Part shown: in pieces, positions 1 through 24,000 of the stretch
How the letters are laid out: each line of letters begins with the position of its first letter
Numbering within the stretch: position 1 is the stretch's first letter
Origin: an uncultured archaeon
Lineage (GTDB): Archaea > Thermoproteota > Nitrososphaeria > Nitrososphaerales > Gagatemarchaeaceae
Assembly (NCBI GenBank): GCA_963817525.1
Contig: CAWFOU010000008.1
Span: 48,669-72,668, forward strand
Reading direction: 5' to 3'
DNA length: 24,000 nucleotides
The notes under the pieces: generated by a model
Told to the model about the DNA's origin: nothing
The model's input: the letters and a program-made list of their open reading frames with translations, nothing else
Databases searched by the model: none
Translations under genes and position numbers: made by a program

Positions 1-391
1 GTATCCCGACCTTGTCCAGCTCGTGGGTGAACTCTATCTCGTCCGACGTGAGGGACTTGGCCTTTACTATCAGCTTCGCGTCGACCCTCTTGGAGAGCTC
101 CTCGACGTAGCGCATAGCGTCGGCACCGGTCTTGGCGAGGAAGACCTGTCCGCCGTTCTTCCGGACGTTCTCGGCGAACTCCTCGACGAGCCGCGGGTTC
201 GCGACCGCTCTAGTCTTCAGGGCCTTGTTCGACTCCTTGATGGCGTGGATGTCGAGCTGCTTCTCCTTGGCGAGGAGGGCCGCCCTGTTTGCCCTGGCCT
301 TTGTCATCGAGTTCCAGAACTTCTCCGAGGACTCCTTGTCGTTGAGCGAGCGCTTGAGCTTGTCAAGCAGCGCCTGCCTGCTGCTGGTCAT
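1..391 (-). CDS. LutB-like LUD-domain protein, N-terminal 130 aa only (continues past window start)
   Basis: Hand translation of the minus strand from ATG 391-389 stays open to position 1: MTSSRQALLDKLKRSLNDKESSEKFWNSMTKARANRAALLAKEKQLDIHAIKESN...NGGQVFLAKTGADAMRYVEELSKRVDAKLIVKAKSLTSDEIEFTHELDKVGI. The GG-V-x-A and K-x-KS-x-[ST]-x-E-I pattern resembles LutB/YkgF N-termini. ATGA start/stop overlap with the upstream LUD gene. Absent from the ORF track because it has no in-window stop. Confidence 0.55.
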   Translation of the reverse strand, partial: MTSSRQALLDKLKRSLNDKESSEKFWNSMTKARANRAALLAKEKQLDIHAIKESNKALKTRAVANPRLVEEFAENVRKNGGQVFLAKTGADAMRYVEELSKRVDAKLIVKAKSLTSDEIEFTHELDKVGI

Positions 392-1029
392 CTCCCCCCT
401 GCCCCCCCTTGCCAGTCGAGGATGATGGCGTGGATCGTGTGAGGCCCGTGCACACCGTAGAGGAGCCTCATCTCGATGTCCCCAGTCTTGCTCGGGCCTG
501 AGATGAAGGAGACGATGGGCTTCCTGGAGCCGGGCGACGCCTTGACCAGCTCCCCGACCATTGGGAGCGCCTCGGCGAGGTCTCGGAGGATGCTGGAGCG
601 CTCCAGCAGCGCGACGTGGATTATCGGGAGCGAGGAGGCGAGCTTTGCCGAGTCATCGTAGACCACCTCGAGCATGGCCCCCTCGAGCGCCACCCCGTTG
701 ACGGCCCACGTCACCCCGGCGTCAGCGGCGGCGAGCACCCCGACCGCCTCGCTGGGCCGCCCGTTCTGGAGGTCTTCGACGTAGTCCGCCTTCAGGCCGG
801 TGAGCGCGGCGCCGACCGCCTCGGCGTATTGGGGTGGCACCCCCGCCACCACGACGGACTTGCAGCCCGCCTTTGACAGGATGGTGCGCAGCGCCTCGGC
901 GGTCTCGGCCTCGTCCTTGGCCATGTGGGGCTCGACGTGAAGGTCCCGCAGAGAGCTAAGAAACTTCTGGACGACCTCGGCCGCGGGTCCGCTCTGCGCC
1001 CCGGTTGGTCTCTCCATTTGTTGGCGCAC
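388..1029 (-). CDS. LUD-domain protein (LutC/YkgG-like)
   Basis: 213-aa ORF with strong GC3 bias. It has the LUD/DUF162-type layout (...AGVTWAVNGVALEGAMLEV...IHVALLERSSILRDL...SFISGPSKTGDIE...GPHTIHAIIL). Translationally coupled to the downstream LutB-like gene. TATA-like TTTAAA (1047-1052) lies just upstream. Confidence 0.65.
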   Translation of the reverse strand: MRQQMERPTGAQSGPAAEVVQKFLSSLRDLHVEPHMAKDEAETAEALRTILSKAGCKSVVVAGVPPQYAEAVGAALTGLKADYVEDLQNGRPSEAVGVLAAADAGVTWAVNGVALEGAMLEVVYDDSAKLASSLPIIHVALLERSSILRDLAEALPMVGELVKASPGSRKPIVSFISGPSKTGDIEMRLLYGVHGPHTIHAIILDWQGGAGGR

Positions 1030-1123
1030 TCGCCGGCGCGCGGCGCTTTAAATGCGCCGCGGTCGAGCTTTCGGCAGGTGTCGTCCGGGCGTTTGAGGCT
1101 TCGTCGCAATATTCATAAACGCC

Positions 1124-1615
1124 GTGAAACGACCGAATATTCTCGTGAGCAAGAGACTAAACACTCAGAAGTACGCTGTGAGCATGCCGGAATTATGGAA
1201 CAACTCTGAGATGCTCATGAGCGAGGTTCCCGCGCTCCTAAAGGCCGCGGAGAACACCTCCTATGAGGGAAGGACGTTCACCTACGCGAGGGGAGGCCCC
1301 GGTGGGGTGCTCGCCTTCAGGGAGGCCTCGGAAAAGTCTTGGATAGCGCTATCACAGGTGACCGACATCCTGGTCGAGAAGCTCCTTCACAAGGTCCCGA
1401 AGGGATCCTACGAGCGCAGGCTGGCCCTCAGGGAGATAGAGGCAAAGTGGCCAGAGGTCGCCTCGAACCGCTTCTACGACCGGTACGCGGCGCTGACCAG
1501 CTACCTGAGGAACAACCAGGTCTACCTGACCGCGCTCGACCTCGAGATGTTGAGGTTCGAGGTCGGCAGGCTCAACGTCTACATCACCGACGTCAAGGGC
1601 GTCATCTCAAAGTAA
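1124..1615 (+). CDS. Hypothetical protein, PaREP1/HEPN-like helical domain (tentative)
   Basis: ORF with host-like codon bias. The segment FREASEKSWIALSQVTDILVEKLL...YDRYAALTSYLRNNQVY resembles the A-S-E-K-x-W-x-A core I recall from archaeal PaREP1 proteins. The track start is GTG 1124; ATG 1184 (MPELWNN) is an alternative. Confidence 0.45.
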   Translation: MKRPNILVSKRLNTQKYAVSMPELWNNSEMLMSEVPALLKAAENTSYEGRTFTYARGGPGGVLAFREASEKSWIALSQVTDILVEKLLHKVPKGSYERRLALREIEAKWPEVASNRFYDRYAALTSYLRNNQVYLTALDLEMLRFEVGRLNVYITDVKGVISK

Positions 1616-1741
1616 CACGAGCGTCGCGACCTGAGCGGGATGGTATTTTTCGAGCCAGCGAGAGCTAGGGTAGATGGCGAACCCCCGTCACGCGATGCAG
1701 AACCTCCGCTAGGATTAGGTGCTATAGTTCTCTAGATTTCC

Positions 1742-2425
1742 TTAGACGGTCAGCGAAGGCTTTTCCTTCTTCGCCTTGTTCCAGTCGTCGAGGAAGCGCT
1801 TGAGGCCGATGTCGGTCAGCGGGTGCAGGAACATCTTCTCCATGACGTCAGCAGGCATCGTGCCGATGTCAGCCCCCAGCTTGGCGGCCTCGAGCACGTG
1901 GATCGGGTGTCTGATGCTGGCCACTAGGATCTCGGTCTTGAACTTGTACGTCGGGCTGTTCTTTATCTCGACGAGGTCACTGATCAAGGCCATACCGTCT
2001 TGGCCGATGTCGTCCAGCCTGCCGATGAACGGGCTGATGTAGGACGCTCCGGCCTTCATGGCGATTAGCCCCTGGACGGCTGAGAAGATCAGCGTCACGT
2101 TGATCGGTATTCCCAGCGAGCTGAGGGTCTTCGTCGCCTTCATCCCCTCGGGGATCATCGGGATCTTTACGACCACGTTCTCCGCCCAGGACTTGTTGCG
2201 CTTGCCCTCCGCCACCATTCCATCGTAGTCGGTGGAGATGACCTCGGCGCTCACCGGGTGGGGGTAGACCTCCTTGGCGATGGCCTTGATGGTCTCCTCG
2301 AAGTCGGCGCCTTCCTTGACGATCAGCGAGGGGTTGGTCGTGATGCCGTCGACGAGGCCCATCGCGTTGTACTTCTTGATCGAAGCAAGGTTCGCAGTGT
2401 CGAGATAGAACTTCAATTCGAGCAC
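1742..2425 (-). CDS. tal: Transaldolase / fructose-6-phosphate aldolase family (short type)
   Basis: Motifs FYLDTANLASIKK, GITTNPSL, VVVKIP (Schiff-base Lys context) and TLIFS. Last gene of the pentose-phosphate operon. The start is GTG 2425; TTG 2416 (giving MKFYLDTAN) is also possible. Confidence 0.9.
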   Translation of the reverse strand: MLELKFYLDTANLASIKKYNAMGLVDGITTNPSLIVKEGADFEETIKAIAKEVYPHPVSAEVISTDYDGMVAEGKRNKSWAENVVVKIPMIPEGMKATKTLSSLGIPINVTLIFSAVQGLIAMKAGASYISPFIGRLDDIGQDGMALISDLVEIKNSPTYKFKTEILVASIRHPIHVLEAAKLGADIGTMPADVMEKMFLHPLTDIGLKRFLDDWNKAKKEKPSLTV

Positions 2426-2463
2426 ACTTCCCAGATTTTTCTAATAAAGCTATCGGCGTTCGG

Positions 2464-3423
2464 CTACCGCTTCATCGCGATGGCCTGTCGGGCGGCTTCC
2501 TCGATGTGGGCGGCTGTAAGGCCGTACTTGTTGAGGAGCTCCTGGGCCTCGCCGCTCTCGCCGAAGGTGTCGTTGACGCCCACCCTCTTGAGAGGTATCG
2601 GATACTGGTCGGTTAGGACCTCTGCGACAGCGGAGCCCATCCCTCCCATGACGTTGTGCTCCTCCGCGCTGACCGCCGCGCCGCACTTTCTCGCGTATTT
2701 TAGTATCGTCTCTTGGTCGATCGGCTTTACCGTGTGGATGTCGATCACGCTCGCCTGGATGCCCTTGGTCGCCAGCGACTCTGCCGCCCTCACCGCTTCC
2801 GGGAGCATTATGCCGCAGCCGAAGAGCGCGACGTCGCTCCCCTCCCTGACGACGTTGGCCTGGCCTAGCTTGTACTCGAAGCCGCCCTCGTAGACGATGG
2901 GGGTGTTGGAGCCCTTGATCACTCCCCTGGTTATCCTGACGTAGAACGGGCCGGGGATGTCCGCGATGGCCTTGATTATCGCTTTGACCGCGACGGCGTC
3001 CCCAGGGACGACGACGCGCATGTGGGGCACCACCCTCATGAGGGCGATGTCCTCGACCTGCTCGTGCGAGCCTCCGTCAGGCCCGACGGTGATCCCTGCG
3101 TGAGAGCAAACCAGCTTGACGTCGAGGTCGGCATAGCAAAGCATGTTTCGTATCTGGTCGACGCACTTGCCGGGAATGAAGATCGCGTAGGTCCCCGCGA
3201 AGGCGACCTTCCCCCCGAACGCGAGGCCCGCGGCCACACCGACGAGGTTCTGCTCGGCGATCCCGAGGTTGAAGAACCGGTCTGGGTACTTGGCCCCGAA
3301 CATCCCCGACTTCATGGACTCTGTGGTGTCCGCTCCGAGCACGACGATGCGAGGGTTGCTCGCTCCTAGCTCTACCAGCGCTTCGCCGTAGGCGTTGCGC
3401 ATCGCTCCCATCTTCTCTAGCAT
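2464..3423 (-). CDS. Transketolase, C-terminal (pyrimidine-binding) subunit
   Basis: 319 aa with MRNAYGEALVELG, IAEQNLVGVAAGLA and SHAGITVGPDGGSHE motifs of the split transketolase C-terminal half. Confidence 0.9.
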   Translation of the reverse strand: MLEKMGAMRNAYGEALVELGASNPRIVVLGADTTESMKSGMFGAKYPDRFFNLGIAEQNLVGVAAGLAFGGKVAFAGTYAIFIPGKCVDQIRNMLCYADLDVKLVCSHAGITVGPDGGSHEQVEDIALMRVVPHMRVVVPGDAVAVKAIIKAIADIPGPFYVRITRGVIKGSNTPIVYEGGFEYKLGQANVVREGSDVALFGCGIMLPEAVRAAESLATKGIQASVIDIHTVKPIDQETILKYARKCGAAVSAEEHNVMGGMGSAVAEVLTDQYPIPLKRVGVNDTFGESGEAQELLNKYGLTAAHIEEAARQAIAMKR

Positions 3424-3424
3424 C

Positions 3425-4147
3425 TTAAATCGCCCTCCCTCCGGCTTCCTGTCTGGCCTTTTCCCTGAGTAACCCGACCGCCTTTATCGGGTCGGGCTTG
3501 TAGTAGACTCCTGCTCCCGCGACCAGCACGTTACCGCCGCGCTTCACCACGTGCCCCAGGGTCTCCAGCTCGACCCCGCCGTCTATCTCGATGTCGATGG
3601 GGAGGCCCTTGTCGTTGAGCATCTGGGTTATCTTCTCGAGCTTGGGCAGGACCTCCATTATCATGGTCTGCCCGCTGAAGCCCGGGTTGACGGTCATCAC
3701 GCACAGCGTGTCGAGCTTGTCCAGCCTCTGCTCGACCCAAGCTGGCATGTCGGTGGCGGGTTTGAGGGCGAGCCCCATCACCTTGCCCTTCGCGTGGACC
3801 TTGGAGTAGATCGCGTCGAAGCGCTCGCCCGTGAGCGCCTCCGCGTGGAAGCAGAAAAGGTCCGAGCCGGCGTCCAGGAACTTGTCGACGAACTTCTCCG
3901 GCTCGTCGATCATCAGGTGGGTGTCGAACTTCATGTCGGTCTTCTTCCTCAGGGCCTTTACCGTGCCAGGCCCGAAGGTGATGTTGGGCGCGAAGTGGCC
4001 GTCAATCACGTCGAGGTGCACCTGGTCAGCCCCGCCCTTGACCGCGACCTCGAGCGCGGCAGCGAAGTTGGACTGGTCCCCGCCCAGGATGGAGGGGGCA
4101 ATCTTGATCTTCCGCTTTATCGTCTCGAGTGGCATCGTCTTTTCCAC
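3425..4147 (-). CDS. rpe: Ribulose-phosphate 3-epimerase
   Basis: Motifs IAPSILGGD, HLDVIDGHFAPN, THLM, MTVNPGFSGQ and IEIDGG. A 1-nt gap separates it from the downstream gene, and it abuts the upstream stop. Confidence 0.9.
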   Translation of the reverse strand: MEKTMPLETIKRKIKIAPSILGGDQSNFAAALEVAVKGGADQVHLDVIDGHFAPNITFGPGTVKALRKKTDMKFDTHLMIDEPEKFVDKFLDAGSDLFCFHAEALTGERFDAIYSKVHAKGKVMGLALKPATDMPAWVEQRLDKLDTLCVMTVNPGFSGQTMIMEVLPKLEKITQMLNDKGLPIDIEIDGGVELETLGHVVKRGGNVLVAGAGVYYKPDPIKAVGLLREKARQEAGGRAI

Positions 4148-4972
4148 CTACTTCAGCTCCTTGTAGATGTCTTCCATCTTTTCCTTGGTGGGCGCCGTGC
4201 CGTGGTAGGTGGGCGACCACTCCATGAAAGAGATGCCCTTGCCCTTTACGGTGTGGGCGATGATCATCGTGGGCCTGTTCTTCACCATCTCCGCCGTGTC
4301 GAAGGCCTCTATCAGCTGCAGATAGTCGTAGCCGTCGACCTCTATGACGTTCCAGTTGAAGGCGCGCCACTTGGCCGCAAGCGGCTCGAGAGGCATGATC
4401 TGCTCGGTGAGGCCGTCCTGCTGGATGCCGTTCCTGTCGATCATGCCCACGAGGTTGTCGAGCTTGAACTTCGAGGCCGACATCGCAGCCTCCCAGACCT
4501 CGCCCTCGCCCTGCTCCCCGTCTCCCATCAGGACGTAGGTCCTGGTGGGCCTCCCGTCGAGCCTCGCCGCGAGGGACTGTCCCACTCCCACGGAGAGCCC
4601 GATCCCCTCGGAGCCCGCGGGCATCTCAACCCCGGGGATGTCCATGTCTGGGTGCCCTTGGAGGAGCGCCCCGAGCTTCCTCAGGGACTTTAGTTCGGAC
4701 ATGGGGAAGTATCCGGCCTGCCCGAGGATAGAGTAGAGCAGCGGGGCCCCGTGTCCCTTGCTGAGGATGAACCTGTCCCTGTCAGGCCACTTTGGGTTCT
4801 TGGGGTCGTGCCTGAGCTTGTAGAAGTACAGGGTGACCAGAAGCTCCACCGCGGAGAGGGAGCCTCCCGGGTGCCCTGATCCTGCCTCCGCGAGGGTCTC
4901 CAATATCACCTTGCGGGTGTTGCGCGAGATGTCCTGAAGCCTAGTGATTTCCTGCGAAGTAGCCATTCCCAT
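4148..4972 (-). CDS. Transketolase, N-terminal (TPP-binding) subunit
   Basis: 274 aa with SGHPGGSLS, ILSKGHGAP and GDGEQGEGEVWEA (GDG..EG TPP/metal motif). Matches the split transketolase N-terminal half. Confidence 0.9.
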   Translation of the reverse strand: MGMATSQEITRLQDISRNTRKVILETLAEAGSGHPGGSLSAVELLVTLYFYKLRHDPKNPKWPDRDRFILSKGHGAPLLYSILGQAGYFPMSELKSLRKLGALLQGHPDMDIPGVEMPAGSEGIGLSVGVGQSLAARLDGRPTRTYVLMGDGEQGEGEVWEAAMSASKFKLDNLVGMIDRNGIQQDGLTEQIMPLEPLAAKWRAFNWNVIEVDGYDYLQLIEAFDTAEMVKNRPTMIIAHTVKGKGISFMEWSPTYHGTAPTKEKMEDIYKELK

Positions 4973-4974
4973 CT

Positions 4975-6021
4975 CTATCGCCTCACCGGCATCTGGGAGA
5001 CGCGGCTGAGGAAGTCACCCATCGACTCTAGCCGTTTTTCCAAGTCCTCTATCGTCAGCGTCGACGTCCTGGGCTTCTCGCTCCGGACCGTCCCCGCGAT
5101 GTTGCTGAGGCAGGCGGCCTCCGTCGCCGTGCCCCCTGCGGCCACCGCGAGGGAGAAGACCCCGGTCATAACGTCCCTCACGCCGACCTTGTTGAAGAAG
5201 CTCTTCCTGCCGAATGGGAGCGGAAGCGTGGTTATCTGGTCGCGGTCGAAGACGGTCATCCCCTCCTCTCCGCGCGTGATCACGATCCCCTTGCAATCGA
5301 GCCTCCCCAAGAGGTTCACGCCCATGTTCCTGAGGCTGGTCTCGTTCACCATCGCCATCTGGGTGGCGTGGGTGGCCTCGCTGAGGTTCGACTTTAGGTA
5401 AGTCACGCCGCTGTAGTCCATGTAGTGCCTGTCCTTCGGCTGGGCGACCACGATCTTGCCCGCCTTCCTGGCGGCCGCGACCACGGAGCTGATTAGCGAG
5501 GAGGTGACGACTCCCCTGTCGTAGTCCGAAAAGACCACCGTGTCCACGTTGGGGATCTTTCCCTCGGCCGCCGTGGCCAGGGACTTCGTTATCGGGAGCG
5601 CGACCTCCTTCCTGACCTCCTGGTCGATGCGCAGATAGTGCAGCCTGTTGACCATGATCCACGTACGGAGAGAGCTGGGCCTGGTCTTGTCGACCACGAT
5701 CCCCTCCACGCTGACCCCGTTCCTTGCGAGGTCATCCTTCAGCCAGACGCCATAGTTGTCGTCGCCGACCATCCCTATGACGGAGACCTGCCCGCCGAGC
5801 GACGCGACCTCGTTGGCCAGGTTGGCAGCCCCGCCGGGGAGAAGCGTCTCGCCGACATAGTCTGCCGCAGGCACAGGGGCTTCTCGCGCGAGCTTCCTCG
5901 CCGAGACCTCCACGAACCTGCTCACGAGGAAGTCGCCGAGGACTAGCATGCGGCTGCCTTGGAATTTCTTGAGGAGTCCGTTCAATCCTTCATAGGAAAG
6001 ACCCGGCAAGTCCTGAACCAC
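4975..6021 (-). CDS. PfkB/ribokinase-superfamily sugar-phosphate kinase, RfaE/HldE domain-I-like
   Basis: Collinear with the heptose-7-P kinase domain as I recall it. Shared segments are MLVLGDFLVSRF..REAPVP..LPGGAANLANEVASLGGQVSVIGMVGDD, VVFSDYDRG, NLSEA and ITRGEEGM. The signature DxTGAGD reads NKVGVRD. GTG start at 6021. First gene of the PPP operon. Confidence 0.8.
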   Translation of the reverse strand: MVQDLPGLSYEGLNGLLKKFQGSRMLVLGDFLVSRFVEVSARKLAREAPVPAADYVGETLLPGGAANLANEVASLGGQVSVIGMVGDDNYGVWLKDDLARNGVSVEGIVVDKTRPSSLRTWIMVNRLHYLRIDQEVRKEVALPITKSLATAAEGKIPNVDTVVFSDYDRGVVTSSLISSVVAAARKAGKIVVAQPKDRHYMDYSGVTYLKSNLSEATHATQMAMVNETSLRNMGVNLLGRLDCKGIVITRGEEGMTVFDRDQITTLPLPFGRKSFFNKVGVRDVMTGVFSLAVAAGGTATEAACLSNIAGTVRSEKPRTSTLTIEDLEKRLESMGDFLSRVSQMPVRR

Positions 6022-6173
6022 GGGGCGCCAAATTGCAGGCCTGTTTTAAGCTTAACGAAGCGGAGCCCTGCCAGCCGCGTCCCTCCGCGGGACTCTGTCT
6101 TTTTTTGGCCCGCTGAATTGGTTCGACTGCTGTCGTTTGTCGGACGTTTCAAATCGCTTCACGACGATGAAAA

Positions 6174-6182
6174 CATAAATAA
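6174..6182 (+). promoter_or_regulatory. TATA-box-like element upstream of rbcL
   Basis: CATAAATAA is centred about 33 nt upstream of ATG 6211, in the AT-rich divergent intergenic region. The spacing fits a short-leader or leaderless archaeal transcript. Confidence 0.4.
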
Positions 6183-6210
6183 CCTATGACGCGACGAAAA
6201 AAGGGTTTAC

Positions 6211-7638
6211 ATGACAACAGAAGCCATGGTTGAAAGGAGATGGAGCGCCCCGAGCGTAGAGCACGACAGAGGGGACATATTCTCCACCACTCCCGACAAG
6301 GTAGACGTCGACAAGAACGTTCTGGCGACATTTTTCATCACGTGCGACCCTAGGGTCACCATCGACCAGGCCGGAGTCATCATCGCGGCGGAGCAGTCCG
6401 TAGGCACGTTCACGGACGTCTCTACGGCGACGGACCTCTCCACGAAGACAGCGGCCAAGATGTACTCTTACAAGTACGAAGACCCGTCAGGCGCGATGAA
6501 GCACTCGGGCTGGGTCAAGGTCGCGTTCCCGACCTTCCTCCTCGACCTGGACAACAGGGGGATCCCCGACCTGTTCACCTTCGTGACAGGAAACTGGATG
6601 GGTTTCACCCCGATTCCAAACTGCAAGTGGATAGATTTCACCCTCCCCAAGGACGTCTTGAAGCTCTTCAAAGGGCCAAAGTTTGGCGTCGAGGGCCTGA
6701 GGGAGATCGTCGGCACAACGAAGAGCCGGCGCCCCCACGTGGGGATCACAATCAAGCCCAAGATGGGCGTGACCGACCAGGGAGCAGCCCAGCAGTTCTA
6801 CGACGCAGCGATGGGCGGCGTCGACACCTTCAAGGACGATGAGACCTACTTCAACCAATGGTGCTCGCCGCTCCTCGACAGGGTCGCCAAGGTCTACGAG
6901 GCGCTCGACAAAGCCAAGTCGGAGGGCGCCCACCCAGGGGGCGAGTACATGTACGCGCCTCAGGTCACGGTGGACTCTGAAAAGTCGCTCGAGGTCGCGG
7001 ACAAGATGATCGCGCACGGTGCCAGGGGCCTGATGCTCAACATCATGGCGGCCTGGTACCCCGCGCTAAGGGCCCTCGCGGAGGACCCGAGCATCAACGT
7101 CCCGATCCACCTCCACAGGGCGTCGCACGCCTCCCTCACCCGCCACCCGAGGCATGGGATCAGCTTCAAGGTCATCGCCGGGCTGGGCAGGGTCGCTGGC
7201 GGGGACATGATCCACGTAGGGACCGCCAGAGGCAAGCTGGGAGACGCGATAAAGTTCGTCGAGATCCCCGAGATCATGGACGAGATGCAGCGCCCGAACG
7301 GGCACCTAAAGCCCATGATGGGCGTCGCCTCGGGAGGGCTCACGCCGAACAACTACCATTACTCCATAGACTTGATGGGCTTGGACATCCAGCTCCAGAA
7401 CGGGGGCGCGGTCCACGGGCACCCGTGGGGCACCAAGGCGGGCGCTACCGCTGCTAGGCAGGCAGTCGATGCGTACATGAAGAAGATCCCCCTTGAGGAG
7501 TACGCCAAGACCCACGCAGAGCTAGAGGCCTCTCTCCAGTTCTTCGGGCAAAAGTACGCCGTCGCGTCCGCGATGACCGTCGTACCAGAGCTCGGCAAGA
7601 AGGAGAGCGACTATAAGCACATGTTCCGCTCGGAGTAG
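6211..7638 (+). CDS. rbcL: RuBisCO large subunit, form III-like (bona fide carboxylase residues present)
   Basis: Motifs read directly: AAEQSVGTF (E60/T65), GNWMGF (N123), ITIKPKMG (T173/K175/K177), GGVDTFKDDE (K201/D203/E204), IHLHRASH (H294/R295/H298), MIHVGTARGKL (H327/K334), VASGG (S379-G381) and NGGAVHGHPWG. No small-subunit gene is nearby. Confidence 0.9.
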   Translation: MTTEAMVERRWSAPSVEHDRGDIFSTTPDKVDVDKNVLATFFITCDPRVTIDQAGVIIAAEQSVGTFTDVSTATDLSTKTAAKMYSYKYEDPSGAMKHSGWVKVAFPTFLLDLDNRGIPDLFTFVTGNWMGFTPIPNCKWIDFTLPKDVLKLFKGPKFGVEGLREIVGTTKSRRPHVGITIKPKMGVTDQGAAQQFYDAAMGGVDTFKDDETYFNQWCSPLLDRVAKVYEALDKAKSEGAHPGGEYMYAPQVTVDSEKSLEVADKMIAHGARGLMLNIMAAWYPALRALAEDPSINVPIHLHRASHASLTRHPRHGISFKVIAGLGRVAGGDMIHVGTARGKLGDAIKFVEIPEIMDEMQRPNGHLKPMMGVASGGLTPNNYHYSIDLMGLDIQLQNGGAVHGHPWGTKAGATAARQAVDAYMKKIPLEEYAKTHAELEASLQFFGQKYAVASAMTVVPELGKKESDYKHMFRSE

Positions 7639-7654
7639 AAAAGGGGCGATAAGA

Positions 7655-7825
7655 ATGAAGAACCACACAAAGGGCGACATCTTCTGCGAGTGCGGCGCGT
7701 GCCCCCACGACAACGCGCTCCAGTGCGCGGACTATGGGTGCACCTGCTGCATCGCGGGGATGTCGGGCAAGCCGTACGAGCTCCACTACCTCAAGAGCGT
7801 CGGCCCGCCCGCCACCAACTTCTGA
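7655..7825 (+). CDS. Small cysteine-rich protein (56 aa), below the ORF-track cutoff
   Basis: Hand translation: MKNHTKGDIFCECGACPHDNALQCADYGCTCCIAGMSGKPYELHYLKSVGPPATNF. 53 of the 55 codons after ATG end in G/C, matching the host coding bias. GGGG lies 8 nt upstream of ATG. The ORF starts 16 nt after the rbcL stop and is followed by a hairpin plus T6. Confidence 0.6.
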   Translation: MKNHTKGDIFCECGACPHDNALQCADYGCTCCIAGMSGKPYELHYLKSVGPPATNF

Positions 7826-7838
7826 GACGTACCGAATC

Positions 7839-7871
7839 GGGCCCAGTCTGGGCTCTCCTTCTCCATTTTTT
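7839..7871 (+). terminator. Hairpin plus oligo-T terminator candidate after rbcL and the small ORF
   Basis: GGGCCC-AGTCT-GGGCTC hairpin (7839-7855), followed by TTTTTT at 7866-7871. Confidence 0.5.
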
Positions 7872-8011
7872 AGAATCCCAATCAGATGCCGTGCTGGACC
7901 TTCGTAGAAAGTCGCCTGCTTTGCAAAGCCACCGAAGGCGGTCGCACACGGGACAGAGCCCCGGCTACGGGCTGAGAAACAGGTGCGCCTGCTTCGGCTG
8001 CGAGGGGGGCG

Positions 8012-8905
8012 CTACTTCTTCTTGATCGCTTCCGCGATGACCGGCGCCACGCTCACGAAGCTTATCGGCCCCGCGAAGGTGTCGGTCCCTACCACGCCCT
8101 CTATGTTGTTGCTGTACATCAGTGGGAGGGCGTTGAGGCTGAGCACTGGGTGGGTGCACCCCACGTAGATCTTGCGAGCCCCCGCCTTCTTGACGAGGTT
8201 CGCTGCCTCCACGATGGTGTTGCCCGTGCTGATGATGTCGTCGATGATTATGGCGTCCCTGCCCTTGACGTTGACGCCTTCGCCGCCCCTGACCTTGACT
8301 TTGACCTCGGTCGAGGAGAACCTCGTCTTCTGGAGGATCGCGTAGTCGGTCTTAATCTTCGCGGCGGCCACCTTCGCCCACTGCTCGGACTCGTCGTCGG
8401 GGCCGATGATTATCGCGTTCTTCGGCGTGAATATCCTGTTGATGTATTCGGCGATGTATGGGACCGCGGTGAGGTTGGTCGCGGGGATCTTGAACACTTC
8501 CTTGAGGGACGGGACCCTCTGGAGGTGGACGTCGATTGTGAATATCCTGCTAGGGCCTGCCTGCTCGAGGAGCTTGGCCACGAGGTGGAAGCTCAGCGGC
8601 TCTCCTGGGTGGAACCTGGCGTCTTGCCTTGCGTAGGCAAAGTACGGGATGACGACGCTTATCGACTTGGGGCTCGCGCTCTTGAACGCGTCCATGGTGA
8701 GCAGGTACTCCATGATGAGCTCGTCCGGCCTACCCCCTAGCGGGTGGATGTAGACGATGTCCTGACCCTTTATGTCTTCTTCGATCTTGAGGTACTGCTC
8801 GCCGTCCGGGAACCTTTGTCTCTTGACCTTGCCAAGCTTCGCTCCGGTTAGGAGCGACGTCCTGACTGCTAGGGTCTCGCCTGCCGAACCTCCAAAGATT
8901 ATCAT
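8012..8905 (-). CDS. prs: Ribose-phosphate pyrophosphokinase (PRPP synthetase)
   Basis: Motifs FPDGE, YFAYARQDARF and the PRPP-binding loop DAIIIDDIISTGNT. Lies 16 nt downstream of the R15P isomerase gene. Confidence 0.9.
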   Translation of the reverse strand: MIIFGGSAGETLAVRTSLLTGAKLGKVKRQRFPDGEQYLKIEEDIKGQDIVYIHPLGGRPDELIMEYLLTMDAFKSASPKSISVVIPYFAYARQDARFHPGEPLSFHLVAKLLEQAGPSRIFTIDVHLQRVPSLKEVFKIPATNLTAVPYIAEYINRIFTPKNAIIIGPDDESEQWAKVAAAKIKTDYAILQKTRFSSTEVKVKVRGGEGVNVKGRDAIIIDDIISTGNTIVEAANLVKKAGARKIYVGCTHPVLSLNALPLMYSNNIEGVVGTDTFAGPISFVSVAPVIAEAIKKK

Positions 8906-8921
8906 TTTTACTCGTTCTCGC

Positions 8922-9971
8922 TTAACGGGCGCCGGATTTCGCCTGGGCGCCTTCGGTGTACTGGTAGAGCTCCTTCATCAGCGAGAAGACCGCTCCGGGC
9001 GGCACGATGCCCTTCTCGGTGACGTAGAAGTCGATGTATTCCGGTGGGGTGACGTCGAAGACAGGGTTGCTGAACTTCACCTTGGGGTTGTTCGCGCTCC
9101 ATTCCTTCGAGGCGATCTCCGTGTAATCCCTCTCCTCGATGTCTACCAATTCGCCGTTCAAGGTCTTGAAATCGAGCTTATAAGTTTCAGCGGCCACGAT
9201 GAAGTTTACCCGCGCCTCGTGTGCCATCGTCGCGACCTGCGAGGTCCCGATCTTGTTCACCAAGGCCCCGTTCACCGCTATCGCGTCGCAGCCTACCACG
9301 GCCTTGTCGGCGTGTGCCATGTTCACCCTGCAGGCAGAGTCGCAGATGAGGGTGGTGTCGATCCCATAGGCCGCGAGGGCCGCCGCGGTCTTGTGGCCCT
9401 GGAACTTGGGCCTCGTCTCGTCGCAGAACACCTTGATGCCCTTGCCCATGTCGTAGGCCTTCTTCAGGATGCTCATGGCGGCTTCGCTGTTGCAGTGGGT
9501 GATGATGATGTCGCCGTTCTTGACCCGCCTTGCTCCTATCTCTCCGATGAGCTTTACGGCCTCCACGCTGGAGATGAGGAAGTCGTTCGCGGTGTTCACG
9601 GTCGCGTTCCTGATCTCCTCGACCGTGGCTCCCGACTCGAAGGAGGTCCTGCCTCCATAGAGCACGTAGTTCACGCCGTTGGGGAGGGAGACGGCGGTGG
9701 GCCTAGCAGACCTGAGCTTCTCACCGGCCTTTAGGACGAGGGCCCAGTATTCCCTGGAGTTCTTGGCCTTGGCCTCCTTCGCGTAGTCCCTGAGTGCCTG
9801 TGCGGCGTACCTCGCGATGCGGCCCGCACCGTGGACTCGCATGGACTTTAGGTTGTCATAGGCTTCGTCTACGGTGACTTTCTGGAATTCTTCCTTGCCT
9901 TCCTTTAGTGTCTCCACGTGAACCGTTTCGCCTTCATGGGAGCTTATATATGTATTACCCGCGAAATTCAT
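8922..9971 (-). CDS. eIF-2B alpha/beta/delta-family protein, ribose-1,5-bisphosphate isomerase-like
   Basis: Motifs MRVHGAGRIAR, ARPTAVSL, IITHCNS (Cys), VVGCDAIAVNGALVNKIGT (Asp) and FIVAAETYK. The RuBisCO context supports R15P isomerase rather than a translation factor. The N-terminus is about 30 aa longer than I expect, so the true start may be internal. Confidence 0.8.
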   Translation of the reverse strand: MNFAGNTYISSHEGETVHVETLKEGKEEFQKVTVDEAYDNLKSMRVHGAGRIARYAAQALRDYAKEAKAKNSREYWALVLKAGEKLRSARPTAVSLPNGVNYVLYGGRTSFESGATVEEIRNATVNTANDFLISSVEAVKLIGEIGARRVKNGDIIITHCNSEAAMSILKKAYDMGKGIKVFCDETRPKFQGHKTAAALAAYGIDTTLICDSACRVNMAHADKAVVGCDAIAVNGALVNKIGTSQVATMAHEARVNFIVAAETYKLDFKTLNGELVDIEERDYTEIASKEWSANNPKVKFSNPVFDVTPPEYIDFYVTEKGIVPPGAVFSLMKELYQYTEGAQAKSGAR

Positions 9972-10003
9972 GTCTTACTCGTCGGCGAGAAAATTCGTCT
10001 GTT

Positions 10004-10020
10004 GTCGTCGGCCAGACGAC
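10004..10020 (-). terminator. Hairpin immediately after the arsC stop (terminator candidate)
   Basis: On the minus strand GTCGTC-TGGCC-GACGAC, followed within about 10 nt by AATTTTCTC. It sits between arsC and the R15P isomerase start. Confidence 0.35.
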
Positions 10021-10419
10021 TCAGCCGAGCGATGAGACCTTCATTTCGACCTGGTCCCGGATCTTCCGGACCTGCTCGATCGTCTTCCCCTTCGGGTCCT
10101 CTATCTCCCAGTCGACGAGCTTCTTCTGCATCTTGGCGAGCATCGGCTTGGGGCAGACCTCCTCCACCGAGCAGCCCATGGTGAAGACGTGGGTCGCATG
10201 GTTGATCATCTCGGTGGTAAGGAGCTTGGGCTTGGCCGAGGACACGTCGATCCCCTTCTCCAGCATCGCCTTGACCACGGTGGGGTTGACGGCTTCGGTG
10301 GGCATCGTCCCCGCGCTGGTCGCAATCAGGCCCCGCTTCTTCGCGAAGGCCTCTGCCATCTGGCTCCTGCCCGCGTTGTGGACGCACACGAAGAGGTAAG
10401 AGCCCTCAGACCTTGGCAT
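10021..10419 (-). CDS. arsC: Arsenate reductase, LMW-PTP / thioredoxin-coupled type
   Basis: CVHNAGRSQMAE contains the CX5R(S) P-loop, and there is a downstream Cys pair (MGCSVEEVCP). I place the start at ATG 10419 (MPRSEGSYLF), which follows GGAGGAGAAAGC. The track start at 10455 would overlap the aquaporin by 50 nt. Confidence 0.85.
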   Translation of the reverse strand: MPRSEGSYLFVCVHNAGRSQMAEAFAKKRGLIATSAGTMPTEAVNPTVVKAMLEKGIDVSSAKPKLLTTEMINHATHVFTMGCSVEEVCPKPMLAKMQKKLVDWEIEDPKGKTIEQVRKIRDQVEMKVSSLG

Positions 10420-11092
10420 GCTTTCTCCTCCAGACACCGAATAATAAACCAGCAAGCCCTGCGCCGACCAGTGGACCTATCAGATAGATCAGCAGGTTCC
10501 CGAGATATCCCGAGGACAACGCAGGACCTAGGCTTCTGGCGGGATTGAAAGAGGCCCCCGTGAGCGGACCGATCGCAAGGATCAGGACGAACAGCGTCGC
10601 GCCCACCAGGAGAGCCTGGGCCGCGGCCCTCTTGAGGAAGTGCGAGGCGGTGAGAGCGGCGGCCGCGAGGACGAAGGTGCCCGCCACTTCGAGGGAGACG
10701 CCTTCGGCCTGGGAGATCCCGAACCCGAGCTTCGTCGACCCCAGGGACGCGTTGGATGCCATGCCGCTGAAGATCGCCTTGAGGGTAAGGCCTGCCGAGA
10801 GCGCGCCGAGAAGCTGGAAGAAGACGTAGGGGAAGACAAGCTCCTTCTTGAGCTTCCCCGAGAGTGCGCTCGCGAATGTTATCGCCGGATTGATGTGCGC
10901 GCCGGAGTGCTTCCCTATGAGGAGGATCATCGCGCCAACGGTAAGACCGAAGACCAGGGCGACCGTCGCCAGTTGCTCGAACGACGAGAGGTGAGGAACC
11001 AAGGGAACGAGCACGACCGAACCGGCGCCGAAGAATACGAGGAGATAGGTTCCCAGCATCTCGGACAGGCAGCGTCGGCGAAAGTCCGACAC
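10406..11092 (-). CDS. MIP-family channel (aquaporin/aquaglyceroporin, AqpM/AqpS-like)
   Basis: Two NPA boxes (SGAHINPAITFA and GASFNPARSLGPA) and six hydrophobic segments. I place the start at GTG 11092 (VSDFRRRCLSEMLGTYLLVFFGAGS, a typical aquaporin N-terminus) with AAGGGAG upstream. The track maximum extends to TTG 11191. Confidence 0.85.
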   Translation of the reverse strand: MSDFRRRCLSEMLGTYLLVFFGAGSVVLVPLVPHLSSFEQLATVALVFGLTVGAMILLIGKHSGAHINPAITFASALSGKLKKELVFPYVFFQLLGALSAGLTLKAIFSGMASNASLGSTKLGFGISQAEGVSLEVAGTFVLAAAALTASHFLKRAAAQALLVGATLFVLILAIGPLTGASFNPARSLGPALSSGYLGNLLIYLIGPLVGAGLAGLLFGVWRRKHAKV

Positions 11093-11233
11093 CGCCAGCG
11101 GGGCTCCCTTCCCTAGCGAAGGGTTCAGGCTCGGCCCTGCCCCTGAACGGTCGGCGGGGGGCGGATGCAGCAACGACACGTGCGACAACAAGACTCCGTC
11201 ACTATACCCTCATGGATCGGCGGCTCTGGGTAG

Positions 11234-11467
11234 TTATCGGCCGCATTCGCCGAGGTATCCGCCGTCCGCCTTCCTCACGAGCCCGTGCACCACCAGCCTC
11301 CGGACGATCCTGGACACTATCTCCTGGTGGAGGGAGGTGGCCTCCTTGAGCCTGCCGAACGAGACCGGCTCACTAGAACTGCAGATCACGTTGCAGACCG
11401 TGGACTCGCGATCCGTGAGCTGGACGCAGTCCGCCTTCATGCAATCGTCGACGCAGCAGGCCATCAT
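11234..11467 (-). CDS. Small winged-helix regulator with Cys-rich N-terminus (ArsR-like role inferred)
   Basis: 77 aa. The N-terminus MMACCVDDCMKADCVQ...CNVIC has six Cys in 29 residues. It is followed by an HTH-like segment, FGRLKEATSLHQEIVSRIVRRLVVHGLVRKADGGY. Lies upstream of aquaporin-arsC on the same strand. Confidence 0.5.
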   Translation of the reverse strand: MMACCVDDCMKADCVQLTDRESTVCNVICSSSEPVSFGRLKEATSLHQEIVSRIVRRLVVHGLVRKADGGYLGECGR

Positions 11468-11550
11468 GTGCGATTAACGGATGGTCTCTTCGACCTATTT
11501 ATTGACTGCCCAAAGGTTGCCGTTCTTATAGTCCGTCAGGCTATCGGCAT

Positions 11551-12735
11551 ATGGCCGAAGATAAAGGCGGCGCGGACTCGGTAAGGCTCACCTGGCCTCC
11601 GCTGGAAGAAGACCTGAGGAGGCTCTACGTTGTGGAGAAACTTTCCGCTTCGAAGATCGCAAAGGCGTATGGACTTCAGTATGCTAGCGAAAAGACCGCG
11701 GAGTCGACGATCCTCCACCATCTCAAGAAAAACGGGATAGCCAGACGAGACGCGGCAGCGCACATCAGGAAGGTTACCCAGAAGATGGCGGACGAGTGGG
11801 TCGTCAGGTATCAGAAGGGCGAGTCGCTGAAACAGATTGCGGGGGATGCGGTCGACGCGGTCACGGTCTTCAACCATCTCCACAAGCGGGGCCTAAGCCT
11901 CAGGGACAAGGTCGAGGCGCAGATCAAGGCCGTAACGATTCACGACAAGAAGCCGTTCCAAGGGAGTCCGGCGGATCGGGCGTATCTCGCAGGAATCACG
12001 AGGGGAGATTTCTGGGCGGGACGACACGGACGTGCAGTTCGAGTTAGGCTAGGCACAACTCATCCGGACATGGCCGCCCTGTTTCGTCTGCTATTTGGGT
12101 GGCACGGTCCGATTTACGAATATCCAAAGCCCGCCGCGCTAACGGAATACGAATGGATACTAGATTGCGATCTTGACTCAAGTTTTGAGTTTCTGATACA
12201 ATCCAAGGCTGACGTATCCGAGATCATTCGCAGTTCTGACCTATTCATGAGCTTCCTCGCGGGCTTCTTCGACGCCGAGGGCACGGTCTACTTCCACAAG
12301 AAACGTAGCGGCGGTGCGTTTGAACTGGCCATGGCAAATACGGACGAAGGACTCCTCCGCGACATTAGAGACGAACTGGCGCGACGTGGATTCGCGGTCA
12401 AGCTCGAGCGAACTAAACAATATCGAGCCGAAGCCGTCAGGCGCGGAATAAAGAACCCCGGCGAGTTCATTTGGCGGATATTAGTTTGGCGATTTGAGGA
12501 CGTTCGCAGGTTGATGACGGCGATGCCAATTAGACACGCGGAGAGGACGGCCAAGTTTGCGATTGCGCTCAAGCTCGGCTACAGACCAAGGCACGAGGAT
12601 CGTGAGAGAGTATTGATTGAATGGAGGTCCCTAAGGACCTCGATTAGAACTAGCCGCGACGCCTACGTCGCCCAAGCGAAGGCAATTTGCAGCTCCAAAG
12701 AACGAAGTAAGTTTAAAACATACTCAGTTCAGTAA
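11551..12735 (+). mobile_element. Free-standing LAGLIDADG homing-endonuclease-family gene with N-terminal HTH repeats
   Basis: 394 aa with two LAGLIDADG motifs (YLAGITRGDF and FLAGFFDAEGTV). Two HTH-like units precede them (LSASKIAKAYGL...LKKNGI and ESLKQIAGDAV...LHKRGL). Visibly more AT-rich than its neighbours (26/60 G+C in 12181-12240 against 39/60 in 12841-12900 of nuoD). Confidence 0.8.
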
Positions 12736-12754
12736 ATAGAGTCTGAAACAAGCT

Positions 12755-13876
12755 CTAATGGTCTGCCTCGACCGGCCAATAATTCAATCCCCAGTACACT
12801 GGTGGGATGTCTGCGACGTGTATCCCCCTGAGCAGGTGGGGCATCACCCGCATGTTTTTGAAGCTCGGGACGCCGAGCTTGAGCCTGTAGGGCCGGGGGC
12901 TCCCATCGCTGACGATGAAGTAGCTCATCTCGCCGTGCGCGGCCTCCGTCCTCGCGTAGACCTCGCCTGGGGGGACGCGCGGCGCGGGGCCGAGCTTGAG
13001 CCTGACAGGGCCCGGCGGGATGTTCTTGAAGGCCTGCCTGAGGATCTTGACCGATTCCCTCATCTCGTGGAGGGCGACGTAGGCCCTCGCCCAGCAGTCG
13101 CCCTCGTTCTGCGAGGCGACCGAGAAGTCGAACTCGGGGTAGGCGCCGTAGGGCTCGGCCCTCCTGATGTCGTGCGCCACCCCTGACGCCCTCAGGACGG
13201 TGCCCGTCGCGCCAAGCCTGATGGCGTCCTCCTTGGTCAGCACGCCGACGCCCTTCGACCTCTCCTCCCAGAGGGGGTTCTTGAAGAATATCTTCTCGTA
13301 CTCGTCCATCCTCTTCTCGAACCAGTCGAGCGTCTCGAATGCCTGGGTCGTGAGGCCCTCGGGCATGTCGTTCCTCACCCCCCCGGGTATGATGTACGCG
13401 AAGGTGACCCGGGCGCCCCCGATCCTGGCTGCGATGTCGATGAAGAGGTCCCTGTCTCCCATGCACCATGTGATCATGGTGGTCTGCCCCACGAAGAGGC
13501 CGAGGATGCCCAGGTAGTACTCGTGGGAGATTATCCTGTTGAGCTCCGCCATTATGACCCGGAGGTACTCGGCCCTGGGCGGGATCTTGTTGTTCATGAG
13601 CTGGTCGACCGCGAGGGAGTAGGCGAAGAGTATCCCGGAGCTGTCGAGGATGACTGGCCTCTCGAGGTGGGGGACGTTCTGGATGTAGTTCCTGTACTCG
13701 CACATCTTCTCCTCGCCCCTGTGCACGTAGCCGGGGTCGGGGTCCGCCCTGACCACATAGTCCCCGTCGAGCCAAAGGCGGATGCGAAAGTGGCCGGCCC
13801 CCGGGTGCTGTGGCCCGAGCGAGACGGCCATGATCTTGTCCGAGTCCGGCGAGTACTCGAAGGCTGCGGATGCCAT
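12755..13876 (-). CDS. nuoD: NADH:quinone oxidoreductase subunit D (49-kDa/Nqo4 family)
   Basis: Motifs LGPQHPGAGHFR and GYVHRGEEK, with the C-terminal ...PPVYWGLNYWPVEADH. 373 aa. Starts 3 nt after the nuoC stop. Confidence 0.92.
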   Translation of the reverse strand: MASAAFEYSPDSDKIMAVSLGPQHPGAGHFRIRLWLDGDYVVRADPDPGYVHRGEEKMCEYRNYIQNVPHLERPVILDSSGILFAYSLAVDQLMNNKIPPRAEYLRVIMAELNRIISHEYYLGILGLFVGQTTMITWCMGDRDLFIDIAARIGGARVTFAYIIPGGVRNDMPEGLTTQAFETLDWFEKRMDEYEKIFFKNPLWEERSKGVGVLTKEDAIRLGATGTVLRASGVAHDIRRAEPYGAYPEFDFSVASQNEGDCWARAYVALHEMRESVKILRQAFKNIPPGPVRLKLGPAPRVPPGEVYARTEAAHGEMSYFIVSDGSPRPYRLKLGVPSFKNMRVMPHLLRGIHVADIPPVYWGLNYWPVEADH

Positions 13877-13879
13877 TGC

Positions 13880-14470
13880 CTATCGCCCCGGCGAGACGTA
13901 GTCCTTCCTCAGCGGCGGGATGTCGTTCCAGTCCTCGGGGAGGAGCAGGCGCCTCAGGTCTGGGTGCCCCTCGAAGACTATCCCCAGCATCTCGAAGGTC
14001 TCCCTCTCGTGGTACTCGGCGCCGGTCCAGACGCCGACGAGCGACGGGGCCTTTGGGGAGTCCTCCCTGGGCAGCCGCTCCGCGAGCTGGACGACCAGGT
14101 CCTGCTGCCCGGGGACCGAGAGAGAGCCCACGAAGTAGATGACCTCGAACTCCTTCAGCGCGATGTAGTCCGTCCCGCCCACCACGTTGAGGTGGTCGAA
14201 CCCCAGCCCGTCCCGCACGTAGATGGCGACGTCCTTGATCTGGGCGGGAGAGGCGGTGACCTTCACCCTGTGCGGCTTGACATAGTCCACCTTCGTGGAT
14301 GGGAACTTCGCGACTATCTTGTCGGCGAGCGACTTGGTCCTGGACGTGTCAGGAGGAGCGGGGGCGGGCGCTGGAGCCGCAGGGGGAGCCGGGGCTGGGG
14401 CGGCGGCGGGAGGCTGAGGGGGAGCGGGGGGCGGGGCGCTGGCGTTCTGGGCGGGTTGGGCTGGTTGCAC
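13880..14470 (-). CDS. nuoC: NADH:quinone oxidoreductase subunit C (30-kDa/Nqo5 family) with Pro/Ala-rich N-terminal extension
   Basis: Contains AEYHERETFEMLGIVFEGHPDLRRLLLPEDW. GTG start at 14470 is preceded by GAGAGGAATTGTGA, an SD-like sequence. The first ~40 residues are almost only P/A/Q. Confidence 0.88.
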   Translation of the reverse strand: MQPAQPAQNASAPPPAPPQPPAAAPAPAPPAAPAPAPAPPDTSRTKSLADKIVAKFPSTKVDYVKPHRVKVTASPAQIKDVAIYVRDGLGFDHLNVVGGTDYIALKEFEVIYFVGSLSVPGQQDLVVQLAERLPREDSPKAPSLVGVWTGAEYHERETFEMLGIVFEGHPDLRRLLLPEDWNDIPPLRKDYVSPGR

Positions 14471-14506
14471 TCACAATTCCTCTCGTTCGTTGGGACGCGG
14501 GTCTCT

Positions 14507-17395
14507 CTACGTCCCGCGCAGGCTGTTCGAGTGCCTGATCTTCTCTTGGAGGAGGCCGACGCCCTGCATGAGCGCCTCTGCGCGCGGCGGGCACCCGGGC
14601 ACGTAGACGTCCACTGGGATGATGTCGTCGATCCCCCTGAGGACGTTGTATGAATCGAAATACAGGCCGCCGGTGATGGAGCAGTTGTGGACGAGCTGCC
14701 CGTTTGCGAAGAAGTTGTGGTACCCCGCGACCTCGATGTCGTAGACGGCATCGCTCCCTCTCGGAATGACAGAGGTGACGCGCTGCAGGCTGATTCCCGC
14801 ATGGTTTGTCCTGAGCATTCCTTTGCCTTCGAATGATCGCGAACCCGTTTTTACCCTGGTTCGATAGTCGGACCGGTATAGAGGCAATTTAGCAATCACC
14901 GACATGGGGAAACTTATGATGTATTCAGTGGTCTTCAATTGTCTTCCCTCGAGGCAATTCTCCTTTTCCTTCACGAAGACTCCCCCGACATGTATACCTC
15001 GATAGTGACATAGCTGGACGACATCCATCATCAAGTCCTTGTTCGCCGAGGAGAGTTGCCCGAAACCCTCCTTCTGTACGTAGCCATCCGACTCAATCAA
15101 TCCAGCCAAGAAACTGAGAACGGAAGATATGGGCAACGTGTAGACCCAGGATGGGATTCTCTTGGTGTGGACGTCTCCCACGAGTCCGAGCGATTCGAAC
15201 ATCCCTGCGACGGTGCTTGACCAAATCATTACCTGCCTGCCCTCGTGAGGTTTGAATCCGAAGAGTTCAGTGACGAGCCTCACCAGCTTGTCCCTGGAGA
15301 GGTCTCCTTTCATCAAGGAGAATCCTACGCAGTACTTGTTCTTCCAGCCGTCGCCAAGATAGAGCCCTGCCAACCACGCAAGGCCGTCATCGACGGTCTC
15401 AGGAATTCTGGCTTGCTTTCGAACTGCTCCTCGGTGCTGATAGTTGATTCTAGCTGGCGCCCCTCCGGGAAATTCCGAATAGGTGACCAGTAAGTCTTCT
15501 TCGCAAAGTTCCAGAGCGTTTTTCCAGACCAAATCGAGTCCGTACTTCGATGGCGGATGGCTCCTCCAATATGACAGAGTTTTGCTGCCGACACCTAGTA
15601 GATCCGAGACGTCGTTGAGGGGGAACCCCTCGTCTATCATGGCCAGGAGGGACTTGTACGCGACCCATTTTCTTGACAACGTCCGCTCGTAGACCGCAAA
15701 TGGATGGTCCTCGGTTGCCACGGATTCGTAGGAGCCGGCACGCACGCGGAAGACTGGTCTGACTCCTTGATCCTTTCTCGCAATTACGGGAGCCTCAACC
15801 ACTCGCTTTTGCTCCTCATCGTACGAGTAGACTGTTTCGCCTGGCCCGACTTCGTCCATGCGTCGCAGGCCACCGGGCGTGTAGACCATGGAATCACCCC
15901 GTTCGCACGCACCCATAGCGATCACCCACTTCGGTTCGGGCATCTGGTCGTAGATCAGCTTGAGCCTAGGGGCGAGCTTGCGCGTCACGGTGCCCATCAC
16001 TATGATGAGGTCGCACTGCCTGAGGGAGCCGAAGGCCTCCAGGATCCCGAAGCGCTCGGCGTCGAACCTTGAGCCGGCGACGGCCCCGACCTCGACAGAG
16101 CAGTTGTGGACTACGGCGTTCGAGACGAGGTAGGTGTTGTCTCCGGTTTCCAGATTGTGGACGGGGCCAGAGTAGTCCACCCGTTCCACCTTTCTGATCG
16201 GGACTACGATAAACTCGGGAGTCATCCGGAAATCCGAAACCTTCCTCTCGGAGGTCAGGGTCGAAATGGTGTAGGAATCATGCGTCATCACATCTCGGCC
16301 TAGAATCTTGGAAGCGCCTCCGTTTGCCTTTCTGTTTATCCTGGCGAAAGTACCGAACCTCGCATAAGCAAGCTGGAGTTGGAGAGCCAGCGTCTTCGAT
16401 GTGGTATCAGCTTTGGCGAACTCAGGGCCTCTCTTGTCGGTGATCTCGGCTCCGTCGCCCTGGAGGTAGCCCTGAAGGAATGACCTGAGCAGATCGAGGT
16501 CCTTGTGGTACAGGATAAAGTCGGGAATCTTCTTGTTCTCGGCGAGGTGTCCGCACCATTCATGGAACGCGCGGGCCAGGATGGCCGAGGAGAATCTCAC
16601 CACGGTTGCCGTGTCCCGTCTCTTCACTTGAGGGGAATATCCCAATGACTTTGCGATCTCGAAAATCCGGGATCTCAGGTTCACTTCGTCGTGGCTCAGA
16701 GAGAAGGAGATGTCGTGCCCTACCGTGTCCCATCCTTCGGCGACGAAGATTCCTAAGAGCCAAGCGGTGTCCGTATTGAGGGGGAACTCCAGAGGAGGTT
16801 TTTCTCCTCGCCCACGGACTATATTCAGTCCTCGGCTTGTGGCATAGGACGCTAGTGGGATGGATCGGGAATCGACGAACCCCTTGGGCCGGGGAATCAG
16901 CAGGCAGTCGTGAGAGCCCTTTGGGTAGAGGAACTTGCCATTCTTCTTCATTGGCTGGGAAGCCACGAGGTCTCCGGCCTTCTTCCATACCTTCTCCGAG
17001 AGATAGGCGCCCTTCCCGTAGGAGAGCTGCCTGCCTACCGTGAGGACGGGATGCTCTGGAGTCGCGAGTATCGGGAGCATCCCGCGGCCCGAAATTTTGA
17101 CTAGTTCCCCCCGATACTGCCTAGAGAACGTATCGACTACGTCCACGAGCCCTGTCATGCCCGTGACCTTGTCTTTGACTGCGTACTGCGAGATCGGCTT
17201 GTTGTCTCCCAGGACTATGGTGTCTGGTGGGACGCAACACGCCGTCTCCAGGTGGACGGGCCAGAGGCTGTAGAGCCTCCCCCAGTTGGCCATGTAGCGG
17301 AGGGGGGCCCCGATGGTGTCTTGGAGGAAGTCGTTGACCCTTCCCACGAGGACGTTGACCTCCCCGGTCTTCGGGACCTGCGCGGACTCTACCAT
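14507..17395 (-). CDS. nuoB: NADH:quinone oxidoreductase subunit B (PSST/Nqo6) precursor, 962 aa, carrying two inteins; predicted mature extein 176 aa
   Basis: ATG 17395 overlaps the nuoA stop by 7 nt. Exteins: MVESAQ...[10 protein letters not shown] | [65 protein letters not shown] | [36 protein letters not shown]... Joining them restores the CCxxE, GxCxxxGG and CPP motifs of NuoB. Confidence 0.9.
14684..15907 (-). mobile_element. Intein 2 of NuoB (408 aa, HTH-like insert plus LAGLIDADG domain)
   Basis: Begins [10 protein letters not shown]. Has TxxH in [14 protein letters not shown]-like [29 protein letters not shown] motifs [11 protein letters not shown] and [12 protein letters not shown]. 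Ends [21 protein letters not shown], followed by +1 Cys (TGC 14683-14681). AT-rich (24/60 G+C in 14881-14940). Confidence 0.85.
16103..17236 (-). mobile_element. Intein 1 of NuoB (378 aa, LAGLIDADG homing-endonuclease domain)
   Basis: Begins [10 protein letters not shown] (block A). Has TxxH in [11 protein letters not shown] (block B). LAGLIDADG motifs [11 protein letters not shown] and [11 protein letters not shown]. Ends [22 protein letters not shown], followed by +1 Cys (TGC 16102-16100). Coordinates were verified codon by codon. Confidence 0.85.
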
Positions 17396-17760
17396 ATCTC
17401 TCGCTTCCCCGCCAGGTGCACGGTGAGGCCCATGGGTATCAGGAGGGCGCCGACGAACACGAGCATCATCCAGCTTGAGAGCTGCCCCAGGGCGAGCGGC
17501 TGGTAGGCCACCGCCCAGGCGAAGAGGAACATCGCCATGACGTCGAAGACGACGAACAGCAGGAGATAGGCGTAGTACTGCATCATGAAGTGCATCTTCC
17601 CCCGTCCTCGGGGGACTTGGCCGGCCTCGAAGGTCTCGTTCTTTATCGGGTTGGGGCTCTTGGGGGCGAGGATCCTCGGGACGATGAGCATTATGCCGGT
17701 GAAGAGGATGCCCACGCCGCCCATAACGAAGACGGCCGCAACGTTCCCAAAGATCGCCAA
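17389..17760 (-). CDS. nuoA: NADH:quinone oxidoreductase subunit A
   Basis: 123 aa with three hydrophobic helices and a conserved-type loop, [11 protein letters not shown] start at 17760 (in-frame stop 4 codons upstream). First gene of nuoABCD. Confidence 0.85.
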
Positions 17761-17798
17761 CCTTGGAACTCTCTAGAAGATTTGGAAAGCCGTCGAGC

Positions 17799-17806
17799 AT
17801 ATTTAA
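17799..17806 (-). promoter_or_regulatory. TATA-box-like element for the nuo operon
   Basis: The minus strand reads CCTTAAATATG. TTAAATAT is centred about 43 nt upstream of the nuoA start. Confidence 0.4.
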
Positions 17807-18281
17807 GGCTTGGCGGGCTTGGCTCTGGTAACTCTTCGGCGCATGGGCGATTCTATACCTCTCCAAGATATTTGGGATGTGTCAAGTTGCTCTGCGCGCG
17901 GGGAGAAGCTCCGCACACCCGAAAGGGGGATGCCGAGCACAGGACTTACGGTCGGATGGAGAGGGACGTGAATTCACCCCCTCGGACTATCCAGGCGGGG
18001 GCGGTCAAGGTTCGACCGTTCCCGTCCCTTGTCGTAGGACGCTACCGTTTCTACACTGGGGAAGAAGGGCTGGCAGGTGAGGCAATGAAGGGGAACGGGA
18101 CGACTACCCTAACCCTTCGAGTCGACGCCAGCAAGGCGACTAGTCGGCATGAGCCGAGGAGTTGCCAGAACCTCGGGGTCGACGGCAGGTCGCGGAGCCC
18201 TCGCTCGTCGCTCTTGCCTTTAACCCCGAAACGCGGCGAAGCGAAACACATTTAGTGACGGTCCGCTCGGCTTGAAGGAGC

Positions 18282-19499
18282 ATGCGCATTGCGATAGTCG
18301 GGTGCGGCGTGGCGGGATCTTACCTGCTCAACAGGATACCTCCGGAGCATCAGGTCGAGGCTTTCGAGATGCGCGAGAAAGACAAGTGGTGGGCCGTGTG
18401 CGCCTGGGGGACCAGCGCACCCTTCATCTCCGACCTCGTCAAGCAGGCGGGGCTGAACTTCGAGGACTACATCCTGTTCAGGGGCAAGAGGATGATAGTC
18501 GACCCCGGGAACGGGCACGACACTTTCGACATCAAGCTCAACGGCCTCGTGACCTTCGACAAGACGAGGCTCTTTGGTGACATGAAGAAGGGGAAGAACA
18601 TCCACTGGGGAGCCCACCCCAAGGACGTCAACGAGCTGAAGGGCTTCGACATGGTCATCGACGCGACGGGCTTCCACAGGTCGATCCTCGGCAAGCTCGA
18701 GCACGACGCGGCGATCCCCTGCTTCGAGGTCGAGGTCGAGGGCAAGTTCCCCTGGGACGACTTTTACATCAAGCCCTACCCCGGCCTGAGCGGCTACTTC
18801 TGGTACTTCCCTCTGGGAGAGGGGAGGGGGCACATCGGGGCGGGCGACTTCAAGGCGCAATACAGGGGGGAGATCGAGGCGATGGTCAAGAAGTACGACT
18901 GGAAGGTCGTTAGGAGGATCGGGAGGCCGGTGAGGATCCTCGCCCCGAAGTACATGGGGCCGTTCTACACGGAGCCCAAGTGCCTCGCCTGCGGCAACAC
19001 GATCAACCAGAAGAAGTTCTTGAAGAGCATCAAGGAAGGCGCGGCCCAGTCGGCAACCGCGAACTTGAGCTCGAGCGGCCAGGCGACCGCCTTCGCAGGG
19101 AGAGGAATCTCCGGAGCGAGCGGAGCCCCACCCACCAACGGGCACGGCTCGTGCGCGTGCTCGAGCCCCAGGCCGGACGGGCCTTTGGTGGTCGGGGTCG
19201 GCGAGAGCATAGGCAGCGTCTACCCGCTCCTGGGCGAGGGGATAATCCCCAGCATGCAGTGCGTCAACCTCTTCGTCGACCACATGGACGACATGGACGC
19301 CTACTCAAAGGCGGTCCTGAAGCACTTTGACATCTACGCCAAGGTGTACAACTTCATCAAGGCGAAGATGGACGGGAACTTCTCCATGCTCAGCCAGTTC
19401 CCCGACCTCGCCGCGATATATTGGCACATGAGGAGCAACGAGAGGAGGTATGGCCTCGAGACCCACCTCAGAGACATCCTCAAGGTCGTCAACGTCTAA
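18282..19499 (+). CDS. FAD-dependent oxidoreductase, geranylgeranyl-reductase-like family
   Basis: N-terminal Rossmann motif MRIAIVGCGVAGSYL. Also VIDATGFHRS, GYFWYFPLGEGRGHIGAG and VGVGESIGSVYPLLGEGI (GD-type FAD motif). Carries a low-complexity Cys-flanked insert at residues ~234-300. Confidence 0.7.
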   Translation: MRIAIVGCGVAGSYLLNRIPPEHQVEAFEMREKDKWWAVCAWGTSAPFISDLVKQAGLNFEDYILFRGKRMIVDPGNGHDTFDIKLNGLVTFDKTRLFGDMKKGKNIHWGAHPKDVNELKGFDMVIDATGFHRSILGKLEHDAAIPCFEVEVEGKFPWDDFYIKPYPGLSGYFWYFPLGEGRGHIGAGDFKAQYRGEIEAMVKKYDWKVVRRIGRPVRILAPKYMGPFYTEPKCLACGNTINQKKFLKSIKEGAAQSATANLSSSGQATAFAGRGISGASGAPPTNGHGSCACSSPRPDGPLVVGVGESIGSVYPLLGEGIIPSMQCVNLFVDHMDDMDAYSKAVLKHFDIYAKVYNFIKAKMDGNFSMLSQFPDLAAIYWHMRSNERRYGLETHLRDILKVVNV

Positions 19500-19518
19500 C
19501 CATAGAAGCGCCGCGGGG

Positions 19519-19941
19519 GTGCGCGCCCACTCCGCCGTCCACGTGCTCAAGGGCGCGGTCTCCAACGTGCTCGGCCCCAGGAAGTTCACGTTCGGGGAGG
19601 AGGGCGTCTTGAAGTTCCGCTCCGACGCCGAGCTCGGGCCCCAGGAGGTCGGGAAGATAGAGGCCGCGGCGAACAGGAAGATAGCGGAGGACGCGGAGGT
19701 GTCGGAGTTCAGCATGGAGAGGCAGGAGGCCGAGGGGCACTTCGGCTCCGGGATCTATGACCTCGCCCCCGCGCCGGAGACGGAGACGCTCCTCAGGATG
19801 GTGAGGATCCCCGACTGGGACGCGGGCTACTGCCTCCAGGCGCACGTCGAGAGCACGGGCTCCATAGGGGCGATAAGGGTGGACGGAGCGAGGTTCGACG
19901 AGGCGCGGAAGGAGGTGGAGCTCAGGTTCCACCTTCTGTGA
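19519..19941 (+). CDS. alaX: AlaX-S-type alanyl-tRNA editing protein (tRNA synthetase second additional domain)
   Basis: RAHSAVHVLKGAVSNVLG (HxxxH), IYDLAPAPE, IPDWDAGYCLQAHVESTGSIG (CxxxH) and C-terminal VELRFHLL. Collinear with Pyrococcus AlaX-S as I recall it. I prefer GTG 19519 as the start. The track ATG 19450 would overlap the upstream gene by 50 nt and add a non-conserved Ser/Arg-rich leader. Confidence 0.85.
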   Translation: MRAHSAVHVLKGAVSNVLGPRKFTFGEEGVLKFRSDAELGPQEVGKIEAAANRKIAEDAEVSEFSMERQEAEGHFGSGIYDLAPAPETETLLRMVRIPDWDAGYCLQAHVESTGSIGAIRVDGARFDEARKEVELRFHLL

Positions 19942-19965
19942 ACGGCCGCCCGGCGATAGCAAAAC

Positions 19966-19974
19966 AGTATAATG
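19966..19974 (+). promoter_or_regulatory. TATA box for tRNA-Arg
   Basis: GTATAATGG is centred about 28 nt upstream of the mature tRNA 5' end (19998). Confidence 0.5.
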
Positions 19975-19997
19975 GTGCTCAGAAGGCCCTTGGATTT

Positions 19998-20075
19998 GGG
20001 CCCGTAGCTCAGTATGGACAGAGCGAACGCCTCCTAAGCGTTAGGCCGAGGGTTCAAATCCCACCGGGCCCGCCA
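19998..20075 (+). tRNA. tRNA-Arg (anticodon CCT), genomically encoded CCA
   Basis: Hand-folded cloverleaf. Acceptor GGGCCCG/CGGGCCC, D arm GCTC..GAGC, anticodon arm AACGC-CTCCTAA-GCGTT (CCT), T arm GAGGG-TTCAAAT-CCCAC (one A-A mismatch), discriminator G, then CCA. Confidence 0.88.
20059..20075 (+). repeat. Direct repeat copy 1 (tRNA-Arg 3' end), att-like
   Basis: TCCCACCGGGCCCGCCA is identical to 23898-23914. Confidence 0.75.
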
Positions 20076-20378
20076 AAGCTCAATTTAGACTCCGTTTCAC
20101 CCAAATCCCCGTGACGATGGGCGTGTTCACCTCATATGCCTCAATTACGGGGTCTTTTGAATAATGCTCCAAGAAGCGTTTGTACTGATTGAACCTGCAT
20201 GGAAGAATACGGTGGGCCCAGACTAAGATTGATGCAGGCCGGAAGGGGTTTCATAGAAACCTAGCGTATCCTATCGAATTCAGTCACTCGAGTTTCAATA
20301 GGTACCGCGAGCCTATTTCCTTCGGCTCCGATTGCCAAGCGGAGTTCACTCTAGGCGACTTGGCGTGGGCCGAAGTTC

Positions 20379-20981
20379 TCATCGAGGTTGCCTCTCCGTC
20401 TTACCTTTCGCCCATACGTATCTGAAGCTCACGACGAAGTACAGGGGCATCGTTACGGCGATTGCGATCAGGTTCGAAATCGCGTAAGGGATAAGCAGGT
20501 CGGTCGTGGCAAGATAGAGAATCCCCAGATGCAAAGCGACGCCTGCCAGACCAAGGATGGTAGACTTTGCGAATCTCCCCGCTCTGCCACCTGATTGCCT
20601 GTCCCTGAATGTCCTGGAGTCGTTAAGAAGGAACTTGGCGCCATGAACGGTAACGAGCGCTGTCGCGCTGGAGTAGAGGTAGTAAAGGCCGGCTGAGGTT
20701 AGGGCAACCAGCAACACCTCGTTGATGATGAACCCGACCAACTCCGTGCGCATGTACATCCTGAAGCGAAGTCCATTTCCTACAGAGCCCGCTTGAAGGA
20801 CCGAACCCGTCCGGGCGGTGGTGCGTGCCGGGGACGGCCCGCCCTGTTCGGGAGAGGGAACTGGTGGCTTCGGACTTCTCGCCGAGCGTTGGGTCCGCAG
20901 TCTCTGAGCAAACGCCCAGTATGCGACCCTCCCGACGAGGAGCGCCGCGGCCACCACGGCGATTATCTCGAAGGACAACAT
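20379..20981 (-). CDS. Membrane protein, GtrA-like C-terminal domain with TM plus Pro/Ser-rich N-terminal extension
   Basis: The C-terminal ~125 aa has four hydrophobic helices. It carries GtrA-type motifs (HGAKFLLNDSRTF and LYFVVSFRYVWAK). Lies 9 nt downstream of the amidohydrolase gene. Confidence 0.5.
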   Translation of the reverse strand: MLSFEIIAVVAAALLVGRVAYWAFAQRLRTQRSARSPKPPVPSPEQGGPSPARTTARTGSVLQAGSVGNGLRFRMYMRTELVGFIINEVLLVALTSAGLYYLYSSATALVTVHGAKFLLNDSRTFRDRQSGGRAGRFAKSTILGLAGVALHLGILYLATTDLLIPYAISNLIAIAVTMPLYFVVSFRYVWAKGKTERQPR

Positions 20982-20990
20982 CTAGGCTCC

Positions 20991-22190
20991 CTACCGAATC
21001 TGTGTAGAATTGCGCCCGGGACCAGCCAGAGCTACGCCAGCCTTCCAAATCCCCCGGATGTTGCGCGTGCACGTTATGTCTGAGGTCGGGTCTCCCTCGA
21101 CCAGGAGCATATCCGCTCGCAGCCCCGGTCGGAGACAACCCCTGTCGGGCATTCGGAACGCACGTGCGGGTGCGGAGGTCGCTGAGGTAAGCGCCTGCAC
21201 AGGGGTCAAGCCCTCCTGGACGAGCAGTTCCAACTCGCGATGAAGCGAAGAGCCCCGCGGCAGGCCCACGGGGAAGGGTGACGCGTCCGTCCCTGCCAGA
21301 ACGGTCACACCCGCCTCGGCAATCAGTTTTATGGCTTCGCTCATGCCCTTGCGCAGGTGGTTCAGCTCGGGTCTCGCCGGCCAGAGACGGAGCTTCTGCG
21401 GATCGATGAATGGTCTTAGGCGGTCGTCTGCCAGCATCGGCTCGACCTGAGGTTCGCCGACCTTGGTGTTGAGCAGGCAGACTAGCGTGGGAACTACCAC
21501 GGTCCCGTGTTCGGCAAGAAAGCGTCCGAAGTCGGAGCCGGCCGAGTCGCCGGCGATTATGTGAGCCAGGCCGTCTGCTCCTGCCTCAACCGCTCGGCGC
21601 GCCTTTTCTTCCTGGAGCGCGTGAACCCAGACTTGGATCCCGCGTGCGTGGGCGGCGCGGACAATCGCTTCGAGCGTGTCTTCGGTCAGAGACCCACCCT
21701 CGGGGGCGTCGTAGACCACCTTGATGAAGTCGGAGCCCTCTGCTAGGCGTTCGTTCACCCATGACTCCGCCCCTCCGGGACTGTCTACCGCTGGCATATC
21801 CTCTAGCCCGGGGAGTCTCTTCAGAATCGCATCACTGGCCACTGCGGGCTGGCTGGCGCCGTATACGTCGGCCAAGTCAGAGCTCCGGGCTGCCAGTGAC
21901 TTTAGGCCCTTCAGACCCTTCCCCGAGCAGCCCATGTCAATGACGGTCGCGATGCCCCATATGGCCGCTTCATGGAGGGAGTCGGGTCTCCCCAGAGCGT
22001 GAAAGTGCGCGTCGAACAGACCTGGGAGAAGGGTCATCCCCTCAGCATGGACGATGTCTGTACCGCCATGGACCTCAGGACCACTTCCCACCCCGACTAT
22101 CCGCCCGTCTCTGACGACTACGCTGGCGTCCTCTAGGATGTTGACTCCGTCGAAGACCCTGGCGTGCTCGATGACCAGAGATTGCGCCAT
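20991..22190 (-). CDS. Metal-dependent amidohydrolase-superfamily protein
   Basis: IEHARVFDG...VVVRDGRIVGVG...LLPGLFDAHFHA (HxH metal motif), WVHA and VLAGTDAS. G/C-ending codon bias is noticeably weaker than in rbcL or nuoD. Confidence 0.85.
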   Translation of the reverse strand: MAQSLVIEHARVFDGVNILEDASVVVRDGRIVGVGSGPEVHGGTDIVHAEGMTLLPGLFDAHFHALGRPDSLHEAAIWGIATVIDMGCSGKGLKGLKSLAARSSDLADVYGASQPAVASDAILKRLPGLEDMPAVDSPGGAESWVNERLAEGSDFIKVVYDAPEGGSLTEDTLEAIVRAAHARGIQVWVHALQEEKARRAVEAGADGLAHIIAGDSAGSDFGRFLAEHGTVVVPTLVCLLNTKVGEPQVEPMLADDRLRPFIDPQKLRLWPARPELNHLRKGMSEAIKLIAEAGVTVLAGTDASPFPVGLPRGSSLHRELELLVQEGLTPVQALTSATSAPARAFRMPDRGCLRPGLRADMLLVEGDPTSDITCTRNIRGIWKAGVALAGPGRNSTQIR

Positions 22191-22281
22191 ACGAGTTCAG
22201 ACCCTGCCTTTTCCGTATTAGGCTAGTAGCGCTCTACCGCGCCTCTCCTGAGAACCTCTATAGGGTGCATGCTGAGCTTGC

Positions 22282-22944
22282 GTGACCATGCGAAGGCTGG
22301 TCGTCGAGCTACCGGTTGAGGACGTGATTGGGAAGGGCTCGCACTCGCCGATGGCGATGATAGACTCGGCGGAGGTAGTCCAGATTTTCAAGCAACGCAG
22401 GGGAGAGTTCGAGGGAATAGTGAAGGTGTCTTTCAAGACGCATCCTCCCCCGAAGCTCAAGGACTTGTTTCCTGGTGTCGAGGCGGAGGCCACGCTGCTC
22501 AACGAAAACGACGCGACCGGCGAGCGGGCCTACTTCGTCAAGGTCAGGGTCGCGAACCCCAAGCGTCAAGTGTTTTCCTTGGGCGAGGTTTCAGGAGGCT
22601 ACGTCGCGACTCCCTTTGAGATAAGAGGCGGGATGATTAGACTCAACTTCATCGGCAGCGCCCTAGAAGTAAAGAGATTCATGAAGGTCATCGACAAGAA
22701 GTGGCCCCACTACAAGGTTGCCTCCCTCACGGACGCGAGCTTTTCTCTCGACTCACCGTTGGGAGCTCTGACGGAGAAGCAACGCAGGGTTCTGGTGACG
22801 GCCTTCAACCTCGGCTACTACGACATGCCGAGGAAGGTCGACGGTGAGGAGCTCGCGAGGAGGCTCAACCTTGGGGCCTCCGCTCTGGTGGCGCACAGGA
22901 GGAAGGCCGAACGGAGGATTCTCGCGAAGATAATCAATGGCTGA
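22282..22944 (+). CDS. HTH_10 (bacterio-opsin-activator-type) DNA-binding protein
   Basis: C-terminal LTEKQRRVLVTAFNLGYYDMPRKVDGEELARRLNLGASALVAHRRKAERRILAKI is the classical HTH_10 module. Confidence 0.8.
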   Translation: MTMRRLVVELPVEDVIGKGSHSPMAMIDSAEVVQIFKQRRGEFEGIVKVSFKTHPPPKLKDLFPGVEAEATLLNENDATGERAYFVKVRVANPKRQVFSLGEVSGGYVATPFEIRGGMIRLNFIGSALEVKRFMKVIDKKWPHYKVASLTDASFSLDSPLGALTEKQRRVLVTAFNLGYYDMPRKVDGEELARRLNLGASALVAHRRKAERRILAKIING

Positions 22945-23070
22945 GAATAGACGGGAGGCGGTCGGCCACGAATTGCATGAATCGGGCGCCGTTAAGTAAT
23001 CGGAGCTGGAAATGAGCTAAAATGGGGCCGGAAGGGATTCTAAACATTACCGACCAGAGGTTTGTGAATC

Positions 23071-23078
23071 CTTATAGG
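23071..23078 (+). promoter_or_regulatory. TATA-box-like element for mazEF
   Basis: CTTATAGG is centred about 28 nt upstream of ATG 23102, implying a leaderless transcript. Confidence 0.4.
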
Positions 23079-23101
23079 TAAGAAATTTACTACACCGGAG
23101 C

Positions 23102-23365
23102 ATGACTGAAGCATCGGAGCTTCGCACGGTCACCGTATCCGAAAAGGGCCAGGTGGCCATCCCTGTCGACATCAGGAGGAGGCTGAACATTCGAAAGGGC
23201 CAGACGCTGGTGCTTCAAGTCAGCGACGATAAGCTGCTGATCGCCAAGTCGGAGGAGGTCTCGAAGAAGATGAGGGACGAGTTTGAGCATCTTCTCAGAC
23301 TCTCAGAGAGAAGCGCGAAGGAGTTATGGGAGAACGAGAAGGATGCAGTCTGGGACAGCGCTTGA
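23102..23365 (+). CDS. mazE: SpoVT/AbrB-domain antitoxin (MazE-like)
   Basis: VTVSEKGQVAIPVDIRRRLNIRKGQTLVLQVSDDKLLI swapped-hairpin motif. Overlaps the toxin gene. Confidence 0.8.
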   Translation: MTEASELRTVTVSEKGQVAIPVDIRRRLNIRKGQTLVLQVSDDKLLIAKSEEVSKKMRDEFEHLLRLSERSAKELWENEKDAVWDSA

Positions 23366-23693
23366 GCCGGGGCAGGTGGTGTTGGTGCCCTTCCCATTCA
23401 CCGACCTATCTGAAGTGAAACGTCGTCCGGTGCTGGTCCTCTCGAATCGGCGTCACAACAGCAGTTCTCGGGACTTCATCTGCTGTGGGATAACTTCGAA
23501 CCTGGCAAACAGTCGGAACTCTGTCCTGATAGACCCAATGGAGATGGCCGAAGGTTCAATTCCCGTGCAGAGTAGGATCAAGTTCGACAAGGTCTTCACC
23601 TTGGAGGGGAGTCTAGTAGTCAAGGCTCTCGGAAGGGTCTCGAAACACAAGCTAGCCACGGTCAAGCGGGGATTGATTTCTCTTCTTGGTTAG
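23343..23693 (+). CDS. mazF: MazF/PemK-family endoribonuclease toxin
   Basis: PGQVVLVPFPFTDLSEVKRRPVLVLSN...CCGITSN...RIKFDKVFTLE. I place the start at ATG 23343 after GAGAAGG. The track start at 23283 overlaps most of the antitoxin C-terminus. Confidence 0.8.
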   Translation: MQSGTALEPGQVVLVPFPFTDLSEVKRRPVLVLSNRRHNSSSRDFICCGITSNLANSRNSVLIDPMEMAEGSIPVQSRIKFDKVFTLEGSLVVKALGRVSKHKLATVKRGLISLLG

Positions 23694-23897
23694 CATCATA
23701 ACGGTTACAAAATTCGAACCACACCAACTGGGGCAGCAGTCTTCAACACATGGCCGATTTTATCCCAAGAGTAATTTCTCCATTATGCAACTTAGAGATT
23801 TGGCAGGCTTTCTGGATCGAACGTTCGAATCTACGGGGGCTCGAACGCTCGGCCCGAGGCACGCGAGCCCGAAAAATGACCGAGGACGGCCACCGAG

Positions 23898-23914
23898 TCC
23901 CACCGGGCCCGCCA
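23898..23914 (+). repeat. Direct repeat copy 2 (duplicate of tRNA-Arg 3' end), att-like
   Basis: TCCCACCGGGCCCGCCA is an exact 17/17 match to 20059-20075. The upstream bases (GGCCACCGAG) loosely resemble the tRNA variable/T-arm region (GGCCGAGG). Confidence 0.75.
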
Positions 23915-24000
23915 TCTTTTCACGCTCAACCAGTTTGTGAAGAGCCGAATTCTTGCCTGGGCCCGCTTAAATTATTAAGCGAATCCTGCGAAATGCGGTC

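Follow-up and report, generated by a model that had tools for sequence, protein, structure and literature searches.

The AMP / pentose-bisphosphate pathway of Thermococcus kodakarensis was reportedly described by Sato et al. in 2007 and by Aono et al. in 2015. For methanogens, Finn & Tabita (2004) proposed a route from PRPP through ribose-1,5-bisphosphate (R15P) to RuBP, according to PMC5113843; in the same source, abiotic dephosphorylation of PRPP is mentioned as a proposal made for thermophiles and is considered improbable when temperatures are low. The pentose-phosphate pathway (PPP) in its non-oxidative form has been treated as an alternative to the AMP / pentose-bisphosphate pathway (Sato et al. 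2022, PMC9700705). A route PPP→R5P→PRPP→R15P→RuBP→3-PGA was proposed for AMPase-less marine Thaumarchaeota of a pSL12-like lineage (Reji & Francis 2019/2020; 2019 preprint, 10.1101/2019.12.22.886556) and was already proposed for heterotrophic marine Thaumarchaeota as well (Aylward & Santoro 2020, PMC7300363). In three topsoil Gagatemarchaeaceae genomes, rbcL, the R15P isomerase gene and prs were reported to be adjacent, whereas the other members of the family lack them; according to the same paper the family has no phosphofructokinase (Sheridan et al. 2023, PMC10640624). Because both this adjacency and the PPP-fed route were published before, the novelty of the locus described here is small, and the locus supports the published idea. 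The available parts of the text of these three thaumarchaeal papers describe neither the direct juxtaposition with Tkt/Rpe/Tal nor its recurrence in other layouts, and they mention neither the Cys-rich ORF downstream of rbcL nor the kinase with GVRD presented below.

The window, i.e. the whole 24,000-nt stretch of DNA that was analysed, comes from an uncultured Nitrososphaerota archaeon near published Gagatemarchaeaceae MAGs. Gagatemarchaeaceae are acid-soil Thaumarchaeota without ammonia oxidation. In the corresponding contig of AcS1-13, a reference genome of Sheridan et al. (our locus L010), the kinase is 87% and TktN 98% identical to that of the window. Genes were assigned by Pfam and NCBIfam profile searches (Table 1). 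Between positions 1742 and 9971, a minus-strand operon encoding kinase-TktN-Rpe-TktC-Tal, with intergenic gaps of 0-38 nt, is divergent from rbcL and a 56-aa Cys-rich ORF, and these two are convergent with e2b2→prs. This layout agrees with the original prediction, and all the genes that it named were found where it had placed them.

Table 1. Features of the RuBisCO-PPP locus, with window positions and supporting matches
Feature	Position	Strand	Evidence
Tal, short-type transaldolase, last gene of PPP operon	1742..2425	-	TAL_FSA PF00923 1.4e-56; TIGR00875 289 bits (cutoff 246)
TktC, transketolase C-terminal half (pyrimidine-binding and C-terminal domains)	2464..3423	-	PF02779 3.6e-38; PF02780 1.3e-33
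Rpe, ribulose-phosphate 3-epimerase	3425..4147	-	PF00834 6.9e-59; NF004076 202 bits (cutoff 165)
TktN, transketolase N-terminal half (thiamine-diphosphate-binding domain)	4148..4972	-	PF00456 5.1e-54
PfkB-family, HldA/RfaE-domain-I-like putative sugar(-phosphate) kinase, first gene of PPP operon	4975..6021	-	PF00294 2.3e-21
Divergent intergenic region	6022..6210		Six-locus alignment; two conserved archaeal promoter-like blocks
RbcL (475 aa), RuBisCO large subunit of a divergent form III type	6211..7638	+	PF00016, PF02788
56-aa Cys-rich protein, 7 Cys, CxCxxCxH…C….CxCC	7655..7825	+	16 nt 3' of rbcL
Prs, ribose-phosphate diphosphokinase (PRPP synthetase), second gene of e2b2→prs	8012..8905	-	PF13793, PF00156, PF14572; TIGR01251 283 bits (cutoff 113)
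Isomerase of ribose-1,5-bisphosphate (R15P isomerase), e2b2 family	8922..9971	-	TIGR00511 376.5 bits (cutoff 314)

In RbcL all catalytic motifs are present (KPK, KDDE, HRA, H..GK, SGG and GG align); its nearest solved relatives are the form III enzymes of P. horikoshii and T. kodakarensis, and its score against TIGR03326 (284.6 bits) is below the cutoff of 497. The R15P isomerase matches the solved R15P isomerases 5yfj and 3a11 at E = 1e-90, and its Cys (HCnS) and Asp (GcDa) align with the positions in the solved enzymes. The Cys-rich ORF lies directly 3′ of rbcL in all relatives of the clade, with identities of 75-100% in L006-L009, L012 and L020 and of 54% in L086. Its product had no Pfam family match and only two homologues, both small, in an exhaustive HMMER search, and is an orphan family accompanying this RbcL clade. 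An ORF at 7690-8025 was rejected as spurious, because it overlaps the Cys-rich ORF out of frame and contains stop codons in relatives. In the PPP operon, Tal carries the motifs VSAEVIS and SPFIGRLDD. Glu/Phe is the transaldolase signature and Gln/Tyr that of F6P aldolase, and the motifs of Tal match the former rather than the latter. The Rpe start in the JGI gene call is 12 nt further downstream.

Our preferred reading, to which we assign about an even chance of being correct, is that a PPP-fed RuBisCO shunt operates beside the resident PPP operon with no need for PRK or AMP phosphorylase. On this reading, a horizontally mobile module (rbcL-cys56 plus e2b2→prs) lies immediately upstream of the resident kinase-TktN-Rpe-TktC-Tal genes. 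Tkt, Tal and Rpe, together with an Rpi encoded elsewhere, would interconvert hexose/triose phosphates and pentose phosphates; Prs would convert R5P to PRPP, loss of the terminal phosphate from PRPP would give R15P, R15P isomerase would turn this into RuBP, and the form III-type RuBisCO would then combine RuBP with CO2 to yield two 3-PGA. The sequences show which genes are present, their catalytic motifs, how the operons are built and that the association recurs; from these we infer which way the flux runs, how PRPP becomes R15P and that the genes involved are co-regulated. If the scheme is true, pentose phosphate carbon enters lower glycolysis, and the family is one that reportedly has no phosphofructokinase.

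The absence of PRK and AMP phosphorylase from the window, stated in the original prediction, was borne out: none of the plausible window ORFs, and nothing in ~5 kb to the left of the window (L002) and ~8.5 kb to its right (L094), carries a PRK or AMP/thymidine-phosphorylase domain, and a DeoA probe gave no match in 93 loci. RbcL and e2b2 are nonetheless the signature enzymes of the AMP pathway, and both look functional. The locus could thus serve classical AMP / pentose-bisphosphate salvage, in which R15P would come from AMP phosphorylase, or from nucleoside phosphorylase plus R1P kinase, encoded elsewhere, Prs would give PRPP for AMP via APRT, and adjacency to PPP genes would reflect shared pentose metabolism. 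The region examined covers ~37 kb, whereas the contig is at least 518 kb long, and the literature on CPR bacteria and Thaumarchaeota discusses a PRPP→AMP→R15P variant (10.1101/2019.12.22.886556, PMC5113843); with an AMP phosphorylase elsewhere in the genome, if present, the classical pathway would be complete again, and Prs would feed it via AMP. However, the DeoA-like gene is missing from the related superclusters as well as from the window and its flanks, AMPase is reported missing in marine Thaumarchaeota with the same RbcL/R15P isomerase/Prs set (10.1101/2019.12.22.886556), and the tight, conserved e2b2→prs operon suggests that Prs is a direct partner. We therefore consider salvage a possible but rather doubtful explanation.

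RbcL and e2b2→prs were found in five different arrangements, four of which adjoin Tkt/Tal(/Rpe). The e2b2→prs pair is co-directional in every arrangement, with a gap of 14-146 nt overall, 14-25 nt in 4/5 arrangements and 16 nt in the window; prs is also paired with e2b2 in L089, L092, L096 and L097. In L089 the pair (gap 25 nt) is divergent from TktN-TktC-Tal and has no RbcL within 10 kb, and in L092 and L097 (gap 14 nt) Rpe, a fused Tkt, Tal and RbcL lie within 8 kb. All nine genes share one strand direction in L006, and L087 has the order Prs>RbcL. The PPP neighbours are non-orthologous between locus types, the fused Tkt and Rpe being only 36% and 30% identical to those of the window, versus 76-82% for RbcL. 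In Gagatemarchaeaceae loci without RuBisCO, the PPP operon is at the same locus and its upstream slot holds a conserved 169-aa gene.

It might be argued that the RuBisCO module came to lie beside a housekeeping PPP operon by mere chance, Prs being the housekeeping PRPP synthetase of the cell and functional coupling being absent. Adjacency in Gagatemarchaeaceae is indeed limited to one narrow clade (kinase identity at least 85%), and the co-directional trio RbcL>e2b2>Prs in L096 has no PPP genes. We regard this explanation as improbable, since the module occurs beside PPP genes, some of them non-orthologous, in four differently organised locus types, and Prs accompanies e2b2 in every locus type. 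The clustering exceeds chance, as several loci with different gene orders have the RbcL/e2b2/Prs core next to Tkt/Tal. A conserved unit of RuBisCO, R15P isomerase and Prs is supported. The non-orthology of the neighbours between types, together with the existence of the PPP operon without RuBisCO, indicates that module and PPP genes were united more than once. The presence of the module beside PPP genes even where these are non-orthologous (fused versus split Tkt) argues for a probable functional PPP-RuBisCO link. Prs and the PPP enzymes belong to housekeeping pentose metabolism, so that general 'pentose' co-regulation could account for some of the clustering.

The kinase has HldA as its best sequence match in the PDB (4e84, 1e-29, 27% identity) and as the top Foldseek match of its AlphaFold model (TM 0.80/0.88; mean pLDDT 85.8), and it keeps the di-Gly and NxxE motifs and the catalytic Asp. 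Unlike HldA, it falls below the curated family cutoff (225.6 bits versus 345, TIGR02198) and sits in a Tkt/Rpe/Tal operon without a GmhA, GmhB or adenylyltransferase gene. In addition, the GAGD anion-hole motif, which bacterial relatives have, is replaced by an invariant GVRD (62 of 63 full-length family members). The protein is a putative kinase that may act on some sugar phosphate. Public gene calls place its start at 6009. In the alignment of six loci, CGTTAAGCTTAAAAC lies ~25-30 nt ahead of the kinase start and CATAAATAACCT ~30 nt ahead of the rbcL ATG, and we infer that these blocks act as promoters of the kinase operon and of rbcL, respectively; GGCGATTCG and GACAGGAGTCGAA are additional conserved blocks of this intergenic region.

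HldA phosphorylates a sugar ω-phosphate at its anomeric C1-OH, and in formal terms R5P→R15P is a reaction of this very kind. The kinase might accordingly feed RuBisCO directly, making R15P from R5P (C1) or R1P (C5), or RuBP from Ru5P as a PRK analogue, and Prs would then be dispensable. Its gene opens an operon that encodes the enzymes making R5P and Ru5P, in this clade it and rbcL have a 190-bp divergent promoter region in common, and its unusual invariant GVRD sets apart a distinct subfamily; moreover, haloarchaeal PfkB-family R1P kinases occur in operons with R15P isomerase, and many archaeal sugar kinases are without an assigned substrate (PMC9700705). Against this, 65 species-level loci without RbcL/e2b2/Prs within 10 kb have the conserved operon kinase-TktN-Rpe-TktC-Tal, the rest of the family being reported to lack those genes, and no such kinase was present in the other RuBisCO-PPP clusters examined. 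Kinases of the RuBisCO clade differ consistently from the others at only five residues, none in catalytic motifs, and orthology to the known R1P kinase was ruled out (NF053626, 32.8 bits versus a cutoff of 330). Direct feeding by the kinase is thus quite unlikely. Because 65 RuBisCO-free loci keep the operon and other RuBisCO clusters are without the kinase, the latter is a resident PPP-operon gene outside the RuBisCO module. The original prediction is therefore supported in part: the conserved RbcL/e2b2/Prs unit beside non-oxidative PPP genes, with neither AMP phosphorylase nor PRK nearby, fits a PPP-fed carboxylating shunt, but the claim that the module is tied to an unusual kinase is not supported.

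As in the T. kodakarensis pathway, the shunt would run from R15P isomerase to form III RuBisCO and from a pentose bisphosphate to two 3-PGA, and the e2b2 of the window has E = 1e-88 to 1e-90 against the Tk and Ph enzymes of solved structure. In contrast to that pathway, Prs is the conserved partner here, AMP phosphorylase, nucleoside phosphorylase and ADP-R1P kinase are not nearby, and the organism also has a non-oxidative PPP. The haloarchaeal non-carboxylating pentose-bisphosphate pathway (Sato et al. 2022, PMC9700705) is similar in that R15P isomerase has a PfkB-family kinase in its operon context, and also in the HAD hydrolase found in kinase-less thaumarchaeal clusters, which matches the RuBP phosphatase only weakly (32 bits versus a cutoff of 330); it differs in having no RuBisCO and an R1P kinase that the window kinase does not match. 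The reductive hexulose-phosphate pathway of methanogens likewise places an archaeal form III-type RuBisCO within sugar-phosphate metabolism rather than nucleotide salvage, but is described as PRK-dependent (Kono et al. 2017, PMC5241800), whereas the PRK domain is absent from the window and its flanks. In the route of Finn & Tabita, too, R15P and RuBP are proposed to come from Prs-made PRPP; dephosphorylation there was suggested to be abiotic at high temperature, whereas the present lineage is a soil/peat mesophile, and an enzyme would therefore be needed for this step. The published thaumarchaeal set of RuBisCO, R15P isomerase and Prs is also close; it comes from the same phylum, in the case of Sheridan et al. 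even from the same family, and the route proposed for it likewise runs without AMPase or PRK.

The long ORFs of the window (about 60% G+C) were matched against Pfam and NCBIfam, and the kinase, TktN, Rpe, TktC, Tal, RbcL, Prs and R15P (ribose-1,5-bisphosphate) isomerase that the original prediction had placed at 1742-9971 were all recovered. [quoted passage not shown] Prs scored 283 bits against TIGR01251 (cutoff 113) and just missed the archaeal equivalog NF002095 (282.5 vs 296 bits). With YARQD, DVH and DDIISTGNT present, both its family score and its PRPP-binding loop are those of a PRPP synthetase. The R15P isomerase, encoded by e2b2 16 nt before prs, scored above its curated equivalog cutoff and aligned with the solved structure 5yfj at E = 1e-90, with HCnS and GcDa opposite HChS and GaDs, retaining the catalytic Cys and Asp. 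The intergenic region 6022-6210 carries separate conserved TATA/BRE-like blocks, one for the kinase operon and one for rbcL. Rfam and tRNA scans of the window gave nothing inside the cluster and a sole match, tRNA-Arg(CCU).

Positions of features in the window and in related loci (L-numbers); > and < give gene direction, and percentages are identities to the window proteins
Locus	Feature or gene order	Position	Strand	Remark
Window	Tal	1742-2425	-	short transaldolase; Glu and Phe at sites that we take to separate transaldolase from F6P aldolase
Window	TktC	2464-3423	-	PF02779, PF02780
Window	Rpe	3425-4147	-	PF00834
Window	TktN	4148-4972	-	PF00456
Window	PfkB kinase	4975-6021	-	best model RfaE domain I, 225.6 bits (cutoff 345)
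Window	RbcL	6211-7638	+	475 aa; catalytic motifs, form III-like
Window	cys56	7655-7825	+	56 aa; starts 16 nt past rbcL stop codon
Window	Prs	8012-8905	-	TIGR01251 over cutoff
Window	R15P isomerase (e2b2)	8922-9971	-	TIGR00511, 376.5 bits (cutoff 314.1)
Window	ArsC-like LMW phosphatase	10021-10419	-	CVHNAGRS P-loop, Cys pair
Window	MIP aquaporin	10406-11191	-
Window	free-standing LAGLIDADG ORF	11551-12735	+	394 aa
Window	NuoB-like complex I subunit	14507-17866	-	1119 aa
Window	tRNA-Arg(CCU)	19998-20075	+	tRNA scan
Window	HTH_10 regulator	22282-22944	+	bacterio-opsin-activator-type
Window	MazE/MazF toxin-antitoxin pair	23102-23693	+
L002	nuoD; tal	2130-3226; 13592-14267		each called as two fragments
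L004	169-aa gene	9302-9790
L042	169-aa gene	2937-3446
L006	e2b2>prs>rbcL>cys56>kinase>tktN>rpe>tktC>tal	6035-14300		MAG palsa_1368
L011	sugar-1-phosphate nucleotidyltransferase	3118-3834		PF00483
L086	TktN>TktC>Tal>SDR>, <HAD, RbcL>cys56	HAD/SDR 2942-4549; cys56 6131-6289		RbcL 77%
L087	Prs>RbcL			RbcL 54%
L088	RuBisCO-family protein, FGGY sugar kinase	5303-11296		divergent
L089-L091	Tal<TktC<TktN divergent from e2b2>Prs	HAD 5388-6092 (L089)		e2b2 77%, Prs 72%; HAD hydrolase beside Tal
L092/L093	RbcL, HAD, SDR epimerase, Tal, fused Tkt, Rpe, e2b2>Prs	HAD/SDR 3598-5203 (L092)		RbcL 76%; within 9 kb
L096	RbcL>e2b2>Prs			RbcL 54%; co-directional
L097/L098	<Prs<e2b2, Rpe>, <Tkt, Tal>, SDR>, RbcL>	SDR 7781-8719 (L097)		RbcL 82%

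The RbcL motifs ITIKPKMG, FKDDETY, HLHRASHA, IHVGTARGKLG, VASGGL and LQNGGAVHGHPWG aligned with the form III RuBisCO of P. horikoshii, and the residues that we take to be catalytic form a complete set (KPK, the carbamylated Lys in KDDE, HR, H…K, SGG and GG). The top PDB matches, 2cwx, 1geh and 3a12, are form III and ranked before form I and form II/III, the best solved relatives being the enzymes of Pyrococcus and Thermococcus. Against the curated type III model TIGR03326, RbcL scored 284.6 bits, below the cutoff of 497.45. Among the matches listed, its relatives showed 72-90% identity, the next 54-56%, and then 48% or less; judged by sequence, this RbcL clade is isolated and divergent. No RbcS domain was found in the window. 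At L088, a RuBisCO-family protein 47% identical to the window RbcL is encoded divergently from an FGGY sugar kinase, and genes for two DeoC-type aldolases, a further FGGY kinase and a fucose-isomerase-like protein lie close by, a different sugar-metabolic setting for a RuBisCO homologue.

The small Cys-rich ORF proposed after rbcL turned out to be real. This gene, cys56, is kept behind rbcL in every close relative and also in a more distant lineage (L086, 54% identity). Throughout the clade (L006-L009, L012, L020 and L086), it lies 12-16 nt after rbcL and its pattern of seven Cys and one His (CxCxxCxH…C….CxCC) is invariant. It belongs to no Pfam family, and an exhaustive HMMER search of 1.84 billion representatives gave only two small homologues, together with two large repetitive Cys-rich proteins that we regard as compositional matches. 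Cys56 may bind metal and act as a partner of this RuBisCO, possibly as a new accessory factor of the RbcL clade. An overlapping ORF of 111 aa (7690-8025) was rejected as the Cys-rich ORF: it is Arg-rich, has no family and contains stop codons in relatives, and is an artefact out of frame with cys56.

RbcL and Prs homologues were traced into their contigs, where genes of the RuBisCO module (rbcL-cys56 and the e2b2-prs pair) recurred in several arrangements. The e2b2-prs pair was co-directional in every case, with a gap of 14-25 nt, but of 146 nt in L096; at L089-L091, RbcL was not found within 10 kb. The fused Tkt and the Rpe beside the module were 36% and 30% identical to the window genes, whereas RbcL reached 76-82%. 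Tkt/Tal identity across these lineages spans only 36-58%. Because the PPP genes beside the module are non-orthologous between types, the two came to lie side by side on more than one occasion. L006 has rbcL-cys56 in the opposite orientation to that of the window, so that all nine genes run in one direction.

In RuBisCO-PPP clusters without the kinase, a conserved HAD-IA hydrolase is encoded between Tal and RbcL, as is an NAD-dependent SDR epimerase/dehydratase. Their HAD hydrolases are mutually orthologous (44-53% identity). Neither HAD nor SDR reached a curated family cutoff, and the weak best HAD matches were phosphoglycolate phosphatase-like and CTE7. The HAD is a candidate for the missing PRPP->R15P enzyme; alternatively, it may be a phosphoglycolate phosphatase.

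The kinase had been proposed to be tied to the RuBisCO module, a view that the comparison of loci did not support. After a kinase-alignment scan of one genome per species, followed by tblastn with all window proteins, the kinase-TktN-Rpe-TktC-Tal operon was found in about 70 Nitrososphaerota loci (kinase identity 58-90%). RbcL, Prs and e2b2 adjoin it only in the closest clade (L006-L009, L012 and L020; kinase at least 85% identical), and the kinase was absent from all other RuBisCO clusters examined. The operon with its kinase is thus widespread without RuBisCO, other RuBisCO clusters do without the kinase, and the kinase belongs to the PPP operon, outside the conserved RuBisCO module. In 55 RuBisCO-less loci, a conserved 169-aa gene occupies the position immediately before the kinase start, in the same orientation (for example in L042 and L004); it is absent from the window clade, and its product gave a weak HTH-like match and has no known function. 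Because this gene fills the upstream slot in those loci, the RuBisCO block looks like an insertion beside a resident PPP operon. Kinases of the RuBisCO-bearing clade differ from the other 65 by five fixed differences, none within catalytic motifs. The kinase homologues come from Nitrososphaerota, Thaumarchaeota and Nitrososphaerales MAGs of peat, permafrost, acid soil and Danish soils, including AcS1-13 and other AcS/SubAcS genomes; isolate names suggest that all are Gagatemarchaeaceae. Among the best 120 matches listed, with clusters merged, no RbcL or Prs was found elsewhere in genomes without adjacent RuBisCO, a weak negative that agrees with Sheridan et al.

The kinase was predicted with confidence (mean pLDDT 85.8) to adopt a structure whose nearest solved match is the heptose-7-phosphate kinase HldA (TM 0.80/0.88, 27% identity); E. 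coli Pfk-2 and ribokinases come next. It retains the di-glycine motif, the NxxE motif and the catalytic Asp. GVRD replaces the PfkB anion-hole GAGD in 62 of 63 full-length family members; the closest bacterial relatives (32-34% identical) have GAGD. The fold is HldA-like, with a score below the RfaE domain I cutoff and an altered anion-hole motif, and no GmhA, GmhB or adenylyltransferase was found in the operon. Against the PfkB-type R1P kinase model NF053626, the kinase scored only 32.8 bits (cutoff 330), over residues 63-117 alone. Candidate substrates include a heptose-7-phosphate-type or other PPP sugar phosphate, or R5P, R1P or Ru5P, and the enzyme is also a candidate for the 'missing' PFK/S7P kinase of the family. 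It is improbable, in our estimate, that the GVRD kinase is a pentose-phosphate 1-kinase converting R5P or R1P to R15P, which would open a Prs-independent R5P->R15P->PRPP route in Gagatemarchaeaceae reported without prs and would feed the isomerase and RuBisCO in the RuBisCO-bearing clade. Such an activity would link the PPP to RuBP enzymatically and directly, without PRK, AMP phosphorylase or PRPP hydrolysis. In 55 loci (for example L011), a conserved sugar-1-phosphate nucleotidyltransferase gene is located some 5 kb upstream of the kinase; it may hint at NDP-heptose synthesis or reflect mere genome collinearity.

No PRK or AMP/thymidine-phosphorylase domain was found in the window, in agreement with the original prediction, or in the approximately 5 kb to its left and 8.5 kb to its right. 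A reductive hexulose-phosphate or Calvin-type supply of RuBP thus finds no PRK in the window and flanks. When an E. coli DeoA (AMP phosphorylase) probe was run by tblastn on the window and 93 related loci (±10 kb each), no match was obtained. The AMP phosphorylase of a T. kodakarensis-type AMP pathway was thus missing at the inspected loci; the main rival is this classical pathway, with the enzyme encoded at another place in the genome. The evidence best fits a PPP-fed RuBisCO shunt that dispenses with both PRK and AMP phosphorylase. In this shunt, Prs would convert R5P to PRPP, PRPP would be converted to R15P (the HAD hydrolase of other cluster types or an unlinked enzyme being candidates for this step), the e2b2 product would convert R15P to RuBP, and RbcL would carboxylate RuBP to two 3-PGA. 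What was observed directly comprises the identities of the genes, the catalytic motifs, how the operon is built and the recurrence of the association. The direction of flux and co-regulation are presumed here, and so, above all, is the PRPP->R15P step. The original prediction stood in part: the link between PPP genes, RuBisCO and Prs is supported, but the role given to the kinase is not. PMC10640624 describes Gagatemarchaeaceae as lacking phosphofructokinase and possibly processing sugars via the PPP; the shunt would then give pentose phosphates an entry to lower glycolysis.

The ArsC-like phosphatase gene is the immediate upstream neighbour of e2b2, in the same orientation, and overlaps the aquaporin gene by 14 nt, which suggests that the two are probably an arsenic-resistance pair. 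The pair occurs at this spot in some relatives only (L006 and L009). The phosphatase gene was rejected as the source of the PRPP->R15P phosphatase because of its ArsC-type CX5R P-loop and Cys pair, the aquaporin overlap and its patchy presence. In the complex I operon, NuoA precedes and NuoC and NuoD follow the NuoB-like ORF, in which Oxidored_q6 is split into two stretches by an intein splicing domain with LAGLIDADG and Hom_end homing-endonuclease domains. The free-standing LAGLIDADG ORF lies between the aquaporin gene and nuoD, near this intein-bearing nuoB. The identical stretch is also present on a 517,943-bp ENA contig (L002) and a 15-kb JGI contig. The split nuoD and tal calls in L002 are likely assembly frameshift errors, since both genes are intact in the window and on the JGI contig.

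The hypothesis of a PPP-fed RuBisCO is already published for this phylum. Reji & Francis (10.1101/2019.12.22.886556) found neither AMPase nor PRK alongside the RuBisCO and R15P isomerase of marine pSL12-like Thaumarchaeota, and explicitly propose F6P->non-oxidative PPP->R5P->PRPP->R15P->RuBP->3-PGA. The same scheme is drawn for heterotrophic marine Thaumarchaea by Aylward & Santoro (PMC7300363). According to Sheridan et al. 2023 (PMC10640624), in which AcS1-13 is the reference of the rbcL synteny table, type III rbcL and R15P isomerase with adjacent prs occur in just three topsoil Gagatemarchaeaceae genomes, and all three genes are missing from the remaining members. Wrighton et al. (PMC5113843) summarise the PRPP route of Finn & Tabita and doubt abiotic PRPP dephosphorylation at low temperature. 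Sato et al. 2022 (PMC9700705) regard the pentose-bisphosphate pathway as an alternative to the non-oxidative PPP, and report that PfkB R1P kinases of haloarchaea share operons with R15P isomerase.

Since the idea is in the literature, the analysis contributes comparative support and no new concept. It adds that physical linkage of the module to PPP genes has arisen repeatedly and independently, places the kinase outside the conserved module and describes its GVRD subfamily, and brings in an orphan Cys-rich partner of RbcL. The source of RuBP for form III RuBisCO without PRK and AMP phosphorylase has been an open question since the 2004 PRPP proposal. These loci join RuBisCO, R15P isomerase and Prs in a small recurrent set beside the PPP. 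Their uncharacterised neighbours are few: some lineages carry the HAD and SDR epimerase, the window lineage has the GVRD kinase, and the Cys-rich peptide completes the list. A handful of recombinant proteins would thus suffice to test the PRPP->R15P step directly. Should the shunt be active, archaea abundant in acid soil and peat would re-fix CO2 during sugar catabolism and bypass the missing phosphofructokinase. The RuBisCO shunt of developing green seeds is an analogue of such a route.

Follow-up and report, generated by a model that had tools for sequence, protein, structure and literature searches.

The window, a stretch of 24,000 nucleotides on contig CAWFOU010000008.1 (GenBank assembly GCA_963817525.1) from an uncultured archaeon of the Gagatemarchaeaceae, carries a tight operon in the order Kin-TktN-Rpe-TktC-Tal, where Kin denotes a kinase-like gene that comes first and is divergent from rbcL (table 1). 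The ATG of TktN at 4972 begins 2 nt past the kinase stop codon, while the kinase-like gene and rbcL are separated by the spacer listed in the table. The spacer contains a TATA-like sequence, ttaagcttaaaa, at 6044-6055 on the minus strand, about 28 nt upstream of the kinase GTG, and rbcL has an A/T-rich box some 30 nt ahead of its ATG; these boxes are putative promoters of the two genes. Among the main open reading frames scanned in the window, none encodes GmhA, GmhB or HldC, and they likewise include neither an AMP phosphorylase nor a P-loop PRK. The first-pass annotation had placed the gene at the head of a Tkt/Rpe/Tal operon, divergent from rbcL and with no heptose genes in its neighbourhood, and this description is borne out.

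Table 1. Features of the kinase-like gene, its operon and the adjoining RuBisCO genes (positions in the window).
Feature	Position	Strand	Basis or remark
Short transaldolase/FSA-family protein (Tal), end gene of the conserved unit	1742..2425	-	Profile matches and synteny
Transketolase C-terminal subunit (TktC)	2464..3423	-	Profile matches
Ribulose-phosphate 3-epimerase (Rpe)	3425..4147	-	Profile matches
Transketolase N-terminal subunit (TktN)	4148..4972	-	Profile matches; adjacency to kinase-like gene conserved
Deviant HldA-like PfkB protein, 348 aa	4975..6021	-	GTG start at 6021; TTG at 6009 as a second possible start; stop TAG 4975-4977
C-terminal tail ...VSQMPVRR, clade-specific	4978..5001	-	Q343, P345, R347 and R348 conserved; absent from canonical HldA/HldE
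NKVGVRD (residues 277-283), GxGD anion-hole/catalytic-Asp motif with second Gly replaced by Arg282	5173..5193	-	Alignment to HldA
K210-S211-N212-L-S-E215, NxxE Mg/phosphate motif after clade-specific Lys-Ser (canonical Thr-Pro)	5377..5394	-	Alignments
PGGAAN (residues 62-67), di-glycine sugar-binding motif, kept	5821..5838	-	Alignments
Divergent kinase/rbcL spacer, 189 bp	6022..6210	.	Sequence inspection
RuBisCO large-subunit homolog (RbcL), form III-like, below NCBIfam cutoffs	6211..7638	+	Neighbour, outside conserved unit
Prs	8012..8905	-	Profile matches
Ribose-1,5-bisphosphate isomerase (R15Pi)	8922..9971	-	Profile matches

Judged by its sequence, the open reading frame is a real and strongly conserved relative of the bacterial heptose-7-phosphate kinase, with a phosphate-donor site that has been rebuilt. 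PfkB (PF00294; E=2.3e-21, 76.9 bits against a gathering cutoff of 25.8) is the sole Pfam family found in the 348-residue protein, which places it outside the PRK/uridine-kinase P-loop families. Among NCBIfam models the strongest match is to TIGR02198 (rfaE_dom_I; E=7.7e-67), whose 225.6 bits lie under the curated equivalog cutoff of 345, and the HldE model NF008454 scores 174 bits against a cutoff of 521. The closest solved structure by sequence is Burkholderia cenocepacia HldA (4e84, E=1e-29). An AlphaFold model (pLDDT 87, pTM 0.89) finds HldA chains as its best Foldseek matches (TM 0.75-0.89), with ribokinases and Pfk-2 among the others. The protein is a single domain without an adenylyltransferase fusion, and numerous database entries for it are 344 aa long. 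Every database labels the family 'heptose-7-phosphate kinase / ADP-heptose synthase'. The homology to the HldA/HldE kinase that was originally proposed is thus confirmed, and all of the motifs quoted in its support occur in the translation.

The active site combines retained and replaced residues. The DVSGAGD motif of HldA pairs without gaps with NKVGVRD, in which the catalytic Asp is kept and the second Gly of the PfkB-family GxGD anion hole is Arg in 155 of 155 thaumarchaeal sequences. These comprise 118 orthologs of the window protein and 37 members of a second, Nitrosomirales-type clade, and G280, R282 and D283 are invariant in both, while GAGD is equally invariant in 171 canonical relatives. 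K278, two residues ahead of G280, is Ala at the corresponding position of the Nitrosomirales-type clade. Clade-wide switches from the canonical state are P46R, D194Q, T210K, P211S, G282R, T284A and V285M; of these, D194Q, T210K, G282R, T284A and V285M lie, together with A281V/I, at the donor and metal site. K210 is present in 100% of both thaumarchaeal clades, at a position where canonical sequences have Thr in 64% and Lys in 20%. The di-glycine pair G63-G64 and N212..E215 are invariant, and the thaumarchaeal clade also keeps D30, N67, R114, T120, R131/D133/E135, D166/Y167/G170, K196, T249/G251/G254, D283 and N307, so that the lid, the GG motif, N..E, TRGxxG and the catalytic Asp are all present. 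On the acceptor side, the Gagatemarchaeaceae differ from canonical sequences by D34S, R121W, K119R and K169R, whereas the Nitrosomirales-type clade keeps most canonical acceptor residues (D34, K119, R121, K169). Residues 342-345 of the C-terminal tail are predicted to form a beta-strand in the AlphaFold model.

The earlier suggestion that NKVGVRD is a deviant signature that has kept its Asp, and that it points to an altered function, gains strength from these comparisons, because the change is fixed, is under purifying selection (dN/dS of 0.06-0.12 against close orthologs) and is joined by other donor-site switches. In the wider deviant subfamily, position 283 is Asp in all but one sequence, and a rough NJ tree suggests that the G-to-R change at position 282 was gained independently in P0274-6 and P0130. 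Charged residues at positions 215 and 282 form opposite-charge pairs only (E/R 160, D/R 3, K/E 14, K/D 1, E/K 1). NxxE has been lost in some members of this wider subfamily.

Within the reach of the flanking sequence, Kin-TktN-Rpe-TktC is kept in 19 of 19 loci from Gagatemarchaeaceae. Direct Kin-TktN adjacency, with junctions of 2-nt gaps or 4-nt overlaps, extends to eight other loci (L034-L039, L043 and L044) and persists at identities as low as 38%. A Ca. Nitrosomirales clade has this operon too, with a GIRD ortholog of the kinase-like protein; the order oxidizes ammonia and uses the HP/HB cycle for carbon fixation. In the loci examined, the pentose-phosphate operon headed by the kinase-like gene is the only one seen. 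GmhA, GmhB and HldC are absent within 8-10 kb in L001-L019, L034, L043 and L044, and HddA is absent over the same distance in every thaumarchaeal locus and from the window. More distant relatives keep other company: canonical GAGD members of the same 'NETSxRN' superclade (L041, L045) lie in complete ADP-heptose clusters that include GmhA, GmhB, HldC and GT9 as well as TktN/TktC and Tal. Deviant paralogs (GxRD, GVED) upstream of TktN are accompanied by a second, bona fide heptose kinase, which is HldE in L038 and L040 and an HddA-type GHMP kinase in L036. The placement of these more distant relatives in heptose-glycan clusters bears on the refuting observation named in the first-pass annotation, orthologs linked mainly to glycan-biosynthesis genes. 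A literature search returned no match on archaeal heptose kinase or PfkB homologs tied to transketolase or pentose phosphate.

The explanation that we tentatively prefer, as a good possibility that stops short of probable, is that the gene is a functional, neofunctionalized archaeal descendant of HldA, encoding a phosphotransferase tied to Tkt/Rpe/Tal and not to RuBisCO. An HldA descendant would have become the fixed first gene of a split-transketolase/Rpe/transaldolase operon in Nitrososphaerota (Gagatemarchaeaceae, Ca. Nitrosomirales and allies), keeping its sugar-phosphate pocket, lid and catalytic Asp. Its Mg-nucleotide side would have been rebuilt through the donor- and metal-site switches given above and the C-terminal strand with its two basic end residues, such that cationic side chains take the place of the anion-hole glycine and of one carboxylate at the metal site, and the use of donor or metal would be altered. 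We infer that catalysis has continued, with a putative coupling to transketolase beyond gene order; phosphate would be transferred to a hydroxyl of a sugar phosphate from the non-oxidative pentose phosphate pathway. Heptose/sedoheptulose-type or pentose phosphates are candidate acceptors, and the acceptor is uncertain because the Gagatemarchaeaceae have changed all four of the positions noted above. Counting against this explanation, the non-oxidative pathway in its established form needs no kinase. A narrower proposal is that of a Nitrososphaerota-wide, transketolase-coupled phosphotransferase with Arg in place of the anion-hole Gly, which uses a non-ATP donor (PPi, for example) or is metal-independent and phosphorylates a pathway intermediate at C1; this we consider unlikely. 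Heptose-7-P/S7P-type sugars or R5P would be the candidate acceptors of such an enzyme.

The main rival, somewhat unlikely on balance, is a pseudokinase that binds a sugar phosphate without transferring phosphate to it and partners the split transketolase, or enzymes of the operon, in a regulatory or structural role. Replacement of an anion-hole Gly that is universal among canonical sequences, and of the metal-site Asp194 by Gln, argues for this explanation, as do the conserved TktN adjacency and the precedent of PfkB pseudokinases. The charge covariation between positions 215 and 282 fits a salt bridge that may fill the Mg/gamma-phosphate site, and related deviant lineages that lack NxxE adjoin an intact HldE. 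Against the loss of catalysis stands the near-invariance of Asp283 across the deviant subfamily; N212, E215, K196, T249/G251/G254 and N307 are likewise conserved at 95-100% in the thaumarchaeal clade, the convergent appearance of GVRD suggests selected chemistry over decay, and neither a fusion to Tkt nor evidence of an interaction with it came to light. Two of these observations weigh on a catalytic protein as well: the loss of NxxE in the wider subfamily would fit lost catalysis equally well, and a candidate R282-E215 salt bridge could just block the metal site.

A neofunctionalized phosphotransferase also has to be set against an ordinary heptose-7-phosphate kinase for S-layer or glycan heptose, with the other pathway genes located elsewhere and the motif change tolerated. 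HldA/HldE provides the best family and structure matches, ADP-heptose clusters that also hold Tkt and Tal contain canonical relatives from this superclade, and the Nitrosomirales-type clade retains D34, K119, R121 and K169. The protein nevertheless falls short of the TIGR02198 equivalog cutoff, the thaumarchaeal loci and the window lack GmhA, GmhB, HldC and HddA over the distances given, deviant paralogs near heptose genes come with a separate kinase, and D34S and R121W have been introduced in the Gagatemarchaeaceae; such a kinase is therefore quite improbable.

The first-pass annotation had proposed a ribose-5-phosphate 1-kinase or PRK substitute; such an enzyme would make ribose-1,5-bisphosphate (R15P) from R5P or R1P, or RuBP from Ru5P, for the adjacent R15P isomerase and RuBisCO. 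The gene arrangement invites such a reading: R15Pi, Prs and RbcL all lie beside the kinase-like gene in the window and in L001-L004 and L007, and RbcL alone does so in L016, where the upstream flank stops just past rbcL. The chemistry would be analogous to that of HldA, neither AMP phosphorylase nor P-loop PRK was seen among the window open reading frames scanned, the acceptor-site changes are specific to the Gagatemarchaeaceae, and relatives lacking RuBisCO have genes of purine metabolism as upstream neighbours (GuaA and a member of the adenosine-deaminase family). However, these RuBisCO genes flank the kinase-like gene only in a subclade of 85-90% identity, and in eight loci whose upstream sequence extends for 6-10 kb, GuaA-Ada-HTH stands in place of the RuBisCO module. 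R15Pi-Prs-RbcL is a self-contained, mobile module and a separate, subclade-restricted insertion; it is read as mobile because rbcL is inverted in L001 and because the window-type Prs is rare among Prs homologs. Among the best 120 Prs homologs listed, none comes from the kinase-bearing contigs of 1-1.6 Mb without RuBisCO, a result that is ambiguous and was given no weight here. HldA yields a beta-anomer, whereas the substrate of R15P isomerase is an alpha-anomer. All of the active-site features are common to orthologs without RuBisCO or R15Pi nearby, including that of an HP/HB-cycle ammonia oxidizer. Because the gene travels with Tkt/Rpe/Tal in archaea without RuBisCO genes nearby, it is unlikely to encode an enzyme that feeds RuBisCO, and the supply of R15P or RuBP to its neighbours becomes very improbable; any R5P or R1P activity, if present, is no RuBisCO-specific adaptation. 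A published survey (Sheridan et al. 2023, PMC10640624) points the same way, reporting rbcL, R15Pi and the neighbouring Prs from no more than three of the family's genomes, and the text-form supplements of that study list neither heptose genes nor transketolase among their KO entries. The GuaA and adenosine-deaminase-family genes upstream also raise the alternative of a nucleoside kinase or ribokinase, which we consider improbable, since the protein keeps the Arg/Lys set with which HldA binds the sugar phosphate.

These results remove a tempting but unsupported answer to the question of RuBisCO substrate supply in these soil archaea, and expose an uncharacterized, strongly conserved protein family that is present both in Thaumarchaeota abundant in soil and in one ammonia-oxidizing archaeal order, within a ribokinase family in which the anion-hole substitution appears to have been gained repeatedly. 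A catalytic protein would widen the range of donors and metals known for ribokinase-family enzymes; a non-catalytic one would represent a PfkB pseudoenzyme from a prokaryote, with a tie to transketolase. The narrower proposal above, if confirmed, would mean an unrecognized energy-linked step or control point in archaeal pentose phosphate metabolism, including that of ammonia oxidizers.

Comparison with known systems begins with the HldA/HldE kinase domain (RfaE domain I; 4E84), a D-glycero-beta-D-manno-heptose-7-phosphate 1-kinase whose PfkB fold is common to the window protein. The two are collinear over ~310 residues and have in common the EAPVP lid, GGAAN, RPT..., R.D.E, SDY.[KR]G, PK, NxxE, TRGxxG and the catalytic Asp. 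From HldA to the window clade, GAGD becomes GVRD, DPK becomes QPK, TPN..E becomes KSN..E, GAGDTV becomes GVRDxM and SPEAPVP becomes [AS]REAPVP, and a 17-residue C-terminal extension ending in PVRR is added. Unlike HldA, the window protein has no heptose-pathway genes nearby, and its gene invariably leads the Tkt-Rpe-Tkt-Tal operon. Archaeal R1P kinases of the ribokinase superfamily, which belong to the pentose bisphosphate pathway, reportedly make R15P for R15P isomerase (Aono et al. 2015; Sato et al. 2022). The window family departs from R15P isomerase in its distribution, and the archaeal ribose-1-phosphate kinase model NF053626 matches at background level, its 32.8 bits (cutoff 330) being confined to residues 63-117.

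The altered-donor logic proposed here would resemble, by analogy, that of PPi-dependent ribokinase-family kinases such as TM0415, which has myo-inositol as its acceptor and the signature RXGRGD (Nagata et al. 2018, PMC5931981). K171 of TM0415 corresponds to K210 of the window protein, each being a Lys two residues before NxxE (PMC5931981). Both proteins also have a basic residue two positions before GxGD (R229 and K278, respectively) and an Arg inside GxGD. This Arg occupies position 2 in TM0415 (GRGD) and position 3 in the window protein (GVRD), for which reason membership in the PPi-kinase signature group was rejected in favour of a mechanistic analogy only. The position of this Arg and the Ala at the K278 position of the Nitrosomirales-type clade count against an altered-donor phosphotransferase, and the sequence relation to TM0415 is at the family level only. 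In the PPi-dependent kinases two bulky hydrophobic residues, F221 and M266 in TM0415, fill the adenosine pocket; the window clade carries the switches V285M and V322L, whose correspondence to that pair is conjectural. FLN1 and FLN2 are PfkB-family pseudokinases and subunits of the plastid RNA polymerase. They are weak PDB matches of the window protein and have the PfkB fold, but their catalytic signature is degenerate, and they are kept as partners of another enzyme, which makes them a precedent for a pseudokinase; their lineage and context are unrelated, and the window protein, unlike them, keeps its catalytic Asp and NxxE.

The open reading frame that heads the Tkt/Rpe/Tal operon contains every motif quoted in the first-pass annotation, and a TTG at 6009 gives the 344-residue form used by most database copies (residue numbers here follow the 348-residue form). 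The ATG of TktN, part of a split transketolase (TktN and TktC), lies 2 nt from the kinase stop codon; gaps of 0 nt to the epimerase Rpe, 1 nt to TktC and 38 nt to the transaldolase-type Tal follow, and a 189-bp spacer separates the kinase from divergent rbcL. The deviant signature NKVGVRD, with its Asp kept, aligns without gaps to DVSGAGD of the closest solved structure, B. cenocepacia HldA (4e84, E=1e-29). The gene order and motif originally described are thus confirmed, as is homology to HldA/HldE. PfkB is the sole Pfam domain detected (E=2.3e-21), and the top NCBIfam model is rfaE_dom_I/TIGR02198 (E=7.7e-67), at 225.6 bits far short of its equivalog cutoff of 345. The AlphaFold model (pLDDT 87, pTM 0.89) has HldA chains as its top Foldseek matches (TM 0.75–0.89), and a helix begins at residue 281, fitting the anion-hole expectation. 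Its fold and two of the three family motifs place the protein in the PfkB family; the GxGD feature is lacking. Ribokinase, 1-PFK and halophile ribose-1-phosphate kinase models score at background level; the protein is a member neither of the ribose-1-phosphate kinase families nor of P-loop PRK. A targeted literature search found no published description of the kinase family.

Features of the window and of related loci (window coordinates unless a locus is named)
Feature	Position	Strand	Remark
Kinase ORF	4975-6021	(-)	348 aa from GTG start
LUD-domain protein	388-1029	(-)	downstream of Tal
R15P isomerase, Prs, RuBisCO	6211-9971		divergent form III-like RuBisCO
Free-standing LAGLIDADG_3 ORF	11551-12735	(+)	adjoins NuoD (12755-13876)
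NuoB with two inteins	14507-17866	(-)	complex I subunit interrupted twice
NuoB intein 1	16103-17236	(-)	LAGLIDADG/Hom_end domains
NuoB intein 2	14684-15907	(-)	LAGLIDADG/Hom_end domains
Free-standing LAGLIDADG_3 ORF	L013 18254-19375	(-)	
GMP synthase/deaminase/HTH block	L013 6888-9898		same strand as kinase
Unannotated ORF	L041 1381-2340; L045 2356-3309; L038 11923-12882		
Split tblastn segments	L003 11050-11876; L007 10001-11045 and 7002-7893; L019 10001-11024		also TktC of L010 and L017

The best 120 database relatives, all at least 59% identical, come from Nitrososphaerota/Thaumarchaeota MAGs, and the 19 genome loci retrieved are from Gagatemarchaeaceae-type soil and peat MAGs, Ca. Gagatemarchaeum stordalenia among them. 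No variation occurs at G280, V281, R282, D283 or the C-terminal Q.PVRR across 16 aligned sequences (identity down to 59%), and dN/dS against close orthologs is 0.06–0.12; the gene is judged functional and not in decay.

Active-site residues were compared among 118 Gagatemarchaeaceae, 37 Nitrosomirales-type and 171 canonical, GAGD-bearing sequences. Common to all three groups are G29/D30, the lid E47-A-P-x-P51, G63/G64/N67, R114, T120, R131/D133/E135, D166/Y167/G170, P195/K196, N212/E215, T249/G251/G254, G280, D283 and N307. Both thaumarchaeal clades have fixed P46R, D194Q, T210K, P211S, A281V/I, G282R, T284A and V285M, along with a 17-residue C-terminal extension in which 342–345 are modelled as a strand. 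The donor/metal side has thereby gained two positive charges (K210, R282) and lost one carboxylate, the Asp of canonical DPK (D194Q), which by analogy with D139 of TM0415 would lie around Mg-bound waters (PMC5931981). Charge covaries between position 215, which is the Glu of NxxE, and position 282 (E/R 160, D/R 3, K/E 14, K/D 1, E/K 1), with no like-charge pair among 366 aligned sequences; this pattern indicates direct electrostatic coupling at the site of Mg2+ and of the transferred phosphate in canonical ribokinase-family enzymes, an established location restated in PMC5931981. Changes confined to Gagatemarchaeaceae, at sites 98–100% conserved in canonical enzymes (D34S, G39V, R43K, K119R, R121W, K169R, G318R), indicate that the acceptor pocket has moved too; V313R is also changed, and RuBisCO-bearing and RuBisCO-less members have the Gagatemarchaeaceae-only changes in common.

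When 1.84 billion cluster representatives were scanned exhaustively with HMMER, identity fell steeply beyond the kinase family (60% to 41%, 38% and ~35%), and GAGD was present in 132 of the 150 representatives listed. A second signature, [IVL]N[EDQ][TS]S[LI]xN, defines a subset (MVNETSLRN at residues 224–232 of the window protein), and in most of this NETSxRN-type subset the anion hole departs from the canonical form, reading G[VIL]RD, GVSD, GVVD, GEGD, GVGD, GVAD or GEID. Three groups emerged from a profile search seeded with second-signature sequences: a large clade of ~343-residue proteins with RAIGIRD, KSN..E and C-terminal QVPLHR; a 319-residue lineage in which the motif reads GVED/GVDD and NxxE has been lost; and canonical GAGD members bearing NETSIRN. 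A rough neighbour-joining tree places Gagatemarchaeaceae, Nitrosomirales-type, P0360/P0373, P0123, P0125/P0271 and P0127 sequences in one G[VIL]RD clade, with independent origins of GVRD in P0130 and in P0274-6, the latter branching within GAGD sequences.

Our preferred reading, held tentatively, is that the protein has been neofunctionalised and remains an active, PPP-linked phosphotransferase acting on sugar phosphates, but uses its donor or metal differently. Retained catalysis is favoured by conservation of the catalytic base, of NxxE, of the TRGxxG loop and of the pocket on its sugar-phosphate side, and by the convergence on GVRD; the gain of K210 and R282 and the loss of D194 argue against canonical handling of Mg-ATP. 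Three rivals follow in descending weight: a pseudokinase, an ordinary heptose kinase and an R15P/RuBP-forming kinase. Set against the conserved catalytic features, a pseudokinase partner of transketolase is the main rival, if an unlikely one; it draws on the lost anion-hole glycine, a possible R282–E215 salt bridge, the disappearance of NxxE in sister lineages, the immediately adjacent TktN and the precedent of the PfkB pseudokinases FLN1/2.

The GIRD clade shares the Kin-TktN-Rpe-TktC...Tal operon (L034, with a 4-nt Kin/TktN overlap, L035 and L044), as does sister lineage P0373 (L043), and no heptose genes lie within 8–10 kb of the GIRD-clade kinase in L034, L035 and L044. The organism behind L034 carries the label Ca. 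Nitrosomirales, an ammonia-oxidising archaeal order using the HP/HB cycle (PMC10811736). Canonical GAGD members sit in complete ADP-heptose clusters that also hold TktN, TktC and Tal (L041, ordered SIS-HAD-unknown-HldA-HldC-TktN-TktC-Tal, and L045, with an additional GT9 heptosyltransferase). Linkage of orthologs to glycan genes, named in the first-pass annotation as a refuting outcome, is seen among canonical relatives but not within 8–10 kb in the thaumarchaeal loci. Where deviant paralogs lie upstream of TktN, a further heptose kinase that is intact is also encoded: L038 and L040 have a bifunctional HldE, and L036 has a GHMP kinase of the HddA type accompanied by NTP-transferase, SIS and HAD genes. 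In L040 a PDDEXK gene stands between the paralog and TktN. From these contexts and the tree, the ancestral setting appears to be a heptose-nucleotide cluster whose own Tkt and Tal made sedoheptulose-7-P; the thaumarchaeal protein would descend from its HldA and would have stayed beside Tkt/Tal once the heptose genes had left. An ordinary heptose kinase with the remaining pathway encoded elsewhere, though in keeping with this ancestry, is improbable. Public annotations read heptose-7-phosphate kinase or bifunctional ADP-heptose synthase, a name that is probably mistaken where the thaumarchaeal clade is concerned. Separately, an unannotated ORF of ~317–319 aa, with no Pfam match or only a weak ArgZ-like_C_2nd match, recurs in archaeal ADP-heptose/Tkt/Tal clusters beside the HldA-like gene or GmhB, and may be an unrecognised component of the ADP-heptose pathway.

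Linkage was surveyed by tblastn with window proteins against the 19 Gagatemarchaeaceae loci. Kin-TktN-Rpe-TktC occurs in 19/19 as far as flanking DNA extends, usually with Tal next, and RuBisCO-side genes adjoin the kinase only in an 85–90%-identity subclade: R15Pi, Prs and RbcL in L001–L004 and L007 (rbcL inverted in L001), and RbcL only in L016, whose upstream flank ends just past rbcL. None of the three was found in the eight loci of the 65–69% clade with 6–10 kb of upstream sequence. On this evidence the kinase is a gene of the pentose-phosphate operon, next to which the RuBisCO module sits as a distinct unit restricted to one subclade. The kinase's function is very probably not RuBisCO-specific, and the original proposal of an R15P/RuBP-forming supplier of R15Pi and RuBisCO, suggested by the neighbouring module, is unsupported and highly improbable.

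Type III rbcL, R15P isomerase and adjacent Prs were reported in only three genomes of the family, and the same study reports that the family lacks phosphofructokinase (Sheridan et al. 2023, PMC10640624). The rarity of window-type Prs in databases matches that report; its next relatives (71–74% and 51–57% identity) are from other Thaumarchaeota, including Tara marine survey sequences. The window RuBisCO scores 284.6 vs a form III cutoff of 497 in NCBIfam, and PRPP dephosphorylation is one possible R15P source. In the eight 65–69%-clade loci, and in the RuBisCO-less Gagatemarchaeum-type set (L008, L010–L015, L017, L019), the kinase is immediately preceded on its own strand by a conserved block that comprises GMP synthase (GuaA), a member of the adenosine-deaminase family and a gene for a small HTH protein, a possible regulator of the operon. 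The LUD-domain gene keeps its position in L002–L005, L007 and L016. Several genes in MFD-series MAG contigs are each split by tblastn into two neighbouring segments, in some cases with a change of frame; these most probably reflect indels introduced at assembly and not true pseudogenisation.

Elsewhere in the window, the NuoB inteins (378 and 408 aa) are each inserted directly in front of a Cys in the conserved cysteine motifs that ligate the Fe–S cluster, ..ACC.. and ..GAC.. (ETAC|C...VVHN|CSVE and AMGA|C...LVHN|CSITGG). Without both inteins, NuoB is a normal 176-aa protein from M158 (17395). The free-standing LAGLIDADG_3 ORFs (~373–394 aa) may be homing-endonuclease genes related to these inteins.

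The kinase is best described as a conserved HldA derivative bound to a transketolase operon, with a rebuilt donor site and a putative phosphotransferase activity. Its nearest relative is HldA/HldE, from which it departs in equivalog score, in the invariant GAGD and in genomic association. The closest precedent for the donor site is TM0415, a PPi-dependent kinase whose specificity depends on three basic residues: a Lys that precedes NxxE by two residues, and two Arg, of which one precedes GxGD by two residues and the other lies within that motif (PMC5931981). The Lys and the first Arg have positional counterparts in K210 and K278, but R282 is one position away from the within-motif Arg, and Nitrosomirales-type sequences do not conserve K278; the likeness to TM0415 is one of analogy, not membership.

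Follow-up and report, generated by a model that had tools for sequence, protein, structure and literature searches.

Inteins have been described mainly in proteins of replication, repair and nucleotide metabolism. Among those with known structures, TliVMA and PhoVMA (7qsu, 7qss, 7qst), PI-SceI (1vde, 1ef0), PI-PkoII (2cw7) and PI-PfuI (1dq3) have a two-motif LAGLIDADG endonuclease nested within a Hint domain. A single gene can carry several such elements: in haloarchaeal MCM, intein sites a-d are found occupied or empty in all possible combinations within a population (PMC10643990). Splicing can also be under disulfide control, for which P. abyssi MoaA (PMC10663303) and Mycobacterium SufB and DnaB (PMC8891592, PMC6195587) are precedents. 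Here we analyze nuoB, which encodes a subunit of respiratory complex I, in a 24,000-nucleotide stretch of archaeal DNA (the window). We consider it highly probable that this soil Nitrososphaerota gene was invaded twice by standard class-1 LAGLIDADG inteins, that its precursor self-splices to NuoB, and that the inteins probably home.

The nuoB reading frame contains two class-1 inteins

The gene lies in a nuoA-B-C-D cluster, with nuoH-N on the same contig (Table 1). Pfam detected Oxidored_q6, LAGLIDADG_3, Intein_splicing and Hom_end in its 962-aa product. An independent parse reproduced exactly the boundaries that the initial annotation had proposed for two insertions, here called inteins a and b, and for the 176-aa remainder.

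Table 1. Coordinates of the nuoB precursor, its segments and the neighboring genes in the window.
Feature	Position	Strand	Remarks
nuoA (Oxidored_q4)	17389..17760	-	overlaps nuoB start
nuoB precursor ORF	14507..17395	-	962 aa + stop; three extein segments, two inteins
N-extein, aa 1-53	17237..17395	-	ends in HLETAC; Cys53 is the first tandem N2 cysteine
Intein a, 378 aa, precursor aa 54-431	16103..17236	-	Cys1 (CVPPDT), TPEH, VVHN, then Cys+1 = extein Cys54
Intein a, block B (ATPEH)	17051-17065	-	T112/H115 (precursor numbering)
Intein a, LAGLIDADG motif 1 (11 residues)	16730..16762	-	acidic Glu kept in at least 90% of homologues
Intein a, LAGLIDADG motif 2 (10 residues)	16451..16480	-	Asp invariant in 15 double-intein alleles
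Middle extein, 65 aa	15908..16102	-	CSVEV to VIAMGA
Intein b, 408 aa, precursor aa 497-904	14684..15907	-	Cys1 (CERGDS), TEDH, LVHN, then Cys+1 = extein Cys119
Intein b, block B (ATEDH)	15704-15718	-	T561/H564 (precursor numbering)
Intein b, LAGLIDADG motif 1 (13 residues)	15344..15382	-	Asp invariant
Intein b, LAGLIDADG motif 2 (10 residues)	15083..15112	-	Asp invariant
C-extein, 58 aa + stop	14507..14683	-	CSITGG, VPGCPP; holds the fourth N2 cysteine, extein Cys149
nuoC (Complex1_30kDa)	13880..14470	-	
nuoD (Complex1_49kDa)	12755..13876	-	
Free-standing LAGLIDADG ORF	11551-12735	opposite to nuo genes	conserved beside nuoD

Inteins a and b are both of class 1, each with a LAGLIDADG homing endonuclease nested within it. 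The junctions read ETAC/CVPPDT and AVVHN/CSVEV for intein a, and MGA/CERGDS and QLVHN/CSITGG for intein b. The nucleophiles that open the two inteins are C54 and C497 in precursor numbering, and the acidic residues of the parsed LAGLIDADG motifs lie in VAEG and QGDG (intein a) and in LGDG and ESDG (intein b). Signature residues, Pfam, AlphaFold2 models and Foldseek agree on the full Hint signature and the two LAGLIDADG motifs that the initial annotation had read in each insertion. By sequence profile the agreement was partial. LAGLIDADG_3 scored above its cutoff of 22.5 bits in both inteins (38.7 bits in a and 29.5 in b), whereas Intein_splicing exceeded its gathering threshold of 35.8 bits in intein b (38.6) and fell below it in intein a (18.1), so the Hint assignment of intein a is based on its signature residues and predicted fold. 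A sequence search of the PDB with intein a gave a match confined to the endonuclease region (PI-PkoII). The predicted structures (pLDDT 89.2 for intein a and 85.7 for intein b) both had TliVMA 7qsu as the top Foldseek match in the PDB (E 1.5e-19 and 8e-21, respectively), followed by PI-SceI, PI-PkoII and PI-PfuI, with E values of 1e-19 to 1e-21 for the top intein matches. As expected for LAGLIDADG endonucleases, the structures matched I-DmoI as well as PI-SceI.

The catalytic residues are conserved. Cys1, the Thr and His of TxxH, the terminal HN and Cys+1 were invariant in all 15 double-intein homologues (53-77% identity), and across homologues at 53-79% identity the LAGLIDADG acids of all four motifs were invariant or nearly so. 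The inteins differ from their host gene in composition, with a GC content of 0.54-0.56 and a GC3 of 0.65-0.70, compared with 0.64-0.65 and 0.89-0.93 in the exteins. The GC3 of the other window genes ranged from 0.71 to 0.91 and was at least 0.78 in all except one, which bears out an earlier remark that the inteins have relaxed GC3. Intein a had a dN/dS ratio of 0.18 and intein b one of 0.16, compared with 0.05 for the exteins; these values are rough, since synonymous divergence is near saturation. Both the inteins and the exteins are under purifying selection. In the same genome pairs, dS was higher in the inteins than in the exteins. Codon bias is very different in the two, and we therefore rejected this difference as a sign of horizontal transfer. 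From the conserved catalytic residues, together with the strong purifying selection on the exteins, we infer that both inteins splice autocatalytically.

The window holds a further LAGLIDADG gene next to nuoD. It was considered as a third, degenerate intein and rejected: it is devoid of Hint features, is encoded on the other strand and is kept beside nuoD even in intein-free loci, and thus is a separate gene.

The joined exteins form a canonical NuoB with inteins on the cluster N2 cysteines

The joined exteins amount to 176 aa, of which 175 are identical, without gaps, to those of a natural intein-free NuoB of the same length (P0273). The DNA of this allele (L083-L085) is 91-92% identical to the window over the exteins, and the alignment breaks exactly at both intein boundaries. 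Residues 32-171 of the spliced product matched the NCBIfam NuoB model NF005012 in a single stretch (E 3.5e-60, 202.3 bits against a cutoff of 116). The PSST/NuoB chains of solved complex I structures aligned to it (E 8e-50) with no gap at either the ACC or the MGAC motif.

In the alignment with the solved PSST/NUKM chains, the conserved cysteines (CC...C...CPP) fall on extein residues C53, C54, C119 and C149. In Yarrowia NUKM, C85 and C86 are the tandem N2 ligands (PMC8042128), and the alignment offsets show that C53 and C54 correspond to them; C119 and C149 are the remaining two conserved cysteines of the spliced NuoB. Intein a is inserted within the tandem Cys pair of cluster N2, with C53 and C54 on either side, and intein b directly precedes the third N2 cysteine, C119. 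Three of the four N2 ligands are therefore located at splice junctions, as had been proposed.

Intein states are polymorphic among close relatives

The search for relatives that had been suggested for this locus returned alleles of every kind. Public data (NCBI, ENA, JGI and Logan) contain more than 300 intein-bearing nuoB alleles from soil and peat Nitrososphaerota. Among the best 120 database matches, ~76 had intein a only, 23 had intein b only and 21 had both; three carried an endonuclease-less mini-intein of 192-225 aa at site b (P0022, P0023, P0026 and L038 are examples of this form). Among GTDB species representatives, neither intein was present in 41, intein a in 21, intein b in seven and both in five. 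The states were intermingled on the extein tree, with Fitch minima of 14 and 11 state changes, which are approximate because the tree was built from 465 nt. All four states (none, a, b, a+b) coexist within the nearest clade. Together with the mini-inteins at site b, the four states are the pattern that an active homing cycle would leave. No close relative of either intein was found in viral contigs by a method sensitive to close relatives only.

Intein a had 251 cluster representatives among its relatives at E<1e-30, spread over many host proteins that include SufB, radical SAM proteins and thioredoxins; one third of intein-a relatives sit within CxxC motifs. Judged by this spread, intein a is a member of a large and evidently mobile family. 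On the same contig as nuoB, nuoI is also intein-bearing, at a [4Fe-4S] cysteine.

A model for splicing and homing at nuoB

In the model that we favor, nuoB would be translated as a 962-aa precursor from which each intein removes itself autocatalytically. An N-S acyl shift at Cys1 would be followed by transesterification to Cys+1; the terminal Asn would then cyclize, and an S-N shift would complete the reaction, leaving a 176-aa NuoB together with both excised inteins. Once released, the inteins probably function as site-specific endonucleases, as suggested by the patchy distribution of alleles and by the mini-intein derivatives. A nuoB allele that lacks the intein would be cleaved across the insertion point, and repair would copy the intein into it. 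Insertion would have occurred at the codons of the [4Fe-4S] N2 cysteines because these cysteines supply the required +1 nucleophile, and because the DNA there is nearly invariant and imprecise deletion is impossible for the host. Cluster N2 could then be bound only once both splicing reactions are done. On present evidence, this order appears to be a consequence of the location of the inteins and not a regulatory device. Because NuoI is interrupted in addition to the two sites in NuoB, a functional complex I would need three splicing events. The source genome may also have a second, intein-free copy of nuoB elsewhere, which is conceivable because some metagenome-assembled genomes have two nuoB loci.

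Alternative explanations

Three other readings of the locus were weighed against this model. The 962-codon frame could represent a disrupted pseudogene or a chimeric assembly instead of a functional nuoB, a view to which the metagenomic origin of the assembly lends nothing specific. We rejected it and give it practically no credence, since the frame is translated over 2886 nt without a stop or frameshift, the same architecture recurs in more than 300 independent sequences (NCBI, ENA, JGI, Logan) and in dozens of GTDB genomes, extein dN/dS is low (0.05-0.08) in intein-bearing alleles, and the nuo operon is intact. A less remote but still unlikely explanation is that the inteins are fixed, decaying passengers that have kept splicing, have lost endonuclease activity and are inherited only vertically, with occasional precise deletion. 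The mini-inteins at site b are in keeping with such decay, as are the Val that replaces the motif-1 Glu of intein a in P0019 and the viral contigs, in which no close relative of the inteins points to a vector. However, the catalytic Asp or Glu of all four LAGLIDADG motifs is kept across the homologues, the endonuclease regions are under purifying selection (the ratios being taken over whole inteins), and allele states are intermingled among close extein relatives.

The remaining explanation assigns the inteins a function. Splicing of one or both NuoB inteins might be conditional on redox state or Fe-S availability and might gate N2 maturation and complex I assembly; in one version of this idea, the precursor could be held unspliced by disulfides that link Cys-1, Cys1 and Cys+1. 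Three adjacent cysteines do occur at junction a, and there is precedent both in P. abyssi MoaA, in which an N-extein Cys is disulfide-bonded to Cys1 (PMC10663303), and in the DnaB intein of M. smegmatis, which senses oxidative stress (PMC6195587). The NuoI intein of the same organism and the location of one third of intein-a relatives in CxxC motifs point the same way. On the other hand, close relatives, including one with a 99%-identical NuoB, do without either intein; the four allele states of the nearest clade imply that control by the inteins is dispensable; and Cys1 and Cys+1 are the norm for the family, with Cys+1 present in 104 of 114 relatives. We regard conditional splicing as improbable and redox gating of complex I assembly, which the initial annotation had raised, as speculation. 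It is just as doubtful that the complex I Fe-S subunits of this soil clade form an undescribed intein hotspot on [4Fe-4S] cysteines, in which splicing coupled to redox or Fe-S status would control maturation of the electron-transfer chain post-translationally. In detail, such a hotspot would comprise NuoB sites a and b and one or two NuoI sites within CxxCxxCxxxCP, occupied by families that prefer cysteine motifs such as CxxC, and we hold this to be a long shot as well. Because presence and absence are patchy among close relatives, the evidence points to a selfish mobile element and not to a required regulator.

Relation to known inteins and complex I subunits

Full-text literature on inteins in combination with nuoB, NADH dehydrogenase or oxidoreductase names, Nitrososphaera or Thaumarchaeota described no intein-bearing complex I subunit, and NADH or Fe-S hosts are not mentioned in the intein survey by Novikova (2016, main text). 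A match to the Azotobacter intein literature concerned RNR inteins. The initial annotation had regarded complex I as unknown among intein hosts, with which the literature agrees; yet hundreds of alleles are already in public sequence collections, and the automatic JGI annotation of some reads "NuoB-like Fe-S oxidoreductase/intein/homing endonuclease". In mechanism the inteins are ordinary; as an intein host, complex I seems not to have been reported before.

This locus brings energy metabolism into the known host range of inteins, with a core respiratory enzyme interrupted at the ligands of its terminal Fe-S cluster, and adds new Cys-junction inteins from mesophilic archaea. With intein-free, single, double and mini-intein alleles all at hand, a possible interplay of Fe-S insertion with splicing can be studied by comparing natural variants. 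For annotation of Nitrososphaerota genomes, entries for a "NuoB" of 550-960 aa, or for a "NuoI" or "LAGLIDADG endonuclease" of 540-910 aa, should be read as intein precursors.

Compared with canonical NuoB, Nqo6, PSST and NUKM, the spliced product has the same N2 ligand set and the same nuoA-B-C-D synteny, but its gene specifies a precursor 5.5 times the mature length, from which two inteins must be spliced. The NuoB inteins share Cys1, block B TxxH, the terminal HN and a +1 nucleophile with TliVMA/PhoVMA, PI-SceI, PI-PkoII and PI-PfuI, and both are similar in sequence to PI-PkoII; however, identity to this group is only 14-18%, and its hosts are V-ATPase, DNA polymerase and ribonucleotide reductase. 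As in haloarchaeal MCM, several insertion sites in one gene show polymorphic occupancy, although the host protein and the lineage are different and the NuoB sites are 65 codons apart. The inteins of P. abyssi MoaA and Mycobacterium SufB and DnaB likewise have cysteine junctions within Fe-S-related or redox-sensitive proteins. In contrast to these, the NuoB inteins interrupt an electron-transfer subunit directly at the cysteines that bind its cluster, the additional Cys of the N-extein occupies position -1 instead of -3, and redox dependence is hypothetical.

Two inteins interrupt the nuoB gene

The window derives from contig_23274 (517,943 bp) of ENA assembly ERZ25039507, and its nuoB precursor is encoded in a single unbroken frame. 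An independent parse of this frame reproduced exactly the coordinates of the two insertions, their lengths and the 176-residue remainder reported in the initial annotation. The junctions, with a slash at each splice point, are ETAC/CVPPDT...AVVHN/CSVEV for intein a (block B, TPEH) and MGA/CERGDS...QLVHN/CSITGG for intein b (block B, TEDH). The LAGLIDADG motifs, four in total across the two inteins, are [34 protein letters not shown] and [10 protein letters not shown]. The compositional contrast noted earlier was also seen, with a GC3 of 0.65–0.70 in the inteins versus 0.89–0.93 in the exteins; the other genes of the window lie at 0.78–0.91, with one exception.

Positions of the features discussed
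Feature	Position	Strand	Remarks
nuoA	17389-17760	minus	end contains the nuoB start
nuoB precursor	14507-17395	minus	962 codons + stop
Intein a	16103-17236	minus	precursor residues 54-431, 378 aa
Intein b	14684-15907	minus	precursor residues 497-904, 408 aa
nuoC	13880-14470	minus	follows nuoB
nuoD	12755-13876	minus	follows nuoC
LAGLIDADG ORF	11551-12735	plus	394 aa; N-terminal HTH-like region; LAGLIDADG_3, E 1.8e-7
RuBisCO large subunit	6211-7638	plus	475 aa; RuBisCO_large_N + RuBisCO_large (contig's precomputed Pfam matches)
NuoI precursor (P0481)	L082 8001-9632 (L082 = contig_23274 ~2009-19640)		543 aa; outside the window, in a separate nuoH-I-J-K-L/M/N cluster

The initial annotation regarded both insertions as Hint inteins with LAGLIDADG endonucleases, and several lines of evidence agree. 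In Pfam, LAGLIDADG_3 was above threshold in both insertions, and Intein_splicing was above threshold in intein b, but intein a stayed below it (18 bits vs 35.8). For this reason the structures of both inteins were predicted from alignments of homologues (pLDDT 89.2 and pTM 0.88 for intein a; pLDDT 85.7 for intein b). Foldseek searches of the PDB with either model ranked endonuclease-bearing inteins first: the best match was the TliVMA intein 7qsu (E 1.5e-19 for a and 8e-21 for b), followed by PhoVMA, PI-SceI, PI-PkoII and PI-PfuI, while later matches paired I-DmoI with the endonuclease half and mini-inteins with the Hint half. Among 15 double-intein homologues (53–77% identity), neither intein shows any variation at Cys1, the block B Thr and His, the terminal His-Asn or Cys+1. 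The acidic residue of each of the four LAGLIDADG motifs is invariant or almost so, in larger alignments as well. Pairwise dN/dS was approximately 0.05 in the exteins and 0.18 and 0.16 in inteins a and b, respectively, values that are rough because synonymous sites are near saturation.

The spliced product is NuoB

The strongest evidence for the host and the exact junctions came from P0273, a natural 176-aa NuoB found by searching with the spliced sequence. It matches that sequence without gaps at 175 of 176 positions, and its DNA (loci L083-L085) is 91–92% identical to the window over the exteins, with the alignment breaking exactly at both intein boundaries. Thus, a close relative naturally has an uninterrupted gene for the product that ligation is predicted to give. 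The joined exteins, whose alignment to NuoB the initial annotation had proposed as a check, matched NCBIfam NuoB (NF005012) in one stretch (202 bits, residues 32-171), whereas the match of the unspliced precursor was broken into pieces. Solved complex I PSST/NUKM/Nqo6 chains were matched with E values down to 8e-50, and the printed alignments cross the ACC and MGAC motifs gap-free. In the match to Yarrowia NUKM (query 31-171, chain 63-202), extein Cys53 and Cys54 fall on C85 and C86, the tandem cysteine ligands of cluster N2 (PMC8042128). The remaining two conserved NuoB cysteines are extein Cys119 and Cys149.

One divergent double-intein NuoB (P0021; L004 6001-8823) has PGRPP where all others have PGCPP, which replaces the fourth N2 cysteine with Arg. 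The difference may reflect an error in the sequence or a genuine loss of the ligand.

Distribution of the intein alleles

A search with the full precursor retrieved 307 proteins, the best 120 of which are all intein-bearing NuoB: approximately 76 carry a only (~551–554 aa), 23 carry b only (~582–585 aa) and 21 carry both (~960 aa). In three of these 120, site b holds a mini-intein of 192–225 aa that has lost the endonuclease. The named entries are Nitrososphaerales/Thaumarchaeota MAGs, and the relatives come from MAGs of soil, peat and groundwater. The GTDB species set contains 446 loci that encode relatives. Among the best 80 of these, 74 were sufficiently complete for scoring and comprised 41 with no intein, 21 with a only, 7 with b only and 5 with both, counts that do not represent unbiased frequencies because the ranking favours intein-bearing loci. 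The intein-free and single-intein alleles that the initial annotation had suggested seeking are present at both sites.

On an extein tree, which is short (465 nt) and weakly resolved, the intein states are intermingled. The nearest neighbours of the window have no intein (L040, L041), a only (L007) or b only (L005, L009), and under parsimony site a must have changed state at least 14 times and site b at least 11 times. Combined with the mini-inteins and the reduced GC3 of the inteins, this mixture of alleles is what would be expected of the homing cycle, in which an intein invades and becomes fixed, its endonuclease decays and the element is finally lost precisely. Some MAGs contain two nuoB loci in different states (YP3.bin16, L025 b only vs L028 a only; MFD03726.bin.2.137, L033 a only vs L055 none); such pairs are either paralogous nuo clusters or come from different strains that were binned together.

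Inteins in NuoI and in other hosts

The nuoH-N genes lie on the same contig, ~20–30 kb away from nuoABCD, and the NuoI encoded there contains an intein in its second ferredoxin (4Fe-4S) motif (DYGRCVFCGL/CLAPDT...LATSN/CVDACP). Since the junction reads SN/CVDACP, the +1 residue here, too, ligates a [4Fe-4S] cluster. With two inteins in NuoB and one in NuoI, the complex I Fe-S chain of this organism would require three splicing events. We found 513 intein-bearing NuoI relatives, with double-intein forms of ~908 aa. In another Nitrososphaerota MAG (L031 7335-10361, gene order nuoB-nuoI-nuoC-nuoD), a NuoI-like ferredoxin carries two inteins six extein residues apart (DYGR/C...HN/CVFCGF/C...SN/CVDACP). 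Related genomes appear rich in inteins within metabolic enzymes. A geranylgeranyl-reductase-like flavoprotein (L078 10640-12526) has an intein (PAGY/CVAPGT...FNVHN/CWVFPKG), and a few kb away lies a nuoB without inteins.

Intein a is a member of a very large family. Among 1.84 billion cluster representatives, 251 matched it over its full length at E<1e-30 in many different hosts, with identities of 31–50%; the NuoB representative, at 63%, is the one exception. Pfam matches place the family in SufB, thioredoxin, the primase large subunit, radical SAM proteins, dCMP deaminase and sugar-nucleotide enzymes, among other hosts. Cys+1 is present in 104 of 114 full-length relatives, and 38 of the 114 (33%, against a background Cys frequency of 1.6%) have Cys at -3; in these 38 the intein interrupts a host CxxC just ahead of the second Cys, for example in thioredoxin (WCGP/C) and zinc ribbons. 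The NuoB Cys-Cys site, with Cys at -1, is the exception within the family.

Other genes of the window

The LAGLIDADG ORF, in which we found no Hint features, is convergent with nuoD, with 20 bp between the ends, and has an intein-like GC3 of 0.64. Of 80 related loci, at least 25 have this ORF as a conserved neighbour of nuoD, loci with intein-free nuoB among them; one possibility is that it encodes a domesticated LAGLIDADG protein or a regulator. Genes of the IF-2B family and genes resembling ribose-phosphate pyrophosphokinase occur close to the RuBisCO gene, a neighbourhood that suggests a form III/nucleotide-salvage type pathway in this archaeon; the presence of RuBisCO also suggests that the lineage may not oxidise ammonia.

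Selfish insertion and redox-conditional splicing

The best-supported explanation is that the NuoB insertions are two ordinary selfish class-1 inteins. The precursor would splice twice to yield mature NuoB, and the freed inteins would home into empty nuoB alleles. Their placement on N2 ligands would follow from the need for a Cys+1 nucleophile and from codons so conserved and indispensable that they protect the intein from deletion. Because of this placement, N2 presumably could not assemble before both inteins leave. The initial annotation went further, proposing that redox-conditional splicing gates complex I assembly. Precedents for such splicing are the disulfide trap of the P. abyssi MoaA intein (PMC10663303) and the mycobacterial DnaB and SufB inteins. 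However, the NuoB data contain nothing that points to gating in particular: a NuoB of 99% identity functions with no intein, the four allele states occur side by side, and the usual junctions of this family are Cys/Cys. We therefore consider gating improbable.

In a full-text literature search we found no description of intein-bearing NuoB, NuoI or other complex I subunits, and the main text of a 2016 intein survey mentions no complex I host. This agrees with the earlier statement that complex I is not a known intein host, although public databases hold many such sequences, some of them with automatic annotation; the JGI pipeline labels some relatives 'NuoB-like Fe-S oxidoreductase/intein/homing endonuclease'. 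The NuoB alleles provide a ready-made natural series for testing conditional splicing, of relevance to intein and complex I specialists. As for known systems, the CxxC-splitting relatives of intein a (P0124-P0272 set) share the geometry of the MoaA redox trap. Mechanism and element type are textbook, and the sequences were already abundant; thus, the host proteins and insertion sites are new, rather than the kind of system.
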